DNA of 64,000 nt, taken from Planctomycetota bacterium. Its GTDB lineage: Bacteria; Planctomycetota; JACOTG01. Below, piece by piece: positions 1 through 64,000 of this stretch (the first letter of the stretch is position 1; each line of letters starts with the position of its first letter). Under the pieces are notes generated by a model. It made no database searches. It was given only the letters and a program-made list of their open reading frames with translations, and was not told the origin of the DNA. The position numbers and the translations under genes were made by a program. The stretch spans positions 1,810 through 65,809 of the forward strand of contig JACOTG010000079.1 in assembly GCA_016178505.1 (NCBI GenBank). The letters are read 5' to 3'.

Positions 1-1
1 G

Positions 2-952
2 GAGATGATGAATGGAGAAATCAGCGTCGAGAGCGAGCACGGCAAGGGGTCCACGTTCTGGTTCGCGCTCACGCTCGAGAAGCGGCCGCAGTGCGTCGAT
101 CGGAGTGAGAACGACGCGGCGCTGCTCGAAGGCATTCGGGTATTGGTCGCCGACGACAACGCGACGAACCGAATGATCCTCCGTGACGAGCTCTTGAGTT
201 GGAAGATGCGCGACGCTGCCGCCGATGCGAATGGGCGCGATGCGCTGACACGACTGACGGAGGCCGCGGCAAGTCACGACCCTTACCGAATCGCGATCGT
301 GGACGCTCAAATGCCGGACATCGACGGCGTGACGCTGGCGCGGAGGATCAACGGCGACCCGGCGATCCGATCGGTGAAGCTCGTGATGATGACCGAACTG
401 TGCGTGCCGACGGACATTTCCGAGCTGCGGCGAGCTGGGATCGACGCGTGGCTGATCAAGCCGGTGAAGCAAGGGCAGCTCCTCCGCGCGTTGACCGGCG
501 CCGTCGCCGGACGCCCGACCGACGTCAGCGCGCGACCCGGCGTCGCGAACGAGTCGGGAACGGCGGTGACCAAGGCGCTGAAGATCCTCCTCGCCGAAGA
601 CAATCGCGTGAACCAAATCATCGCGGTGAGGCAATTGAAGAAGCTCGGATATAAAGCCGACGTCGTGGCGAACGGGATCGAAGTCCTCGAGGCGCTCGAG
701 AGAATCGCTTACGACGTGATTTTCATGGATTGCCACATGCCGGAAATGGACGGCTACGAAGCGGCCCGAAGAATTCGAGAGCTTCCGGGCGCGCGGTCAC
801 GGGTGAAGATCATCGCCATGACCGCAAACGCCATGCAGGGAGACCGAGAGCAATGTCTGAATGCCGGCATGGACGACTACGTCAGCAAGCCGGCTCGGAT
901 AGACGACCTGCAGCGCGCGATCGCGAACCTCGAAGACGGCGCGTCCACCTGA
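2..952 (+). CDS. C-terminal part of a hybrid sensor histidine kinase, 5'-truncated by the window edge: the end of the HATPase_c domain followed by two tandem receiver (REC) domains
   Basis: The translation starts with an ATP-binding-domain tail (GEISVESEHGKGSTFWFAL). Two CheY-like receiver domains follow (VLVADDNATNRMIL...DAQMPDIDG and ILLAEDNRVNQII...MDCHMPEMDGYEA...KPARIDDL). The frame is open back to the window start. Confidence 0.8.
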   Translation, partial: EMMNGEISVESEHGKGSTFWFALTLEKRPQCVDRSENDAALLEGIRVLVADDNATNRMILRDELLSWKMRDAAADANGRDALTRLTEAAASHDPYRIAIVDAQMPDIDGVTLARRINGDPAIRSVKLVMMTELCVPTDISELRRAGIDAWLIKPVKQGQLLRALTGAVAGRPTDVSARPGVANESGTAVTKALKILLAEDNRVNQIIAVRQLKKLGYKADVVANGIEVLEALERIAYDVIFMDCHMPEMDGYEAARRIRELPGARSRVKIIAMTANAMQGDREQCLNAGMDDYVSKPARIDDLQRAIANLEDGAST

Positions 953-1078
953 CGATCGAGCGGCGCGCTTCCTGCATCTTCCGTGGCGCGAACCCGCGCG
1001 AGTGACGGCGGCGGGCGCGCCGCATAGAATGGGCGCCTCTCGAGTAGTGGTGGCCCACTCACACGGAGGATTTCGAGC

Positions 1079-4000
1079 ATGCACGTCCAGTACCCGCGCG
1101 CCTTCGCGCTCCTCGTCCTGTTCGCCAGCGCGACGATGGTTCGGGCCCAGGACACGACGTCCGCCCCCGACATCACGAAACAGCCGACGCTCTACGTGGT
1201 CGGGTATGCGCACCTCGACACGCAGTGGCGGTGGATCTACCCGCAAACGATTCGCGAGTACTTGGCGAACACGCTCCATGACAACTTCAAGCTGTTCGAA
1301 AGTCATCCGCAGTACGTCTTCAACTTCACGGGCTCGCGCCGCTACCAGATGTTCAAGGAGTACTTCCCCGCAGACTACGAGAAGCTGAAAAGCTACGTCA
1401 ACGCCGGCCGCTGGTTTCCGTGCGGCTCCTCCGTCGACGAGAACGACACGAACACGCCGTCGGCCGAGTCGCTGATCCGGAACGTGATGTACGGCAATCG
1501 CTTCTTCCGACGCGAGCTGGGCGTCGCCAGCAGCGAGTACATGCTGCCGGATTGCTTTGGCTTCACCGCGTCGGTGCCGAGCATCCTCGCGCACTGTGGC
1601 ATCAAGGGATTCTCGACGCAGAAGCTCACGTGGGGCTCCGTCGTCGGCATCCCGTTCAAGGTCGGAGTCTGGGAAGGCCCGGACGGACACAGCGTGATCG
1701 CCGCACTCGATCCCGGCTCGTACGGCGGAGACATCGACGAAAACTTGGCCAACAGTGAGACGTGGCGAACCCGCATCGAGGCCAACGGCAAACAGTCTGG
1801 AGTTTTCGCGGACTTCCACTATTACGGCACCGGCGACGTCGGCGGCTCGCCAAACGAGAAGTCGGTCACGATGCTCGAGGAGAGCCTGTCGACGAAGGGC
1901 CCCGTTCACGTGATCGCGGGCCGCGCCGACGCTCTCTTCGAAGCGATCACGCCAGCGATGAAGGAGCGCCTCCCGCACTACAAAGGCGAACTCGAGCTCA
2001 CCGAGCACTCGGCGGGCTCGCTGACCTCGCAAGCGGCAATGAAGCGGTGGAACCGCAAGAACGAACTCCTCGCCGACGCGGCCGAGCGCGCGTCGGTCCT
2101 CGCGTGGTGGCTCGGCGGACGCGACTATCCGTCGCAACGGCTCGAGAACGCGTGGACGCTCGTCCTCGGCTCGCAAATGCACGACATCGTCTCGGGCACT
2201 GCGCTCGCGCGCGGCTACGAGTACTCGTGGAACGACGAGCTCCTCGCCGCGAACCAGTTCCAATCCGTGCTCGAGGACGCGGTGTCCGTCGTCGCGGGAC
2301 GTCTCGACACGCGCGCCGGAGGCACGCCGCTCGTCCTGTTCAATCCCCTATCGATCGAGCGCGAGGACGTCGTCGAAGCGGAAATCCCCGGCGACGCGGC
2401 TCGGCTCGCGGGTGTGCGCGTGACGGGACCCGATGGCAAGCCGGTCCTCGCGCAGGTCCTCGGCCCGAGCAAAGCCGGCGTGCGCATCGCGTTCCTCGCG
2501 AAGGCTCCGCCGGTGGGCTTTGCCGTCTACGACGTTCGGGTGGCGGGGACCGAGCCAAACAGTGCGTCGTCGCTTCGTGTCGAGGAGAAGCAACTCGAGA
2601 ACGAGCGATGGATCGTCTCGCTGAACGACGACGGCGACGTGGCGTCGATCCGCGACAAGAAAGCGAATCGCGAGCTCCTGTCCGGTCCCGCGCGGCTTGG
2701 CCTGCACTATGAGAATCCGAGGCAGTGGCCCGCATGGAATCAGGACTTGGCGGATCGCCAGCAGCCGGCGAAGGAGTTCGTCGGCGGGCCCGCGCGGTTC
2801 CGCGTCGTCGAGCGCGGCCCGGCGCGCATCGCGGTGGAAGTGTCTCGCGACGTCGGCGGCTCGACGTTCGTGCAGCGCATCCGCCTCTCCGCGGGCGGTG
2901 CCGGCGATCGCGTCGAGTTCGACAACGACATTGCGTGGGCGACTCGCGAGCGAAGTCTGCGCGCCGCGTTCCCGCTCACCACGACCAATCCACACGCGAC
3001 GTACGACTGTCAGTCGGGGACGATCGAGCGCGGCAACGCGTCGGAGAAACAGTTCGAGTATGGGTTTCAACAGTGGTTCGACCTCACCGACTCGAGCGGC
3101 GACTACGGCGTGACCGTGATGAGCGACAGCAAGTTCGGCTCCGACAAGCCGGACGACGCGACGGTGCGGCTGACGCTCCTCCACACGCCCGGCACGCGCG
3201 GCGGCTATCCCGATCAGGGCACGCAGGACCTGGGGCGACACCGAATCCTCTACGCGCTCGAGGGGCACGCCGGCGATTGGCGTCAGGGTCGAAGCGCGCA
3301 AGAGGCCGCGCGACTGAACCAGCTGATCCTCGCGTTTCGCGCGACGCCTCACGATGGACCGCTCGGCAAGTCGTTCGCACTCTTCACGACGAGCGACGAC
3401 GACGTGCGTCTCTCCGCGATCAAGAAAGCCGAGGACGGCGACTTCGTGATCGTGCGATTGCGCGAGCTGTCGGGTCGCGACAAGAAGAGCGTTCGCATCG
3501 CCACGGCAAAGCCGATCGTCAGCGCGCGCGAGGTCGACGGACAAGAGCGCGAGATCGGCGCCGCCGACTTGCGAGACGGCGCGCTCGTCACGGACATCCG
3601 CGGCTACGAACTGCGTGCGTTCGCGATCAAGCTGGGCGAGCCCTCGGCGCGCGCGCCCAGGCCGGCGTCGACGCCACTGGCGCTGTCCTTCGACGCCGAC
3701 GTGATCAGCTCGAACGCCAACCGCTCCGACGGCGCGATGGACGCGGACGGACGCACGTTCCCCGCCGAACAGTGGCCCGCGACGATCGCCGACGGCGCGA
3801 CGACGTTTCGGCTCGGCGCGACCACGGACGGCGGAAAGAACGCCGTGACGTGCCGGGGTCAGGAGATCGCACTGCCGCGCGCCGCTGACGCCGGTGATCG
3901 CCTCGACGTCCTCGTCGCCGCCGTCACGGACGGACGCGACGCGGACGCTACGATCGCGATCGACGGCAGGCCCGTCCCGATTCGCGTTCGCGATTGGCGC

Positions 4001-5310
4001 GCCCGCGTCGGACAGTGGGATCATCGACTGTGGCCGGCCGAGGACGTCGCTCACATCACCACACGCACGACGGCGACGCGTACTACGAGTACTGTTACCT
4101 CGACACGATCTCGATCGACCTTCCAAAGGGCGCGAAGACGATCCGATTGCCGAACGACGAGCGCGTGAAGCTGTTCGCCGCGACGGTCGTGGGCTCGGCC
4201 GGCGAGCGAGTGTCCGCGGCGACGCCACTCTTCGACACGCTCGACGATCACGTGCAAGACGCGCCGCGCGTCGTGCCGGGCGCGGGCTCGTTCGCGAACG
4301 CACTGGAGGTGGCGATCGAAGGTCGGCTGTACTGGCGCGACGGCGCGATCCGCTATACGCTCGACGGCTCCGATCCGACGCCGAGCTCGCCCGCCTATCG
4401 CGGCGCGTTCTTCCTCGATCACACGGCGACGATCAAGTCGGCAATCCTCGATGCCAACGGCCGACTGGGAGCGATCGCGTCGGCGAAGATCGAAGTGCGC
4501 GACGTCACGCCGCCCTCGGTCGATCGCGTCGCGCCGGCCTACCGCTCGACGACCGTGCGCGTCCGATTCTCCGAACCCGTCGACGACTCCGCGCTCGCGG
4601 CCAAGAACTATGCGCTCGATCCGCCGATCGACGTGAAGTCGGTGGCGCGAGTCGACGCACGAGACGTGACGCTCGACCTCGCGAGCGCGCCCGTACTCGA
4701 GCGCGCCTATCACTTGAGGATCGCTGGAGTGAAGGACGCCTCGCCCGCTCACAACGCGATGGCGGCGACTTCCTTCGACCTCGTGGTGAAGGGTCCCGTG
4801 TTCCAGCTCGAACACGTGACGAGCGAACAGATGGGCACGGAAATTCGCGACGTCGCGAACCTCCCGCTGAAGGCGACCGACGCGTGGACGCTCAACTTCT
4901 TCGTGAAGACGGACAAGGAGATCGAGGATCGAACGCTCATCGCCGGGTTCGGGAAGTGCGAGCAAGCCGAGGCGGGCGGCGCACGATATCTCGCGAAGTT
5001 CTCGTCGGGAATTCACTTTTGGAGCCACAACCGCGACGTCCGAACCCACACGCCGCTCGACGTCGGTCGCTGGCAGATGCTGACGACGACGTACGACGGC
5101 CACCTCGCGCGCGTCTACAAGGACGGAAAGTCGATCGGCGAGCGCGAGATCCAGCTCGCGGACGACCAAAGCGTCGTCCACATCGCGCCGCTCGATCCGT
5201 GGGACCAGAAGCGCCGCTTCACCGGCGACATCCGCGGCCTCACGATCTGGAGCGAGGCCCTCAACGAAGACGCGATCCGCTCGCTCCAAGCCGCGTCCTC
5301 GGAACACTGA
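1079..5310 (+). CDS. Glycoside hydrolase family 38 alpha-mannosidase with a C-terminal Ig-like plus LamG (concanavalin-like) domain. The gene carries an apparent +1/-1 frameshift near 4030-4080, so it is a pseudogene or a sequencing indel.
   Basis: The N-terminus is typical GH38 (YVVGYAHLDTQWRWIYPQTIREY...FNFTGSRRYQMFKEYFP) after a signal peptide. ORF 1079..4168 reads into nonsense (TTRTTATRTTSTVTS). Overlapping frame 3994..5310 continues a plausible protein (DGDAYYEYCYLDTISIDLPKG...LamG-like RTLIAGFGKCEQ...TIWSEALNEDAIRSLQ). An RBS (cacGGAGGattt) precedes the ATG at 1079. Confidence 0.8.
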
Positions 5311-5318
5311 TCCGGCTG

Positions 5319-5440
5319 ATCGTGCCAGGCACTCGCCGCCGCCGCGGTGAGCACCCGTCGTCGCGTGCCTGGCACCGATAGCCGGCGCCGATAGGCAAGG
5401 TGCGAATCCATCGTCGCGTGCCTGGCACCGATAGCCGGGA
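5319..5440. promoter_or_regulatory. Three copies of the 11-bp palindrome GTGCC(A/T)GGCAC upstream of the 5570 gene. Copies 2 and 3 lie in a roughly 29-bp direct repeat (cgtcgcgtgcctggcaccgatagccgg) spaced 52 bp apart. Copy 1 is inverted relative to copy 2.
   Basis: Direct reading: gtgccaggcac at about 5323, and gtgcctggcac at about 5366 and about 5419 with identical flanks. This could be a dimeric transcription-factor operator array, or a terminator hairpin (copies 1 and 2) for the upstream mannosidase gene. Confidence 0.35.
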
Positions 5441-5569
5441 GAATTTGCGTCCGGAGATCGACCGGCGCGCGCTTCACCTCCCGCGGCATGGGTGCGTCCC
5501 GCTTCATTGCGGTCGTACCGCCGCGAACACGAACGACGTGATCGGCACAACGAGAAGAGGAGGAGCGAG

Positions 5570-6814
5570 ATGCGCACCCTTGGCAGTTGGATCTTGCGGT
5601 CGACAGTTGCCGCGTTGGTCGTGACCGGCGGACTCGTCGGTCGCGCGACGGCGCAATGTTTCCCCGACAACTTCGACTCGGCGCCCTGCTGCACGCCGGT
5701 CACGCCGAACATCCCCGCGATTCCGTTCATGCAGCAGAACGGACGCTTCATCTGCTACCGCAATTGCGCAGTGCAGGTGAACGGGCAGGTCTGCACGATC
5801 TACGGTCCGGTGCTGCCGGCGATGATGGGCGCCAACATCGTGTGCAACGTCTACACGATGCGATTCCAGGTGAAGTCGTGCGGTGCCAACCAAGTGCTCT
5901 GGTCGGGCAACATGCGACTCCACTACTCGCGCAACTGGCAGGAGATCGGCCCGGCCCCGGGCGTCGTTCGCACCGTTTGGCGATTCATGATGAACGGCGA
6001 CCTCGTGCCGACGCCGGCGCTTCCCAACATCCCCAACGTGAAGCCGCCGTGCTCGAACAACAACGTTTTCGGGAGGGCGTACTTCGCGGGCTACATCGAC
6101 TTCGCCTACGACTGCAACACCAACACGTGGTCGTCGGCCTACGCGCTCCAGCACGAGTGCGACTTCGCGTCGCACGCGGCCGGAACTCCGCGCGCGCTCG
6201 CGAGCTCGCATGCCACGCGGTCGTACGTGTTCGTGGGCCCGGCGGCCGGCTTCGTTCCGGCGCCAACGGGCGGCCCCATCGGTAGCGGCGGCTTGGCATT
6301 CGACGCCGTGCGCCGCAACAACTGGCCCACGCTCCCCAACATCTGCCTCGCCGAGGAAGGGCTGGGAGCCGGCGGAATCCTGCAGCCGGTTCGCCGCTAC
6401 TGCGAGTGTGTGCCGTCGAGCACGACCGTCCCACAGCAATTCAACGAATCGGTCTTGAATGGCGGTGGGCTGTGCGGAACGACCTTCAACACGCTCGCAC
6501 CGCCGATCGGCCCATTCCCATTCGCGCAGAAGAGCATCGGCGCGTGGACGATCGCGGGCACATTCCCCGAGCAACGGGCGCTCCTCTTCGTCGGGGGCAC
6601 GGTGCTTCACAACGACGGCTGCACGTCGACGCCGACGACGCAGTACTTCGAAGGCGTAGAGACGATCGACAATGGGGCGGTCACGCCGATCAGTTTCACC
6701 GGGATTGCCTATCCTCCGAACTTCCTCGATCTCGCCAGCTCGAATGGCGTCGGTGGCGCGACGGTGGTCGGCATCCCGCACGTGACTTGGTACCTGCTGA
6801 ATCTCAACCTCTGA
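5570..6814 (+). CDS. Hypothetical secreted cysteine-rich protein (about 414 aa) with no recognisable domain
   Basis: A strong RBS (agaGGAGGAGcgag) sits just before the ATG at 5570. A signal peptide is present (MRTLGSWILRSTVAALVVTGGLVGRATAQ-C). About 20 Cys are scattered through the protein (CFPDNFDSAPCCTP, CYRNCAVQVNGQVC...). The annotated upstream M at 5492 is a frame artefact. Confidence 0.6.
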   Translation: MRTLGSWILRSTVAALVVTGGLVGRATAQCFPDNFDSAPCCTPVTPNIPAIPFMQQNGRFICYRNCAVQVNGQVCTIYGPVLPAMMGANIVCNVYTMRFQVKSCGANQVLWSGNMRLHYSRNWQEIGPAPGVVRTVWRFMMNGDLVPTPALPNIPNVKPPCSNNNVFGRAYFAGYIDFAYDCNTNTWSSAYALQHECDFASHAAGTPRALASSHATRSYVFVGPAAGFVPAPTGGPIGSGGLAFDAVRRNNWPTLPNICLAEEGLGAGGILQPVRRYCECVPSSTTVPQQFNESVLNGGGLCGTTFNTLAPPIGPFPFAQKSIGAWTIAGTFPEQRALLFVGGTVLHNDGCTSTPTTQYFEGVETIDNGAVTPISFTGIAYPPNFLDLASSNGVGGATVVGIPHVTWYLLNLNL

Positions 6815-6960
6815 GGAATAGACCTTCGACGTTTCGTTCGAGGGCGGCACGCGGCGACGCGCGCCGCCCTCGCGCGTTCTCCTGGATTCGCTCGTCCCGA
6901 ACCTTGGCCAGTGGTATCGCTCGGTTATGATGTGCAAGCCAGCCGAGAAGAGGGACCCGG

Positions 6961-9780
6961 ATGACCGACGATCACGCTCGCCGCGCGTTCATCGAGGCGC
7001 TGTGGAACGATGCCGATGCGGGGCAGATTCGACCGCTCGACGACTACCTGGCTCGATTTCCTCGCTGCGCCGACCTCGTCCGAAGCGAGTACGAAGCCGT
7101 CGTCGCCTGTCGAACGCCACCGTCGGATGAACGGGATGCGACGGGTCCCGACGTCTCGCGCCTCGGATCCGCACAGCCGCCGCCGATAGGCCTTCGGAGG
7201 GAGTCGACGTTTGGCTCGTATCGGATCCTCGCACCTCTTGGCCGCGGCGGACAAGGCGCCGTCTACCTGGCCGAGGACCTGCGCCTGCGCCGTCGCGTCG
7301 CGCTGAAGATCTTGAACCCCGCGATCACGTTGTCGGACGACGCGCTGCGCCGTTTCCAGCGCGAGGCGGAGGCGGCGGCGCGCCTGAACCACCCTGCGAT
7401 CTGCTCGGTGTACGAGGTCGGCGCAGCCGATGGCGTGCCGTACATCGCCATGCAGTACTTCGAGGGAGAGACGCTCGCACAATTGATCGACTCGGCCGCG
7501 GCGAGCACCGATCACGATCGCCCGTCGACCACGTGGCTTGCGTCCCGGCAGTGGGCCAACGTCGTCAAGATCGTGCGCTTGATCGAGAATGCCGCACGAG
7601 CACTGCACGTTGCCCACGAAGTCGGCATCGTTCATCGCGACGTCAAACCGGCCAACATCTTGGTCACCCGGGACGGCGTGCCGGTCATCCTCGACTTCGG
7701 GCTCGCGCGCGATCTCGAAGCCGACGCCCCGACGATCACGAAGGCCGGAGAGTTCTTCGGCACGCCGCAGTACATGTCGCCCGAGCAGATCGCGCGGCAT
7801 CCGATCCGCCTCGACCGCCGAACGGACATCTACTCCCTCGCCGTGACGCTGTACGAATGCCTGACGCTCCAGCGTCCGTTCGACGCGCCGACCCTCGAGT
7901 CGCTCTGCCAAGCCGTCCTCACCAAAGCCCCACGAGATCCGCGCCGACTGAACCCCGCGATTCCCCGCGACCTCGCGACCGTGCTCGAGACCGCGATGGA
8001 GAAGGACCGCGATCGCCGATACGGCACCGCGCTCGACTTCGCCGAGGACTTGTCCGCCGTCGCGGAGGTGCGGCCGATCCGCGCGAAACCCGTGTCGCTC
8101 GCCGGTCGAGCCGTTCGATGGGCAAAGCGCGAGCCGGCGAAAGCGGCGCTGATCTTGGTGCTCGCCGCGGTCGTCCCGACGCTCGCGGCACTCGGCGGCT
8201 ATCTCGTGGCGAGTCGATCGGACATTCAGACCGGACGACTCGTGAAGCAGCAGGAGACCGTCGATCGGTATCTGGAGGCGGGCTTCTCCGACATGCGCAA
8301 TCGCCGCTTCGCAGGGGCGAAAGCCGCGTTCGACGCCGCGATCGCTGTAGACCCACGCTGCGTGATGGCGGCCGCGGGCCTCGCAAACCTGGAAGACGAC
8401 CCTGTCGAGTTTCTCGCCGTCGTCGAGCGTTACCAGCCCCAGATGGGGGACGACGCGGACTACCAGGCCGTTCGCGCGATCGCGCTGCGGCTCGTCGGGC
8501 GCAACGAAGAAGCCGATGCCATCGGCCGCACTTCCGGATTCGAACGCAGCTCGCTACGCCATTTTCTCGACGGCTTCCAGGAGTCCTCGCGCTATGAGCG
8601 AGGCGATCGAGACGCTGCGAAGCGAGCGATTCGCGACTATGGCTTGGCGCTGTTCAAAGCAACCCGGCCCTCGTTCATCGTGCACTACCTCCGCGGTCGC
8701 GCCGCGAGAGCCGACCGCAACGTTGACGTGACCCGCGAGACGATTGCAATCCTGAAGGCCCTCTGGCCGGACCGCGTCGACACCTGGCTCGCGATCGACG
8801 AGTACCTCTTCTATGACGATCGGGCCGCGGCTCTAGCCGCGAATCGACGAGCCGCATCCATCGATCCGAAGAGTTGCGCCGTGATGGAGAGCTATGCCGA
8901 GCATGCATTCTGGGACGGCGAGTCCGAGTCGGCACTGCAGCGCTTCCGGGACGTGCTCGACGTCTACCCGGACGATCCGTCGAGTCATCTGATGATCGCG
9001 TGGACGTTCATGAACTCGGGCAGATACGACGCGGCGTTGGAGTGGTTCGAGAAGGCGAACCGCATCCGTCCTCGCGACGCGTGGTTCACGGACGTGCTCG
9101 CCGAATGCCGGCGACGACGCGGCGACATCGAGAGCGCCATCACCACTTCGAGACAAGCAATCGAGATCGATCCGACGTGCGATCGCTTCCATGTTCGTCT
9201 GGCGTCGATTCTCTTCGACGCGGGAAAGCTCGACGAGGCACTCGCTGAGGTCGATCGAGGTCTCGAACTCTACGCGGGACGTCCGTGGTCGCATTGCGTG
9301 AAGGGCCGGATTCTCGTTCGCAAAGGGAATCGAGACGCGGCGCTCGCCGAATGGGAACGCGTTCGCGCGACCGATCCCGATTACACGACGGATCCGAACT
9401 ACAGCGCCGGTATCTGCGACGTCGGGGATCTCGTCGGCGTTCGGGCCGCGCACGAGCTGCTCATCGAACTCCATCCCGACGACGCTGCCACGTGGATCGC
9501 GTTCGCCCGCTTCCTACTGGATCCGAAGGGACTCCACGTCGGGTGGGACTCCATGAGCGGGCTCCGCGCCGCGCGACGCGCTGCCGAGCTGACGAGCAAG
9601 CGCGATGCGAACGCATTGGGACTTCTCGCCGAGGCGCAATTCGTCACCGGCAACAAGCGAGCGGCCGTTGAGACGGGATCGCGGGCCCTGGATGCGCTGT
9701 CGTCCAGTGCCCCCGCCGATGCCGCGCTTCGCGAACGATTGGAAGCCGCGCTCGAGCGCTACCGGCTCGCGGCCGATTGA
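6961..9780 (+). CDS. Membrane-anchored Hanks-type Ser/Thr protein kinase with an extracytoplasmic TPR-repeat domain
   Basis: The kinase subdomains are present (LGRGGQGAVYLA...VALKIL, HRDVKPANILV, DFGLA, GTPQYMSPEQ). A TM helix (AALILVLAAVVPTLAALGGYLV) follows, and then about 500 aa of TPR-like repeats. Confidence 0.9.
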   Translation: MTDDHARRAFIEALWNDADAGQIRPLDDYLARFPRCADLVRSEYEAVVACRTPPSDERDATGPDVSRLGSAQPPPIGLRRESTFGSYRILAPLGRGGQGAVYLAEDLRLRRRVALKILNPAITLSDDALRRFQREAEAAARLNHPAICSVYEVGAADGVPYIAMQYFEGETLAQLIDSAAASTDHDRPSTTWLASRQWANVVKIVRLIENAARALHVAHEVGIVHRDVKPANILVTRDGVPVILDFGLARDLEADAPTITKAGEFFGTPQYMSPEQIARHPIRLDRRTDIYSLAVTLYECLTLQRPFDAPTLESLCQAVLTKAPRDPRRLNPAIPRDLATVLETAMEKDRDRRYGTALDFAEDLSAVAEVRPIRAKPVSLAGRAVRWAKREPAKAALILVLAAVVPTLAALGGYLVASRSDIQTGRLVKQQETVDRYLEAGFSDMRNRRFAGAKAAFDAAIAVDPRCVMAAAGLANLEDDPVEFLAVVERYQPQMGDDADYQAVRAIALRLVGRNEEADAIGRTSGFERSSLRHFLDGFQESSRYERGDRDAAKRAIRDYGLALFKATRPSFIVHYLRGRAARADRNVDVTRETIAILKALWPDRVDTWLAIDEYLFYDDRAAALAANRRAASIDPKSCAVMESYAEHAFWDGESESALQRFRDVLDVYPDDPSSHLMIAWTFMNSGRYDAALEWFEKANRIRPRDAWFTDVLAECRRRRGDIESAITTSRQAIEIDPTCDRFHVRLASILFDAGKLDEALAEVDRGLELYAGRPWSHCVKGRILVRKGNRDAALAEWERVRATDPDYTTDPNYSAGICDVGDLVGVRAAHELLIELHPDDAATWIAFARFLLDPKGLHVGWDSMSGLRAARRAAELTSKRDANALGLLAEAQFVTGNKRAAVETGSRALDALSSSAPADAALRERLEAALERYRLAAD

Positions 9781-9792
9781 GCACACCGGCGG

Positions 9793-10108
9793 ATCACACG
9801 ATGATGGGAGGGCGACGCCGTTCTCGGCAGCCGATCGACGTCTCAGTTCGGCGCAGAACCGCAGGCGCACCACCTTCTCGGCTTCCGGGTCTACCTCCCC
9901 CAGGCGACGGATCGCGTCGTCGAGCGTCAGGGTTTCTTCGGGATCGACGTCCGCGGCGAGGTCGACGACGCTGAGGGGCACTCGCATTCGGTCGCGCGCG
10001 CCGTCGCGCTTCACGCAACCGACGGCCCGGGCGTGCTCGACCAGAATGCGTCGCATCGCCTCGGCGGCGGCGGCAAAGAAGTGATCGCGGTTCTCGAACT
10101 CGACCCCC
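9793..10108 (-). pseudogene. N-terminally truncated remnant of an ECF sigma factor of the Ser/Thr-kinase-associated type (TIGR02999-like). Only the region 3/4 segment remains.
   Basis: The minus-strand translation VEFENRDHFFAAAAEAMRRILVEHARAVGCVKRDGARDRMRVPLSVVDLAADVDPEETLTLDDAIRRLGEVDPEAEKVVRLRF matches the conserved weNRxHFF..aMRRiLvd.AR..KRGg...LDeAL.rL...dP..a.vvELRfF block. The homology starts directly after the stop codon (10110-10112) of the 10110..13034 gene. There is no region-2 sequence upstream and the C-terminal HTH is degraded. Confidence 0.4.
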
Positions 10109-10109
10109 C

Positions 10110-13034
10110 TCACGGCACGTCGACGTCGAGCGTCATCTCGTTGCGTCCGTCCACGTCCACGATGCGACTGAGGAGCACTTCTCGTCCGGCGCCCCGCCGC
10201 ACGGTCACTTCGAACGACCCCGCCGCGAGGCCCGACAGCACGATCTCTTTGGCGCCGGGTTCGCCCATTCGATGGCGCCCGTATCTCGGCCACGACGTGG
10301 ACATCGCTTCCACGGACAGGATCGGCGAAGGCTGACCGTCCTTCACGTTCGCCGTGACGCGGATCGAGGTCCCGCTCGAGAACGCGATCTCGCCGAGGTT
10401 CGTCTCGCCGTCACGAAGCTCCACCCCATCGAGGCGAACGGGCGCGAGGAAGTTGGGATCGAGCCAGATCGTGTACGTGCCGGAATCGAACCCGCCGAAC
10501 GTGACCACGGACTCGCTGGTCGCCGAAGCGCCCTGACGAAAAGCGAAGTCGCGGCCCGGCTCGCCTCGAAAGAGCATGAGCTCCATGGAACCGAGTCGCC
10601 GCGCGACCTCCGTTGGAGGGGTGGCTCGAAACGAAAGCGTGTCGCCGCTCTCCATGCGCAAGACGAGGTCCGACGGGCTGTCGCCGGACAGCGTTGCGGT
10701 CCCACCTTCCCGCGCCGGGCGAAGTCGCGGATGGAACGGGCGAACGACGGTGCTCTTGCCAAGGGCTGCGCGCACGCGAAACACGCCGCCCTCGCTCGTG
10801 GTCGCGACTTGCGCGTAGCCCGTAAACCAATCGCGCGAAGCTTCGTCGTCGCGCTTCGCGAGGATCACGATGCCGTCGCGAGGCTGCCCCTCGGGCACCT
10901 CGACCCGGCCGGCGATCCACGCGCAGCGCGAGAGATCGAGGCTCAGCTCCGGCGTCGGCCGTGACGGGGCGATCGTCCCCGCTTCGCTGGTGAGCCCGCT
11001 GTGATCGTCCCGAAGGCGGTACTCGCCCGGCTTGAGATCGTTCACCGACACCGAAATCGTGCCGTCCCGCAGCACGGAAGTGCGCTCCTTGAAATAGTCG
11101 AGGTCCCACGGGGTGACGAAGGGAAGGTCGGGATCTCGGATGAGCAGCACGAGCTTCATCTCCCCGTCCTGAGGTGGCACCACGTGCAGGCGCAGCGTGC
11201 CGCGCGATTGGAGATCGAAGTCGACCGTCGACGGCGATGGGCCGGCAGCGACGAGCAGCGACTTTCCCTGCGTCACGAACCCCGCGGCGGTCAACGTCAA
11301 CGTGGCCGACGCGCCCGGAGCTTTCCCGTCGATGCGACATCGGAGCTCGCCCTTTTCGGGATCTTCGCTCAGCACCACGGGCGAGCCGCGATCCGCGACG
11401 CGTAGATCAAATTCGCCGGGCAAGCCCGGCTTCCCGTTGAGGCGCACGCGCACGAGGAGGTCGCGAGACTCGGGCATGCAGCACGAGAGACGACCGTCGC
11501 CGCTCTCGAGATCGAGCGTGCCCGCGATGACCGAGCTCGACGAGTTTGCGGACCGCGACAGTTGGACCTGGACGTTCTGCGGATAGAGCCCTGCGATCTG
11601 CACGTGTCCCTTCGAGTCCGTCGGCGTCGGGGCGGTCAGCTCGGCGTAACCGTACGGCGGAACCGTGAGCGTCACGAGCACGTCGGGCACGGCACTCCCT
11701 TTCGGATCGAGAACCGTGACATCGACGGACCGCGGCCGGCGGAACGTGACGTCGCTCTCCGGGCCGGTGGGGAGCCTCGCGAGACAGCCATCGGGCGCAA
11801 CGACGGTGTAGCCCACGTGAGGATCGAGCGCGGTGCAGACGAGCTTTTTCCCCCTGAGGGTCGCGCGCGCATTCTCCGGCGACGCACCCACCGCGGAGCC
11901 GCGGCGCAGCGTGACCGGGCCGTCCGTCGCGCCGCGCCCGCATTCCACGTGCTCGACGACGAACTCGCGCTCGGTGAGCCGGCGCGGCACGGGATAGAGA
12001 CGGATCTGGGCCAAGGGGTGCTCGACGTCGGCCTCCGCGTCCACGGAGTCGACCGGACAATCCGTGACGTACATGCCGTCGGCGAAAGCCTTGCACCCTT
12101 CTTTGGTGGCACGCACGACGATCTTCTGATCCCGCCCCAGCCCGGTGACGCGCCACTTTCCGTCGGCGGTGGTCGCCGGCAAGTCGAGGAGAAGATCGCG
12201 CGCCGAAAGGTGCGACGCGCCGAAGCCGCCGATCGGCCGACGGACCCCGTCGTCGCGCGTTTCCTCGAGCACGGCGACGTGAGCGCCGTCGAGCGGCCCG
12301 CCGCTCGCGCCGTCGAGCACTTCGACGCTCATGTCCCAGGTCGGCTGAAGCGCAATCTCTACGGGATTCGCGCACGCAGCCGGGACGCTGGCGTTCACCC
12401 GACCGCGCTCGGATCCAGCGAGCGCGATCACGGCGACGTCTCCGTCGGGAACGTGCTCGATGATGGCGAGCCCGTTCTCGTCGGCCTCGCACTCGCCGAC
12501 GAGAACGCGATCGTCGCTCAGGTACAGACGCTTGCCGCTCCATTCGACGCGCACGATCGCGTGCGGGACCCGCTCGTCCCCGCGCTTCACCGCGACGCGA
12601 AGCGAATGCGACGGATGGACGACGAGCACGCCGAGGTCTTCATGCGTTCGTTGGGCTTGCGGTGGCCAGTTGCGCCTCACTTGCACGGAATACAAGCAGC
12701 AGCTTTGCTCCGCGACCCGACCGTCGGGCGTCACGGCTCGAACGCTGCCCTCCCGCGAACGCGTGGCGTCCGGAATCCCGACGGGAATCTCGAAGCGGCC
12801 GTCGGCGCCGGTCGTCGCCTCTCGGATCGGGAGGCCCAGGAGCGCGATCCTCACCGCGGCGTCGCGCGTGGGAAAGCGGCGCTCGTCCACGACGCGCCCC
12901 GCAAACGTGATCTCGCCGCCGGCCGCCGGCGCGACGCGGGAGCCGCCCGCCCACGCGCGTGGCCCTGCCGCGACGACGATCAGCGCCACGCTCGAGAGCA
13001 TGCGAATGAAGAATATGGGTCCAGACGTGTGCAT
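10110..13034 (-). CDS. Large secreted protein (974 aa) made of repeated carboxypeptidase-regulatory-like (CarboxypepD_reg) beta-sandwich domains
   Basis: A signal peptide (MHTSGPIFFIRMLSSVALIVVAAGPRAWA) is followed by repeated G(R/K)VVD...GRFEI-type motifs (GRVVDERRFPTRDAAVRIALLG...DGRFEIPVGIPD). Confidence 0.75.
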   Translation of the reverse strand: MHTSGPIFFIRMLSSVALIVVAAGPRAWAGGSRVAPAAGGEITFAGRVVDERRFPTRDAAVRIALLGLPIREATTGADGRFEIPVGIPDATRSREGSVRAVTPDGRVAEQSCCLYSVQVRRNWPPQAQRTHEDLGVLVVHPSHSLRVAVKRGDERVPHAIVRVEWSGKRLYLSDDRVLVGECEADENGLAIIEHVPDGDVAVIALAGSERGRVNASVPAACANPVEIALQPTWDMSVEVLDGASGGPLDGAHVAVLEETRDDGVRRPIGGFGASHLSARDLLLDLPATTADGKWRVTGLGRDQKIVVRATKEGCKAFADGMYVTDCPVDSVDAEADVEHPLAQIRLYPVPRRLTEREFVVEHVECGRGATDGPVTLRRGSAVGASPENARATLRGKKLVCTALDPHVGYTVVAPDGCLARLPTGPESDVTFRRPRSVDVTVLDPKGSAVPDVLVTLTVPPYGYAELTAPTPTDSKGHVQIAGLYPQNVQVQLSRSANSSSSVIAGTLDLESGDGRLSCCMPESRDLLVRVRLNGKPGLPGEFDLRVADRGSPVVLSEDPEKGELRCRIDGKAPGASATLTLTAAGFVTQGKSLLVAAGPSPSTVDFDLQSRGTLRLHVVPPQDGEMKLVLLIRDPDLPFVTPWDLDYFKERTSVLRDGTISVSVNDLKPGEYRLRDDHSGLTSEAGTIAPSRPTPELSLDLSRCAWIAGRVEVPEGQPRDGIVILAKRDDEASRDWFTGYAQVATTSEGGVFRVRAALGKSTVVRPFHPRLRPAREGGTATLSGDSPSDLVLRMESGDTLSFRATPPTEVARRLGSMELMLFRGEPGRDFAFRQGASATSESVVTFGGFDSGTYTIWLDPNFLAPVRLDGVELRDGETNLGEIAFSSGTSIRVTANVKDGQPSPILSVEAMSTSWPRYGRHRMGEPGAKEIVLSGLAAGSFEVTVRRGAGREVLLSRIVDVDGRNEMTLDVDVP

Positions 13035-13130
13035 GTTCGGTCCCCCTTCGCGTTCGTGTCGTTGCTCGACGAATGTTCGCAGAACGCTCGGGGAATGGAC
13101 ATCGCCTCGCTCAGGGAATCGGCGGCTCGC

Positions 13131-13778
13131 TTACATCTCGCCGAGGGCCGCCATCGCCACTCGCGGCGCGTCGGACGTCGGCATTCGCTTCTGCATGTCG
13201 CGGTAATGTGCGACGAGCTCGTCGCGCAGCCCGGCCTTCGCGAGAACGTCGAGCCCGACCGTGTGCGCAGGGTCGAAAAACTTGAGCATCGCAAAGAGCA
13301 ACCGCTCTTCCGTGAACTCCCACTTCGCGCGGTTGGCGAGCCACGTCCACAGTGCGCCCTCGTCGCCGCGGATGTCGTTTGCGAACCGCTCCCACAGCGC
13401 CGAAGCTGCCTGCTTCGCGTCGTCGGAGTCGGCGGACGAATTCTCGATCTCACGACAAAGCCAATCGACCGCTCCGGGATTTCGGTCGTGACACAGCGAG
13501 AAGCTCGAATAATCGCTGAGAAGGAAGCGTCGAGGAAGAGCGCTCGAGGGATTGGACTCGGTGAGGGCGAGCGCGTGCAACCGCGCGTCTTCTTCCTGCG
13601 CCGTTTCATTTCGTCCGCGGTAGTACTCGGCCCGCTCGCGCCAGTACGCCGGGTCGTCGGCCGATTTCCGCTCCGCTTCTCGGATGCACCCCTCGATGAA
13701 GCGCGCGCCGCTCGCGAGCTGCGTTTGCCCCGCGATCACTGCAGAGAGCGCGTCCGCGTAACGCCGCCGTAAAAACAT
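13131..13778 (-). CDS. Hypothetical protein (215 aa), alpha-helical, with no recognised domain
   Basis: Clean ORF with an ATG at 13778 and a plausible protein-like translation. It lies between the redoxin gene and the CarboxypepD_reg gene on the same strand. Confidence 0.5.
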   Translation of the reverse strand: MFLRRRYADALSAVIAGQTQLASGARFIEGCIREAERKSADDPAYWRERAEYYRGRNETAQEEDARLHALALTESNPSSALPRRFLLSDYSSFSLCHDRNPGAVDWLCREIENSSADSDDAKQAASALWERFANDIRGDEGALWTWLANRAKWEFTEERLLFAMLKFFDPAHTVGLDVLAKAGLRDELVAHYRDMQKRMPTSDAPRVAMAALGEM

Positions 13779-13876
13779 AGGCCGTGACTCCCCCCAACGC
13801 GCGGAAGTGGTGCACGCCTGCGGAGACGGCGGTTCATCTACTCGGGCCCGGCGCGCTGACGGTTCGCGTCGCGTCG

Positions 13877-15049
13877 CTATTTCGGCTCGAGCCCGGCGGC
13901 GCGAAGCGCTTTGCGCAATGCCTTCTCGTCGAAGCCGACGCCGCGCCAGAGAACGCTGCCGTCTTTTCCGATGAGGTAGTTCGTCGGGAACGTGCTGATG
14001 CCGAGCTTCAGAACGTTCGCGTCGTCACGTGGAACGGCGATGGTGTCCCACGAGTACTTCCCCGCTTTCCAGTGATCGAGGATCGCCGGCGCGGCATCGA
14101 GCCCGGGGTTCACCGAGAAGACGACGAAGTCCTGCGACGCGAGATCGCGGCTCAGCTCGGCGAGGTGTGGAAACTCCACACGGCACGTACTTCAGTGCGA
14201 GAACCAGAAGTTCAGGAGCACGATCTTGCCGCGGTAGTCGGAGAGCTTCAGACGTTTGCCGGCCGTCGGCGAGTCGCCGCCGATGTCGGGCGCGGCGGCG
14301 CGCACTGCGAGGAGGATTTCTTCGGGGCTCTTCGTGCCGTCGACCTCGACCGCGGCCGCGGGGCGACGAAACACGAACGTCTCCGCGTCGAGCTTCGGCG
14401 ATGCGTCGATCGAGCGAACGTCGAACTCGAGATGCGCGCCGTCGCTGCCGGCACCGATGTCCTCCACGATTCGTCGAATGGCGCCCGTCTTCGTCGAGAT
14501 CGAAAGCGACAGTACGTCGTTCGGCATCTTCATCGTGACGACGGTGCATGCCTCGCCGGCCACGTCTGCCTCCGACGTCGTTGCGCTCCCGAGCCGGTCT
14601 TTCCACGGCGCAGCGGTCTTGCCCGCGACGATCGCCGGCGCGTCGAAGTACGCCTGCGTGAACAAGGCCAACCCGGTTCCGGCGAGCTGGAGGATCGGTG
14701 CGGCGTCCGGCTCGATCGGCGTCGCCGAGTACGACTTCGATCCCTCGAAGTACGTCCAGAATTGCTTGCCGTCCGCGAGGCAGAAGATGCCGCCTTTGCC
14801 TCCGCCGGGATAGACGAAGTCGTAGCGCGCGAACGACGGACGCTTCATCGCGAACTGAAGCGTGAGATGATCCGCGGGCTGATCGCCGAACTTCTGCGAG
14901 CACTCGCCGGCGACGCGCACGGCATCGGCCTTCGCGAACGAGGCGAGCATCGCATCGAGCGCCGCGGACGCCGGCGGCGCTGATGGGCCCTCGGCGTGCG
15001 CGCCGACCGCGACCCCGAGCACGGCGCACGTGATCCACACTCGCGTCAT
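13877..15049 (-). CDS. Candidate selenoprotein: a secreted TlpA/ResA-like thiol:disulfide oxidoreductase (N-terminal domain of about 280 aa of unknown function plus a thioredoxin fold). An in-frame TGA at 14192-14194 aligns with the first Cys of the CxxC motif, giving U-S-T-C.
   Basis: ORF 14192..15277 ends ...GKIVLLNFWFSH at a TGA. The in-frame downstream ORF 13877..14179 begins STCRVEFPHLAELSRDL...TNYLIGKDGSVLW. Joined, the protein reads NFWFSH-U-STCRVEFPHLAEL. The TlpA consensus is NxWASWCxPCRxExPxLxEL, so Sec replaces Cys1 of CxxC. The signal-peptide start is MTRVWITCAVLGVAVGAHA at 15049. A SECIS-like hairpin starts 10 nt 3' of the UGA. Confidence 0.7.
14165..14181 (-). ncRNA. Putative bacterial SECIS hairpin (cis mRNA element) for the UGA at 14192-14194
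   Basis: The mRNA reads 5'-UGA AGUACGUGCC GUGUGGA-GUU-UCCACAC-3'. This is a perfect 7-bp stem with a small apical loop containing G and U. It begins 10 nt after the UGA, which is the spacing expected for a bSECIS. Confidence 0.5.
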
Positions 15050-15593
15050 CCTGGACGCCCCTACGCTTCGCATTTCGAACGGCCTCGAGAGTCGCGAACG
15101 AGTTCGGCTCTTCGAAAGGTAGGCCGCGAGGCGCATTCCGGATTCGAATGATTTGGTTTCTCGTGCGACGTCGACCCATGCGTTCGAGCGCGTTGCCGCG
15201 GTTTCCCAGCACTCCGATGCGGTTCTTGGCGTCCGGCAATCGAGCGAACATGGGCTCGGCACGGTCGCAGGCTGCAAGGGCTTCCGGATAGCGGCGGAGC
15301 CGGCACAGTGCAGTCGAGCGATCGTGATCGATGTGCCTCAGGTTCGTTTCGAGGTGGCAGAGCGTCGCCGCGCAATCGAGCTCGTGAAAAGCTTCTTCGT
15401 CCCGATGCATCTCAGTGAGGATAGCCCCGCGGGCGCACGCGGGCGCGCCCACGTCCTCGTCGGACCGCAGGTCTCCGTCGAGGGCCTCCTCGTTTCGTCC
15501 GAGAGCGACGAGGGCCGCAGCGCGATTGTGCTGCACCCGAACGCGGTTCAACTCCAAGTCACGATCCTCGCGAGTGTGTGCGAAGAGGGATGG

Positions 15594-18500
15594 CTATTGA
15601 ATGCGCAGCAGCACGGCGTTCGTCACGCTGAAGCCCGTCGAGTTGCCCGCGCCGAGGTCGCGGACGAGCCCCTGCATGAGGAACGCAGATGTCCGTCCGA
15701 CTCCGCTCGCGCGATTGATCGACCATGGCACGGTCGGCGGCGCGTGCAGCTCGGTCACGCCGCGGCACAGGATCGTCGGCAGCGTCGAGCTTCGCAGGCA
15801 GCGGAAAGGCTGCGGGCTCAACGACCCGTTGAGCGGCGTCGGGTCGACGACGTGACCGAGCGTGGCGCCGTGTGCGGAGAGATCGTGCGGACTCGCGCTC
15901 GCGCCGCGCCAGACCCAAAGGACGTATCGGCCGCCCGTCGCCGGGCCCGCCGGCGATGGATCCATCGCCAGCGTGATCGGCGCGCCGATCGCGACGTCGA
16001 CCTCGCGCGTCGCGCCGGTTCCCGCCGAGCCGTTCACGAAGAAGACGTCGGCGCGGCCGCTGCCGCAGACGTTCACGTCGCCGACGCGCGCGGCCGTCAC
16101 GCGATCGAGATAGGCGTAGCTCGCGGGGAGCGCCCCGCTGCCGTTCGAGTTCGTCACCGTCACGTCGACCGTGCCGCTCCCCGCCGGCGTGCGAACGGTG
16201 ATGCGATCCGGTGTGACGGCCAGCACCGTGCCCGGCGTCGAGCCGAACAGCACCGTCGTGTCGCCGACGTTCGTGAAGTTGCAGCCGGCGATCTTGAGGA
16301 CGTCGTCGCCGTCTTCCGATCCGTCGTTCGGCCGCACCGAGACGATCGTCACGTCGCCGACCGAGACGGCGAACGAGCACGAGGCCGAGTTGCCCTGCGC
16401 GTCTGTCGCGGTGCAGTTCACGGTGGTCATGCCGATCGGGAAGAGGCTTCCGGAACTCGGACTGCACGAAACAACGGGGCTCGCGTCGCACGCGTCCGGG
16501 GCGCTCGTGGAGAAGGTTACGATCGCGCCGCTCGAGCTTTGGCACTCGGCGTCGATGAGCGGTGGGCACGAAATCGACGGCGCCGTCGTGTCGCGCACCG
16601 TCACCGTGAACATGCACGTCCGAGTGTTCGCGGGGCTCGCGTGATCGCTCGCCGTGCACGTCACCGTCGTCGGGCCGAACGCGAACGTGCTGCCGGAGAC
16701 GGGCACGCACGAAACCGTGGGGCTCGCGTCGCAGGCATCCGTCGCGCTTGGGGTCGAGTAGTTCACCACCGCGCCCGACGCGCTCGTGCACTCCGCGTCG
16801 ACGCTCGCCGGGCACGTCATCGCCGGCGCCGTCGCGTCGCGGACCGTCACCGTCGAGGTGCATGACGCCGTGTTGCCGTGGCCGTCGTTTACCGTCAGCG
16901 TCACCGTGTTCGCGCCGATGTTCGAGCACGTGAACGCGCTCGGGACGACCGAAACGAGGTTCACGGTGCCGCAGTTGTCTGCGCCCGAGGCGAAGATCTG
17001 CGCGGGCATGATCGCCACGTTGCCCATCGCATCGAGATCCACCGTGATGTCCTGACAATTCACCGTCGGGGGGACGTTGTCGATGACCGTCACGGTCGCG
17101 GTGCACGTCGCCGCGTTACCGTGGCCGTCGTTCACCATCAGCGTCACGGTGTTCGCCCCGAGGTTCGAGCAGGTGAACGTGCTCGGCGTGACCGACTGCA
17201 AGTTCACCGAGCCGCAATTGTCGGAGCCCGAAGCGAAGACCTGGGCCGGCATGACGGCCGCATTGCCGCTGCCATCCAGAAAGACCGTCGCGTTCTGGCA
17301 AATGACGCTCGGCGGGATGTTGTCGACGACCGTGACGGTCGAGTTGCACGTGGCGAAGTTTCCTACGATGTCGGTCACGGTGAGCGTCACCGTGTTCGCG
17401 CCGAGGTTCGAACAATCGAACGTGTTCGGAGCGACGGCGAGGGTCGCGACCTGGCAATTGTCCGTGCTGCCGTTGTCGACCTGCGCCGCGGTGATCGAGG
17501 CGTGCCCGGTCGCGTCGAGGTCGACGCTGATGTTGCGACAGATCGGCGTCGGCGAGATCTGCTCCACGCGAACCTGAACGTCGGTCGCCGAGTAGAGCGT
17601 CTCGAGGATGCAGTCCGGATAGCCGATCACGTCCACGCCCGAGAACGTGCCCGTGCGCGTCGCCGCGCTGAGCACGGTGAACGATTGGCCAGGGACCGGC
17701 ACGAAGCCGTTCACGAAGGTCACCTGCAACGTCCCCGTGAGCGTGGCGGCTCCCGTCACGTCGACTCGATCGTGCTGTGTCCCGGGCGTGGTGCCGCCGA
17801 TCTCGATCTCGAGCCGGCCGGTCGCGGTCTGTGGGTATGGACCCGTGAACGTCTCGATCCCGATCGGCGAGCCGGGCCGCACGATCGCCGCATTCGAGAA
17901 GGTCGTGCCCGCACTGTCGATGGTGCCGTTTCCGCTGATGATGCCGCTGCCGCTGTTGGTCAGGGTGCCTCCATTGACGTCGAGGACGCGCCCCGCCGAG
18001 ATCGCAATCGTGCCGGCGTTGTCGAACGTCGGCGTCGTCGTCGATTGCGTGACGATGAGGTTGCCGCCCACGATGTCGATCTCGCCGCTCGATTCGTTGA
18101 CGTGGTCGGCCGAGGCCTTGTTGATCGTGACCGGAAACTGGATGTCGACCCGGCCCCGGTTGTCGAGCTGAGCCGTGAGAGTCCGCGTTCCCGTCGTGCC
18201 GGCGGGAAACGAGATCAATCCGTCGGTCTGATTCACGAGCGATCCGGCCGACACCGTGAGCGTCACGTCTCCCGCGAGAGCCGACGCATTGACCAGCCGA
18301 ATCTCTCCGTGGTTGGTGAGCGTCGTGCCGTCGGCGACGGTCAGGGAAACTGTTCCGAACCCGGATCCTCCCTCGAAACTCAGGAGCGCGCCGGATCGAT
18401 TGTCGAAGGACGAGTTGATCCGGAGGTTGGAGCCTCCGCGGATCACGTAGGTCGCGCCGGAGTCGTTGACCACGGGGGCATTCATGCGTCCGCCGGTTTG

Positions 18501-20267
18501 CGTGATCACCGTTTGGTTCGTGAGCGTAGCGAGCCCGCTCACGTCGGCGCAGTTTCGGAATTTCAGCTCGGCCAGCGTGTTCGTGAAGGGGACGTTCACG
18601 TTCGCGAGCGAGAGGCCGTTGAAGTCCAGCGTGCCCGCGCCCGTGATCGAGCCGCCGGCGGCGAACGTGAACGTCCCGGAAGCGCCCAAGTTGGGGACGG
18701 TCGCCACGGTGGCCGCCCCGGCAATCGTGATCGCGCCCGAGTTCGTCACCACGTTGCCCAGCATGTTGATGTTCAACGTGCCGCCGCTGACGTCGATCTG
18801 CCCGGTATTCACGTTATTGGTGCTGCCGGAGAGCGGCTCCCAGCTCGCATTCCGGTCGACGTCGAATAGGCCCTGATTGTCGAGCGCTGCCACGAGGCGA
18901 CGATTCGTTCCGGCCGTCACCGGCACGCGAATGACGCCATCGGGGGCGTTGACGAGCGTTCCGGCGGATACTTGGAGGACGTCGAAGCTGGAGGCGCTGC
19001 CGAGCTCGATCGTTCCATGGTTGGTAAAACCGCTCGCGATCAGGAGCGTCGTGCCGACCGTTGCCGAGAGTTCGAGCGTCGCGCCGGCCTGGTTCGAGAA
19101 GCCGCCATCGAACCGGGCGTCGGTGAGCGGCGCGTCGACCGTGAGATGGCCCCCACTGGAGTTGACGAGCGCACAGTTCACGTCAACGCCGTTCATCAGT
19201 ACGTCCGTCGGATTGGTGAGCGTGCCCGGACCGTTCACGACCGTCCCGATCATTTGCGCCTGCAGTGCGGCGATCGTGCAGCTCTGTCCGAGATTCCACG
19301 TCAGATCGCCGATTTGCAGGCTTCCGCTTCCGGACATCGAACCCCCGTCCCATTGGAAGATCGTGTTCGTGCCGCCGCCCCCGGCGTGGTCGATGGACAG
19401 CGTCGCGCCCGCAGCAATGGAGATCGTGCCCGTGTTCGTGAAGGTCGTCGGCCCCGGGTTCGCACCGTTGACCAGGTTTATCGACGCCGTTCCTGCGTTC
19501 ACGAAGATGGAGCCCGAGTTCGAGTGAACGGCATCGACTCGAGTGATCGTCGTCGTGGCAGCGAGGTTGATGACGCCCCGATTGTCGATCGACGCCGTGA
19601 GGAGGCGCGTTCCGCCGGCGCCGACGAGCGAGTTCACGACACCGCTCGACGAGTTCGTGAGCGTGCCGTTGTTCACCGTCAGAGTCGAGCTGAAGACCGA
19701 GCCGCTGGTCATCTCGAGCGTGCCATCGTTCGTGATGCTGCCGTCGAACGTCAGGGTCACCGGCGCCGACGCGCTCGACTGGACTCGAAAAACGCCGCCG
19801 ACCGCATTCGTGAAGGAGCCGTTCACGTCGACGTTGGCATTGCTGAGCCGCGCCACGAACAGCCCCGAGTTCGTGAACGCGGCGTTGATCGTGAGCGCGT
19901 TCACGCTGGCCGACTGATGCTCGAACACTCCGTGCGTCCCCACGGAGCTCGCGGTCGGGCCATTCAGGGTGAACGTGCGGCCTGCGGGAACGACGAACGT
20001 CTGCGTTCCGCTTCCCCCGCCGAGAACGAGCGAGATGACCGCCACGTTCGCGTCCAGCGTGACCGTGTAGTCTCCGTCGAGTACGATCATGCACTCGTCG
20101 GACGGCGCCGGTACCCCGCCGCCCCAGTGCGCGGCATTGTTCCAATTGCCGCCGGCCGGATTGGTCCAGACGCGCGTGATGGCGAGCGCCTCTGCCGACC
20201 CGAGCACGACGAGACCGCACGCTGCGAGCAGGCTCACGAACGCGAATCTCTTCCCCGATGCGAGCAT
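15594..20267 (-). CDS. Giant secreted adhesin-like protein (1557 aa): an N-terminal parallel beta-helix-type repeat region, multiple HYR/SprB-like Ig repeats and a C-terminal IPT/TIG domain
   Basis: A signal peptide (MLASGKRFAFVSLLAACGLVVLGSAEALA) is followed by Gly/Thr/Asn-rich beta-helix repeats. Near-identical about 80-aa repeats follow (DNCG.VNL.SV.PS.FTCSN.GANTVTL.VNDGHGN...C..TVTV.DN.PP). A TIG-like domain (VTIVSVRPNDGSEDGDDVLKIAGCNF) sits at the C-terminus. Confidence 0.8.
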   Translation of the reverse strand: MLASGKRFAFVSLLAACGLVVLGSAEALAITRVWTNPAGGNWNNAAHWGGGVPAPSDECMIVLDGDYTVTLDANVAVISLVLGGGSGTQTFVVPAGRTFTLNGPTASSVGTHGVFEHQSASVNALTINAAFTNSGLFVARLSNANVDVNGSFTNAVGGVFRVQSSASAPVTLTFDGSITNDGTLEMTSGSVFSSTLTVNNGTLTNSSSGVVNSLVGAGGTRLLTASIDNRGVINLAATTTITRVDAVHSNSGSIFVNAGTASINLVNGANPGPTTFTNTGTISIAAGATLSIDHAGGGGTNTIFQWDGGSMSGSGSLQIGDLTWNLGQSCTIAALQAQMIGTVVNGPGTLTNPTDVLMNGVDVNCALVNSSGGHLTVDAPLTDARFDGGFSNQAGATLELSATVGTTLLIASGFTNHGTIELGSASSFDVLQVSAGTLVNAPDGVIRVPVTAGTNRRLVAALDNQGLFDVDRNASWEPLSGSTNNVNTGQIDVSGGTLNINMLGNVVTNSGAITIAGAATVATVPNLGASGTFTFAAGGSITGAGTLDFNGLSLANVNVPFTNTLAELKFRNCADVSGLATLTNQTVITQTGGRMNAPVVNDSGATYVIRGGSNLRINSSFDNRSGALLSFEGGSGFGTVSLTVADGTTLTNHGEIRLVNASALAGDVTLTVSAGSLVNQTDGLISFPAGTTGTRTLTAQLDNRGRVDIQFPVTINKASADHVNESSGEIDIVGGNLIVTQSTTTPTFDNAGTIAISAGRVLDVNGGTLTNSGSGIISGNGTIDSAGTTFSNAAIVRPGSPIGIETFTGPYPQTATGRLEIEIGGTTPGTQHDRVDVTGAATLTGTLQVTFVNGFVPVPGQSFTVLSAATRTGTFSGVDVIGYPDCILETLYSATDVQVRVEQISPTPICRNISVDLDATGHASITAAQVDNGSTDNCQVATLAVAPNTFDCSNLGANTVTLTVTDIVGNFATCNSTVTVVDNIPPSVICQNATVFLDGSGNAAVMPAQVFASGSDNCGSVNLQSVTPSTFTCSNLGANTVTLMVNDGHGNAATCTATVTVIDNVPPTVNCQDITVDLDAMGNVAIMPAQIFASGADNCGTVNLVSVVPSAFTCSNIGANTVTLTVNDGHGNTASCTSTVTVRDATAPAMTCPASVDAECTSASGAVVNYSTPSATDACDASPTVSCVPVSGSTFAFGPTTVTCTASDHASPANTRTCMFTVTVRDTTAPSISCPPLIDAECQSSSGAIVTFSTSAPDACDASPVVSCSPSSGSLFPIGMTTVNCTATDAQGNSASCSFAVSVGDVTIVSVRPNDGSEDGDDVLKIAGCNFTNVGDTTVLFGSTPGTVLAVTPDRITVRTPAGSGTVDVTVTNSNGSGALPASYAYLDRVTAARVGDVNVCGSGRADVFFVNGSAGTGATREVDVAIGAPITLAMDPSPAGPATGGRYVLWVWRGASASPHDLSAHGATLGHVVDPTPLNGSLSPQPFRCLRSSTLPTILCRGVTELHAPPTVPWSINRASGVGRTSAFLMQGLVRDLGAGNSTGFSVTNAVLLRIQ
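16840..17480. repeat. About three tandem 240-bp near-identical coding repeats (HYR domains) inside the adhesin gene
   Basis: The antisense ORF translations 16786..17055 and 17077..17577 are near-identical (LPWPSFT.SVTVFAP.FE.VN.LG...EPQLS.PEAK). The sense-strand protein shows repeated NCG.VNL...TCSN.GANTVTL.VNDGHGN blocks. Confidence 0.6.
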
Positions 20268-20737
20268 GGATGATCCCTTCCCTTCGTTCCGGAAGCCGCA
20301 CTCTCTCCCGCGCCGGACTCGATGCCTCGGCGGGAGAAGACCCTTGCGTCGTTCCCAAGGCGCAAGATCGCCCGCTCGCGTTGCGGTTCAAATTGATCGG
20401 ATGCGGGACGGGAGTGGCCGGACTTCGCCGGGGGCGCGTCCGTCGCGCGTCACGCGGCCACACCCGCGATGCCGTCTTCCGACTCGACGCGCCGGAACGC
20501 ATCGAAGTCGGAGGACTTCAAGGAGAAGGTCGCGAGAGCGTCCCAGTCCGCGCGGAAGGAAAAAACCTTCGCGGTCCCGTTGGCTTCGAGGCGGCGCCAG
20601 ACCCAATCACCGGCCCGAGTCTCTTCGTCGTCGGGGACGGCGGCGGAGGGCGATATCGCGGCGGCCGCGTGCAGAATCGCGAAGCGCAGTTTGGCGAAGG
20701 GAAGAGGCCCAAGACCGCGCCGAATCGTCGCGCAGCG

Positions 20738-21349
20738 TCATCCGGCCGTGCGCACGAGCTCGTTGAACTTCCCCCACGCGCGGAAGAAGATCGATCGCGC
20801 CGTAACTTCCTTGGTGAAGCCCATCGCGTCGGCGATCTCCTTGAACGACATGCCGCACATCTTCCGCAGTACGATCACCTCGCGATAGCGATCGTCCAAT
20901 CGAAGGAGCGTCGCCTCGAGCTTCGCTTCCAGCTCGCGCCCGATCGCGACTTCACTCGGCGTGGGCTGGAGCCCGGGGAGCATCGATTCGGCGAGCGTCG
21001 ATCGCCCGCAGTCCGCGAAGAGCGGCGCATGACCACCGCCCCGCTTCTTCGCCTTCGTGCGCCGGATGTGATCGCGCACGTTGTTTTCGGCGAGCCGCGC
21101 GAGCCAGTATCGGAAGCTCCCCTCCGTTCGCTGGTCGCTGCGCTCGAGCGTCTGAAACGCCTCGAGTAGTGACTCCTGGACGATGTCGTCGAGATCACCG
21201 CACTGTGCGAGCGGCCGGCCGAGCGTCAGCGCAACGATTTGGCGAACCCAGGGCAAGTACCGTGCGAGCAGGTCGTTCAGCGCCGCACGGTCGCCCTCGC
21301 GAGCCGCACGGAGCTGCACGAGGGTCATTCCCAATTCGTCGTCAGACAT
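20738..21349 (-). CDS. ECF-family RNA polymerase sigma factor (sigma-70 regions 2 and 4), located upstream of the adhesin gene on the same strand
   Basis: Translation MSDDELGMTLVQLRAAREGDRAALNDLLARYLPWVRQIV...DIVQESLLEAF...VIVLRKMCGMSFKEIADAMGFTKEVTARSIFFRAW. The ATG at 21349 is the likely start. The longer track ORF reaching 21640 has an implausible N-terminus. Confidence 0.85.
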   Translation of the reverse strand: MSDDELGMTLVQLRAAREGDRAALNDLLARYLPWVRQIVALTLGRPLAQCGDLDDIVQESLLEAFQTLERSDQRTEGSFRYWLARLAENNVRDHIRRTKAKKRGGGHAPLFADCGRSTLAESMLPGLQPTPSEVAIGRELEAKLEATLLRLDDRYREVIVLRKMCGMSFKEIADAMGFTKEVTARSIFFRAWGKFNELVRTAG

Positions 21350-21748
21350 GTCTCCGTCACGCGGCTGGATCGGCCGCTCTCCGGGGTGCCAGTTTATGCG
21401 GGAAGCCAGCGACGCGGTAGCCCCTGCGGTCTTCCCGGTGCAACGCTTTGCGACGAGTAGACGCTTCGAGAAGGCGCGCCCCCGAATCTCGATCACCGCG
21501 AACGTCGCGCGAAACGTGAGGAGATCATAGAGAATCAGGCCAAACGCACAGACGTCGGTCCGCGTCGATGCGTCCTTCGACCTGCTCGGGCGCCATGGAG
21601 AGCGGCGTGGGCCGGCTGGATGCTCTGGGACGCCGGGCACTAGCGCCGAGTTGGTCAGTCACTCACTGAGCGTGTCGCCGGATACGTCACGTGTCTTGCG
21701 CGACGCGACGGGGCCGACGACGCTCGCTTGGAGTCCTGGGGCGGAAGA

Positions 21749-22507
21749 TCAGTCCTTCGCCGGTTCGGCGGGCGACGCCTCCCCCAACATCCGTCGAGCG
21801 ATCAACTCCTGCGTCGCCTTCAGGATCGCGTCCTTCGACAGAACCGACTTGGGATCGGGTGCGGTGCCCTTCATGGTCGTCTGTGTTTTCGCGTCGCTCA
21901 TCCGGCCCGTGATCATCTTCATCAGCTCGGGATCCTTCATGAGCTGCTGGATCATGATCTCTTTCGCGAGCGCCGTTTTCATCCCATCGTCTTGAAGTGC
22001 GGTCGTCAGCGCCTCGCGCGCGAGCATCGTTTCCTTCATGTCCTTCAGCCTCGACTTGTCGTCGGACTTCGGGGCGGCGTCGGTCGACATCACCATGTTC
22101 CGCGCCATCAGCTCTTGGATCATCGTCTTCATCGCGCTGTCGTACTTCATCATCGCGTCTCTCGTCGCGGTCATTGCTTTGGCGTCAGCCATCATCGCTC
22201 GGACCGGCGTCATCGTCTTCTGGTCGTTCAGCTTCTCGTCCACCATCTTCATCAGATGGTCGTCCTTTACGATGCGTTGAATGGCCAGCTCCTTGGCAAT
22301 CGTCGTCTTCATGCCGTCGTCCTTCAGGAAGGGCACGATCTTCCGTTCGTCCTTCAGTAGGTCCTTCATCTTGGTGCGGTCGTCGTCCTTGACGAGCATC
22401 GGAACCGCTTCGTCGGTTTTGCCGTTCCCAGCGAACGCAACGGCGGGACAGGCCGAAAGGGCGAGGAGCGCGGAGACGGAGACGACGATGCGGAGTCGAT
22501 TCGACAC
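21749..22507 (-). CDS. Secreted Met/Lys-rich protein (252 aa) with an internal tandem duplication. Function unknown; a periplasmic metal (Cu)-binding or chaperone-like role is possible.
   Basis: Signal peptide MSNRLRIVVSVSALLALSACPAVAFA. Methionine content is about 14%. Two related roughly 75-aa halves are present (DDGMKTTIAKELAIQRIVKDDHLMKMVDEKL... and DDGMKTALAKEIMIQQLMKDPELMKMITGRM...). Local GC content is lower than in the neighbouring DNA. Confidence 0.6.
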   Translation of the reverse strand: MSNRLRIVVSVSALLALSACPAVAFAGNGKTDEAVPMLVKDDDRTKMKDLLKDERKIVPFLKDDGMKTTIAKELAIQRIVKDDHLMKMVDEKLNDQKTMTPVRAMMADAKAMTATRDAMMKYDSAMKTMIQELMARNMVMSTDAAPKSDDKSRLKDMKETMLAREALTTALQDDGMKTALAKEIMIQQLMKDPELMKMITGRMSDAKTQTTMKGTAPDPKSVLSKDAILKATQELIARRMLGEASPAEPAKD

Positions 22508-22760
22508 GGTTCGTTCCTTTCCTGTGGAGCCGGGGCGCCAGTAGCAACCGGAAGCGAAGCTAACACGGCACGACCCTGATTCCGTCGCGATTCCGTGCGA
22601 TTCGGAGGCCCACCCGTGTCGTCGGAGCGCACTTGCCGATCCCGTTGGGAAAACCCCTCAATCGCGTGATCCGCCTTTGCCGATCACACCGCCTGCCCCT
22701 TCCTCGGGATATCTGAATCTGCGCCACACGCCGAAACGCTGAGCCCGCCGTTCCTCGCGG

Positions 22761-24218
22761 GTGGTCGGCCATTCCCTGAATCGATACGGAACGAGGAGTC
22801 GTGAGCGGTTCGAGATCGACTCGAACGCCACCCGATTCGCGGGAGGACCGTTGGAACCTAGCCACTGGCTATTCGTTTGCGCAGCGCTCGCCGTTCTATT
22901 CATCGCCCTCGCCCTCTGGCAGCGCGCGATCGATCGACGACACGCAACGCGCGTCGTCGCCGAGATCCACGATGCTCGCGAGCGCGGCACGAACCGCGCG
23001 ATCGCGCAGCATCCCACCGTCGATCCGTTGCAGTGCATCGGCTGTGGAAGCTGCGTCGCGGCCTGTCCCGAAGAAGGAGTGCTCGGTCTCGTAGATGGAA
23101 TCGCGCACGTCATTCACGCGTCGCGATGCGTCGGCCATGCGCACTGCGAGGTCGCGTGTCCGGTCGGCGCGATCTCGGTCGGACTCGGCGATATCACGAA
23201 ACGGCCCGACATTCCGATCGTCCGGGAGAACCTCGAGTCGACCGTTCCGGGGATCTACGTCGCGGGCGAGCTGGGCGGCATCGCGCTCATTCGCCACGCC
23301 GTCCTGCAAGGCACGCGCGCCGTCGAGGACATTGCGCGGCAGCTTCGCGAGCAACCGGAGCGAGATCGCGACCTCGCCGATCTCCTCGTGGTCGGCGCTG
23401 GCCCCGCCGGTCTTTCGGCCAGCCTCAAGGCGATCGAGTTCGGACTTCGCCACCTCACGATCGATCAAGACGAAGCCGGCGGCACGATCCGCAAGTACCC
23501 GAGGCGAAAGCTGACGCTGACTCAGCCGGTCGAGATTCCGCTTTACGGTCGCCTGACGAAGCACGAGTACATGAAGGAGGATCTCCTTCGACTGTGGGAA
23601 GGAATCGTCCGCGACTTCCAGGTGCCGATTCGACGGCCGGTGAAGCTGCTCTCGCTGCGCGGCGAGAAGCACGCGTTCGTCGCGGAAACGTCGGCCGGCT
23701 TTTTTCGCAGCCGGTTCGTCGTCCTCGCACTCGGACGCCGTGGGACTCCGCGAAGGCTCGGCGTGCCGGGCGAAGAGAGCGACAAGGTCCTCTACCAGAT
23801 CGCGGACGCCGCGAGCTACACGGGGCAGCGAATCCTCGTCGTCGGAGGCGGAGACAGCGCCGTCGAGGCGGCGATGGGCCTCGCAAGCCAGCCCGGCAAC
23901 GTCGTCACGATCTCCTATCGAAAGCAAGCGTTCTTTCGCCTGAAGGCTCGAAACGACGAGCGTGTCCGCGACTTCATGGCAAAGGGGCGCATTCGAGCGC
24001 TCTTCTCCTCGGAGGTGACCGCCATCGAGAACGACTCGGTGACGCTTCGCGCCGAGGACGGCGACCGATCTCGGGAGATTCGCATTCCGAACGATCACGT
24101 CTTCGTCATGGCGGGCGGCGAGCCACCGTTCGCGCTCCTTCGGGAGATCGGACTCGGATTCGGAGCGGACGGATCGAATGCGCCCATCGTCGGCCGGGCG
24201 GCCGTCTCGGTGAGTTGA
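22761..24218 (+). CDS. Membrane-anchored flavo-iron-sulfur oxidoreductase: an N-terminal TM helix, a 2x[4Fe-4S] ferredoxin domain and an FAD/NAD(P)-binding pyridine-nucleotide-disulfide oxidoreductase domain
   Basis: TM helix (HWLFVCAALAVLFIALALW). Ferredoxin motifs (CIGCGSCVAACP...CVGHAHCEVACP). Two Rossmann dinucleotide motifs (IYVAGELGG..., LLVVGAGPAGLSA, ILVVGGGDSAVE). A GTG start at 22761 is assumed. Confidence 0.75.
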   Translation: MVGHSLNRYGTRSRERFEIDSNATRFAGGPLEPSHWLFVCAALAVLFIALALWQRAIDRRHATRVVAEIHDARERGTNRAIAQHPTVDPLQCIGCGSCVAACPEEGVLGLVDGIAHVIHASRCVGHAHCEVACPVGAISVGLGDITKRPDIPIVRENLESTVPGIYVAGELGGIALIRHAVLQGTRAVEDIARQLREQPERDRDLADLLVVGAGPAGLSASLKAIEFGLRHLTIDQDEAGGTIRKYPRRKLTLTQPVEIPLYGRLTKHEYMKEDLLRLWEGIVRDFQVPIRRPVKLLSLRGEKHAFVAETSAGFFRSRFVVLALGRRGTPRRLGVPGEESDKVLYQIADAASYTGQRILVVGGGDSAVEAAMGLASQPGNVVTISYRKQAFFRLKARNDERVRDFMAKGRIRALFSSEVTAIENDSVTLRAEDGDRSREIRIPNDHVFVMAGGEPPFALLREIGLGFGADGSNAPIVGRAAVSVS

Positions 24219-24221
24219 GCC

Positions 24222-25112
24222 ATGAGATCGAAATCCTTGGCGTCGTGGCTCTGGTTCTCCCTCGGCCTTGTGTCGGCGGCCGCCATTGCGCTGTTCGTCG
24301 CGTTTCACTGGGGCTACTACTCGCTTCCCTTCGCCGCGCGACCGCTCGATCCGCGGAACGCGAGCTTGCGCCCGGCGGGATCACTCGGACTTGCGTTCGG
24401 GATCGTGGGCTCCGTCCTCATGCTCTTGAACCTTCTCTATCTCGTGAGGAAGCGCTTCCGCGCGCTCACCGTGCTCGGCTCGCTCCGCGGCTGGATGGGA
24501 TTTCACGTCCTGACCGGCTCGATCGCCGCCGCGCTGATCCTCCTCCACAGTGCATTCCTACCGCGAAGCGCGCTCGCGATCCTCGGCTCGGCATCGCTGC
24601 TCGTCGTGATCGTATCGGGTGTGGTCGGTCGGTTCATCTACGCGCGAGTGCCGCGATCGGTCGAGGGCCGCGAGCTGGAGCTGGAGGAGATCCGTCGCCA
24701 GCTCGAGGCGCATCGGCGCGAGCTGATGACGCTCGGCGTCGATCCTCGATCATCGATCCTCGACCCGCGTTCGCGGTTCACGACGGATCCGACGAAGCGA
24801 ACCGGCTTCCTTTCGACGCTCGGTGTTCTCGCGTTCGGCGATCGCGACGCGCGAGAACAATACGCCACGGCACGCGCGGCCGTGCTCGCGTCCGACGCAC
24901 CGCGCGCGTCGTCGCGCCGGATCTGTCGATTGCTCGGGGAACTCGGTCGCGAGCGTAGCTGGCTCGCCCGTTACGCCGAGCTGCGCTCGCTCATGAGCTC
25001 GTGGCGATTCCTCCACCGCTGGCTCGCCGTCCTCATGCTGGTTCTCGCGGCCTTCCACGTGGCGATCGCCCTGCATTTCGGCGACCTCTGGATATTCCAC
25101 GTGGTGCGCTAG
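24222..25112 (+). CDS. Integral membrane protein with 5 predicted TM helices and conserved intramembrane His pairs. It is a putative di-heme b-type cytochrome (PepSY_TM- or NarI-like electron-transfer subunit).
   Basis: TM helices carry His spaced 13-14 residues apart (GFHVLTGSIAAALILLHSAF; FLHRWLAVLMLVLAAFHVAIALHF; AFHWGYY). The start lies 4 nt after the oxidoreductase stop. The stop TAG overlaps the GTG start of the next gene (TAGTG). Confidence 0.5.
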   Translation: MRSKSLASWLWFSLGLVSAAAIALFVAFHWGYYSLPFAARPLDPRNASLRPAGSLGLAFGIVGSVLMLLNLLYLVRKRFRALTVLGSLRGWMGFHVLTGSIAAALILLHSAFLPRSALAILGSASLLVVIVSGVVGRFIYARVPRSVEGRELELEEIRRQLEAHRRELMTLGVDPRSSILDPRSRFTTDPTKRTGFLSTLGVLAFGDRDAREQYATARAAVLASDAPRASSRRICRLLGELGRERSWLARYAELRSLMSSWRFLHRWLAVLMLVLAAFHVAIALHFGDLWIFHVVR

Positions 25113-27067
25113 TGTTGCTGCATCCACGAGCCCCCCTCGTCGCGGGAACGCTGGCGCTCCTCGGGATCGCCGCCTACTTGGCCGTTTTCGATGCCGCGCC
25201 GGGAGGCTTCACCTCCGCGCATGCTCAGATCCCGGGCGTCTCGCTGCTCGGCAACTGCGACAAGTGCCACTCGCCGGCGGGGCTCGCGAAAGGATGCCTC
25301 GGATGTCACACCGAGATCGCGAACGAGATCGCGGCGAAGACGGGCCTTCACGGCTACTTGTCGAACGAGGGTGAGACGGCGTGCGGCTCGTGCCACGTCG
25401 TGCATGGCGAGAAGGACGATCCGCTCGTCGGCGCCCTCGCGTGGGGCGAGAAGGGTCGCAGCGGCTTCACGCATCCTCACGTCGACTTCCGCCTGGTCGG
25501 GCGACACGACAGTCTGGCGTGCGAGTCCTGTCACGAAATCAAGGACATGAAGCCGTTCGCCCTCCCCGCATTTCCGGCGCTCGTTCGCTCGCACACGTTT
25601 CTCGGGCTTGCACAGGATTGCACGCGCTGTCACGCGGATCCGCACGCGGGTGGACTCTCACTCGACTGTGAGGAGTGCCATTCTCAGGATCGGTTCAAGC
25701 CGGCGGCTCGCTTCGATCACGACACGTACTATCCGCTGCGCGGCGGTCATGCGACCGCGCGGTGCGATCGCTGCCACGTCGTCACCAACGCCGGCGAGCC
25801 CGGCGGAAGCCTGCACTTCAAGGAAGTGCGCGGAATCCGCTGCGTGGAGTGCCACGAGAATCCGCACCGGGTGAACTGGGGGCAGGAGTGCGAGTCGTGC
25901 CACGCGAACGACGGCACTCCATGGACCGCGGCGACCGCCCGCGTGACGCCAGACATCCACGCACTCACGGGCTTTCGCATCGTCTTGCCACACGCCACCG
26001 TGCAGTGTGAGGGCTGTCATCCCGCGAATCTCCCGTTCGCCGCGAGATACCCCGACCCGCGAAGCTCGGACTATCGACGCAACGAAACGCACTGTGACGG
26101 CTGCCACGCCGACGTACACAAGGGTCAGTTCGCGGCAACGCACTCGAGCTGCCTCGACTGCCACGAGGCGACGCACTTCGTTCCCGCACGCTTCGGCTTG
26201 GCCGAGCACGTGACGTTCGCGCTGAAGGAATCGCACGTCGCAGCGCCTTGCGGTGCCTGCCACGAGGTCGACGCGATGACGCAAGTGCGCACGTTCGTTC
26301 CGACCGCGCGCGAGTGCGAGGGGTGCCACCGCGATCCGCATGACGGACAGTTCGCCGCCAGTCCCGGCGGCTGTCGCGACTGTCACGGCGAGACGCACTT
26401 CACGCCGGCGCACTTCAGCGTGACCGATCACGATCACACGTCCTTCCCGCTCGCCGGCGCGCACGCCGCCGTTTCCTGTCGGTCATGTCATCGCGTCGAC
26501 TCCACGACCGCCGTCCGTCGGTTCAAGGACACGACGCGAGAGTGCAAGGCCTGTCATCGGAATCCGCATGGCCCACAGTTCACGACAGAGCTGGCGTCGG
26601 AAGACTGCACGGCGTGTCACCGCGCCGCGTTGGACACGTTCGCGATCCGGCCGTTCGACCACGCCAAGCGCACCGGATGGGCGCTCACCGGCGCACACGC
26701 GACCGCGACGTGCGAGGCGTGCCACGGCGTGCGCAAGTCGACCGACGCGCGAGGCATCGTGGCCAGCGTTCGGGTCTACCGGGACACGCCGAAGACCTGC
26801 GACTCATGCCACCGCGACGTCCACATGGGTCAGTTCCGCGAGGGGGAAAACGTCGCGTGCGAAAGCTGCCATCCCTCCACTCGAACGTGGAACGACCTCG
26901 CGTTCGATCACAACACACAGTCGACGTTCGTTCTCGACGGCGCTCACGCCAAGGTGCCCTGTCAGAGCTGTCACCCGAGCGTGAAGGTCGCCGAGGATCG
27001 ATTCGTCATTCGGTTCAAACCTGTCGGAAGAGAGTGCAAGGACTGCCATGCATTTCCCGAGCGGTAA
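25112..27067 (+). CDS. Periplasmic multiheme c-type cytochrome with about 23 CxxCH motifs (doubled/paired-CXXCH family)
   Basis: Signal/TM segment (LVAGTLALLGIAAYLAVF...SAHAQ). The CxxCH motifs counted directly are CDKCH, CLGCH, CGSCH, CESCH, CTRCH, CEECH, CDRCH, CVECH, CESCH, CEGCH, CDGCH, CLDCH, CGACH, CEGCH, CRDCH, CRSCH, CKACH, CTACH, CEACH, CDSCH, CESCH, CQSCH and CKDCH. The gene is translationally coupled to the upstream membrane protein. Confidence 0.85.
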   Translation: MLLHPRAPLVAGTLALLGIAAYLAVFDAAPGGFTSAHAQIPGVSLLGNCDKCHSPAGLAKGCLGCHTEIANEIAAKTGLHGYLSNEGETACGSCHVVHGEKDDPLVGALAWGEKGRSGFTHPHVDFRLVGRHDSLACESCHEIKDMKPFALPAFPALVRSHTFLGLAQDCTRCHADPHAGGLSLDCEECHSQDRFKPAARFDHDTYYPLRGGHATARCDRCHVVTNAGEPGGSLHFKEVRGIRCVECHENPHRVNWGQECESCHANDGTPWTAATARVTPDIHALTGFRIVLPHATVQCEGCHPANLPFAARYPDPRSSDYRRNETHCDGCHADVHKGQFAATHSSCLDCHEATHFVPARFGLAEHVTFALKESHVAAPCGACHEVDAMTQVRTFVPTARECEGCHRDPHDGQFAASPGGCRDCHGETHFTPAHFSVTDHDHTSFPLAGAHAAVSCRSCHRVDSTTAVRRFKDTTRECKACHRNPHGPQFTTELASEDCTACHRAALDTFAIRPFDHAKRTGWALTGAHATATCEACHGVRKSTDARGIVASVRVYRDTPKTCDSCHRDVHMGQFREGENVACESCHPSTRTWNDLAFDHNTQSTFVLDGAHAKVPCQSCHPSVKVAEDRFVIRFKPVGRECKDCHAFPER

Positions 27068-28316
27068 TCGATCGAAGATCGTTGGCCTGCTGCTCAGCAT
27101 CGCCGTCACGATCGTCGGGCTCAGCTGCGAGACGGTCGTCTCTCGGAACGGGTGGAGCGACGACTGGGGGCCGCTCGTGCCCCATCGCACGTTCCCCGGA
27201 GACTGTGGACTGTGTCACGTCCCGGAGCGATGGGACGTGCTTCGTGCGGATTTCTCGTTCGATCACGAGAAACAAACGGGGCATCCGCTCGTCGGCGCCC
27301 ACGCCGCGGCGGCGTGTCTGCGCTGTCACAACGATCGAGGACCCGTGTCGGCGTATGTCGCTCGAGGTTGCGGCGGCTGCCACCCCGATCCTCACAAGGG
27401 CACGCTCGGGCTCGACTGTTTGCGATGCCACGAAGAGAGCCAGAACACGTGGCGCCCGGGCGGGCTCGTCGCCGACCACGCACGCACGCGATTCCCTCTC
27501 GTGGGGGTCCACGCGGCGACGCCCTGCGAGAGTTGTCACCCGCGCGCGCCAGTCGGTGATTTTCGCGGCGCTCCCGTCGACTGCGATCTCTGCCATCGTG
27601 CGGATCTCGCACGCGCCACGAACCCGGACCACGTCGCGAGCGGGTTGACTCGGGAATGCCAGCGATGCCACACGCCGACGGATTGGTCGCGCGCGACGTT
27701 CTCGCACGCCTCTTTCCCGCTCACCGGCGGCCACAATGGGCTCGCCTGTCGACGGTGTCACACGAGCGGATCGTTCGGACCGGTTGCCTCGGACTGCTAC
27801 GCGTGCCACCGCGCCGATTACGAACGACAGGCGGATCACGTGGCCTCCGGCTTCTCCCACGACTGCCGGGATTGCCACAACACGATCACGTTCAGCGACG
27901 CCGCCATCGATCACTCGGCGTTCCCGCTCACGGGCGGTCACAGTGGAATCACCTGTCGGCAATGCCACACGAGCGGAACGTACGGTCCCATACCGACGGA
28001 CTGCTTCTCTTGTCACCGCGCCGACTACGAGCGGGCACCGAATCACCTGTCCTTCGGATTCCCGCGGGACTGCACGCAGTGCCACAACACGAACACGTTC
28101 ACCGGCGCCACGTTCAGCCATTCAGCGTTCCCGCTTCGCGGACCTCACGACGTCACGTGCACGACGTGTCACCCAGGCGCGAGCGCTGCTTTGTTCACTT
28201 GCATCGTCTGCCACGCCCATGCCCAAAGCTCGATGGACAGTCACCACCGCGGTGTCAGTGGCTACAGCTACGACTCGAATGCGTGCTACCGATGCCATCC
28301 AAACGGTACACATTGA
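27048..28316 (+). CDS. Multiheme c-type cytochrome, probable lipoprotein, with about 16 CxxCH motifs
   Basis: Lipoprotein-like signal (MHFPSGNRSKIVGLLLSIAVTIVGLSC). The CxxCH motifs are CGLCH, CLRCH, CGGCH, CLRCH, CESCH, CDLCH, CQRCH, CRRCH, CYACH, CRDCH, CRQCH, CFSCH, CTQCH, CTTCH, CIVCH and CYRCH. The start overlaps the 3' end of the 23-heme gene by 20 nt. Confidence 0.85.
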   Translation: MHFPSGNRSKIVGLLLSIAVTIVGLSCETVVSRNGWSDDWGPLVPHRTFPGDCGLCHVPERWDVLRADFSFDHEKQTGHPLVGAHAAAACLRCHNDRGPVSAYVARGCGGCHPDPHKGTLGLDCLRCHEESQNTWRPGGLVADHARTRFPLVGVHAATPCESCHPRAPVGDFRGAPVDCDLCHRADLARATNPDHVASGLTRECQRCHTPTDWSRATFSHASFPLTGGHNGLACRRCHTSGSFGPVASDCYACHRADYERQADHVASGFSHDCRDCHNTITFSDAAIDHSAFPLTGGHSGITCRQCHTSGTYGPIPTDCFSCHRADYERAPNHLSFGFPRDCTQCHNTNTFTGATFSHSAFPLRGPHDVTCTTCHPGASAALFTCIVCHAHAQSSMDSHHRGVSGYSYDSNACYRCHPNGTH

Positions 28317-29998
28317 TCGCGAAAGCCGTGACCGTAGGCTGGACAGGCGGCCTCCGGCCGCTTGCAATCGCCTCGTGCCTCGTCGTTGTCCTTTCGGCAG
28401 CCGCAACCGCCGCAGAGAAGACGCTCGACTGTCGCATCACGTACGAGACGCCGGACGGCTTCTACGTCGACGCGGGAGCGACCGATGGACTTCGGCCGGG
28501 AGACGTCGGGCTCGTGAAGCGCGAGTCGACCGATCTCGGCCGCGTCGAAGTCGTCGATGCGTCGAGCAACTCGGCGACCGTGCGACTCGTTTCACAGTCG
28601 GGGCTGTTTCGGCCAAGCACGCTCGACCGCGTGGTCTTCGTCGTCGAGGTCCCAGAGACGAGCGCCACCGAGACAGGCGAGGAATCAGCCGCGGACCGCG
28701 TGGCGAGACTCGCCCATGACGACACGACGTTCGTGCCGCTCCTTGCTCCATTCGCACCGCGCGAGGGCAAGTTCTCGCAGCCGTCGAACGTGTTCCATGG
28801 TCGGCTGCGATTTCGCGAGCAGTTCCAGATCGACTCGAACGGAAAGGAGGACTTCTCACGGTCGCGCGTGGGCACCGAAGGATCGATCGATCGAATCGAC
28901 GGCTCACCTTGGGCATTCGAGTGGTCCGGCGATCTTTCGTATCGATCCGGCTCCGCGTTCTCGGGCTCGTCGGATTACCCGGATGCTCGCGCCGACGTCT
29001 ACCGACTCGCGCTGTTCCGGAAGTTCGAAAGCGGCGATTCCCTCGAGCTCGGGCGATTCCTTCCGGTCCAGCTTCCCGGTATCGGATACGTCGACGGCGT
29101 CGTGGGCGATCTCGTGGCATCGGAGAACTTCCACGTCGGTGGGGTCGCGGGAGTCAAGCCTCGGCGATTCGATCTGTCTCCATCGATCGACGAGCCGACG
29201 GCGGCGATTTACGCGACCGGTGAATTCGGGAAGCGAGGAAACGCGTACTACTCGGGCACGCTCGGCGTGCTCGGCTCCGCATTCAAGGGAAAGGCAGACC
29301 GGCTCGCGCTCCTTGCCGACCAGCGCGCGGATCTCGGATCGAAACTGAGCCTGTACTCGACGAACGAAGTCGATTTCGACGTCGGCGGCGCCGAGACGCG
29401 CAGCGGGCCGCAACTATCCCGCATGGATCTCTACGCGGTGTCGCCGGTGACGACCGAATTCACGCTTCGCGCGGGCGTCGATCACTATCAACGCCCCGAC
29501 ACGGCGGCGGAGCGTGACCTTCTCGATTTCACGGACAATCGATTCTTCGATCGGGGCTACTGGCGCTACTGGGTCGGGAGCAGCGAAAAGTTGCCGCTGC
29601 GATTCGGACTCGACGAAGAAATCGCATTCATCGACGCGCCCGACGAGAACGGCTCGCCGCGGTGGCGCGTCACGATCCGGCGCACGGACACGCTTACGAC
29701 CAACGATTCGATTGCGCTCACGGTGTTCAACTTGGACGGGTCGGATTCCAAGGGACTCGGCGGCCAGCTCGCCGGAGTCTTCCCCGCATTCGATGATCGA
29801 CTGACGCTGCGCCCCGCGATCGATTGGCGATACGCCGACACCGCAGACACCGACACGACCCTCATGGTCTCGCAATTCTCGCTCTACGTCGATTGGTGGT
29901 TTTCGCGCGCCGTGAGCCTCTACGCCGGCGCGATGCAATCGGTCGGTGACGCAATCGACAGCACGCTCGTCGACATGGGATTGGATTTTCGTTGGTAG
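28292..29998 (+). CDS. Putative outer-membrane beta-barrel protein (about 569 aa) encoded directly downstream of, and overlapping, the two multiheme cytochrome genes
   Basis: N-terminal signal-like hydrophobic segment (LAIASCLVVVLSAAATAAEK). About 45 alternating amphipathic beta-strand-like segments rich in Y/W/F/G. C-terminal OMP-type ending ...MGLDFRW with an aromatic terminal residue. The ATG at 28292 overlaps the 28316 stop of the upstream gene. Confidence 0.5.
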   Translation: MPSKRYTLIAKAVTVGWTGGLRPLAIASCLVVVLSAAATAAEKTLDCRITYETPDGFYVDAGATDGLRPGDVGLVKRESTDLGRVEVVDASSNSATVRLVSQSGLFRPSTLDRVVFVVEVPETSATETGEESAADRVARLAHDDTTFVPLLAPFAPREGKFSQPSNVFHGRLRFREQFQIDSNGKEDFSRSRVGTEGSIDRIDGSPWAFEWSGDLSYRSGSAFSGSSDYPDARADVYRLALFRKFESGDSLELGRFLPVQLPGIGYVDGVVGDLVASENFHVGGVAGVKPRRFDLSPSIDEPTAAIYATGEFGKRGNAYYSGTLGVLGSAFKGKADRLALLADQRADLGSKLSLYSTNEVDFDVGGAETRSGPQLSRMDLYAVSPVTTEFTLRAGVDHYQRPDTAAERDLLDFTDNRFFDRGYWRYWVGSSEKLPLRFGLDEEIAFIDAPDENGSPRWRVTIRRTDTLTTNDSIALTVFNLDGSDSKGLGGQLAGVFPAFDDRLTLRPAIDWRYADTADTDTTLMVSQFSLYVDWWFSRAVSLYAGAMQSVGDAIDSTLVDMGLDFRW

Positions 29999-30362
29999 CG
30001 TGGATTCGACGTCCCGTGCCGCTCCGCCGCCGCACGACCCCGCCGAGTTCGATTATTTTGGGCGCGATCCGGCGGTCGAATCGGTCCGATCCGCCGTGAA
30101 ACGCAAGGGATCCGATCGGTACGACTCCGAGGGCCGGAAAACGTTTCGTCGACTTCCTAGCTGCCTGAGGGACGACGGTCGTGTAGAATTCGCGTCCCGG
30201 TCTTCCATGGTGTAGACCGGATCGGGGCGCTTGGGTCGCAGGGGCCTAGAGTGCCAGGGGATCGTCGAAGAGGCGTGCCGCTTCAATCGCGCGTCGAGTG
30301 CGGATCCCGTGCACCGACGCGGCGAAGGGACTTCGCGACGGGAGATCGCTCGAGGAGCTTCG

Positions 30363-31904
30363 ATGGATCGTTCGAACGCGCGAAGGTGGTGGGTCGCCGT
30401 AGCAGGTGGGGTTCTCACGGCAGCCGTCGTCTCCACGTGGTTCGCCTTTTCGGCCCGCTCCGCACATGCGCAGGGTTCGGGGCTCGTGGGAGGCCCACCC
30501 GACATCGTCGTACTCGTGCTCGACGACCTCGCGCCGACGCAGCTCCGCTTTCTCAAGGGTGCGCCCGGCGACAACCGGCTGCGAGATCAGATTCGCCGCC
30601 TCGGAATCAAGCGACGCGTCTTCAAGGCGGCCTACTCGACGACTCCTCTCTGTTGTCCGTCGCGAGCGAGCATCCTCCGGGCGCAGTTCGCGCACAACAC
30701 GGGCATTCACTTCAACAATCCTTCGTCAGTCGGCGCGACGGACGGCGGCGCGATCGGGTTCACGCAGCGCTCCCTCGATCAATCGACGATCGCCACGTGG
30801 CTCAATGGCGCCGGTTACCGGACGGGTCTGCTCGGCAAATACCTGAATGGGTACGAAGCGGTGAACCCGCCGGGGTTCGTTCCGCCGGGCTGGTCGCATT
30901 GGCGCAGCCTGTACGATCTCGGCCAGGGTGGCTACTGGAACTTCTCGCTGTCCGAGAACGGCGTCATCACCTCGTATCCGCACAACTCCGACGCCGACTA
31001 CGGGACCGACGTCGATCGCGCGAAAGCGATTCAGTTCATCGCATCGACGCCCGCGAATCAGCCCTTGTTCATGTACGTCGGCTTCGTGACCCCGCACACT
31101 CCCGCGATCCCGGCGCCGCGGCACGCTGCGCTGCGACCGACGCTCGTCGCGCCGAGACCGCCGGGCGATCCGGCGTATCTCGAAGACGACGTGACCGACA
31201 AGCATCCGTTCATCCAGGCCATCACGCTTCCGCGGCCTCAAGCGGAAATCGACGAAGAAGATCAACTCTATCGAGACGGCTCGAATGCGCTCGCCAGCGT
31301 GACCGACTCCATCATCGACATCATCAGCACGCTCGACGCGACGGGTCGCCTCGACAACACGTTGCTGCTCATCCTGAGCGACAACGGCTACTCGCCTCTC
31401 GAGCACCGCTTGCGAGGCAAGCGCAGCCCGTTTGCCGCGAGCGTGAAGACGCCGCTCGTCGCTCTCACCAAGAACGGGGCTTGGATCGGAACCAACGGCG
31501 CGACTCAAAGCCTGGTCGCGAACGTGGACATCGCACCGACGATCACCCAGCTGGCGGGCGTGAGCATCCCAGGCGGCCATCACGTCGACGGAATCAGCTT
31601 CGTTTCACTTCTCCAGTCGGCGGCGAGCCCACCGCCACGCAACGACGTGCTCGTCGAAAACTTCGGACCCGAGCCCCTGGGCGACGGCGATCCGCCGAGC
31701 AACTATCCGGCGTGGAGCGGCATCATCACCGGCCCCGGAAACGTCAACGCGAACTGGAAGTACGTCGAGTACAACGACGGCTTCCGGGAGCTCTATGACC
31801 TGACGACGGACCCCTTCGAGCTGATCAACGTCGTGGACGACCCCGACAACCTTCCGCTCGTCGCGACGCTTCACGATCGACTCATCCAGCTCATGAACCA
31901 GTGA
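30363..31904 (+). CDS. Cys-type sulfatase (arylsulfatase family), secreted
   Basis: Signal/TM (WWVAVAGGVLTAAVVSTWFAFSARSAHA). Sulfatase N-terminal fold (IVVLVLDDL...STTPLCCPSRASILRAQFAHNTG) with the C-x-P-x-R formylglycine motif. Confidence 0.85.
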   Translation: MDRSNARRWWVAVAGGVLTAAVVSTWFAFSARSAHAQGSGLVGGPPDIVVLVLDDLAPTQLRFLKGAPGDNRLRDQIRRLGIKRRVFKAAYSTTPLCCPSRASILRAQFAHNTGIHFNNPSSVGATDGGAIGFTQRSLDQSTIATWLNGAGYRTGLLGKYLNGYEAVNPPGFVPPGWSHWRSLYDLGQGGYWNFSLSENGVITSYPHNSDADYGTDVDRAKAIQFIASTPANQPLFMYVGFVTPHTPAIPAPRHAALRPTLVAPRPPGDPAYLEDDVTDKHPFIQAITLPRPQAEIDEEDQLYRDGSNALASVTDSIIDIISTLDATGRLDNTLLLILSDNGYSPLEHRLRGKRSPFAASVKTPLVALTKNGAWIGTNGATQSLVANVDIAPTITQLAGVSIPGGHHVDGISFVSLLQSAASPPPRNDVLVENFGPEPLGDGDPPSNYPAWSGIITGPGNVNANWKYVEYNDGFRELYDLTTDPFELINVVDDPDNLPLVATLHDRLIQLMNQ

Positions 31905-32029
31905 TCATCGCCGGCGTCGCCAAGATCTGAGCCGTCGGGGCATTCCAGCCCCTCAGGCCCGTCCACCGCCTCGCGAGCATTCCGCGAGTCCGGACGAGAC
32001 GATTGACACGTGAACGCGTTGTCCGTCTC

Positions 32030-33292
32030 ATGTCGAGCGTGAGCGCCCAAGTCTCCCCGTCTGGTGCCGCCAATGAAGGGTCGGTCGCTCGGGACCCCGC
32101 ACCGGTTTCGACGCTCGAACTGTCGATCGTGATCCCCTGTCTGAACGAAGCCGAGACGATCGGACTCTGCGTCGAGAAAGCGCAGGCCGCGATCCGGCGG
32201 CTCGGCATCGCAGGCGAGGTCGTCGTGGCGGACAACGGCTCGACGGACGATTCCCGGGGAATCGCCGAACGCCAGGGAGCCCGAGTCGTGCCCGTTGCCG
32301 CTCGCGGGTACGGCGCGGCGCTGACGGAAGGGTTTCGCCGCGCGCACGGACGATTCCTGATCATGGGAGATGCCGACGACTCCTACGATTTCTCGGCGAT
32401 CGACGACTTCGTCGACGAGCTCCGGCGCGGCGCCGATCTGGTGATGGGAACGCGCCTCCGCGGAACGATCGATCGCGGCGCCATGCCCTTCCTCCACCGC
32501 CACCTCGGAACTCCCGTGCTCACGTTCGCGATCAATCGCTTCTTCAAGACCCGGATCAGCGACTGCAACTGCGGGATGCGCGGGATTCGAAAGGACGCGC
32601 TCGAGCGACTCGATCTGCGCGCGACGGGGATGGAGTTCGCGTCCGAGATGGTGCTCAAGAGCGCGCTCTACGGCCTCGAAATCGTGGAGATCCCCATCCA
32701 CTTCCACAAGGATCGCCGCTCACGCCCGCCGCACCTTCGCACCTGGCGGGACGGTTGGCGCCACCTGCGATTCATCCTCTTGTTCGCGCCGAACTACGTC
32801 TTCCTTCTGCCGGGCCTCGTCGCGACCATCCTCGGATTCGTGCTTCTGCTCACGCAGTTGAACGGGCCGCTCGACCTCGGTGTCGTCAAGCTCGACTATC
32901 ACTTCATGTTCCTCGGATCGACGCTGGCCATTTCCGGCTTCCAGCTCGTGTTGTTCGGCATCGCCGCGAAGATCTTCTCGCACGTCGAGCGCTTCCATCA
33001 GCAAAGTCGGATGAACCGCTTGTTCGATCGATTCCGACTCGAGACCGGTCTCGTGCTCGGCGTCGTCCTCTTCCTCGCGGGATTCGGGTACGACCTCGCC
33101 GTCCTCGTTCGCTGGGCGCGAAATGGATTCACCGATCTCCACGAGATGCGCCACGCGCTCGTGGGAATGACGTTTCTCGTGATCGGCCTGCAGACGATCT
33201 TCTTCTCGTTTCTCTACAGCATGCTCGGGATCGAGCGACGCGGCGGCATCCTCGACGATCGGCGCATTCCGCCGGGGAATTCGCCGGGTTGA
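32030..33292 (+). CDS. GT2 polyisoprenyl-phosphate glycosyltransferase (DPM1/GtrB/CsbB-like) with a C-terminal membrane domain
   Basis: Translation LSIVIPCLNEAETIG...VVVADNGSTDDS...GYGAALTEGF...IMGDADDSYDF (GT-A DxD region). Four C-terminal TM helices follow. Confidence 0.85.
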   Translation: MSSVSAQVSPSGAANEGSVARDPAPVSTLELSIVIPCLNEAETIGLCVEKAQAAIRRLGIAGEVVVADNGSTDDSRGIAERQGARVVPVAARGYGAALTEGFRRAHGRFLIMGDADDSYDFSAIDDFVDELRRGADLVMGTRLRGTIDRGAMPFLHRHLGTPVLTFAINRFFKTRISDCNCGMRGIRKDALERLDLRATGMEFASEMVLKSALYGLEIVEIPIHFHKDRRSRPPHLRTWRDGWRHLRFILLFAPNYVFLLPGLVATILGFVLLLTQLNGPLDLGVVKLDYHFMFLGSTLAISGFQLVLFGIAAKIFSHVERFHQQSRMNRLFDRFRLETGLVLGVVLFLAGFGYDLAVLVRWARNGFTDLHEMRHALVGMTFLVIGLQTIFFSFLYSMLGIERRGGILDDRRIPPGNSPG

Positions 33293-36200
33293 TCTTTCGA
33301 GCGGGCAATCCGCGACGAGAGCACGCCTTCGCCCTCCTTGCCTTTGCCCTGATGCTGCTCCTGTCTTTTCCCGACGTCGTCTTTTTCGGTCGAACGCTTC
33401 AGACGAGCGCGCTCAAAGCCGGCGTCGCCGGCCCATCCGGACCATGGGGTTATCACGGGCATCGGCCGCTCCGCGGTCCGGTCGTCGATGCCGAGGCCTC
33501 CGCGACGACCTACGAGCCGTCGACGTTTCAGGTCCACGATGCGCTCGGCCGCGGCGAGATCCCGTACTGGAATACACGTTCGGCTTTCGGTGAGCCGTTC
33601 GCGGCAAACTTCCTGACCGGCATCTACGCGCCGCTGCGTTGGCCCGTGTTCCTGTTTCCGACCGAGTGGATGCAAGACGCTTACCTGCTCCTGCGATTGT
33701 GGCTGGCAGCGTTTCTCGCGTACCTCTTCCTGCGCGAGATTCAAGTCGGCTGGCTCGGCGCCGCGACCGGCGGCGCGATTTTCGGGCTCAGCGGGTACTT
33801 CGTGCTGCTCGTCAACATGGTCCACCTGGACGTGGAGATCTGGCTTCCGCTCGTACTGCTCGCACTCGAGAAACTGTGCCGGGCGCCAAGCGCGAGAACG
33901 ATGGCCTGGCTCGCCCTCGCGACGGCGCTCGCCGTGTTCGGTGGAAATCCCGAATCGGTCGCCGTTCTCCTTTCGGCGGCCGGCCTCTACCTCGCGTATC
34001 GAAGCCGCCTTCGCGTCGACGTGTTGTCCCTCGGCGCGATCGGATTCCTGCTCGGGATCCTGCTGGCTGCACCGTTGCTCGTCCCGGGCATCGAGTACGT
34101 GGCGCACGGCGTTCACACGAAGCCGCCGGCCGCGGGTCTCGAGCACGATCCCACGAGAACCTTCGCGCTCGCCCTCGTCCCGGACTTCTTCGGGCCGTTG
34201 AATGCGACGTGGGATCTGATGGGCCCGATGACGCGGTGGTGCGCCTTGGGAATCGTTCCGTGGACTCTCGGGCTCGCCGGATTGGCGGCTCGTCGAAAGG
34301 ACGGAGCGCAGTGGTTCTTCTCGGGCCTCCTCGTCGTCTGCGTGATGAAGATCCATGGCTGGCCGCCGGTCCAATGGATCGGACACTTGCCGCTGCTCCG
34401 ATTCGTCCTGTTCACGAAACACCTGCAGCCGGTGATCGCGCTTTGCATCGGCGCGCTCGCCGCGTTCGCACTCGATCGCCTCGCCCGAGAAAACGCAGGG
34501 CGTCGCGCTCTGGTCGTCGCGGCGGGCGTGACGTCCGCCGTCGTTTCCGTGTTCGTGTTGCGTTATCGGAAGGCGGCCGGCGCGGCCGGCGCGTGGCCGC
34601 CGACGCTTCACGCCGTGATCGTCGAGATGGGCTTCCTCGCCATCGCGATCGGCGTGGCATCGTGGCCGCGCCTGAGATTCGGCGCGACCTTCGCCGCGAT
34701 CGGTTGCGTCGCGTGCCTGTGGATGCACGTCCCACGAGATCGTCCGGAGCGCTACGATCCGTCGACCCCGCCGCCGTTCGTCGACGCACTCCGTTCGGAC
34801 CCGTCGCATCCTCGGATCGCCGGTTTCGACGGGCTGATGTCGCCGAACTGGGCGGCGGTGTTCGGTCTCGACGACTTACGATTCTTGAACGGCCTGAGCG
34901 TGGCGACGTCGACGGAGTGGATCCGGAAGAGAGTCGAGCCGATGGTTTTCGACCGGTTCTCGGGCACGGACTCGCCGGAGCCCGACTTGTTCGGGACGGC
35001 CATCGATCAGAGTGGAGTTCGCTACCTCCTCTCGATTCGGCCGATCGAAGAACACGCCACTCGATTCCTCGCGAGCCGGGCACGACGCCCCTTTCCGGAA
35101 AAAGAGGGATTTCGGCTCGTCGATCGAAGCCGAACCAACGGCGTCGCCCTCCGCGTGGATCCCGAGCGGCCGCACGAGCTGGAGATCTCGCTGCCGCTCC
35201 GCGCGGCGAGGCTGCGAGCGAGCGTCGCGTCCACGGCGAGCGACGCGCGCGTCCGGGTGGAGGTCGAGCGCCTCTCCACTCCCCGCGTTCTCTATCGACG
35301 CTTCCTCGATCCGGTGAGCCGCACTGCCGACCGCCGATGGTTCGACGAGACCGTGGCCGTGCCCGCCGGTGACGGCTATCTCTCGCTGCGTACGGATCCA
35401 GGCCCGAACGGAAACCGGCGCTTCGATCGCATTTGCTGGGCGGATCCTCGGACCCCTGCCGACGAGTCGCTTGCACCGAACGGCCTCGCCGATTTCCGAA
35501 TCGCGGCTCCGGGCGTCGGCTTCGCCGAACGATCGACGGTGAGCCTATCGGGCGATTCGCGCGTCGCGATCGCGCAACGAACGCCGTGTGCGTTGAACCG
35601 GCCGATTCACGTGGGCTCCGCCGGCGCTCGTCTCGCGTTCGCCGTTGGTTTCCACCCCGACGCCCTTCGCAATCTGCAGTGCGATGGCGCGGGCTGCGAA
35701 CTCGCCTGGCAGGAACGCGGCCAACCCGCGACGCTCTTCGACGATCGCATCGGATCCGGCGGCCGTCTCGTCGACGTCGATCTCGATGCGTTCCGGGGCC
35801 AAACGATCCTGCTGCGGTTGGTGAGCGATGACGTGACGACCGAGTGGTCGCAGTTCTCGCCGGAGCTGTTCGGTCGCACGCTGGAGGAGACGTTCGATCG
35901 CAACGACGTCCACGTCTATCGAAACCCCCATGCCCTGCCGCGCGCCTACTTCGTGCCCGAGAGCGGCGTCGTCACGGCCGAGACGCGCGACGACGCCGTC
36001 GCGCGCACGGCGGACCCGTCGTTCGACGCGCGCCGCAGCGTGATCCTCGAGCGCGAGCCGTCGGACGCCGCCTCGGAGGCGCCGCGCAACGCGTCCACGG
36101 GCCTCGGCGGGAGCGTGCGCATCGCGACCCACGACGCCGAGGAGGTGTCGCTGGAGATCTCGGCGGAGACCGACGGCCGTTGCGTGCTTCTCGACGCCGC

Positions 36201-36411
36201 GTACCCGGGCTGGCGCGCCACCCTCGACGACGTCGAAGTCCCGATCCGCCGCGCGAACGGCGCGTTTCGATCGGTTGCCGTGCCGCGCGGCGAACACCGG
36301 CTGCGCTTCGTCTACCGTCCCGCGTCGTTACGGCTGGGATTGGGGCTGTTCGCGTGCGCGGCACTCGCGTTGGGCACGATGGCGTGGAAGTCGAAGCGAT
36401 CCGTTCTTTGA
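33289..36411 (+). CDS. YfhO-family polytopic membrane glycosyltransferase (GT-C-like), translationally coupled to the GT2 gene
   Basis: A TTG at 33289 overlaps the GT2 stop (TTGA); the next ATG is at 33352. Many TM helices, a large extracytoplasmic domain and a YfhO-type C-terminus (LLDAAYPGWRATLDDVEVPIRRANGAFRSVAVPRGEHRLRFVYRP). Confidence 0.7.
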   Translation: MIFRAGNPRREHAFALLAFALMLLLSFPDVVFFGRTLQTSALKAGVAGPSGPWGYHGHRPLRGPVVDAEASATTYEPSTFQVHDALGRGEIPYWNTRSAFGEPFAANFLTGIYAPLRWPVFLFPTEWMQDAYLLLRLWLAAFLAYLFLREIQVGWLGAATGGAIFGLSGYFVLLVNMVHLDVEIWLPLVLLALEKLCRAPSARTMAWLALATALAVFGGNPESVAVLLSAAGLYLAYRSRLRVDVLSLGAIGFLLGILLAAPLLVPGIEYVAHGVHTKPPAAGLEHDPTRTFALALVPDFFGPLNATWDLMGPMTRWCALGIVPWTLGLAGLAARRKDGAQWFFSGLLVVCVMKIHGWPPVQWIGHLPLLRFVLFTKHLQPVIALCIGALAAFALDRLARENAGRRALVVAAGVTSAVVSVFVLRYRKAAGAAGAWPPTLHAVIVEMGFLAIAIGVASWPRLRFGATFAAIGCVACLWMHVPRDRPERYDPSTPPPFVDALRSDPSHPRIAGFDGLMSPNWAAVFGLDDLRFLNGLSVATSTEWIRKRVEPMVFDRFSGTDSPEPDLFGTAIDQSGVRYLLSIRPIEEHATRFLASRARRPFPEKEGFRLVDRSRTNGVALRVDPERPHELEISLPLRAARLRASVASTASDARVRVEVERLSTPRVLYRRFLDPVSRTADRRWFDETVAVPAGDGYLSLRTDPGPNGNRRFDRICWADPRTPADESLAPNGLADFRIAAPGVGFAERSTVSLSGDSRVAIAQRTPCALNRPIHVGSAGARLAFAVGFHPDALRNLQCDGAGCELAWQERGQPATLFDDRIGSGGRLVDVDLDAFRGQTILLRLVSDDVTTEWSQFSPELFGRTLEETFDRNDVHVYRNPHALPRAYFVPESGVVTAETRDDAVARTADPSFDARRSVILEREPSDAASEAPRNASTGLGGSVRIATHDAEEVSLEISAETDGRCVLLDAAYPGWRATLDDVEVPIRRANGAFRSVAVPRGEHRLRFVYRPASLRLGLGLFACAALALGTMAWKSKRSVL

Positions 36412-36436
36412 CGACGACCGCTCACGATCGCACGGC

Positions 36437-36919
36437 TCACTCCGCGCTCGTGAACAGGGCCGGCGGCGCGATGCCGAGGAGACGCAGATAGACGACGAGC
36501 TGTCCGCGATGATGGCTCTCGTGGGTCGCCGCGGTCTCCAGGATCTCGCCAACCGTGAGGTCGTGAAACGGCGCGGCGTCGCCGGGCGGGCTTCTGAGCT
36601 CGTCGAAAGTGAGTCGGTGAACGTACGCCATCGTCGCCTTCCGGACGTCGGCGAGGCGCGTGACGGCGCCGGCAAGATCCGTGCTCGAAGACGTGCCTCG
36701 ACCAAAGACGTCGAGGCTCCAATCGTCGCTTCGGCAACCGCGAACGCGCCACAGCTCGCCGTCCGCGATGTGATGCACTTGGCCTGCCGCCGTCATCATC
36801 TCGGGCTTCGGGCGGAACCCGCCGTGCGCGAGGGGAAACGCGCGCAGGAGCGTCGACGTGTAGCGGCGCTCGTTTTCGAGGAGTCGGACGAGGTTCTCGA
36901 GGCTTTCCGCTTCGGGCAT
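36437..36919 (-). CDS. DinB/YfiT-like metal-dependent hydrolase superfamily protein (DinB_2)
   Basis: Four-helix-bundle His motif ...ATHESHHRGQLVVYLRLLG. 160 aa. Confidence 0.75.
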   Translation of the reverse strand: MPEAESLENLVRLLENERRYTSTLLRAFPLAHGGFRPKPEMMTAAGQVHHIADGELWRVRGCRSDDWSLDVFGRGTSSSTDLAGAVTRLADVRKATMAYVHRLTFDELRSPPGDAAPFHDLTVGEILETAATHESHHRGQLVVYLRLLGIAPPALFTSAE

Positions 36920-37086
36920 GCACGACAGCTTGCCACAGGCCGCCGTGCGCGGCTACGTCACGCGAAGGATCACGGCGATCGCTGCGCCGATCGTCGATCG
37001 ATCCGCCGCGTCCGCGCTCCGGACGCCTCGCATCGCAGGTGCATCGGGGACGGCGGGGCTTTCGGGCGCACGCGGAGGCCTGTAAG

Positions 37087-40000
37087 ATGCGACGCGTCAC
37101 GAGGCCGGCTCCCGAAGCCTTGCACCCGCACCGACGCGGAAAACAGTTGCCCACGAGAAAAAGAACTCTCCCAAAGAAAGCTCCGGTGAGTCGCGCGCGT
37201 GAGCGACTCGTCCGGTCACGACGCCGATCTCCTGCGTCGACGGCGACGGAGCCCGCGGACCCGAGTCCCAAGAATCGCGCCACACGCAAGCGTGGCCGTC
37301 ACGCCATTGCCGGCCCGCTCGCGATCGCCGGCATCGCGGCTTCGGCAGGCGGGCTCGACGCGTTGAAGAGGTTGTTCGGCGCGGCGCCGTCCGACTCGGG
37401 AATCGCGTTCATCGTCGTTCCGCACTTGGCCCCCGCGCACGAAAGCCTCATGGCCGAACTCCTCGCGAAACAGACAGACATGCCCGTCGCGGAGGCCAGG
37501 GAAGGCGCGGCGGTCGAAGCCAACCACGTCTACGTCATCCCGCCCAACAAGTACTTGTCGATCCGGCGCGGTCGGCTTCGACTGACTGGCCCGGTCTCGA
37601 AGCAGGTTTGGCAGACGCCGATCGACTTGTTCCTCCGTTCCCTCGCCGAGGATCAACGCGAGCGTGCGATCGGAATCGTCCTCTCGGGCACCGGGTCGCA
37701 CGGCACGGTGGGACTGAAGGCCGTGAAAGAAAACGGCGGAATGACGATCGTGCAGGACCCAACGACGGCGGACTACGGCCAAATGCCCCAGAGCGCGATC
37801 GACGCGGAGGTCGCGGACTTCGTGCTTCCGCCGGCGAAGATGCCCGAAGCCCTGGCGCAGTACGTGAGACACCCCTACGTCCGCACAGCCGACACGGCGT
37901 TGGCAAGCGGAGACGCTTGGAACGCCCTGAACGAAATCGTGTCGCTCCTTCGCACGAAGACTCGTCATTACTTCGGCTGCTACCGGCGAAAAATGCTTCG
38001 ACGCCGAATCGAGCGGCGCATGAGCTTGAATCACATCGAACGGCTCGGGGACTACCTCGAGCTCCTGCAGACGCGTCCGGACGAGGTGCGACGGCTCTCG
38101 AAGGACCTACTGATCAGCGTCACGTCGTTCTTCCGAGAACCCGATTCTTTCCGCGTGCTCGAGACGAAGGTGATCCGCGATCTCGTGCGGCGGATTCCCG
38201 GCGATTCGCCGATCCGTGTCTGGGTGCCGGGGTGCGCGACGGGCGAGGAGGCGTACTCGATCGCGATCCTCTTCCTCGAGAAATTGTCCGCTGCGTCCAA
38301 GAATTGCCCACTCCAGGTGTTCGCGTCGGATGCGGACGACGCCGCCCTCGAAATCGGGCGGCAGGGCGTATATCCCGACGGGATCACGGCGGACGTGTCG
38401 GCGAAGCGACTCTCACGCTTCTTCACCCGAACCGCGGACCAGTGTTATCGCGTCAACAAGCAGCTGCGCGATTCCGTGGTCTTCGCGCGGCAGAACTTGA
38501 TCGGCGACGCTCCGTTCTCCAAGCTCGACCTGATCAGTTGTCGAAACCTGCTCATCTATCTCGAGCCCGACGTGCAGAAGAAGGTCATCTCCCTGCTGCA
38601 CTTCGCGCTGAACGAGCGGGGCTATCTCTTCCTGGGTCCCGCGGAGTCGATCGGCCGGCAGGGCGACCTGTTCGACGCGATCTCGGCGAAGTGGCGCATC
38701 TATCGACATGTCCGGCGCGGACGGGCCCACGCGGTCGACTTCCCCATCGTGTCGGGGATCGCGCAACGAATCGAAACTCGACGTGGGACCGAGATCTCCG
38801 CGTCGCACTCCGCGAGCGTGTCGCAGCAACTGACGCAACACCTCCTCCTCCAGGATTTCGCGCCGGCGGCCGTGCTCATCGGCCGCGCGTCGGAGATCCT
38901 CTACTTCCACGGCCCGACGATGCGGTATCTCGACCAGCCGAGCGGTGAGCCGACGCGCGATCTGATGGCAATGGCGCCCGACGGGATTCGCTCGAAGCTT
39001 CGCGCTGCCGTGCGCAAGGCGCTTCGCGACAAGAGTCGCGTCACGGTGTCGGCGACGTGGCTGGGTCGACGTGGAAACGGCCGTCGCGTCCGACTCACTG
39101 CGAGACCGATCCACGCGCCGCGCGTCGGTACCGGTCTCGTCCTCGTGACGTTCGAGGACGAACAGGCGCCGGCCACGAAGCGAAACGTCGCCGTAGAGTT
39201 GAGCGAGCCGTCTTTGGTTCACCACCTCGAGGACGAGCTTCGGATCACCCGAGAAGATCTCCGGAACACGGTCGGAGAGCTGCAGGCTGCCAATGAGGAT
39301 CTCAAGTCGTCGAACGAAGAGATCGTGTCGATGAACGAGGAACTCCAGTCCGCGAACGAAGAGCTCGAAACCTCGAAGGAGGAACTCCAGTCATTGAACG
39401 AAGAGCTGAGCACGGTCAACAGCCAGCTCCAAGACAAAGTCGGGGAGCTCGAAAAGAGCAACAACGACTTGGCCAATCTGCTCACGTCGGCCGACATCGC
39501 CACCGTCTTCTTGGACACGCACCTTCGAATCCGGCGATTCACGTCGGCCGCGACGAAGCTACTGAGCCTCATCGCCACCGACGTTGGCCGTCCGCTCAGC
39601 GACATCTCCCTCAAGTTCGACGACGACCAACTCTTCGCAGATCTCGATCGAGTGATGCGTGACGCCACGCCGCGCCAGAAGGAGGTGAGCACGAACGGCG
39701 GGCGCTATTGCCTCCGGCGAATCCTCCCGTACCGAACGACGGAAGGTCTAATCGAGGGCGTAGTCATCACGTTCACGGACATCAGCGAGGCGAAGCTGGC
39801 GGACGAGCACATGAAGCGGCTGGCGACGGTCCTCATGGACTCGAATGATGCCGTCACCGTCCAGGATTTCGACGGTCGCATTCTCGCTTGGAACCGCGGA
39901 GCCGAGCGGATGTACGGGTACAGCCAGGCCGAGGCGATGAAGATGAACGCATCGAAGCTCGTACCCGAGGCGCTTCGCCCGGACACCGAAGCCACGACCG

Positions 40001-40797
40001 AGCGCCTCCGGCAGGGAGAACGGGTGAACTCGTGGGAAACGCAGCGCACCCGCAAGGACGGCAGCATCGTTCAAGTGTGGATCACGGCGACCCCGTTGAA
40101 AGACGCGGAGGGCCATCCGTTCGCCGTCGCAACGACCGAGCAAGACGTCACTCAGCGAAGGGCGCTCGAGCGAGAGATCCTGGAAGTCACCGTGCGCGAA
40201 CAACGGCGCGTGGGACAGGATCTCCATGACGTCACCGGCCAGGAACTCACCGGACTCCGTCTCTTGGCTCACGACTTGGCCGAGTCGCTCACGGAACGTG
40301 CCCTACCGGACGCCGAGACGGCGCGGAAGATCGCTGAAGGGTTGAAGCAGGCTCTCAGCCACGTTCGCACGCTGTCGCGCGGACTGAATCCGGTGGAAGT
40401 CGATGCGCAAGGACTGATGGCCGCTCTCGAGGACCTGGCAGCGCGGACCAGCGACCTCTACCGAATCCCCTGTACTTTTCGATGCCAGCACCCGGTGACC
40501 TTCGCGAACAACGGAACCGCCACGCATCTCTACCGAATCGCCCAGGAGGCGATCACCAACGCCGTGAAGCACGCTCAGGCCCGGCGCGTTCAGATCACGC
40601 TCATGAAGGATGCGAGCGCGGTTCGCCTCGAAGTGCAGGACGACGGCGTGGGTATCCGAAAGCGGCCTCCCTCGGAGCCGGGAACGGGACTGCGCATCAT
40701 GGCGCATCGCGCAGACGTCGTCGGGGCGAAGCTCAACGTGGGCCCGGGGCCGACCGGCGGAACTCTCGTCTCTTGCACGCTCCCGAAAGGTCGATGA
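37087..40797 (+). CDS. Multidomain chemotaxis-type sensor: CheB methylesterase, CheR methyltransferase, coiled-coil, PAS and a HisKA_3/HATPase_c (NarL-type) histidine kinase
   Basis: CheB (AIAGIAASAGGLDAL...VVPHLAP). CheR (HYFGCYRRKMLRRRIERRM...SFFREPDSF...IRVWVPGCATGEEAYSIA). Coiled-coil (EDLKSSNEEIVSMNEELQSANEELETSKEELQSLNEELSTVNSQLQ). PAS (DFDGRILAWNRGAERMYGYS). HisKA_3 (DLHDVTGQELTGLRLLAHDL). ATPase (ITNAVKHAQA...VQDDGVGI). Confidence 0.85.
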   Translation: MRRVTRPAPEALHPHRRGKQLPTRKRTLPKKAPVSRARERLVRSRRRSPASTATEPADPSPKNRATRKRGRHAIAGPLAIAGIAASAGGLDALKRLFGAAPSDSGIAFIVVPHLAPAHESLMAELLAKQTDMPVAEAREGAAVEANHVYVIPPNKYLSIRRGRLRLTGPVSKQVWQTPIDLFLRSLAEDQRERAIGIVLSGTGSHGTVGLKAVKENGGMTIVQDPTTADYGQMPQSAIDAEVADFVLPPAKMPEALAQYVRHPYVRTADTALASGDAWNALNEIVSLLRTKTRHYFGCYRRKMLRRRIERRMSLNHIERLGDYLELLQTRPDEVRRLSKDLLISVTSFFREPDSFRVLETKVIRDLVRRIPGDSPIRVWVPGCATGEEAYSIAILFLEKLSAASKNCPLQVFASDADDAALEIGRQGVYPDGITADVSAKRLSRFFTRTADQCYRVNKQLRDSVVFARQNLIGDAPFSKLDLISCRNLLIYLEPDVQKKVISLLHFALNERGYLFLGPAESIGRQGDLFDAISAKWRIYRHVRRGRAHAVDFPIVSGIAQRIETRRGTEISASHSASVSQQLTQHLLLQDFAPAAVLIGRASEILYFHGPTMRYLDQPSGEPTRDLMAMAPDGIRSKLRAAVRKALRDKSRVTVSATWLGRRGNGRRVRLTARPIHAPRVGTGLVLVTFEDEQAPATKRNVAVELSEPSLVHHLEDELRITREDLRNTVGELQAANEDLKSSNEEIVSMNEELQSANEELETSKEELQSLNEELSTVNSQLQDKVGELEKSNNDLANLLTSADIATVFLDTHLRIRRFTSAATKLLSLIATDVGRPLSDISLKFDDDQLFADLDRVMRDATPRQKEVSTNGGRYCLRRILPYRTTEGLIEGVVITFTDISEAKLADEHMKRLATVLMDSNDAVTVQDFDGRILAWNRGAERMYGYSQAEAMKMNASKLVPEALRPDTEATTERLRQGERVNSWETQRTRKDGSIVQVWITATPLKDAEGHPFAVATTEQDVTQRRALEREILEVTVREQRRVGQDLHDVTGQELTGLRLLAHDLAESLTERALPDAETARKIAEGLKQALSHVRTLSRGLNPVEVDAQGLMAALEDLAARTSDLYRIPCTFRCQHPVTFANNGTATHLYRIAQEAITNAVKHAQARRVQITLMKDASAVRLEVQDDGVGIRKRPPSEPGTGLRIMAHRADVVGAKLNVGPGPTGGTLVSCTLPKGR

Positions 40798-40828
40798 CGT
40801 GCACGGAGGCGAAAAGCCACTCGAGAAG

Positions 40829-41476
40829 ATGCGCGCGCGAATCCTCATCGTCGACGACCATCCCTTGGTGAGAGACGGGCTCGCTGGACGAATCTCGAAG
40901 CAGCCCGACCTGGAAGTGTGCGGCGAGGCGGCCGACGTGCCCGGAGCCCTTCGGTTGGTGGCATCGACGAAGCCCGACCTGGCGATCATCGACATCTCGC
41001 TGAAGGGAGGCGACGGGCTCGACTTGATCAAACAAGTCCGCGCCCGCAAATTCGAGACGAAGATGCTCGTGGCGTCGATGTACGACGAGATCCTCTATGC
41101 CGAGCGTGCCTTGCGCGCCGGCGCGATGGGCTACATCAACAAGCAAGAACTGCCCGAGGACATGATCGACGCCATCCGGCAGGTGCTCGCCGGACAGATC
41201 TACCTCAGTGCGCAAATGAGAAATCGATTGCTCCAACGAACGGTGGGCCGTGGCCCCGTGGCGATCCGGTCCCCGATCGAGAGCCTGACCGATCGCGAGC
41301 TCGAGATCTTCCAGTTGATCGGACGCGCCCTCACCACCCGGCAAATTGCCGAGAAGCTCCATCTCAGCATCAAGACGATCGAGACGCACCGCGAGCGCCT
41401 CAAGATGAAGCTCAAGGCGAAGAACGCGGCGGAGCTGAGCCGCCAAGCGGTGGCGTGGACGATCGAGAACGCCTGA
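40829..41476 (+). CDS. NarL/FixJ-family response regulator (REC plus LuxR-type HTH)
   Basis: REC domain (MRARILIVDDHPLVRDGL...DLAIIDISLKGGDG). HTH domain (LTDRELEIFQLIGRALTTRQIAEKLHLSIKTIETHRERLKMKL). Confidence 0.9.
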   Translation: MRARILIVDDHPLVRDGLAGRISKQPDLEVCGEAADVPGALRLVASTKPDLAIIDISLKGGDGLDLIKQVRARKFETKMLVASMYDEILYAERALRAGAMGYINKQELPEDMIDAIRQVLAGQIYLSAQMRNRLLQRTVGRGPVAIRSPIESLTDRELEIFQLIGRALTTRQIAEKLHLSIKTIETHRERLKMKLKAKNAAELSRQAVAWTIENA

Positions 41477-41719
41477 TTTCTCGTCCTCTCTTCCAAGACT
41501 CCAACGGCCCCGTCGGGAAATCCCCCACAACCGAATCAGTTTCGTGCCGATTGTCGCGCCTCGGGATGAGCGTACTGTGCTCATTCGAATTTGGTTCGGC
41601 GCGCGAGCGTCGATTGGCGGGAGCGCGCGGCGGGTCGCTTGCTCTCAACGCATCCCGCTCGGGGGAATGGGCGACGGTTGGGAGTTCAGCCCTCAGCGCC
41701 GATCGATCGGAGACAGGTC

Positions 41720-42550
41720 ATGGCACCGTTCAATCTCACGCAATCCGAGATCGATCGCAGGAAGTCGGCGCTCGAGTTCACGACGGACGATGAGGAGCGG
41801 ATTCGGGACGCACACGACCACCTGAAGTTCGAGGCGAACTCGATCGTCGAGCTTCTGAACGCGTACCTCTTCGTTCATCTCCACTCCGTTCAGAGTTTTC
41901 CGGAAACCCAACTCTTCGAGCGACTGACGCATCTGCAGGCTTACTACTTCACGGAAATCACTGCCGGCGACTGGGGGGTCGACTTCTTCGGGAAGCGGCT
42001 TCGCGTCGGTCGTCTCTTCCAGCAGATCAGTGCGTCGCCCACGTGGTATCTCGGCGCGTACCAGAAGTACCTGCACTTCGTGACGGCGTCTCTGGGCCGG
42101 CAGCTCGCGGATGACGTCGATCTCTTTCGCGACACGGTGATCTCGCTCACGAAGGTTGCACACCTCGACATGGGGTTGATGCTGGACGCCTGCTACGTCG
42201 TCACGGCGGATCCGCTGGGACGGTCGGTCGACGAACAGTTCCGGCACTTGGAGGCACTCACGCAACGCGCGACCGAGCTCATCGCGCAAGAGCTGAAGGA
42301 ACCGCTGTGCAGCGTGATCTCGTTCTTGCAGACGCTCGAGTCGGATCGCGACGAATTGCCACCCGCACAGCGTGAGCTGCTGCCGAAGGCGCTTCGCCGG
42401 TGCGACGAATTATGGCAGCTGACGATGAAGCTCTGTGACTTCCGTACGGCGGACTCCGGTCCGTTCCGAAAGAATGGGTTGGTTTACGGCCCAACGCCGC
42501 CATTTCCGCTTTCCATATCGCTCCGGCACGGCAACCAGGACCTGAGCTGA
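41720..42550 (+). CDS. Degenerate sensor-globin (protoglobin/GCS-like) domain fused to a His-less DHp-like helical domain. It lacks the proximal heme His and a catalytic ATPase domain.
   Basis: A globin-coupled-sensor pattern is present (LTQSEIDRR...IVELLNAYLFVHLHS...LQAYYF...RLRVGRLFQQISASPTWYLGAYQKYL). In the conserved R.GriHariGlpPrWYlgAY block the proximal His is replaced by Phe. The C-terminus resembles HisKA, but SHELRTPL is replaced by AQELKEPL (His to Gln) and ends ...DFRTADSG. An RBS (ggagacagg) precedes the ATG at 41720. Confidence 0.45.
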   Translation: MAPFNLTQSEIDRRKSALEFTTDDEERIRDAHDHLKFEANSIVELLNAYLFVHLHSVQSFPETQLFERLTHLQAYYFTEITAGDWGVDFFGKRLRVGRLFQQISASPTWYLGAYQKYLHFVTASLGRQLADDVDLFRDTVISLTKVAHLDMGLMLDACYVVTADPLGRSVDEQFRHLEALTQRATELIAQELKEPLCSVISFLQTLESDRDELPPAQRELLPKALRRCDELWQLTMKLCDFRTADSGPFRKNGLVYGPTPPFPLSISLRHGNQDLS

Positions 42551-43068
42551 TGGACGCCGTCGTGTCGCCGCCAGGTCCGCTTCGGGCGCACACGCGAACG
42601 CTCGGTGCGACGCGGGCCCAGCGTCGAAATCGAAGACAAATAGGCTCCCCAGATCAGCGGGGGTTTCGTCATGGATGGCCACTATTCCCGATTCATCGAG
42701 TCGACGACAATTTCCCTGCTCGCAAGATCCCGACACTAACCACTACCCTAACCCCCTCGAGGCACATACCCCCTTGGGCTCCTGGCGCGAACAGACCACC
42801 ATCTGTTCCGGCATGGGTTCCAAGAAAAGCCTCGACTCGAGAGTCCTCTCTCTGCGGTGACCCACGCTCGAACCTATCCCGCTCGAGCGAACCGCCACTG
42901 ACGAACCCCCGCTGATCACCTTCAATCCCGCTCGCCCGCTTCGCCGCGAAGCGTGAACGACAGGCACCTTCCCGCTATCCGCCGCGTCACACGGCCTTGA
43001 GCGACGCCGACGTCGATGGTTCAATGAGCAGCCTTTTTTGGCCGGATCAAACCCTGGAGGTGCGCGAC

Positions 43069-44174
43069 ATGGACTTCCTGCTGACAGAAGAGAACCGAAT
43101 GTGGCGCGCGCGGGCACGCGACGTTGCCGAGAAGGTCGTCCGCCCGCTGTCTTGGAAGTACGACCGCCTCCAACAATACCCGTGGGAGATCAAGGACGCG
43201 CTCGTCGAGGCCGGGCTTTTCGGCGTCTGGATTCCGAAGGAATACGGCGGCCACGGCGGCGGCGTGCTCAACTTGTGCATCGTCGTCGAGGAGCTGTCGC
43301 GCTGCTGCGGCGGCGTCGGCGTCCTCTTCGCGGTCAACGCGCTCGGGAGCTTCCCGATTCTCGTGGGCGGAACCGAAGAGCAGAAGAAGAAGTGGCTCCC
43401 GCGCATCGCGCAAGGGAAAACTCTGATCGCCTTCGGCCTCTCCGAAAAGAACGCAGGTAGCGATGCCGGCGGCATGAGCTGTCGCGCGACGCAGGACGGC
43501 GAACACTACGTCCTCAATGGCGCGAAGAAGTGGAACACGAATGGCGGCGCGGCCGACCTCTACAGCATCTTCTGCGTCACCGACCCCGAGTCGAAGTCGC
43601 GGCGCATCTCGGCGTTGCTCGTCGAGAAGGGAACGCCCGGATTCAAGATCGGCAAGGTCGAGGACAAGATGGGCATCCGTTGCGTGCCCGTCGTGGAGCT
43701 GGAGTTCGAGAACTGTCGCGTCCCGCGCGCGAACCTGCTCGGCGGCGAGCCCGGCTACGGGTTCCGCCACTCGATGCAGACGCTCGATCTTGCGCGACCG
43801 GGCGTCGCGGCGCAGGCGGTCGGCCTCGCGACGGGGGCGCTCGAGCTCGCGCAGGTCTATGCGAACAAGCGCGAGCAGTTCGGCGCGCCGATCTCGTCGT
43901 TTCAAATGGTCCAAGCCATGCTCGCCGACATGGCGACCAAAGTCGAGGCCGCGCGACAGCTCGTTTACGCCGCGGCACGCGCCGCGGACACGGTTACATG
44001 CGCGATTATCCGATCGAGAAGTTCATGCGCGACGCGAAGATCGTTCAGATCTACGAAGGCACGAATCAGATCCAGCGGATGGTCGTCGCGCGAAACCTCA
44101 TCAAGGAGACGCACGAGTTGAAGTACCTCGAGAAATACATGCCGCTGTCCCCCGAGATCATGGGAGTCGAGTAG
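43069..44174 (+). CDS. Acyl-CoA dehydrogenase (short/medium-chain-like) with an apparent frameshift near 43985. It is a pseudogene or a sequencing indel.
   Basis: ACAD N-terminus and core ([12 protein letters not shown]...[11 protein letters not shown]...[13 protein letters not shown]). Frame 1 degenerates after ...AAARAADTV. The conserved C-terminus ([36 protein letters not shown]) continues in the +1 frame of ORF 43530..44174. Confidence 0.8.
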
Positions 44175-44176
44175 CC

Positions 44177-45196
44177 ATGCGCTGCTTCGTCACCGGAGCG
44201 ACGGGACTCCTCGGCCGCGAGGTCGTGAAGTCGCTCGTCGCGGACAAACACGAGGTCGTTGCCCTCGTTCGGCGCGACGATCAGGCGGACGCGGCACAGG
44301 CGCTCGGTGCGCGAGCAGCGCGCGGCGACGTCCTCTCGCGCGACACGCTGACCACGGCGCTTCGCGGCGTCGAGTGCGTTCTGCACTTCGCCGGGTCGCG
44401 CCCTTGCGAGAAGGACGGCGAGCGCGTCCAACAGCTCGATGTCGACGGCACGCGCAACGTCGCCGAAGCGGCGATCGCCGCAGGTGCCAAGCGACTCGTC
44501 TTCGCCAGCACGATCACGATCGCGGGCGACCTTCGCAGCGGGAAGCTCGACGAGTCGTCGCCCGACAAGCCCGGCCACGGCTTCGCGCGCGCGAAGCACG
44601 ACGCCGAGCAAGTCCTCGCGTCGATGAAGGGACGCGGGCTCGATGTCGCGTTCTTGCGCATTGCGCACGCGTACGGTGTGGGCGGCGGATTCCAGCCGCT
44701 CTTGGACACGATCCTCGATGGCAAGCTGGTGCTGCCGGCACGCGAGGTTTTCTGGGGATGGGCGTCGCCGGAGGACGTCGGCCGTGCCGCGTCGATCGCG
44801 GCCGCGAAGGCCCCGGCCGGCGAGCGGCTCGTCGTCAGCGATGACTTGCCGTCGACGACCGCGGACGTGCTCGACTACGTCGCGCGGCTCCTGCGCCTCG
44901 AGATGCCGAAGCGCGGCCCCGCCGCGCTCGCTCGCTTGCGCCTCGGTGCGGATCGTTTCGCATACCTCTCCGAATCGGCGAAGCCGACGAACGCGAAGTT
45001 GAAGGCGCTCGGCTGGACTTCGGTCTACGGACGTTATCGTGAAGGCGTTGCCGCGCAGCTCGCCGGCGGGCTGCTCGAACGCGATCGCCAGCATCGCCCG
45101 TCACGAGTGCCGTTCTTCAAGGTCTCGGAGAAGGCGCCGAACGTCGCGCCGGACTTGAGCGCGAACCCGAACTCGAAGAAGCCGACGCCGGCGTGA
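44177..45196 (+). CDS. NAD-dependent epimerase/dehydratase family (extended SDR) protein
   Basis: Rossmann motif (MRCFVTGATGLLGREVV) and a catalytic YxxxK-like region. The ATG lies 3 nt after the ACAD stop. Confidence 0.75.
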   Translation: MRCFVTGATGLLGREVVKSLVADKHEVVALVRRDDQADAAQALGARAARGDVLSRDTLTTALRGVECVLHFAGSRPCEKDGERVQQLDVDGTRNVAEAAIAAGAKRLVFASTITIAGDLRSGKLDESSPDKPGHGFARAKHDAEQVLASMKGRGLDVAFLRIAHAYGVGGGFQPLLDTILDGKLVLPAREVFWGWASPEDVGRAASIAAAKAPAGERLVVSDDLPSTTADVLDYVARLLRLEMPKRGPAALARLRLGADRFAYLSESAKPTNAKLKALGWTSVYGRYREGVAAQLAGGLLERDRQHRPSRVPFFKVSEKAPNVAPDLSANPNSKKPTPA

Positions 45197-46122
45197 GAAT
45201 CGTTTCGCTGCTGCCGAGCCTCACCGAAGTGGTGTGCGCGCTCGGCGGACGCGACGATCTCGTCGGGCGCTCGCACGAGTGCGACTTCCCCGCCGGGCTC
45301 GACACCGTTCCCGTGCTCACCGCCGCGAAGATCCGCGTCGACGGGAGCGCCGCCGAAATCCAGGCGGCCGTGCAAGCGATGAGCGGCCAGGCGATCTATC
45401 GCGTCGACGAGGCGAAGCTCGCCGCGCTCCGGCCCGACGTCGTGCTCACGCAGGATCAGTGCGAGGTCTGCGCGGTCTCGGTCGACGACGTGAAGCGCGC
45501 GCTCCAGCTCGGCGGCCTCGCGGCATCGACGCGCATCGTCGTCGTCAAGCCCGCGCGGCTCGACGACGTGATCGACGACGTCGCACGCGTCGGCGAGGCG
45601 ATCGGTCGCGCCGATGCCGGTCGCCGAGTCGCCGACGAGATGCGCGAGCGCATCGAGAAGCTGAATCGCTACGCGACCGAGCGGCGCGGACCTCGACCCG
45701 CTCCGCGGCTGCTCCTCCTCGAGTGGACCGCGCCGCCGATGGTCGCGGGAACTTGGCTTCCCGATCTGGTGATGGCTGCGGGCGCCGAGCATCCGTGGGG
45801 TGCGCCTGGAGACGCCTCGCGCGCCGTCGCGCTCAGCGATCTCGCGGAGCCCGCGCCCGACGTCGTCGTCGCCGCGCCGTGCGGCCTTGCCCTCGACCGC
45901 GCCGCGACCGAACTCGAGCGCATGCTGGCGTCGCGCGATTGCCCGGCGCGACTTCGCGGCGTACCGTGCTACGCTGCCGACGGTAACGCGCTCTTCAATC
46001 GACCGGGCCCGCGCCTCGTCGATTCCGTCGCCGCGCTCGTCGGCATCACGTGCGGCGACGCGCCTGGTTTTCCCGACTGGCGCAGCTACGTCCGCCGTGT
46101 CCCGCTCGGCAACGGCCGATGA
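45193..46122 (+). CDS. Periplasmic-binding-protein-fold protein of the BtuF/TroA class (cobalamin or Fe-siderophore type ABC substrate-binding protein). No obvious signal peptide.
   Basis: Translation MRIVSLLPSLTEVVCALGGRDDLVGRSHECDFPAG...PDVVLTQDQCEVCAVS, typical of BtuF-like binding proteins. Confidence 0.6.
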   Translation: MRIVSLLPSLTEVVCALGGRDDLVGRSHECDFPAGLDTVPVLTAAKIRVDGSAAEIQAAVQAMSGQAIYRVDEAKLAALRPDVVLTQDQCEVCAVSVDDVKRALQLGGLAASTRIVVVKPARLDDVIDDVARVGEAIGRADAGRRVADEMRERIEKLNRYATERRGPRPAPRLLLLEWTAPPMVAGTWLPDLVMAAGAEHPWGAPGDASRAVALSDLAEPAPDVVVAAPCGLALDRAATELERMLASRDCPARLRGVPCYAADGNALFNRPGPRLVDSVAALVGITCGDAPGFPDWRSYVRRVPLGNGR

Positions 46123-46197
46123 ACGTAAGCATCCGCTGAACCACACCTCGAATCGCCTCGCCCACTTCGTCATGAACCGTCTCACGAGTGCGACGCG

Positions 46198-47214
46198 TCA
46201 CGGCGTCGCGGGCGTCGTCGCGAACGCGTCGTACGCTCTGCGAGCGACCTTCGCGATCACGGCCTCGCGCTCGGCGAACTCCTTCGATGACGCCTTCACG
46301 AACGCCGCGATGACGAGATGCCCCGCGCCCCCGGGCAACGTGACGATTCCCACGTCGTTTCGCGTCCCCGCCATCCCGCCCGACCTGTCTCCCACGCGCG
46401 TGCCCGCGGGCACGCCCGCGCGAATCATCGTCGAGCCGGTCTTCGAGCGTTCGAGCCAATCGATGAGGAGCGCGGCGCTCGAGGGCTCGAGGAGATCGCG
46501 GCGTTGCACGCGCAGGAGAAGACGAGCCATCGCGTCCGGCGTCGCGGTGTCGCGAGGGTCGTTGGCGTAGCGCGCCTCGGCCGCGGCTCGATCGATCGGC
46601 GACACGGCGGCGGCGAGCGCGTCGTATCTCGCGAGCGTCCATTCGTCGTGCGCCGGCAGCTCGCGAATGCCCGAGCCATCGCCGCACAGCTCGCGCTCGG
46701 TTCGGCTCACGTCGATGCCGTCGATGCCGAGCGCGCGCATTCGGTCGGTCACCGCACGCGGTCCGCCGGCGAGAGTCACGAGCACGTCGGCCGCGGAGTT
46801 GTCGCTGTCCCCGGTCATGCGCTCGAGGAGCTCGCGGACGGACAACGTCACGGGTTGTCCCGTGAACGATGCCGCAATGGGGCTGTAGCCCGGGCGCAGG
46901 TCGTGCTCGTCGAGCGTGACCCTCCGATCGAGCGAGATCTCGCCGCGGTCGACGAGCGTGAGCACCTGGATCGCAACCGGCAGCTTGAAGACCGAAGCCA
47001 TGGGGAAGCGTTCGCCGCCGCGCCAGCTCGCGCGCCGACCCGACTCGACGTGAACGACGGCGACGCCGAGCGTGCCGCCGGTCGTCGACTCCTGCCTCGC
47101 GAACTCTCGCGAGAGTGGGTCGCTCGGCGTTTCGACTTCGCGAACGGCTTGCGTTTTCGCTTCGACGCATCCCAAGACGACGGCGCAGAATCCTCCAAGA
47201 ATTGCAGCTCTCAT
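46198..47214 (-). CDS. Class A beta-lactamase / penicillin-binding-protein-like serine hydrolase
   Basis: Signal peptide plus the SxxK (MASVFKLP), SDN (GDSDNSAADVL) and KTG (RSKTGSTMI) motifs. The ATG at 47214 is the likely start. Confidence 0.8.
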   Translation of the reverse strand: MRAAILGGFCAVVLGCVEAKTQAVREVETPSDPLSREFARQESTTGGTLGVAVVHVESGRRASWRGGERFPMASVFKLPVAIQVLTLVDRGEISLDRRVTLDEHDLRPGYSPIAASFTGQPVTLSVRELLERMTGDSDNSAADVLVTLAGGPRAVTDRMRALGIDGIDVSRTERELCGDGSGIRELPAHDEWTLARYDALAAAVSPIDRAAAEARYANDPRDTATPDAMARLLLRVQRRDLLEPSSAALLIDWLERSKTGSTMIRAGVPAGTRVGDRSGGMAGTRNDVGIVTLPGGAGHLVIAAFVKASSKEFAEREAVIAKVARRAYDAFATTPATP

Positions 47215-47366
47215 GACGTGCCCTCCCTCGTTAGGTCGCCCAACGCTCCGCCGATGGGCCGGGAGTATACTCGGCCGCTCGCGCGCGGCTTCGCGCAGCA
47301 CGCGCGACCCGGCTTCGACGAAAGCGGCGAACGATGCGCGACTCACAACGGATTGAGGATCCCGCC

Positions 47367-48374
47367 ATGACGCCCACAACGAAAGCCGTCCCGCGTCGCC
47401 GACTGGGAAAAACGTCGATCGATGTTTCTGCGATCGGACTCGGCTGCATGGGCATGTCCGAGTTCTACGGAGCGCGTGACGAGCGCGAGTCGATCGCCGT
47501 CATCCACCGAGCCCTCGATCTCGGCGTCGACTTCCTCGACACCGCCGACGTGTACGGCATGGGCCACAACGAGGAGCTGGTCGGACGCGCGATCGCGAAG
47601 CGACGGAACGAGGTCTTCCTCGCGACGAAGTTCGGCAACGTTCGCGATGCGAAGGGAAACTGGGTCGGCGTCAACGGACGGCCCGAGTTCGTCGAGGCGC
47701 AGTGCGAGGCGAGCCTGAAGCGCCTCGGCGTCGACGTCATCGATCTCTACTATCAGCATCGCGTCGACCCCGACGTGCCGATCGAAGAGACGGTGGGAGC
47801 GATGGCGCGGCTGGTCGAGCGCGGCAAGGTGAGGTTTCTCGGATTGTCCGAAGCGGCGGCGCCGACGCTGCGACGCGCGGTCGCCGTGCATCCGATCGCC
47901 GCGCTACAGACCGAGTACTCGCTGTGGAGCCGCGAGCCCGAGGGGGGACTCCTCGCGACCTGCCGCGAGCTCGGCGTCACGTTTGTCGCTTACAGCCCGC
48001 TCGGCCGCGGCTTTCTCGCCGGCACGATCCGCTCGACGCACGACCTCGCGGCGGACGACTATCGACACCACGCGCCGCGCTTTCAGGGCGACAACTTCGA
48101 GAAGAACCTCGCGCTGCAGAAGAAGATCGAGGCCATTGCCGCCGAAAAACGATGCACGCCGGCTCAGCTCGCGATCGCGTGGCTCCTCGCGCAGGGCGAT
48201 GACGTCGTTCCGATCCCCGGCACGAAGCGCCTTCGCTACCTCGAGAACAACGCCGGCGCGACGGACGTTCGACTTACCGCCGCCGATCTGTCGCGCATCG
48301 ACCGCGCCGCGCCCCTGGGCGCCGCATCCGGCGCGCGTTACGGCGAGATGGCGATGAAGCGGGTCAACCTGTAG
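47367..48374 (+). CDS. Aldo/keto reductase family oxidoreductase
   Basis: Translation [22 protein letters not shown]...[15 protein letters not shown]...[14 protein letters not shown]. Confidence 0.85.
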
Positions 48375-48446
48375 CGCCGCGCACGGAGACTCCGGCTCCG
48401 CCGACCCGCTGTTCGACATCGTCACGACCGCCGTTGCGAACTTCGA

Positions 48447-49595
48447 TCACCGGGCGGGCTCATCCATGCGCGGATCGTCAGCTCGGCGAAACCGCCATCG
48501 ACCGGTCACACGAAGAGAATCGGCATCGATGGATCGCACGAAGTAGTCGGCCGGCCACAGATGACGCCACGTCGATGTCGAGAATTCGAGCGCTCCACTG
48601 GTGACCACGGCGCCGGCCGGCAGCTCGAACGACGGCTCACCGGCGATCTCGACCAGCGACCTCGCGGCGCCACGACCGGGAAGCGCGATGCGAGGCGTGT
48701 CGACGCGATCACCGAGATCCTCGAATCCCCCCTGGTCGCGGCACGCTGCAGAGTTCGATTCGGCGACGCGCTCGAGCCATCGCTCGAACGCCCATCCCGC
48801 CCCTCCGGCCCACTTCCGAAAGTAGCGCTCGCGTGAGACTCGGTGCCGACGAGCGGCTTCGTCGCGATGGCGGTTCGTGCTGACGCTGTAGTAGTGAACG
48901 ACGTGCGACCCCGGATGGGCGACGAGGCGAAGCCGCGCATCGCGGACGCGGCGGCACCAATCGGCATCCTCGAAATAGAGCGGGTAGCTAGGGTCGGGTG
49001 GACCGACGAGATCGACGACCGATCGGCTCGTCAGAATGCAAGAGCCGGTGAGCATGGGAACGTCGATCGGCTCGCGGGCGAGCCAATAGCGCCAGCGAAA
49101 CGCCAGTCGAAGGCGGTCGAGGCAGCGCCTCGCGACGCGAGATCGTGTCGCCGCCATACGCCACGTCGAATTCGCGATCCCCGGCATTGCATGTGGCGGA
49201 TGCATCACCGTCCTGTCCTCGTCGAACCACGTGATGGGTGCGACCGCACCGACGCCCGACTCGCGGTCGAACACGTCCGCCATGGCGGCGAGAGCGCCCG
49301 GCATCACCCAGGTGTCGGGATTGAGGAAGGCGAGGCGCCGGCCGTGCGCTCGCTCGAGACCGGCCGCGAGCGCGCCGGCGTAACCGATGTTGTCGTCGAG
49401 GGCGAGCACGCGCACCGACGGACCGTCGAGTGCGCGGACGCGTTGCCGCTCTTCGGCAGTCGAGAAGTTGTCGACGACGATGATTTCGATCGGCCCACAT
49501 CGCGCGTCGATCGGTCGCTCCGCGAGCAGGCTTGCGACACATCGGCGAACGTAGTCCGCCACTCCGAAGTTCACGACGATCACCGAGAGGTCCAT
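48447..49595 (-). CDS. Glycosyltransferase family 2 protein
   Basis: Translation MDLSVIVVNFG...IEIIVVDNFS...ALDDNIGYAGA...YFEDADWC, a GT-A fold with the DxD motif. The track ORF extends further upstream, but MDLSV at 49595 (or MRGVMDLSV at 49607) is the plausible start. Confidence 0.75.
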   Translation of the reverse strand: MDLSVIVVNFGVADYVRRCVASLLAERPIDARCGPIEIIVVDNFSTAEERQRVRALDGPSVRVLALDDNIGYAGALAAGLERAHGRRLAFLNPDTWVMPGALAAMADVFDRESGVGAVAPITWFDEDRTVMHPPHAMPGIANSTWRMAATRSRVARRCLDRLRLAFRWRYWLAREPIDVPMLTGSCILTSRSVVDLVGPPDPSYPLYFEDADWCRRVRDARLRLVAHPGSHVVHYYSVSTNRHRDEAARRHRVSRERYFRKWAGGAGWAFERWLERVAESNSAACRDQGGFEDLGDRVDTPRIALPGRGAARSLVEIAGEPSFELPAGAVVTSGALEFSTSTWRHLWPADYFVRSIDADSLRVTGRWRFRRADDPRMDEPAR

Positions 49596-49722
49596 CACAC
49601 CCCGCATCCTTGACCGCTTCAACCGCCGAAGCGTAGTATCCGCCCCTGGAGATTTCGAGGCGACACCTCTCGCAGCGAGGCCACTGACATCCGGCGACGG
49701 GTGAACTCTGAGGAGAACGAGC

Positions 49723-51318
49723 ATGATCCAAACACGATCGAGCAACGTTCGTGCGATCTTGGTTCATCCAAAGTACGCCAACTCGCCACACCCCTATCCG
49801 CCATTGGGACTGGCCTACGTCGCCGCATCCGCCGAGCGCGCCGGCCACAAGGTGCGCGTCGTCGACATGGGCGCGGTTCGACGCGGCACGACCGATGACG
49901 AGCTCGTCGATCACGTGCGTCGCGTGCGACCCGACGTCGTCGGCATCTACAACAACATCGCGCTGTATCGCAGCGTCTATCGACTGCTGCCAAAGCTTCG
50001 CCCGTACACGCGGCTTCTCGTCGCGGGTGGACCGCAGGCAACGCTTCTCCCCGAGGAATCGATCGAGAACGGCTTCGACGTCGCCGTCCGCGGGGAAGGC
50101 GATCTCACGTTTGCCGAGCTGCTCGACTCGCTCGACGACGGCCGTCCACTCGAGGGGATTCTTGGCATTTCGTATCGCGGTCGTGACGGCGCCTTTCACA
50201 ACAACGATTTCAGACCCGATGTTCGGGACCTCGACGCGTTGCCGTATCCCGCATACCACTGCTTCGATCTCGAGCGGTACTACGGCGGCGACGGATCCGC
50301 GATGCCCGAAGGTCGCGTCTTGACGAGTCGAGATTGCCCGGCGAAATGCACGTTTTGTTACCTCAAGGCCGTGCCGTCCGAGTTTCGGCTGCGCGAGCCG
50401 GAGAAGGTCCTCGAGGAGATCCTCTGGCTCCGGAAGACATACGGCACGTGGAAGATCGACTTCGCGGACGACACGTTTCCGAGCACGCATGAACGGATCG
50501 ACCGGCTGCTGGACCTGATCATCGAGGCCAACCTCGGGCTAACGTGGAGCTGCACGACTCGAATCGACGCCGTGTCGCGCCCGGTCCTCGAGAAGATGAA
50601 GCGGGCGGGCTGCTGGTTCATCGCGTTCGGCGTCGAAAGCGGCGACGATCAATCGCTCAAACGGCTCGGAAAGAAGCTGACAACGCAGATGGCCTACGAG
50701 ACGCTGCGGGACGCGAAGGAGATCGGCATCCACACTCGCGCGAACTTCATGTTCGGGTATCCCTGGGAAACGCCGGAGACGATCGACGCGACGCTGAACT
50801 TCATGCGCCGGCTCGAAGACAAGGTCGACTATTTCATGCCGCAAGGGCTGTTTCATCCGCTCCCCGGAACGGCGCTCTTCAACAAGTACCGAGAGCAGTT
50901 CGACCTCGATCAGTGGTGGATGCGAAAAGAGAGCTTCATCCGCTACCTCGACGAAGACGAGCAGCCGTACTTCCGGCGGGCCGGGTACGACGACTACGGC
51001 CGCACCGACTTCTTCCACCTTTCGGAGTCGGTGATTCGTCGCATACGAAAGGGCATCAACCTGATCGCCCACCACAACCTCGGAACCTTCCGCAGCAAGC
51101 CGAAGAAGTGGGGCTATGTCGGCCTCTATCACCTCTCGAAGGAGCTGTATCGGGTGGATCCGCATCTCGAGCGACGCGCGATGCGCGCGCTGATCGCGGC
51201 TCACGGCAAGGCCAAGGGACTCTACGGCGCCGGCCGGGCACGAGCCCGCGCCGCGGTCGAAGCAACGCGCGGCCGCATCAACGCCGTCGTGCGGAGTGCC
51301 AGTCGGGCCAGGGCGTAA
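49723..51318 (+). CDS. B12-binding domain-containing radical SAM protein
   Basis: N-terminal cobalamin-binding-like domain (ILVHPKYANSPHPYPPLGLAYVAA). Radical SAM motif CPAKCTFC. 531 aa. It is divergent from the GT2 gene. Confidence 0.75.
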   Translation: MIQTRSSNVRAILVHPKYANSPHPYPPLGLAYVAASAERAGHKVRVVDMGAVRRGTTDDELVDHVRRVRPDVVGIYNNIALYRSVYRLLPKLRPYTRLLVAGGPQATLLPEESIENGFDVAVRGEGDLTFAELLDSLDDGRPLEGILGISYRGRDGAFHNNDFRPDVRDLDALPYPAYHCFDLERYYGGDGSAMPEGRVLTSRDCPAKCTFCYLKAVPSEFRLREPEKVLEEILWLRKTYGTWKIDFADDTFPSTHERIDRLLDLIIEANLGLTWSCTTRIDAVSRPVLEKMKRAGCWFIAFGVESGDDQSLKRLGKKLTTQMAYETLRDAKEIGIHTRANFMFGYPWETPETIDATLNFMRRLEDKVDYFMPQGLFHPLPGTALFNKYREQFDLDQWWMRKESFIRYLDEDEQPYFRRAGYDDYGRTDFFHLSESVIRRIRKGINLIAHHNLGTFRSKPKKWGYVGLYHLSKELYRVDPHLERRAMRALIAAHGKAKGLYGAGRARARAAVEATRGRINAVVRSASRARA

Positions 51319-51404
51319 GCACATTCTCGGCGAGTCGATCGCCGGCGCGAGAGCGGTCCCGCCCAGTTGTTTCCTGATTCCCGCCGGATAGAATCCGCCC
51401 TGCC

Positions 51405-52856
51405 ATGGAAAAAACACTACGCAACTGCATTGGCGGCGAGTGGGTCTCTTCGTCGTCCACCGAGTCTCTCGAAATCACGAACCCAGCCACCGGCGAGTCG
51501 CTCGGCCGCGTGCCGTTGTCGAGCGCGCGCGACGTCGACGCTGCGGTCGCCGCGGCGCGCGCGGCGTTTCCGAAGTGGCGCGAGACGCCACCGGTCGTTC
51601 GCGCGCGACACCTCTTCAAGCTGAAGAACCTGCTCGAGGCGAACTTCGAGGAGATTGCGGCGACCGTCACGCGCGAGAACGGCAAGACGCTCGACGAGTC
51701 GCGCGGCTCCGTGCGGCGCGGCATCGAGAACGTCGAGCACGCGTGCGGCATCCCGACGTTGATGATGGGCAAGTCGCTCGAGGACATCGCCGCGGGCATC
51801 GACTGCGAGACGTTTCGTCAGCCGCTCGGCGTGTTCGCGGCGATCACGCCGTTCAACTTCCCGGCAATGGTGCCGATGTGGTTCTGGCCGTACGCGATCG
51901 CGACCGGCAACACGTTCGTGCTCAAGCCGAGCGAGCAGGTGCCGTTCTCGCCGACGCGCCTGGTGGAGCTAGCTCAAGAGGCAGGCATTCCGCCGGGCGT
52001 GCTGAACTTGGTGCACGGCGCGAAGGACGCGGTGAACGCAATCCTCTCGCATCGCGACATTGCGGGCGTTTCGTTCGTCGGCTCGTCGGCGGTCGCGAAG
52101 ATCGTCTATGAAGGCGCCGCGAAGTCGGGCAAGCGCGTGCAGGCGCTCGGCGGCGCGAAGAATCACATCGTCGTCATGCCCGACGCAGACATGGACCGCG
52201 CGGTGTCGATCGTCACCGAGTCGGTGTTCGGCTGCGCGGGCCAGCGGTGCCTCGCCGGCAGCGTCGTCGTGACGCCGGGCAAGGCGTACGAGCCATTCCG
52301 CGAGCGCTTCCTTTCGTCGGCAAAGGCGCTGAAGCTCGGAAACGGGCTCGAGACGGGCGTGACGCTCGGGCCGGTCGTCACGGCGCGGGCGAAGGAGCGC
52401 ATCATCGGTTGCGTCGACGCGGGCGCAAAGGAAGGCGCGACGCTCCTCCTCGACGGTCGCTCGGCGCGCGTCGAGAAACTGCCGCGCGGACAATTCGTCG
52501 GGCCGACGATCTTCGAGGGCGTGACGCCCGAGATGTCGATCGGCAAGGAAGAGATCTTCGGACCGGTCGCCGGGATCGCGCGCGTCGGATCACTCGACGA
52601 GGCGATCGAGACCGTGCACCGCTCCGGCTACGCGAACGCGACGTCGATCTTCACGACCAGCGGCAAAGCTGCCCGCGAGTATCGATATCGCGTCGGCGTC
52701 AGCATGATCGGCGTGAACATCGGCGTCGCCGCCCCGATGGCCTTCTTCCCGTTCGGCGGCACCAAGGGCTCCTTCTTCGGCGACCTCAAAGCCCACGGCA
52801 ACGACGCCATCGAGTTCTACACCGACAAAAAGGTCGTCATCTCCCGCTGGATCTGA
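51405..52856 (+). CDS. mmsA: CoA-acylating methylmalonate/malonate-semialdehyde dehydrogenase
   Basis: Near-textbook MmsA N-terminus (NCIGGEWVSS...ITNPATGE...AAFPKWRETPPVVRARHLFKLKNLL) and the aldehyde dehydrogenase catalytic region (FGCAGQRCLA). Confidence 0.9.
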   Translation: MEKTLRNCIGGEWVSSSSTESLEITNPATGESLGRVPLSSARDVDAAVAAARAAFPKWRETPPVVRARHLFKLKNLLEANFEEIAATVTRENGKTLDESRGSVRRGIENVEHACGIPTLMMGKSLEDIAAGIDCETFRQPLGVFAAITPFNFPAMVPMWFWPYAIATGNTFVLKPSEQVPFSPTRLVELAQEAGIPPGVLNLVHGAKDAVNAILSHRDIAGVSFVGSSAVAKIVYEGAAKSGKRVQALGGAKNHIVVMPDADMDRAVSIVTESVFGCAGQRCLAGSVVVTPGKAYEPFRERFLSSAKALKLGNGLETGVTLGPVVTARAKERIIGCVDAGAKEGATLLLDGRSARVEKLPRGQFVGPTIFEGVTPEMSIGKEEIFGPVAGIARVGSLDEAIETVHRSGYANATSIFTTSGKAAREYRYRVGVSMIGVNIGVAAPMAFFPFGGTKGSFFGDLKAHGNDAIEFYTDKKVVISRWI

Positions 52857-52996
52857 CGCGTACGGAGCCAGGGTCAACTCCGGCGGATTATTTCCCACAC
52901 CCATCGTGTGCCGCTCTCAGTGACGAGGCGGCGCTTCACGTTCACGTCTCCGGGTGGCGGAAAATGTGATGGAGTTGACCCTGGCTCCGTGCGCGG
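52857..52996. mobile_element. Complete 140-bp MITE-like element with about 24-bp terminal inverted repeats (CGCGTACGGAGCCAGGGTCAACTCC ... GGAGTTGACCCTGGCTCCGTGCGCG). It begins 1 nt after the mmsA stop.
   Basis: The 5' arm cgcgtacggagccagggtcaactccggcggattatttcccac (52857-52900) and the 3' arm ggagttgaccctggctccgtgcgc (52971-52994) are reverse complements with 1 mismatch. The same 41-bp arm recurs at 55054 and, inverted, at 55914. Confidence 0.6.
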
Positions 52997-53097
52997 CTGA
53001 ACGGGCCGTCCAACTGGCGGGATCATTCGTTCGACGCGACGTCGCGGCTCGCGTAGACTCGCTCACCTGAAGCCTCTGTCACCGAAGGAGAGAGGTC

Positions 53098-55052
53098 ATG
53101 CGCATGTGCAACGCATTCCGAATGCTCGGGGTGCTGCTCGCCGCCGGCATCGGAATCGCTCGAGGCCAGAGCACGTACTGCGTCAGCGCCACGGAAAACG
53201 GGGTCGTGAGCAACGGCTGGAGCGGCTTCGGAGTGTCGATGTCGCCGGACGGCCGTTACGTCGCGTTCGACAGCTACGCGACGAACCTCGCGCCGCAGGG
53301 CGGCAACGGGTACTGGCAGGTCTTGATCCACGATCGCGAGACGGGCGAGCTCGAGCTCGTCAGCCAGACGTCCGGCGGAGATTTGGCCATCCGCTCGGCG
53401 ACTCAGCCGAGCGTGTCCGCGGACGGGCGCTTCGTCGCGTTCATCGCCGAAGCCTCGAACTTCGACTCGTTCCCGCAGGGGGGCATTTTCGTGCGCGACC
53501 GCGTCGCCCGCACGACGTCGCGAGCCATCCTGAGTTCGGCGGGCGGATTGCCGAACGGCGGTTGCTTCGATCCGGCGCTGTCGGCGGACGGGCGGTTCCT
53601 CGCCTTCACCACGACGGCGACGAACCTCGCCGGCGGCGGATCCTCCGGGCCTAAAGTGTTCGTGCTGGATCGAGCGACCGGCGTCACGAGCAACGTGAGC
53701 GTGAATTCGTCGGGACAGGCGGCGGATGCCGACTGCTTCTCGCCCAGGATTTCCTCCGACGGGCGATACGTCGCGTTCGAAAGCTACGCGACGAACCTCT
53801 ACACCTCGGCCTCGAACGCCAACCCCTACTACTTCCGCCACGACCGCGCGAGCGGCATGACGGCTCGCGTCGTCGCCAGTGCGTCGGGAGGCGACGTGCA
53901 AAACGCGTTCGGCTATGGACTGCCATCGATCTCCGCGGACGGCCGGTTCGTCGCGTTCTCGAGCTTCGGGGCGACGCTGGTTCCCGACGACACCAACGGA
54001 CAGGAAGATGTGTTCGTGCGCGATATGGACGCCGGCGTGACCGTGCGGGCGAGCGTCGACTCCGCCGGAGTCCAAGGAAACCTCGACTCGTTTCACGCGG
54101 TGATCTCCGCGGACGGTCGTTTCGTCGTGTTCGACAGCTATGCGACGAACCTCGTTCCCGGCGGGACGAACGGAAGCCGCCAGGTGATCGTTCACGATCT
54201 CGCCAGTGGAGCAACGCGCCTGGCGAGCACGGGCGCGTCGGGGACCGCGGGAAATAGGTCGAGCGGCCAGTACCAGCGCGACAGCAGTGGCAACATGCGA
54301 TTTCCGCCGAACACGGCAATTTCGCGCGAGGGTCGTCGGATCGCTTTTGCGAGCGAGGCGACCAACCTCGTCCCCGGCGAGTTCAACAACGTCCAGGACG
54401 TGTTCGTGCGCGAGCAGTGGAGCCTGTCCGTGGATTCGGTCCTACCGTCGTCCGGCTCGGAGAGCGGCGGCGACCTCGTGACGCTCCGCGGCATCGGATT
54501 CGAGTCGGCCACCGACACTGGCGTCGACTTCGGCGGCACGGCGGCCAAGGCTTCACCTACTTACCGCCGGAGATCGCGGCCCGCCATGGCAACGTGAACG
54601 TCGCGCTCGGCGAACGCGAGGCCGTCCTTCTCGTGAACGCCGTCAGCGGCGACTCGATGACGCGCGAAATCGCAATCGGCACGAATCAACCGATCACCGC
54701 CGTCGTCCTCCCGCCGTCGAACCGCGCGAGTGCTCGTTTTGCGATCTACGCGTGGGGCCGCGCGCCGCGCCCGAGCACGCTTTCACCGCTTCCGCGCGGC
54801 CTCGGAGCGATCGTCCTTCCGCCGCCGCTGCTGGGAGGCTCGCCCCCGGTGACGTGGAACAACCTCGGGCATACGCGAGCGCTCGGCATCGCAAATCGCC
54901 CGTCCAGCTTGGCACCTTCGATCCTGTTTCGAAGCACTGGGATCGCGACCCCGAGAACCTTCTCGCTCCAGGGCCTGATCGAAGACGACGGCTCGGCGAT
55001 CCCGCAACGCCTCAGCGTGACGAACGCTGTCATCGTCCGCGTTCACGAGTGA
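53098..55052 (+). CDS. Secreted PD40/TolB-like beta-propeller repeat protein with a C-terminal IPT/TIG domain. An apparent frameshift near 54550 makes it a pseudogene or a sequencing indel.
   Basis: RBS (aaGGAGagagg) and signal peptide (MRMCNAFRMLGVLLAAGIGIARG). About 9 repeats of the S.DGR(F/Y)VAF.S.ATNL motif. ORF 53098..54597 ends in nonsense (SPTYRRRSRPAMAT). The true C-terminus (GFTYLPPEIAARHGNVNV...SVTNAVIVRVHE) continues in ORF 54417..55052. Confidence 0.75.
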
Positions 55053-55053
55053 C

Positions 55054-55204
55054 GCGTACGGAGCCAGGGTCAACTCCGGCGGATTATTTCTCACTTCCCT
55101 GTCCGCCAGCCGGTGGCGGCATGCGGAGGGTTCGCGTCGATACCGTCGTGAGGGAAGAACGTGGCGGTGTGGGCCCTGGCTCCGTACGCACTGGCTCCGT
55201 ACGC
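55054..55204. mobile_element. Second MITE-like copy: a full 41-bp 5' arm, a partial or duplicated 3' arm (gtgggccctggctccgtacgc actggctccgtacgc). It begins 1 nt after the PD40 gene stop.
   Basis: The 5' arm gcgtacggagccagggtcaactccggcggattatttctcac is identical to copy 1 apart from 1 nt. The junction with the upstream stop codon is the same in both copies (TGA-c-GCGTACGG). Confidence 0.55.
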
Positions 55205-55227
55205 ATCGGGAGCTCGCGGCGGCGGAG

Positions 55228-55758
55228 TCAGAGCGGCACGATGTCGACGACGCGGGCGAGGAAGGCGTCGAGGTCCTCCCAACCGGGAGGAGGATGTGAT
55301 CCCCACGTGAACGCGCTCGACTCGAGCCCGCCTTCGATCTCGAGGTGATGACGGATTCCATCGAGCTGGATGCGGGTCTCCGCGGCGGCGGACGGAACGC
55401 GGATCCGGCGTGCCGCATCGAGAAGCTCGCGAACGACGGCGGCGGCGACGGGTGCGTCCGCACTCTCGATGGTCGGGCGAAGAGCTCGCGGATGTCGCAA
55501 CCGCTCGGCAGGATTTCGGAACTTCGCGACGTCGACGCCCAAGCGCCACGCGCCACGCCGCGCGAGTGCCGACGATCCGTCTCGCGCAACGAACAAGTCC
55601 GTACGATGCGCGTCGGCGAACGCCGGCTCCACGACCGCGGTGACTCGGCGCACGAACCCGCGCACCGCGGCCGGCCGTCGCAGCTCGGCGAGCGCGGCAT
55701 CGCGCAACCGCGCCCAATCCTCTTGAAGTTCGGCGTCCATGCCACCCCAGCTTCCCAT
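55228..55758 (-). CDS. Hypothetical protein (about 176 aa) encoded between MITE-like copies 2 and 3
   Basis: Plausible protein-like translation (MDAELQEDWARLRDAALAELRRP...WGSHPPPGWEDLDAFLARVVDIVPL) with no recognisable domain. It is antisense to the surrounding operon. Confidence 0.35.
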   Translation of the reverse strand: MGSWGGMDAELQEDWARLRDAALAELRRPAAVRGFVRRVTAVVEPAFADAHRTDLFVARDGSSALARRGAWRLGVDVAKFRNPAERLRHPRALRPTIESADAPVAAAVVRELLDAARRIRVPSAAAETRIQLDGIRHHLEIEGGLESSAFTWGSHPPPGWEDLDAFLARVVDIVPL

Positions 55759-55913
55759 GTGCGGGCGTTTCGATCATCGTTGATTCAGGTCGAGGACAGG
55801 CCTCTCTGGAGGCACCCGCCAGACGGCAGTCCATCGCGCTTTGGGGCTGTCCTGCTACCGGCCCCGCGATAGAATCCCCCGACGCGTCGCCCGGTCGGTG
55901 TGCTCGCTGACGA

Positions 55914-55955
55914 GTGGGAAATAATCCGCCGGAGTTGACCCTGGCTCCGTACGCG
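55914..55955. mobile_element. Solo inverted copy of the 41-bp MITE arm (gtgggaaataatccgccggagttgaccctggctccgtacgc). It sits immediately upstream of the RBS of the beta-ureidopropionase gene.
   Basis: Exact reverse complement of the 52858-52898 arm. It is followed by ggaggtggaggtgcg and the ATG at 55970. Confidence 0.55.
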
Positions 55956-55969
55956 GAGGTGGAGGTGCG

Positions 55970-56839
55970 ATGAGAGTGGTTCGCGGCGGGTTGATTCAGA
56001 TGTCGAATCCGGTCAATGATCCTTCCGCGTCGGTTGCTGCGGTGCGCGAGGCGATGCTCGCTAAGCACATTCCGTTCGTCGAGGAAGCCGGGAATCGCGG
56101 GGTGCAGATCCTCTGCCTCCAAGAGATATTCAACGGGCCTTACTTCTGCCCGAGCCAGGACGCGAAGTGGTGCGACATCGCCGAAGCGGTGCCCGGGCCA
56201 ACCGTCGAGCGCATGGCCGCACTCGCGAAGAAGCACAACATGGTCATCATCGTGCCGGTCTACGAGCGCGAGATGGCGGGCGTCTACTACAACACGGCGG
56301 CGGTCATCGACGCCGACGGCACCTACCTCGGCAAGTACCGGAAGACGCACATCCCGCACACGTCCGGCTTCTGGGAGAAGTACTTCTTCAAGCCGGGCAA
56401 CCTCGGCTACCCGACGTTCCAGACGCGCTATGCACGCATCGGCGTCTACATCTGCTACGACCGCCACTTCCCCGAAGGCGCGCGACTCCTCGGCCTTCAC
56501 GGCGCGGAGATCGTGTTCAATCCGTCGGCAACGGTGAAGGGCCTGTCGCAGTACCTATGGAAGCTCGAGCAGCCCGCGCACGCCGTCGCGAACGGCTACT
56601 TCATGGGCTGCATCAACCGCGTCGGCACCGAGGCGCCGTGGAACATCGGCGAGTTCTACGGCACGAGCTACTTCGTCGACCCGCGCGGCAAGATCCTCGC
56701 GGAAGGCAGCGAGACGAAAGACGAGCTGATCGTCGCCGACATGAACCTCGACATGATCGAGGAAGTGCGCCGCACGTGGCAGTTCTTCCGCGATCGACGA
56801 CCCGACGCCTACGAGGACTTGGTCAAGCAACTCCCATGA
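55970..56839 (+). CDS. Beta-ureidopropionase / N-carbamoyl-beta-alanine amidohydrolase (nitrilase superfamily)
   Basis: Carbon-nitrogen hydrolase fold (ILCLQEIFNGPYFC...YRKTHIP...IGVYICYDRHFPE) with the Glu-Lys-Cys triad context. It lies directly upstream of the dihydropyrimidinase gene. Confidence 0.85.
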   Translation: MRVVRGGLIQMSNPVNDPSASVAAVREAMLAKHIPFVEEAGNRGVQILCLQEIFNGPYFCPSQDAKWCDIAEAVPGPTVERMAALAKKHNMVIIVPVYEREMAGVYYNTAAVIDADGTYLGKYRKTHIPHTSGFWEKYFFKPGNLGYPTFQTRYARIGVYICYDRHFPEGARLLGLHGAEIVFNPSATVKGLSQYLWKLEQPAHAVANGYFMGCINRVGTEAPWNIGEFYGTSYFVDPRGKILAEGSETKDELIVADMNLDMIEEVRRTWQFFRDRRPDAYEDLVKQLP

Positions 56840-58215
56840 AAACGCTCATCCAGAACGGAACCGTCGTCACCGCCAGCGATACGTTCGCCGCGGACGTCCT
56901 GATCGAAGACGAAATGATCGCCCTTCTCGGCACGAAGATCGACGTGAAAGCCGACAAGACGATCGACGCGCGCGGCAAGTTCGTGATCCCCGGCGGCATC
57001 GACGTGCACACGCACCTCGACATGCCGTTCGGCGGCTCGAAGTCGGCCGACGACTTCGAGACCGGCACGATCGCGGCGGCGTTCGGCGGCACGACGTCCG
57101 TCGTCGACTTCGCCATCCAGTACAAGGGCCAGTCGCTGCATCACGCCTGGGAAGCCTGGATGGGCAAGGCCGAGGGCAAGGCCGCGATCGACTATGGATT
57201 CCACATGATCATCACGGACCTCACCGAAAAGGCCGAGGCCGAGATGGACGCCCTGGTCAAGGAGGGCGTGACGTCGTTCAAGCTCTTCATGGCCTACCCC
57301 GGCGTCTTCATGCTCGACGACGCGACGATCTTCCGCGCGCTGCTGCGAACCGGCGAGAACGGCGGCACGATCTGCATGCACGCGGAAAATGGCGGCGTCA
57401 TCGACGTGCTCGTGAAGCGCGCGCTCGCTCGCGGCGAGACCGCGCCGAAGTACCACGCGCTCACGCGCCCGCCGCGCGCCGAGGCCGAGGCGACGCATCG
57501 CGCGATCGCGCTCGCCGAAATGGCGGACGTCCCGATCTACATCGTGCACCTCTCCGCCGCCGAGGCGCTGGAGATGGTCACCGAAGCGCGCGACCGCGGC
57601 CTCCCCGCGTACGCCGAGACGTGCCCGCAGTACCTCTTCCTCAGCTACGACAACTACGAGGAGCCGGGCTTCGCAGGCGCGAAGTACGTGATGAGCCCGC
57701 CCCTTCGCGACAAGGCGAAGCAAGCGCAGCTGTGGCGCGGCCTCGCGGGCAACGACCTTCAAGTGATCTCGACCGACCACTGCCCCTTCTGCATGAAGGA
57801 GCAAAAGGAACTCGGCAAGAACGATTTCTCGAAGATCCCGAACGGCGCGCCCGGGATCGAGACGCGCATGAGCCTCGTGTGGGACGGCGGCGTCCGCGAG
57901 AAGCGCATCTCGATGAACCGCTTCGTCGAGCTGACGGCCACCGCGCCCGCCAAGATCTTCGGGATGTGGCCGAAGCGCGGCACGATCGCACCGGGCAGCT
58001 TCGCGGACGTCGTGGTCTTCGATGCGAACCGCGAGATCACGCTCGCGGCGAAGACGCTGCACATGAACGTCGACTACAACCCGTATGAAGGACGCAAAGT
58101 TCGCGGCGCTCCCGACGTCGTTCTGTCGCGCGGCCGCGTCGTGATCGAAAACGGAAAGTTCGTGGGCAAGGTCGGCGCCGGCCAATTCATCAAGCGCGCC
58201 GAGAGGATGAAGTGA
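56836..58215 (+). CDS. Dihydropyrimidinase / D-hydantoinase (cyclic amidohydrolase)
   Basis: Translation MKTLIQNGTVVTASD...KFVIPGGIDVHTHLDMPFGGS...SFKLFMAY... The ATG overlaps the upstream stop (ATGA). Confidence 0.9.
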   Translation: MKTLIQNGTVVTASDTFAADVLIEDEMIALLGTKIDVKADKTIDARGKFVIPGGIDVHTHLDMPFGGSKSADDFETGTIAAAFGGTTSVVDFAIQYKGQSLHHAWEAWMGKAEGKAAIDYGFHMIITDLTEKAEAEMDALVKEGVTSFKLFMAYPGVFMLDDATIFRALLRTGENGGTICMHAENGGVIDVLVKRALARGETAPKYHALTRPPRAEAEATHRAIALAEMADVPIYIVHLSAAEALEMVTEARDRGLPAYAETCPQYLFLSYDNYEEPGFAGAKYVMSPPLRDKAKQAQLWRGLAGNDLQVISTDHCPFCMKEQKELGKNDFSKIPNGAPGIETRMSLVWDGGVREKRISMNRFVELTATAPAKIFGMWPKRGTIAPGSFADVVVFDANREITLAAKTLHMNVDYNPYEGRKVRGAPDVVLSRGRVVIENGKFVGKVGAGQFIKRAERMK

Positions 58216-59567
58216 TGAACCCAAAGACAGCCGCACCCAAAGCGCCCGTGCCCGCGACCGCACCCGCCGCGACGCCGCACGTCGACGCGACCGCCGTTCG
58301 CGCGAAGCACAAGGAGTTCCTCTTCCCGTGCGTCGCGAACTACTACCAGGAGCCGATCGTCATCACGCGCGGGCAGGGCTCGCACGTGTTCGATGCGGAC
58401 GATCGCGACTACCTCGACTTCTTCGGCGGCATCCTCACGCTCGGCATCGGCCACTGCCATCCCGACGTGACGAAGCGCCTCCAGGAGCAGGTCGCGCGCC
58501 TCGTGCACACGTCGACGCTCTACCCGACGCAAGAGATCGTGAACGTCGCCGAGAAGCTCGCGCGCCTCACGCCGGGCAAGCTCAAGAAGAGCTTCTTCAC
58601 CGCGAGCGGCACCGAAGCAGACGACACCGCCGTCGTGCTCGCGAAGATCTACACGGGCCAGCAAGAGGTCATCGTGCTGCGCCACGGCTACTCGGGCCGC
58701 AGCCATCTCGCGATGTCGCTGCAGGGCCATGCGCCGTGGCGACTGATTCCGACGTCGGTCGCGGGCGTCAAGCACGCGCTCTCGCCCTACTGCTACCGCT
58801 GCCCGCTCGGGCTCACGTATCCGTCGTGCGAAGTGAAGTGCGCGCAAGACATCGACGAGTTGATCCGCACCGAGACCAACGGCAAGCCCGCCGCGTTCAT
58901 GGCGGAGCCGATCCAAGGCGTCGGCGGGTTCATCACGCCGCCGAAGGAGTACTTCCAGATCGCCGTCGGCATCGTGCGGAAGTACGGCGGCGTCTTCATC
59001 TGCGACGAAGTGCAAACGGGCTTCGGCCGCACGGGCGACCACTGGTGCGGCATCGAGCATTGGGGCGTCGAGCCCGAGATCATGACGTTCGCCAAGTCGA
59101 TCGCGAACGGGATGTCGGTCGGCGCGACGATCGCGACGGACGTCGTCGCCAACGCGTGGACCGGCCTCACGATCTCGACGTTCGGCGGCACGCCGGTCAC
59201 GATGGCGGGCTGCGACGCGACGCTCGACGTCATGGAGCGAGAGAACACGCCGAAGCGCGCAGCCGAGCGCGGCAAGCAACTGCGCGCGCACCTCGACTCG
59301 TTCCAGTCGAAGTACGCGTTCATCGGCGACGTCCGCGGGATGGGCCTCATGCAAGCGCTCGAGCTGGTCGAGAATCGGAAAACCAAGGAGCCGGCGCCGA
59401 AGAAGGCCGCCGCGCTGATGGAAGCGGCGAAGAAGCAAGGCCTCCTCATCGGCAAGGGCGGACTCTACGGCAACGTGCTGCGCATCGCCCCGTCGATGCT
59501 CATCTCGAAGGAGGAGATCGACGAGGGCGCGAAGCGACTCGACCGCGCGCTGTCCGAGGTGAAATGA
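58215..59567 (+). CDS. Class III (omega) aminotransferase, probably beta-alanine:pyruvate/2-oxoglutarate aminotransferase given its genomic context
   Basis: PLP fold motifs (ASGTEADDTAVVLAKIY, ICDEVQTGFGRTG, TFAKSIANGMSVGA). The ATG at 58215 overlaps the dihydropyrimidinase stop (TGATG). The track start is the GTG at 58212. Confidence 0.8.
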   Translation: MNPKTAAPKAPVPATAPAATPHVDATAVRAKHKEFLFPCVANYYQEPIVITRGQGSHVFDADDRDYLDFFGGILTLGIGHCHPDVTKRLQEQVARLVHTSTLYPTQEIVNVAEKLARLTPGKLKKSFFTASGTEADDTAVVLAKIYTGQQEVIVLRHGYSGRSHLAMSLQGHAPWRLIPTSVAGVKHALSPYCYRCPLGLTYPSCEVKCAQDIDELIRTETNGKPAAFMAEPIQGVGGFITPPKEYFQIAVGIVRKYGGVFICDEVQTGFGRTGDHWCGIEHWGVEPEIMTFAKSIANGMSVGATIATDVVANAWTGLTISTFGGTPVTMAGCDATLDVMERENTPKRAAERGKQLRAHLDSFQSKYAFIGDVRGMGLMQALELVENRKTKEPAPKKAAALMEAAKKQGLLIGKGGLYGNVLRIAPSMLISKEEIDEGAKRLDRALSEVK

Positions 59568-61024
59568 GCGAGGAAAGCCGGACCCCTTCGCCCGCTGATC
59601 GGCAAAAGCAAGACGTCGACACGCGCCGCACCCCTTCGCCCGCTGATCGGCAAAAGCAAGACGTCGAAGAACGCCGGACCCCTTCGCACGCCGATCGGCA
59701 AAAGCAAGACGTCGAGGCACGCCGCACCCCTTCGCCCGCCGACCCGCTCGAGCGGAACTTCGCCGACATCGCTCCGCCGCTCACGCGCGATGCCGCGCTC
59801 GTCGAATCGTCGAAGTGCCTCTTCTGCTACGACGCGCCGTGCACGATCGCGTGCCCAACGCACATCGACGTGCCCGCGTTCATCAAGAAGATCGCCAGCG
59901 GCAACCTGCGCGGCTCGGCGCGCGTGATCCTCGACGCGAACCCGATGGGCCACTCGTGCGCGCGCGCGTGCCCGGTCGAGGTCCTGTGCGAAGGCGCGTG
60001 CGTGCTCAATGCGCGTGACGAGAAGCCGATCGCCATCGCGCTCCTGCAGCGTCACGCGACCGATTACGTGCTCGAGAAAAAGCTACGGCTCTTCGAGCCG
60101 GGCAAGGCGACCGGAAAGAAGGTCGCGATCGTCGGCGCCGGGCCCGCGGGCCTCTCCGCCGCGCAGGACCTACGACGCTGGGGCCATGCCGTCACGATGT
60201 TCGAGTCGAAGCCGCAGCCCGGCGGGCTCAACACGTACGGCATCGCCGAGTACAAGATGAAGGCGCCGCTCGCGCTCGCGGAGGCTCGGACGATCCTCGA
60301 CCTCGGCGTCGAACTGCGCTGCGGCGTCACGATCGGTCGCGACGTCGCGTTCGCGGATCTCGAAAAACAGTTCGACGCGATCTTCGTCGCGGTCGGGCTC
60401 GGCGCGACGCGCACGCTCGGCATTCCCGGCGAGGACCTGCCCGGCGTCGAGGAAGCGCTCGCGTTCATCGAGCGCCTGAAGACGCAACCGTACTCGAAGA
60501 CGACCGTCGGGCGCCGCGTCGTCGTCGTGGGTGCGGGCAACACCGCGATCGACGCCGTCACGCAGGCGAAGCGCCTCGGCGCGGAGCGCGCGACCATCGT
60601 CTACCGCCGCGGCGAGCGCGACGTGCCCGCGTACCGCTACGAACAGGAGCTCGCGAAGAAGGACGGCTGCGAGTTCCGCTTCAACGAATCACCCGTCCGC
60701 ATCCTCGGCAACGCACGCGGCGTCACCGGCATCGAGTGCGTGCGCACCGAAGCCGCGGCCGGCCGCAAGGGCGACGTCGTCGCGATCGCCGGCAGCGAGC
60801 ACGTCATCGAATGCGACACCGTGCTGAAGGCTCTCGGCCAAACCCCGCGCGACGAGTTCGCGCGCGCGGCGGGCGTGCGCCTCGAAAACGGCCGCATGAC
60901 GAGCGCGAAGCCCAACGTCTTCGTCGGCGGCGACTGTGCGAACGGCGGCAAAGAAATCGTCAACGCCGCCGCCGAAGGAAAAGCCGCCGCCCGCAAGATC
61001 CACGTGTCGCTCCTCGGCTCATAG
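59564..61024 (+). CDS. PreT/GltD-like dihydropyrimidine dehydrogenase small subunit (2x[4Fe-4S] plus FAD/NAD(P)-binding), with an N-terminal low-complexity extension of 16-aa repeats
   Basis: N-terminus MSEESRTPSPADRQKQDVDTRRTPSPADRQKQDVEERRTPSHADRQKQDVEARRTPSPADP. Cys clusters (CLFCYDAPCTIACP...CARACPVEVLCEGAC). Rossmann motifs (KVAIVGAGPAGLSAA, VVVVGAGNTAIDA). The ATG overlaps the aminotransferase stop (AAATGA). Confidence 0.8.
   Translation: MSEESRTPSPADRQKQDVDTRRTPSPADRQKQDVEERRTPSHADRQKQDVEARRTPSPADPLERNFADIAPPLTRDAALVESSKCLFCYDAPCTIACPTHIDVPAFIKKIASGNLRGSARVILDANPMGHSCARACPVEVLCEGACVLNARDEKPIAIALLQRHATDYVLEKKLRLFEPGKATGKKVAIVGAGPAGLSAAQDLRRWGHAVTMFESKPQPGGLNTYGIAEYKMKAPLALAEARTILDLGVELRCGVTIGRDVAFADLEKQFDAIFVAVGLGATRTLGIPGEDLPGVEEALAFIERLKTQPYSKTTVGRRVVVVGAGNTAIDAVTQAKRLGAERATIVYRRGERDVPAYRYEQELAKKDGCEFRFNESPVRILGNARGVTGIECVRTEAAAGRKGDVVAIAGSEHVIECDTVLKALGQTPRDEFARAAGVRLENGRMTSAKPNVFVGGDCANGGKEIVNAAAEGKAAARKIHVSLLGS
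59578..59744 (+). repeat. 48-bp tandem repeat, about 3.5 copies, inside the 5' end of the PreT-like gene. It encodes (RTPSPADRQKQDVxxR)n.
   Basis: Unit gccggaccccttcgcccgctgatcggcaaaagcaagacgtcga(c/a/g)(a/g)(c/a)(g/a)c, read directly at 59578, 59626, 59674 and 59722 (partial). It is in frame and is not a CRISPR array (no spacers, and it is coding). Confidence 0.8.
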
Positions 61025-61182
61025 CGGGAAGTCTCTCAGCGACGCGGCAACATGTAAGAACTGCGTTCGGCGTTGCACCTCGTGCACCACCGCCCGGCCA
61101 GCGATATGCCGAGAAGCGACGTTACACGGCCAACGACCCGCCGTCCGGAATCGGCCGTTCACCCCTGATCACCGACCACCCA

Positions 61183-61806
61183 TTACCGATCCTCGACCAC
61201 CTGCGGCCGCGTGCTCTCCATGATGGCCAAGAGTTCTTTCTGTTCTGGGTTCGCGATTTGGAGCTTGTCGAGCGTCACTTTGAGATCGCCGATCGTCGCG
61301 TCGAACTCGGCGTTCGTGATGTGCATGCCGTGATGCACCTCCTTCATGTCGCGGCCCTCGTACTCGGCCGGTCCGCCCGTCGCGAGCGAAATGAATTGAG
61401 CGAACATCCGCTTGAGACGCGCCACCTCGCCGTCCGTGAGTTCCCGTTGCATCGAGTGCGAACCGATTCCGAGGAAGCCGCCGCTCGAGACGCCCTTTCG
61501 CTCCCAGTTGACGCGGGGATCGGCGATAGCCCGGTTCACGAAATCGTCGACGATCGCGTCGATGCCCGAATCGCCCCCGAGCCGCTCGTTCAGCGTCTTC
61601 TTGTCGGTCGCCTTCGAGCCGTCGCCGGCCCGATTGGCACCGCCGAGCTGACCGGCCTTTGCCATTCTCTGCTCGGCGCGTTGGTCGGCCTCGCGGCTCC
61701 CCGATGTGAAAAAAGTGCGGTCCTTCGTTTCCTGGCTGCCGCATCCCGCAACGAATGCGAGCATCACGGCAACGAACCCATCGACGCATCGCTTGATCCG
61801 ACTCAT
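61183..61806 (-). CDS. Lipoprotein truncated hemoglobin (group I 2/2 Hb-like, trHbN type) with a Sec/lipobox signal
   Basis: Lipobox (MSRIKRCVDGFVAVMLAFVAGC). trHb core (GIDAIVDDFVNRAIADPRVN...FAQFISLATGGPAEYEGRDMKEVHHGMHITNAEFDATIGDL). The start ATG overlaps the upstream gene's stop (ATGA). Confidence 0.65.
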   Translation of the reverse strand: MSRIKRCVDGFVAVMLAFVAGCGSQETKDRTFFTSGSREADQRAEQRMAKAGQLGGANRAGDGSKATDKKTLNERLGGDSGIDAIVDDFVNRAIADPRVNWERKGVSSGGFLGIGSHSMQRELTDGEVARLKRMFAQFISLATGGPAEYEGRDMKEVHHGMHITNAEFDATIGDLKVTLDKLQIANPEQKELLAIMESTRPQVVEDR

Positions 61807-63053
61807 TTGTCGACCTCGCTTCCCACGGATATCGGCTCGGTCACGCTGCCCTTTCCGAAATGCAGGCCATTGATGTCTTCCGCGGTTCCCTCGAGTCGGG
61901 GCAGATACGCTCGGATGAACGCGTTGCGAAGGATGTTGCCGACGACGGTGAGAATGTCGGTCTGAGGGCCGTTCAGATCGCCGGTGAGCGGAATGACCGT
62001 CGCCAACACGTCGTGCGGTTGATTCCTGAAGAGCTGCGACGAGATCTCGACGACCGCTTCCCAGAACAGCTCGAGGACGTTGTCCTTGGGAATGTCGTTC
62101 CGGAGGCTGAGCACCGTGATATCGCGGAAGAGCGGCTTCACATAGCCATCGAGCTGCCCTTCTTTCGCATTCAGCTCGACGACCAGATCGAAGGTTCCGG
62201 CTTCGAAGTCGAACGCGCCGTACGCTCGCGCGAGCGAGTTCGTCTTGGTGACGTCGAGACCGAGGAGCCGACCGGCAACCTCGAACGTCGGCCGATACGA
62301 GAACGGATCGAGTTTCATCTCGTACTCGAACTCGGCTTGGTCCATTGCGAGGCCTTTGGCCGTGACCGTCGTGATCAGCGGCGCGGTCTCGTCGAAGACG
62401 TTCGTGAGGTTCTCGATCGAGCCCTCGATCTTGCTCAAGTAGACGTCGACCGGTTCTCGCGTGTGAAACGCGCGAAAGTGAATCGAGCCCTGATGGACGA
62501 GCGCGCGATTGATGTCGAATGGCGAGAGAGCCTGGATCATCGCCAGCCACGGACCGCCGGCGCCGGTTTGCATCTTCGACGGTTCCTCGGCGTCGACGAA
62601 GTTCAACTCCGGTTCGTCGAGTTCCATCCGTCCCACGAGTTTGCCGTGCCAGAGCGCGTCCCATTGGATGGCAAGGTCCACACGCTTCGCGGCGAACAGC
62701 GGAACCGGGACGTTTCCGGTCGTCTTGTTGAGCCGGACGTCGCTGATCGAGTAAGCGCCGCGCCACAGGTGGACGCCGACGTCGCCGATGCGTCCCTCGT
62801 AGAGCGGGTTCTCGTCGATGACTCGATTGACGTACCAGCGAAGTACGGAAGGAAGCGCGAGCCGCAACCCGACGAGCACTCCCGCGAGAACGACGACCGC
62901 GACGCCGGCAATGCGCCATCGCGAGCGACGTTTCTTCGCGAGCGGTTTCGATGTTCGAGCGGTTTCGAGCAAACAACACCTCTCGGCGGCACCGAGCTTC
63001 GGGAAACATTTGCAAGGCGAAGCACGGAAACCGGCAGCCGCGTCGCAAAGCAA
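61803..63053 (-). CDS. DUF748-family membrane-anchored protein (AsmA-like fold), co-transcribed with the truncated hemoglobin lipoprotein
   Basis: N-terminal TM (IAGVAVVVLAGVLVGLRLALPSVL). A long beta-rich periplasmic domain typical of DUF748 (YVNRVIDENPLYEGRIGDVGVHLWRGAYSISDVRL). A TTG start at 63053 is preceded by a GAGG at about -11. Confidence 0.6.
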   Translation of the reverse strand: MLCDAAAGFRASPCKCFPKLGAAERCCLLETARTSKPLAKKRRSRWRIAGVAVVVLAGVLVGLRLALPSVLRWYVNRVIDENPLYEGRIGDVGVHLWRGAYSISDVRLNKTTGNVPVPLFAAKRVDLAIQWDALWHGKLVGRMELDEPELNFVDAEEPSKMQTGAGGPWLAMIQALSPFDINRALVHQGSIHFRAFHTREPVDVYLSKIEGSIENLTNVFDETAPLITTVTAKGLAMDQAEFEYEMKLDPFSYRPTFEVAGRLLGLDVTKTNSLARAYGAFDFEAGTFDLVVELNAKEGQLDGYVKPLFRDITVLSLRNDIPKDNVLELFWEAVVEISSQLFRNQPHDVLATVIPLTGDLNGPQTDILTVVGNILRNAFIRAYLPRLEGTAEDINGLHFGKGSVTEPISVGSEVDK

Positions 63054-63264
63054 ATTCGAGACCTCGCCCGCCGCTCGCTTGACGCGGGTCGGGGATCGTC
63101 GACGCCGCGGGCAGAACCGAGGGACCCCATCCGAGCGCGGCCGGCCGCCGGCATCGAGTTGCGGGTCGGCGATTGTCGATCGATGGTCGGCGGTCGGTGG
63201 GGATATACTGGCCGGATCGGAGCCGTCGCCAAATCATGGGAGCGCGAGACAGGAGCCCTTAGAC

Positions 63265-64000
63265 ATGAAGAGGTTTTTCGAAGCCGTGCTGGTCGCCCTG
63301 TTTTTCGCCACGCTCGTCCGAGCGCAAGAGTCGACGCCGGCTCGCACCGAGTGGGGATCTCCAGCGGCGAACGAGCCGATCGCAAACGCCATCGCGCGCG
63401 CGACGAAGGAGAACCAGCGCGTGCTCGTCGTGTGGCAGGCCGATTGGTCCTCGACGCTGAAAGAGGTCGGCGCGCTCCTGAAGTCGAACAAGGAGATCGC
63501 GCGCAAGATCCTGTACGAGTATCAGGTCGTCACGATCGACATCGACAAGGAGAATCTGGCGCATCGGAACATCGCGCAGGGCGAGTCCGCGTCCGTCTCG
63601 GTCGTCGACACCAACGGCGAAACGCTCGCGAGCTTCGGCCCGACCGTGTCCGCATCGGGCCCGATCGACCCGCAGCCGATCCTTGCGTTCCTCACGAAGT
63701 GGCAACGGGAGCCGCTCGACGCGAAGCAGGTCCTCGCCAACGCGCTCGCCGCGGCGAAGGAATCAGACAAGCGCGTCTTCCTCCATTTCGGCGCGCCGTG
63801 GTGCGGCTGGTGCAAGAAGCTGGAGGCGTGGATGGCGCGCGCCGACGTCGCCGCGCTCCTCGCGAAGGACTTCGTCGACGTGAAGGTCGACACCGACCGC
63901 ATGACCGGCGGGGCCGAGATGCTGAAGAGCTACCGCAGAAGCGACCAGGGCGGCATCCCGTGGTTTCTCACGCTCGACGCGGCCGGCGCGACGTTCGCCA
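63265..64000 (+). CDS. Secreted thioredoxin-fold (DUF255/thioredoxin family) protein. It is 3'-truncated by the window edge. It has tandem Trx-like halves, and only the second carries CxxC (APWCGWCKKLE).
   Basis: RBS (cAGGAGccctt) and signal peptide (MKRFFEAVLVALFFATLVRAQ). First half RVLVVWQADWSSTLKEV (no Cys). Second half RVFLHFGAPWCGWCKKLEAWM. Confidence 0.65.
   Translation, partial: MKRFFEAVLVALFFATLVRAQESTPARTEWGSPAANEPIANAIARATKENQRVLVVWQADWSSTLKEVGALLKSNKEIARKILYEYQVVTIDIDKENLAHRNIAQGESASVSVVDTNGETLASFGPTVSASGPIDPQPILAFLTKWQREPLDAKQVLANALAAAKESDKRVFLHFGAPWCGWCKKLEAWMARADVAALLAKDFVDVKVDTDRMTGGAEMLKSYRRSDQGGIPWFLTLDAAGATFA

Follow-up and report, generated by a model that had tools for sequence, protein, structure and literature searches.

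In the 64,000-nucleotide stretch of planctomycete DNA analysed here (the window), an in-frame UGA on the minus strand very probably codes for selenocysteine (Sec), which would make its gene a genuine selenoprotein gene with a U-x-x-C active site; we place the probability of this reading at roughly 90%. It rests on conservation of the TGA, the occurrence of Sec/Cys pairs, stronger conservation downstream than upstream of the codon, and covariation in a hairpin that follows it, and these same observations uphold the proposal of an initial annotation, made from the DNA letters, of a Sec-UGA redoxin with a SECIS element rather than a pseudogene. The gene codes for an exported two-domain protein, in which a signal peptide (recognized by eye), a LolA-like barrel and a TlpA/ResA-like thioredoxin (Trx) fold are joined, and local recoding of the UGA is required for the conserved full-length protein. 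The features considered are the following.

13877..15049, minus strand: whole predicted selenoprotein coding sequence including Sec286 (reading frame and coding signal; full-length Cys homologue P0002 and Sec homologues aligned)
14993..15049, minus strand: predicted signal peptide, Sec-type, MTRVWITCAVLGVAVGAHA|EG, residues 1-19 (by eye; homologues have similar hydrophobic leaders)
14339..14968, minus strand: N-terminal LolA-like / DUF2092-like beta-barrel domain, about residues 28-237 (Pfam, fold of a homologue)
13880..14302, minus strand: C-terminal TlpA/ResA/DsbE-like thioredoxin-fold domain, residues 250-390 (Pfam, ResA and fold matches)
14192..14194, minus strand: putative Sec-UGA, codon 286, first position of the U-S-T-C redox motif (alignment)
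14183..14185, minus strand: TGC, Cys289, resolving Cys of the UxxC, invariant across homologues (alignment)
14165..14181, minus strand: putative SECIS upper stem-loop GUGUGGA-GUU-UCCACAC, 7 bp with loop GUU (folding, covariation, absence at Cys-type loci)
14154..14191, minus strand: possible extended SECIS with a lower stem around the hairpin (weakly supported; out of register with homologues)

The minus-strand frame from 15049 to 13877 comprises 390 codons and is closed by a TAG at 13879-13877. Its sole internal stop is the TGA at 14194-14192 (codon 286), in agreement with the earlier description of an in-frame TGA with no other stop downstream. In minus-strand translation this codon is flanked by ...GKIVLLNFWFSH*STCRVEFPHLAEL..., and the letters around it are ...DYRGKIVLLNFWFSH-TGA-STCRVEFPHLAELSRDL... 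The 361-aa ORF from which that description started does end at the TGA (14192-14194), but it is only a mechanical TTG-to-stop ORF, and ATG 15049 is the likelier start. This ATG is preferred because homologues begin alike and because it opens a signal-peptide-like leader; the alternative is a GTG three codons later, which is the choice made in GenBank. There the gene is split into HYR85_07875 (282 aa) and HYR85_07870 (100 aa), both of them "hypothetical proteins" (accessions MBI1850247/MBI1850246, plus twins). GC3 is 0.82 both before and after the TGA, GC2 is 0.56 and 0.45, respectively, and the halves on either side of the UGA both look coding.

Genome-wide reassignment of UGA was ruled out, as TGA is the terminator of 20 of the 26 window genes; since TGA is thus an ordinary stop here, the recoding has to be local. 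A search of the window for further in-frame TGAs flanked on either side by coding signal left only the one at 14194, the remaining candidates being antisense frames or adjacent genes that share a frame by chance. The neighbouring genes encode a 1557-residue HYR-domain protein and a carboxypeptidase-regulatory-like domain protein, together with a small ORF that has no Pfam match. They provide no functional hint, and gene context is not conserved among homologues.

The hydrophobic leader of the protein suggests export by the Sec pathway. With U scored as C, the 140 C-terminal residues match the Pfam family Redoxin at 4.6e-14 (52.9 bits against a cut-off of 26.6), and AhpC-TSA (42.6 bits, cut-off 26) and Thioredoxin_8 (32.6 bits, cut-off 27) are matched as well; the TlpA-like/redoxin family is understood here as PF08534 and cd02966. 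The phmmer alignment with Bacillus subtilis ResA (8e-14) is gapless over VLLNFWFSH[U]STCRVEFPHLA, and it places the UGA on the first Cys of the ResA CEPC (ResA Cys74) and Cys289 on the second. It bears out the view that the UGA occupies the position of the nucleophilic Cys in the TlpA/ResA CxxC, and it also brings the active-site Glu into register, along with the ...PT-motif proline located towards the domain's C-terminal end.

In the N-terminal half, DUF2092 (PF09865) reaches 17 bits in the window protein (E=0.0041), which is under its gathering cut-off of 21.2, and precomputed PF09865 matches are present in homologues. In the AlphaFold model of the Cys homologue P0002, which is 42% identical (mean pLDDT 84.6), two domains are seen. 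The N-terminal one is an open beta-barrel resembling the LolA structures 8v1k, 4ki3 and 4mxt (TM 0.62-0.73, E ~1e-11), and the C-terminal one is a Trx fold resembling 3gl3, DsbE and ResA structures (TM 0.85-0.88). From the fold of P0002 and the Pfam matches of relatives, the N-terminal domain of the window protein is predicted to be LolA-like. None of the NCBIfam models reaches its curated cut-off on this protein, neither the general ones (TlpA NF047696, 48.6 bits against 230; ResA NF002854, 46.7 against 170; DsbE TIGR00385, 39.8 against 123) nor those made for selenoproteins (WAxxUGC_long NF041054, 26.9 against 300; redoxin_TUGYCR NF053656, 24.6 against 100).

TGA is found at the same codon in ten independent homologous genes, namely the window gene and nine others (L001; L002, with two paralogues; L078; L080; L090; L160; L161; L162), which are 27-48% identical where measured, the last six loci being more distant members; the second L002 paralogue recurs as a near-identical copy in L003. 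The stop at this codon is TGA in all ten, never TAA or TAG. Past it, each frame reads xxCRxE[FLY]P[HR]L and completes a Trx fold, and about 104 downstream codons are free of stops and frameshifts in 10/10 genes. Four relevant matches were obtained in a word-indexed search with the joined protein: its own N-terminal fragment (HYR85_07875), P0002, P0003 and P0004. The annotated P0003 and P0004 end ...LLNFWFEH, at the same residue as the window fragment, and their contigs show a TGA there, beyond which the frame reads GGCRAEFPHLSQL... and yields a complete Trx domain; one of these contigs holds two such genes in tandem. P0002, by comparison, is a full-length homologue in which FWFEK-C(TGC)-GAC puts a Cys in the same column as the UGA. 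It provides the Sec/Cys pair.

The abundance of such genes was estimated in a phmmer census with the N-terminal fragment against 1.84 billion representatives clustered at 50% identity, which gave 130 matches at E <= 0.001. Among 140 proteins, mostly matches of this census, 48 are annotated as ending just before the Cys/Sec position, and 40 of the 48 end ...FWFxx (four further proteins with the same ending lie outside the pattern used). FWFxxCxxC Cys forms number only 7 in the same 140 proteins, and no annotated U was found in the census matches. Representatives at the 50%-identity level point to an excess of Sec over Cys forms in the LolA-fused subfamily, at a ratio of roughly 40 to 7. A scan of contigs with a pattern requiring a Cys codon recovered mostly distant Cys-type TlpA genes and no close orthologues, though it supplied a control set and brought a second Sec family to light; the best 80 tblastn matches of a metagenome scan were mostly Cys forms, with two more Sec genes. 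Conservation also differs across the codon: six of six pairwise comparisons give a greater identity past the UGA than ahead of it (57.7% downstream against 43.9% upstream for the window gene and L002b), and downstream dN/dS is 0.43-0.57, only moderately below 1.

The perfect 7-bp hairpin with a GUU loop that had been reported 10 nt downstream of the UGA is present at 14181-14165. The spacing from the UGA is exactly 10 nt to the stem and 17 nt to the apical loop, and the predicted folding energy is -8.4 kcal/mol for the hairpin alone and -13.9 with the lower stem. This lower stem is plausible in most homologues; it is not claimed here, as only 87% of positions pair when the upper stem is included and the window gene is out of register. 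In DNA of 66% GC, the composition of the window, such a hairpin carries little weight by itself: folded in 71 nt of context, it shows no gain in stability over shuffled sequence (z = -0.26), and a degenerate form of the motif is expected 0.23 times per window. A scan of the window at Rfam gathering thresholds gave no match; Rfam is not known to contain a bacterial SECIS family, so the blank scan is uninformative. The significance of the hairpin comes from comparative data and not from single-sequence stability.

Ten distinct sequences can be aligned without gaps from the UGA onward, and in this alignment 97% of cells pair between columns 14-20 and 24-30. Pair 17-27 is C-G in 4 sequences, A-U in 3, U-A in 2 and G-C in 1, and is broken in none; pair 15-29 is U-A in 9 and C-G in 1. 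None of 500 shuffles reaches the observed covariation score, and sliding the 3' arm off register lowers the pairing to 36-77%. In coding terms, pair 17-27 joins the second base of a V/A/G/E codon, which tracks the wobble base of a Pro codon, and in L161 a His-to-Arg change is matched by a wobble change in an Arg codon. Such compensatory codon changes indicate that the RNA structure shapes the protein sequence. Moreover, the stem uses CGT (9% of the codons for its amino acid), TTT (15%) and CCA (8%), which are rare in a genome with GC3 > 0.8. As a control, the equivalent positions were inspected at 137 Cys-type TlpA-like loci: 7/7 pairs occur in none and 6/7 in three, with a mode of 3, and the hairpin is likewise absent from the Cys homologue L004. 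Judged from the aligned genes, the hairpin is a selected RNA structure. It was also thought from the outset to match bacterial SECIS geometry with G and U in the loop, and the published bSECIS model agrees with this. That model calls for a loop of 3-9 nt with G within its first two positions, a stem of 4-16 bp, a UGA-to-loop distance of 16-37 nt and a minimum free energy <= -7.5 kcal/mol (PMC13188914). The window hairpin lies within all these bounds, with a 3-nt GUU loop (G first, then U), 7 bp, 17 nt and -8.4 kcal/mol.

Whether the source organism has the machinery for Sec insertion was approached through Pfam scans of about 40 window ORFs. Neither the 64-kb window nor the 10 kb past its right end yielded a selA, selB, selD or tRNA gene; because these ~74 kb belong to a genome of several Mb, this absence is uninformative. 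ARAGORN detected no tRNA in the window, and none of the loci recovered carried a tRNA-Sec. Several Planctomycetes are reported to possess complete selA/selB/selD sets (PMC4807772), and a sister family of TlpA-like genes has its UGA at this same Cys in eight GTDB Planctomycetota genomes. On these two grounds, Sec use is plausible in the phylum, which is not in itself proof for the source genome.

Other explanations of the UGA can be weighed against these data. It is hard to believe that a nonsense mutation (TGC/TGT to TGA) has killed a Cys-type TlpA-like gene whose downstream frame has not yet decayed. Only one base separates TGC from TGA, the GenBank annotation consists of two separate hypothetical proteins and sel genes are missing from the ~74 kb inspected, all of which would suit a pseudogene. 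Against it, nine other independent genes, with identities as low as 27%, share the TGA, roughly 50 cluster representatives imply it as well, the ~104 codons beyond it are intact in ten of ten genes, identity is greater downstream than upstream, and compensatory changes maintain the hairpin. The comparative data effectively refute the pseudogene reading.

Termination at the UGA would agree with the GenBank annotation, and bacterial Sec-UGA codons normally cause termination some of the time. As a full account of the locus, it would entail a 285-residue LolA-like protein, perhaps a separate 100-residue C-terminal peptide starting at GTG 14179, and a different role for the hairpin, for example in translational coupling or in stabilizing the mRNA. 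This is improbable, as the N-terminal product would break off midway through the Trx fold, with its first beta strand made but the active site still to come, and the C-terminal product would have neither that strand nor the nucleophile. The Cys homologues consist of one polypeptide each, GTG 14179 sits within the stem, gene callers start the C-terminal fragment at differing positions in other loci, and a terminator would hardly be TGA in ten of ten genes and never TAA or TAG. There is similarly little to recommend Sec-independent read-through, in which a near-cognate tRNA would insert Trp or Cys at low level in an organism without the Sec trait. Sec machinery is only presumed in the source genome, and insertion of Cys would give back a normal CxxC; yet the spacing and G-U loop of the conserved stem-loop are as expected of a SelB-type SECIS, and TGA is the main stop codon of the genome. 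In addition, strict use of TGA throughout a deep family, in place of reversion to TGC, speaks for a selective advantage of the encoded residue.

If the UGA is decoded as Sec, the sequence of events can be sketched from established bacterial Sec decoding, and the function of the enzyme from the TlpA, ResA and CcmG families. The hairpin would act as the SECIS element, bound by SelB-GTP with Sec-tRNA(Sec) while the ribosome sits on the UGA, and Sec would be inserted at codon 286 to give NFWFSH-U-STC-RVE. After export, the protein would be expected to work as a periplasmic thiol-disulfide reductase, in which the U286 selenolate may attack a substrate disulfide or sulfenate and Cys289 may resolve the resulting selenenyl-sulfide. 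A membrane electron shuttle of the CcdA/DsbD type would presumably then return the U-C pair to the reduced state, as with TlpA, ResA and CcmG. One could speculate that a hydrophobic or lipid-modified substrate is recruited or held by the LolA-like domain; what this domain does and which protein donates the electrons are guesses.

On the side of annotation, two "hypothetical proteins" would become one selenoprotein, and the same split error affects about 50 protein clusters of public databases, which no current NCBIfam model would catch. The gene would imply selenium use by an uncultured planctomycete and add an exported LolA-fused reductase to the known Sec enzymes. It also offers a clean natural case in which the structure of a coding-embedded SECIS limits the choice of codons and amino acids, which could be useful for SECIS models and for the engineering of short bacterial SECIS elements. 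Knowledge of Sec decoding and of the folds that use Sec is left unchanged. More tentatively, and with somewhat less than an even chance of being right, the LolA-like/TlpA fusion with NFWF-x-x-U-x-x-CRxEFPHL could be a distinct, uncatalogued selenoprotein family in which Sec forms exceed Cys forms, a minimal SECIS constrains the protein, and a new class of substrate is served. If so, the LolA-like domain would point to a new, possibly lipid-modified or hydrophobic, substrate class for periplasmic selenoenzyme reductases. In the literature, no paper was found that links LolA or DUF2092 to selenocysteine, or that names the assembly accession.

The type of selenoprotein is not in itself unusual, contrary to what was first supposed, since UxxC isomerase-like, TlpA-like and redoxin families are already listed (PMC1088965; PMC13188914). 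The "thiol-disulfide isomerase-like protein" of the Sargasso Sea is a predicted UxxC selenoprotein of the same fold (PMC1088965), one of the predictions made from 2004-2005 on, and Table 1 of a 2026 review includes the "Prx-like thiol:disulfide oxidoreductase", the "redoxin family protein (PF08534, UxxC)" and the "UGC-containing TlpA family" (PMC13188914). UxxC selenoproteins of the TlpA/redoxin type have been catalogued since 2004-2008, and the window gene is a new, mis-annotated example. It shares with them the Trx fold, Sec as the first residue of UxxC, a SECIS just after the UGA and widespread Cys homologues; compared by description rather than by reference accessions, it adds the LolA-like domain and the motif NFWF-x-x-U-x-x-CRxEFPHL. 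Among the NCBIfam selenoprotein families, NF041054 (ResA-like WAxxUGC motif protein) and NF053656 (TUGYCR motif thioredoxin-fold (seleno)protein) are likewise ResA-like, their Sec lying at the CxxC position or beside it, but the window motif FSH-U-STC is neither WAxxUGC nor TUGYCR, and the protein falls outside both.

With B. subtilis ResA, Bradyrhizobium TlpA and CcmG/DsbE, the window protein has in common a gapless active site, both Cys positions, the Glu three residues after the second Cys and the ...PT proline. Unlike them, it carries Sec in place of Cys, an extra LolA-like domain and, judged by eye, a cleaved signal peptide instead of a membrane anchor, and its gene does not lie beside cytochrome c maturation or cox/sco genes. 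The hairpin can be compared with the SECIS of E. coli fdhF and fdnG, which is also a stem-loop in coding sequence that follows the UGA directly and has a small loop with G and then U. The minimal hairpin of fdhF begins about 11 nt from the UGA, as against 10 nt in the window gene. The window hairpin differs from both in its shorter, perfect 7-bp stem, its 3-nt loop and the lack of a bulged U, and its SelB site is putative. A further comparison is with the FWG[DH]W-U-GPCR TlpA-like genes of Planctomycetota (GTDB), which have the UGA at the same Cys, in the same fold and the same phylum. Their flanking motif is another one, and their conserved hairpin, CACGAGC-GGUC-GCUCGUG, lies about 27 nt after the UGA. 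These differences between the two families suggest either independent Cys-to-Sec conversion or turnover of the SECIS element.

In GenBank, the gene for the LolA-like/TlpA-like selenoprotein of the window is recorded as two separate entries, whose accessions are MBI1850246/7 and MBI3848156/7.

GenBank annotation of the window gene (HYR85, locus-tag prefix of one MAG; window coordinates)
13877-14179, minus strand: HYR85_07870, 100 aa
14195-15040, minus strand: HYR85_07875, 282 aa

The GTG annotated as the start of the small ORF, HYR85_07870, lies within the SECIS stem of the gene. Three codons of this stem (window 14165-14182, minus strand) are rare in the genome, namely CGT (9%), TTT (15%) and CCA (8%), and this choice of rare codons shows that codon bias has been overridden by RNA structure. 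Elsewhere in the window, a GH38 alpha-mannosidase (1079-5310, plus strand) is a separate protein of 1029 aa in one MAG (MBI1850240.1) and is annotated as joined to the next gene in the twin MAG, giving 1436 aa (MBI3848151.1); from this mismatch in length, the two near-identical assemblies seem to differ by a frameshift or a stop.

Paralogues of the window gene containing Sec are found as a tandem pair in one homologous locus (L002:6829-8000 and 8001-9200), and likewise in its near-identical copy L003. The L002 paralogues are 47% identical upstream of the UGA and 69% identical downstream, and their SECIS hairpins are identical to each other. In another locus (L090:1315), a Sec-containing TlpA domain carries the same hairpin, here with the loop GUA, and its N-terminal fusion partner is not the LolA-like domain but another region, which is helical, so the Sec/SECIS module is found in more than one architecture. 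Some family members have lost both active-site residues while retaining the LolA-like domain and Trx fold (L078:2492-3595 and the homologous proteins P0051, P0073, P0079, P0086, P0114 and P0124; example sequence, LLAFWWGEESEGLSPLQ). One such member directly adjoins a Sec paralogue, and these proteins may be redox-dead partners or decoys.

The window also holds a plus-strand cluster (22743-28316) in which two genes for multihaem cytochromes c (Cytochrome_C7, c3, MtrC-like) accompany those for a 4Fe-4S/pyridine-nucleotide-disulfide oxidoreductase and a membrane protein. A further plus-strand stretch (36664-42547) encodes a CheB-CheR-PAS-histidine kinase fusion of ~1,370 residues, a LuxR-type response regulator and a protoglobin-HisKA sensor. 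The L002 contig, which bears the Sec homologues, shares with the window these families of kinase and response regulator as well as sulfatases of the same family, which suggests that the organisms are related.

A second TlpA-like family, with TGA at the same Cys as in the window gene (FWG[DH]W-U-GPCRxMYPHERSLV), is present in Planctomycetota genomes, its hosts being Pirellulaceae, Singulisphaera, Fuerstiella, Gemmataceae and Tepidisphaeraceae.

Loci of the second family (locus:position)
L016:3115
L018:1968
L021:3097
L030:3103
L041:3403
L049:3094
L051:3115 and 4464
L058:3115

Apart from L021, where both sequence and fold differ, the conserved hairpin of this family is CACGAGC-GGUC-GCUCGUG, located ~27 nt past the UGA, and is distinct from that of the window gene.

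Follow-up and report, generated by a model that had tools for sequence, protein, structure and literature searches.

Five genes (g1 to g5) on the forward strand of the 64-kb stretch of DNA analysed here, referred to as the window, are interpreted with moderate confidence as an operon for a PCC3-type trans-envelope conduit, in which a dedicated cytoplasmic entry module would pass electrons outward. PCC3 is a bioinformatically defined porin-cytochrome gene cluster (He, Barco, Emerson & Roden 2017, PMC5566968), and is functionally unverified (PMC12442390). Each step proposed for the conduit is drawn from sequence, models and gene context. A chain leading from a flavo-FeS protein to an outer-membrane barrel had been put forward in an initial annotation, and this reading survives the tests of the barrel, of gene co-conservation and of the intramembrane His residues that are described below.

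The five open reading frames were recovered at their annotated positions, from 22851 (or 22761, depending on the start of g1) to 29998, and are indeed consecutive, co-directional and tightly coupled, with either 3-nt spacing or overlaps between them. The overlaps reported for g2/g3 (TAGTG, with the GTG start of g3 at 25112), g3/g4 (20 nt) and g4/g5 (25 nt) are correct, but the gap between the g1 stop codon and the g2 ATG is 3 nt as opposed to 4; g1 and g2 lie in the same reading frame. The gene upstream of g1 is divergent, an unrelated sulfatase gene follows g5, and terminator-like sites occur in the scanned region no more often than in shuffled sequences. Together with the close spacing, these observations lead us to treat g1-g5 as a single unit. 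Other than g3 and g4, no ORF in the 64-kb window contains two or more CxxCH motifs. Neighbouring genes encode sulfatases, glycosyl hydrolases and other proteins of heterotroph type.

The product of g1 (22851..24218, +) is a membrane-anchored protein of 455 aa, composed of a ferredoxin domain and a TrxR/YpdA-like FAD/NAD(P)H flavoprotein. Translation from a GTG at 22761 would instead yield 485 aa; the TTG at 22851 is favoured by both the NCBI annotation and a GGAGGA Shine-Dalgarno sequence at 22842-22847. Ortholog lengths range from 424 to 459 aa. The predicted N-terminal transmembrane anchor (HWLFVCAALAVLFIALALW, 22863..22928, +) is followed by a basic WQRAIDRRH stretch, and all 23 aligned orthologs contain a hydrophobic helix followed by W-Q/H-R-R. 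The di-cluster ferredoxin domain (23010..23180, +) contains a first motif, CIGCGSCVAACP, that is canonical (CxxCxxCxxxCP), and a second, CVGHAHCEVACP, of the form CxGHxxCxxxCP, where His126 replaces the second Cys (as in 19/23 orthologs). Residues C92, C98, C102, C123, C129 and C133 are invariant across the aligned orthologs, and C95 is present in 22 of the 23. Hence, of the two [4Fe-4S] motifs annotated initially, the first stands as described, while the type of the second cluster is insecure.

Several Fer4 models match g1, as does Pyr_redox_3 (E 4e-41). The flavin/NAD(P)H domain (23379..24170, +) displays GAGPAG and GGGDSAVEA Rossmann motifs as well as a SYRKxxFxRLK motif, and is devoid of Cys. 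Among solved structures, the best matches are YpdA/Bdr, TrxR and the TrxR-type ferredoxin-NADP reductases. As the flavin domain lacks any Cys, a disulfide reductase function is ruled out and the domain is considered FNR-like. This applies to both bacillithiol-disulfide reductase of the YpdA/Bdr type (TIGR04018, 148 bits against a cutoff of 340) and thioredoxin reductase (TIGR01292, 72 bits against 343). From the fold and motifs we infer that NAD(P)H is the electron donor. Tethered at the cytoplasmic face by its N-terminal helix, g1 would oxidise NAD(P)H on the TrxR/FNR-like FAD domain and transfer electrons to the two Fe-S clusters.

The second gene, g2 (24222..25112, +), encodes a 5-TM putative di-heme b cytochrome of 296 aa, of the kind found as PCC3-type inner-membrane protein (IMP). 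An AF2 model (pLDDT 90) contains 5 TM helices and a cytoplasmic helical insert of approximately 115 aa between TM4 and TM5, and the K+R distribution is compatible with an N-in topology. The intramembrane His pairs noted previously were located as H95/H109 on TM3 (24504..24548, +) and H265/H279 on TM5 (25014..25058, +). Both are HX13H pairs, within the motifs W91x3H95x13H109 and W261x3H265x13H279, and are accompanied by S132GxxG136. The four His, both Trp and both SGxxG Gly are invariant across 47 g2 homologs, down to 23% identity. H95 and H265 are assigned to the cytoplasmic side and H109 and H279 on the periplasmic side, such that g2 would hold two b-hemes between TM3 and TM5, one near either face, and thereby carry electrons over the inner membrane in the manner of NOX/FRE/STEAP ferric reductases. 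The double HX13H motif is shared with the latter group, although these possess 6 TM compared with 5 in g2, and g2 scores below the gathering cutoff of the Ferric_reduct model (PF01794; 23.3 bits vs 28). Their dehydrogenase is an FNR-fold C-terminal domain, in contrast to the separate (rarely fused), TrxR-fold g1 with its interposed ferredoxin domain, and their acceptor is O2 or Fe(III) as opposed to a multiheme cytochrome.

Pfam matches among the 47 g2-family members include DUF4405 (25/47, at E<=0.01, best E 5e-7), Ferric_reduct (12/47) and Ni_hydr_CYTB (10/47). A precomputed DUF4405 (PF14358) match exists for several homologs, while g2 itself reaches 20.6 bits, below the cutoff of 26.7. The PepSY_TM and Paired_CXXCH (PF09699) models put forward in the initial annotation did not match any of the window proteins. 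DUF4405, MsrQ-like and PepSY-like flavinylation-associated cytochromes are small and membrane-embedded, with four conserved His in central positions, and one DUF4405 protein has been shown to bind heme b (PMC11334425). These cytochromes are paired with ApbE-flavinylated extracytosolic proteins, in contrast to g2, which accompanies multiheme c cytochromes and a cytoplasmic flavo-FeS protein.

Conservation was assessed across 36 loci, all from MAGs, of Planctomycetota, Kiritimatiellales and Verrucomicrobiota. The g1-g5 order is found in 20 complete and 3 truncated loci, so that in most related loci g1 and g2 accompany the cytochrome and barrel genes, in agreement with the co-conservation expected for a common conduit. 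The two genes are adjacent in the 20 complete PVC loci, and adjacent but swapped in both a low-GC locus (L040) and a Bacteroidota MAG (L044). In one Elusimicrobiota MAG they are fused to encode a single 750-aa protein, which puts the N-terminus of g2 in the cytoplasm together with the catalytic domain of g1. The fusion ORF could be the result of a stop-codon sequencing error, given that g1 and g2 are in frame in the window. Adjacency and this single fusion ORF suggest physical contact between g1 and g2.

Two loci outside the PVC group, one of high GC (L041) and one from a Rhodoferax MAG (L043), lack g1 and contain g2 and g3 only; matches to the g2 profile extend to proteins of Rhodoferax and other Pseudomonadota. 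In both loci g2 is followed by a large multiheme cytochrome (MHC; 627 and 632 aa, respectively), that of L041 containing 24 CxxCH and matching g3 at E 7e-60. It is evident that g2 can use another partner, possibly quinones. This raises the possibility, which we consider unlikely, that electrons travel via the membrane quinone pool and do not pass directly from FeS to heme b. In that case, g1 would act as an NDH-2-like NAD(P)H:menaquinone reductase serving this pathway specifically, analogous to Ndh2 of the Listeria EET locus, and g2 a quinol:cytochrome c oxidoreductase, functionally similar to CymA, CbcL and ImcH. Such a scheme is consistent with the loci that lack g1, with the membrane-tethered g1 belonging to the broad Pyr_redox_2/3 superfamily, with the quinone reactivity of Ni_hydr_CYTB-type b cytochromes, and with the quinone exchange proposed by He et al. 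for the PCC3 IMP (PMC5566968). However, NDH-2 enzymes do not require a ferredoxin domain, and the conserved two-cluster relay in g1 suggests a protein-to-protein hand-off; likewise, the fusion and the swapped-yet-adjacent gene order favour a g1-g2 complex. Furthermore, a two-heme transmembrane stack would be needless if quinol were oxidised at the periplasmic face, and no quinone-site motif was identified.

Direct transfer from g1 to g2 would be followed by transfer to g3 (25112..27067, +), a 651-aa, 23-heme periplasmic cytochrome c made up of c7-type triheme repeats (Cytochrome_C7, E 2e-24, 5 stretches). The 23 CxxCH motifs correspond to 28.3 aa per heme and account for every Cys (46 = 2x23). 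Ortholog heme counts are mostly 20, 23 or 26, with single loci at 17 and 19. The N-terminal h-region runs directly into a conserved PGxLxxxH and lacks an AxA site; this hydrophobic segment is probably an uncleaved anchor. Probably tethered next to g2 by this N-terminal helix, the 23-heme g3 would provide a wire of sufficient length for the periplasm. The adjoining g4 (27048..28316, +) encodes a 422-aa, 16-heme lipoprotein cytochrome c, with the lipobox Cys27 at 27126-27128 and 32 further Cys in 16 CxxCH motifs. The lipobox Cys is kept in most orthologs. A decaheme N-terminal core (residues 41-240) is 50-80% identical across 33 orthologs, and is followed by a variable C-terminal extension, the orthologs containing 10-30 hemes. 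The motif counts given initially for g3 and g4 are thus confirmed, and far exceed those of residue shuffles (mean ~0.25, maximum 3-4). With 26-28 aa per heme, both proteins contain sufficient extra His for bis-His ligation. No catalytic site is recognisable in the two cytochromes, which total 39 hemes. The NCBIfam HmcA and TmcA matches are insignificant, and the DmsE/MtrA-family decaheme model TIGR03508 scores 38 bits with g3 and 25 bits with g4, against a cutoff of 192.

The last gene, g5 (28292..29998, +), encodes an outer-membrane protein with the signal peptide and ...DFRW terminus described initially, although it is 568 and not 569 aa in length. A small N-terminal beta domain (28415-28648, +, aa 42-119) and a disordered linker precede a 22-strand beta-barrel (28790-29995, +, aa 167-568) in the AlphaFold2 model. 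This model matches outer-membrane barrels only, MtrB among them, in support of the barrel proposed in the initial annotation, while no Pfam or NCBIfam match was obtained, MtrB_PioB included. The protein ends in GLDFRW, and the terminal Trp is present in at least 90% of 70 homologs. The g4-g5 pair is invariant, being present wherever upstream sequence exists and found alone in 7-8 loci. We propose that g4 pairs with the barrel to pass electrons through the outer membrane. It is improbable, in our view, that the system is confined to the periplasm, with the cytochromes acting as an electron store or soluble-substrate reductase and g5 as a substrate porin or an anchor for g4. The strict conservation of the translationally overlapped g4-g5 pair across three phyla argues against this, as does a 22-strand lumen that is big enough for a heme chain (compare the 26-strand MtrB, which holds MtrA). 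Similarly, the conserved decaheme core plus variable extension of g4 suits a threaded-plus-exposed design, and the density of the 39 hemes (26-28 aa per heme) is that of a wire, with no recognisable catalytic site.

As judged by published gene order and motifs, g2-g5 match PCC3. In the latter, an IMP is followed by a periplasmic MHC (~21 hemes), an extracellular MHC and, last, a porin. The IMP is ~300 aa in length and has 5 TM, SGxxG on TM4 and a WX3HX13H motif in each of TM3 and TM5 (PMC5566968). The same gene order occurs as Slit_1446-1449 of Sideroxydans lithotrophicus ES-1 (PMC12016527). The order of g2-g3-g4-g5 is identical, and g2 (296 aa, 5 TM, SGxxG, double WX3HX13H) and the adjoining g3 (23 hemes, 28.3 aa/heme) correspond to the first two components. 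PCC3 periplasmic MHCs contain ~21-27 hemes at ~26-28 aa/heme and vary in steps of three, comparable with the 20, 23 and 26 hemes of g3 orthologs. The extracellular MHC may have its counterpart in g4, a lipoprotein of 16 hemes whose C-terminal heme extension varies, heme number being variable in both. The porin corresponds to g5; the L. cholodnii PCC3 porin is likewise predicted to have 22 strands. In contrast, PCC3 as defined does not include a flavo-FeS gene, whereas g1 is an integral, co-conserved first gene here. PCC3 hosts are Proteobacteria as opposed to PVC bacteria, and the roles proposed for PCC3 are quinone exchange and Fe(II) oxidation. A g5 HMM gave no match in the partial ORF that follows the cytochromes of L041, and the g5 family thus lacks detectable similarity to it. 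The locus was initially considered an undescribed architecture; this does not hold for g2-g5, which have the PCC3 layout, but the joining of g1 to a full PCC3-type set is apparently new. Both this combination and its occurrence in PVC bacteria appear to be without a report in the literature searched.

By established bioenergetics, with NAD(P)H as the cytoplasmic partner, electrons leaving Fe(II) or humics at ~0 to +0.3 V would have to climb in redox potential to reach NAD(P)+ (-0.32 V). They would also move against the membrane potential, as they would enter from its positive side. As the reverse is uphill in both respects, only outward flow is feasible with an NAD(P)H entry module, and the reverse flow for metal oxidation entertained initially is thermodynamically unlikely. 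Electron export from NAD(P)H via stacked b-hemes dissipates membrane potential, which makes a redox valve likely: the conduit would regenerate NAD(P)+ in anaerobic, polysaccharide-fermenting PVC bacteria as opposed to supporting proton-pumping respiration. Terminal acceptors may be Fe(III)/Mn(IV) minerals, humic quinones or partner cells. Inward flow, with oxidation of Fe(II), minerals or a cathode, has been hypothesised for PCC3 in Gallionellaceae; in the present system, g1 and g2 would hand the electrons on to NAD(P)+ or ferredoxin in the cytoplasm. Iron oxidisers are the group in which PCC3 was first identified and in which it is common (PMC5566968, PMC10734462), and Mto/Mtr-like multiheme conduits can run either way (PMC10734462). 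We nevertheless consider inward flow very unlikely here: in addition to the energetics, the cluster lacks an energy-coupling subunit, the hosts are PVC lineages with heterotroph-type genes (sulfatases, glycosyl hydrolases) nearby, and g1 is missing from both classical-PCC3-looking loci examined (Rhodoferax L043 and L041).

The proposed outward conduit was also compared with other electron-transfer systems. MtrCAB, MtoAB and PioAB show no family-level sequence match to g3-g5 (TIGR03508 at 25-38 bits vs 192; no MtrB_PioB), their barrel has 26 strands vs 22 in g5, and at the inner membrane Mtr works with the quinol dehydrogenase CymA in place of a flavo-FeS/di-heme b pair. By description, Geobacter Pcc (OmaB-OmbB-OmcB) and Ext share only the general porin plus two-cytochrome logic. 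For the Tmc/Hmc complexes of sulfate reducers, as is the case here, a single operon encodes an FeS protein of the cytoplasm, a cytochrome b of the membrane and a multiheme cytochrome c of the periplasm (HmcA, 16 hemes). These complexes are built from HdrD-like CCG proteins and a NarI/HdrE-type cytochrome b, with a proposed inward flow. Tmc/Hmc thus differ in protein families, and lack both a flavoprotein and an outer-membrane module.

The clusters tabulated as 'MHC + HX13H IMP + other redox protein' in Supplementary Table 6 of He et al. 2017 (PMC5566968) also contain a multiheme cytochrome next to a 5-TM protein with two HX13H motifs, accompanied by an additional redox protein. At 412-425 aa, some of these redox proteins are near g1 orthologs in length, the only property compared. 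These clusters lack a porin or outer cytochrome, and have shorter IMPs (192-310 aa) and smaller cytochromes (7-18 hemes). Porin-MHC clusters have been reported for Verrucomicrobia (He et al. 2017 mSphere, PMC5615132), as have 'PCC operons in Kiritimatiellaeota bins' (bioRxiv 10.1101/2020.04.01.018762). Their descriptions give a periplasmic cytochrome of 8 hemes and a porin of 20 or more strands. Neither has a reported inner-membrane or flavoprotein component, in contrast to g1-g5, but they derive from the same superphylum and habitats and place a barrel beside multiheme cytochromes. Compared by description, some of these clusters may represent the g4-g5 module.

Rechecking of the ORFs, junctions and heme motifs between 22.7 and 30.0 kb of the window, which derives from a Planctomycetota MAG and has a G+C of ~66%, confirmed, with small corrections, the five-gene unit described in the initial annotation. 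Five ORFs lie on the + strand, from window position 22851 (alternative start 22761) to 29998, and their third-position G+C is as high as expected of genuine genes. We refer to them as g1 (flavo-FeS protein), g2 (five-TM protein with His pairs), g3 and g4 (multiheme cytochromes) and g5 (barrel). The TAGTG overlap at g2/g3 and the overlaps of 20 nt (g3/g4) and 25 nt (g4/g5) are as first described, while the g1 stop and the g2 ATG are 3 nt apart rather than 4, the two genes sharing one frame. NCBI starts g1 at TTG 22851, where a GGAGGA Shine-Dalgarno is also present, and names it 'NAD(P)-binding domain-containing protein'; g2–g5 are each listed as 'hypothetical protein'. A promoter/terminator scan gave no more sites than shuffled sequence. 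The unit is delimited at both ends. Upstream (20738–22507, - strand) lie divergent genes for an unknown 252-aa protein and a planctomycete-type ECF sigma factor (PF07638); downstream, following a 232-nt gap, are a sulfatase, a GT2 glycosyltransferase and a YfhO-like protein. No recurrence of these flanking genes was seen in the related loci checked, and the sulfatase and ECF sigma factor, neither being kept there, were rejected as parts of the system. The sigma factor and the 252-aa protein are possible local regulators, not conserved beside the cluster in those loci. The window also encodes, at 15594–20267 (- strand), an HYR-domain protein of 1557 aa (E 3e-31) and, at 37039–40797 (+ strand), a fusion protein of 1252 aa that joins CheB methylesterase, CheR methyltransferase, PAS domains and a HisKA_3/HATPase histidine kinase.

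The heme counts first reported were borne out, with 23 CxxCH motifs in g3 and 16 in g4. Residue shuffles of either protein yield ~0.25 motifs on average (maximum 3–4), and no other ORF in the 64-kb window contains two or more. All Cys residues of g3 sit in CxxCH motifs, and g4 has exactly one outside them, the lipobox Cys27. The 651-aa g3 accommodates its 23 hemes at 28 aa per heme in c7-type triheme repeats. Its orthologs in loci L001–L036 mostly have 20, 23 or 26 hemes (one locus at 17, one at 19), steps of three that match one c7-type triheme unit. Because no AxA cleavage site is found in the PVC g3 orthologs and the hydrophobic N-terminal segment runs straight into a conserved PGxLxxxH, we infer that this segment is retained as a membrane anchor. 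Across 33 orthologs of the lipoprotein g4, residues 41–240 (approximately the first ten hemes) show 50–80% identity; the C-terminal part varies, and totals of 10 to 30 hemes occur. The PepSY_TM and paired-CXXCH families suggested at the outset for g2–g4 were not matched in Pfam or NCBIfam.

The g5 protein has no family match in Pfam or NCBIfam. Homologs are nevertheless numerous: a profile search gave 1542 representative clusters (E<=1e-3), 137 of them with E<=1e-30. The AlphaFold2 model (70-sequence alignment, pLDDT 83.3) comprises a signal peptide, a small β domain (residues 42–119), a disordered linker and a barrel of 22 long antiparallel strands, running from residue 167 to the C-terminal ...DFRW. 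A soluble periplasmic protein was rejected because of this 22-strand model, and the barrel proposed from sequence alone therefore stands. The small β domain (window 28415–28648) is conserved and linker-joined to the barrel, and could act as a plug or as a docking site for g3. Some family members are without it; one of them, of 474 aa, aligns with profile positions 122–561 only. If the proposed conduit is correct, the cluster would define an unannotated outer-membrane barrel family of ~1,500 representative clusters with no Pfam model.

The AlphaFold2 model of g2 (pLDDT 90) contains five TM helices, with a helical insert of ~115 residues between TM4 and TM5. An alignment of 47 homologs, with identities down to 23%, reveals Y73, G86, W91, H95, H109, G133, G136, R137, W261, H265 and H279 to be invariant. 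These include all four His of the intramembrane pairs noted initially, which form a W-x3-H-x13-H motif on TM3 that is repeated on TM5; TM4 carries SGxxG. The K+R distribution indicates a cytoplasmic location for the N-terminus, the 75–87 loop and the big insert. With this predicted sidedness, H95/H265 would lie close to the inner face, and H109/H279 close to the outer one. The window g2 scores slightly under the Ferric_reduct and DUF4405 thresholds; among the 47 family members, matches are to DUF4405 (25/47), Ferric_reduct (12/47) and prokaryotic cytochrome b561 (10/47). Heme b binding has been demonstrated experimentally for one DUF4405 protein (PMC11334425). A Foldseek search of the g2 model against the PDB gave nothing significant (best E 0.8), and a profile search found >1,500 relatives of this family.

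The porin-cytochrome cluster type PCC3 is widespread, and is regularly put forward as a candidate for iron oxidation or EET. It was defined purely by genomics and has four components, including a conserved ~300-aa inner-membrane protein (IMP) whose five TM helices carry SGxxG (TM4) and WX3HX13H (TM3 and TM5); the IMP was compared with the ferric-reductase domain and proposed to interact with quinone (He et al. 2017, PMC5566968). The g2 protein matches this signature residue for residue. The similarity extends to the entire g2–g5 segment, whose gene order is identical to that of Sideroxydans lithotrophicus ES-1: Slit_1446 (IMP), 1447 (periplasmic cytochrome), 1448 (extracellular cytochrome) and 1449 (porin) (PMC12016527). 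Likewise, the heme-number patterns of g3 and g4 mirror those of the Gallionellaceae PCC3 periplasmic (21, 24 or 27 hemes) and extracellular (10–35) cytochromes (PMC10734462), and the L. cholodnii PCC3 porin is, like g5, predicted to have 22 strands (PMC5566968). PCC3 itself is described as 'functionally unverified' (PMC12442390). The cluster is best described as a PVC-type variant of the predicted PCC3 system. It has two additions: a flavo-FeS entry module of putative NAD(P)H type, conserved alongside the other genes and occasionally fused, and a barrel family that lacks annotation. The initial description of the architecture as new fails for g2–g5, which are of a described type, and appears to hold for the co-conserved g1, as our literature search found no description of a flavo-FeS gene within a PCC3-type cluster. 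The study that defined PCC3 further records porin-less clusters combining a multiheme cytochrome (MHC), an HX13H protein and an 'other redox protein' (some 412–425 aa), whose Pfam content is not stated in the supplements (He et al. 2017, PMC5566968); searches on 'quinone-independent' EET and on HX13H with multiheme found nothing beyond that study. Unclassified PCC or MHC clusters have been noted in surveys, not dissected, for Verrucomicrobia, Kiritimatiellaeota and Planctomycetota; on EET in Kiritimatiellota or Phycisphaerae, the mentions found of novel PCC or MHC clusters were all generic.

In g1, an N-terminal transmembrane helix leads into a ferredoxin domain with two clusters and then a flavoprotein with two Rossmann units (Pyr_redox_3, E 4e-41). 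Among solved structures this flavoprotein is closest to YpdA/Bdr, thioredoxin reductases and TrxR-type ferredoxin-NADP reductases, and its scores against NCBIfam equivalogs fall far under every cutoff. A thiol-disulfide reductase was ruled out because the flavin domain has no cysteines, and g1 is best read as a putative FNR-like NAD(P)H:iron-sulfur oxidoreductase. In an alignment of 23 orthologs, conservation covers the anchor, motif 1 (CxxCxxCxxxCP), the glycine motifs for FAD and NAD(P), and also an SYR[RK]xxFxR[LI]K stretch. The '2x[4Fe-4S]' assignment of the initial annotation needs qualifying: motif 1 is canonical, while in motif 2 (C-x-G-H-x-x-C-x3-C-P, residues 123–134, window 23127–23162) the second Cys is replaced by His in 19/23 orthologs, and by Asp in 2, Tyr in 1 and Ile in 1. 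Motif 2 may therefore hold either a [4Fe-4S] cluster with a His ligand or a [3Fe-4S] cluster, which is possibly where electrons exit toward heme b.

A pattern scan that took one genome from each GTDB species yielded 36 loci, all MAG-derived, from Planctomycetota (Pirellulales, Phycisphaerae, Sedimentisphaerales), Kiritimatiellales/Pontiella and Verrucomicrobiota. When the ORFs of these loci were searched using the five window proteins, the results supported the proposed co-conservation of g1–g2 with the cytochromes: the complete g1-g2-g3-g4-g5 order was found at 20 of the 36 and the window order, cut by a contig end, at 3 more. A further 7–8 loci have g4–g5 alone although the upstream sequence suffices, 4 are of insufficient length to judge and 1 is anomalous; independent locus look-ups agreed with this picture. 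The co-existence of 20 complete and 7–8 g4–g5-only loci points to two modules: an invariant outer-membrane module (g4–g5), and a putative inner-membrane/periplasmic module (g1-g2-g3) usually but not always travelling with it. One g4–g5 locus (L016, CAVOUQ010000019.1) is labelled 'uncultured Actinomycetes bacterium'; this MAG is probably mis-binned or mislabelled.

With domain content, invariant His geometry, barrel fold, cross-phylum gene linkage and a gene fusion computed, the trans-envelope conduit first proposed is largely supported as a hypothesis built on sequence, predicted structure and gene context, its novelty being narrower than claimed. NAD(P)H would reduce the FAD of g1, and electrons would pass via the two Fe-S clusters to the cytoplasmic-side b-heme of g2, and from the second b-heme to g3 at the periplasmic face. 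The periplasm would be bridged by g3, the conserved decaheme core of g4 would reside in or on the g5 barrel, and the variable g4 extension would touch an external acceptor; a purely periplasmic role is less likely. With NAD(P)H as donor, outward flow is the sole feasible direction on established bioenergetics, because the NAD(P)H/NAD(P)+ couple (-0.32 V) is located on the negative side of the membrane; inward electron uptake is again less likely. Outward flow dissipates the membrane potential rather than generating it. Such flow would suit a redox valve for fermenters, comparable in purpose to flavin-based EET in Listeria and in design to NOX.

The main rival is a menaquinone route, whereby g1 reduces menaquinone and g2 oxidises menaquinol. 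A g1–g2 fusion counts against it, as do the conserved ferredoxin relay and the trans-membrane heme pair. The fusion, protein P0191 of an Elusimicrobiota MAG (L042, 1978–4230), is a natural 750-aa protein with 57% identity to g1 (residues 14–439) and 50% to g2 (462–742), with two cytochrome genes after it. An apparent fusion of this kind could also result from a sequencing error; the in-frame window g1 and g2 are separated by one stop codon and one further codon, and stop loss would recreate an L042-like protein. More distant relatives of g2 retain partner genes as well. In a low-GC locus (L040) and a Bacteroidota MAG (L044), g1 and g2 are adjacent and swapped (g2, g1, a 20-heme-class MHC, another MHC). 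The menaquinone route draws support from g1-less proteobacterial clusters, which show g2 able to use another partner: in a high-GC locus (L041) and a Rhodoferax MAG (L043), g2 is followed by a 24-heme-class MHC and then by another MHC. A partial ORF downstream of the L041 cytochromes gave no match to the g5 HMM.

The boldest reading, which we put at somewhat under even odds, is that PVC, Bacteroidota and Elusimicrobiota bacteria have a quinone-independent, NOX-like 'electron exhaust', in which g1 docked on or fused to g2 would pass reducing equivalents through a continuous chain of ~40 hemes and the barrel to the outside. The PVC version supplies a clue missing from PCC3: on the cytoplasmic side, g2 has a flavo-FeS partner of NAD(P)H type, to which it is fused in one lineage. 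This partner leads to the predictions that g2 is a trans-membrane di-heme relay, that electrons move outward and that quinones are bypassed. By extension, if the proposal is true, the IMP that iron oxidisers encode in PCC3 would carry electrons across the membrane on two hemes, and would not be a simple quinone-site protein. Fermentative polysaccharide degraders could discharge their reducing equivalents straight to minerals, humics or partner cells. EET would then take in glycan degraders that are anaerobic, abundant and for the most part uncultured (such as Phycisphaerae, Sedimentisphaerales, Pirellulales, Kiritimatiellales/Pontiella and Verrucomicrobiota), with a bearing on carbon flow, the fermentation/respiration balance and the cycling of Fe and humics in sediments and humic lakes.

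The 4.7-kb g4 region of L008 (5185–9907) is split into many overlapping g4-like ORFs, and would be either a frameshifted giant extracellular cytochrome or several tandem paralogs. At two of the g4–g5-only loci (L010, 4165–4758; L037, 11603–12160), a small g4-like ORF with six CxxCH is located directly downstream of the barrel gene. In a 9.18-Mb Planctomycetota genome (L001, 13598–16390), a 930-aa lipoprotein with 11 CxxCH is encoded 2 kb downstream of the cluster, following a glutamyl-tRNA reductase (heme biosynthesis) gene.
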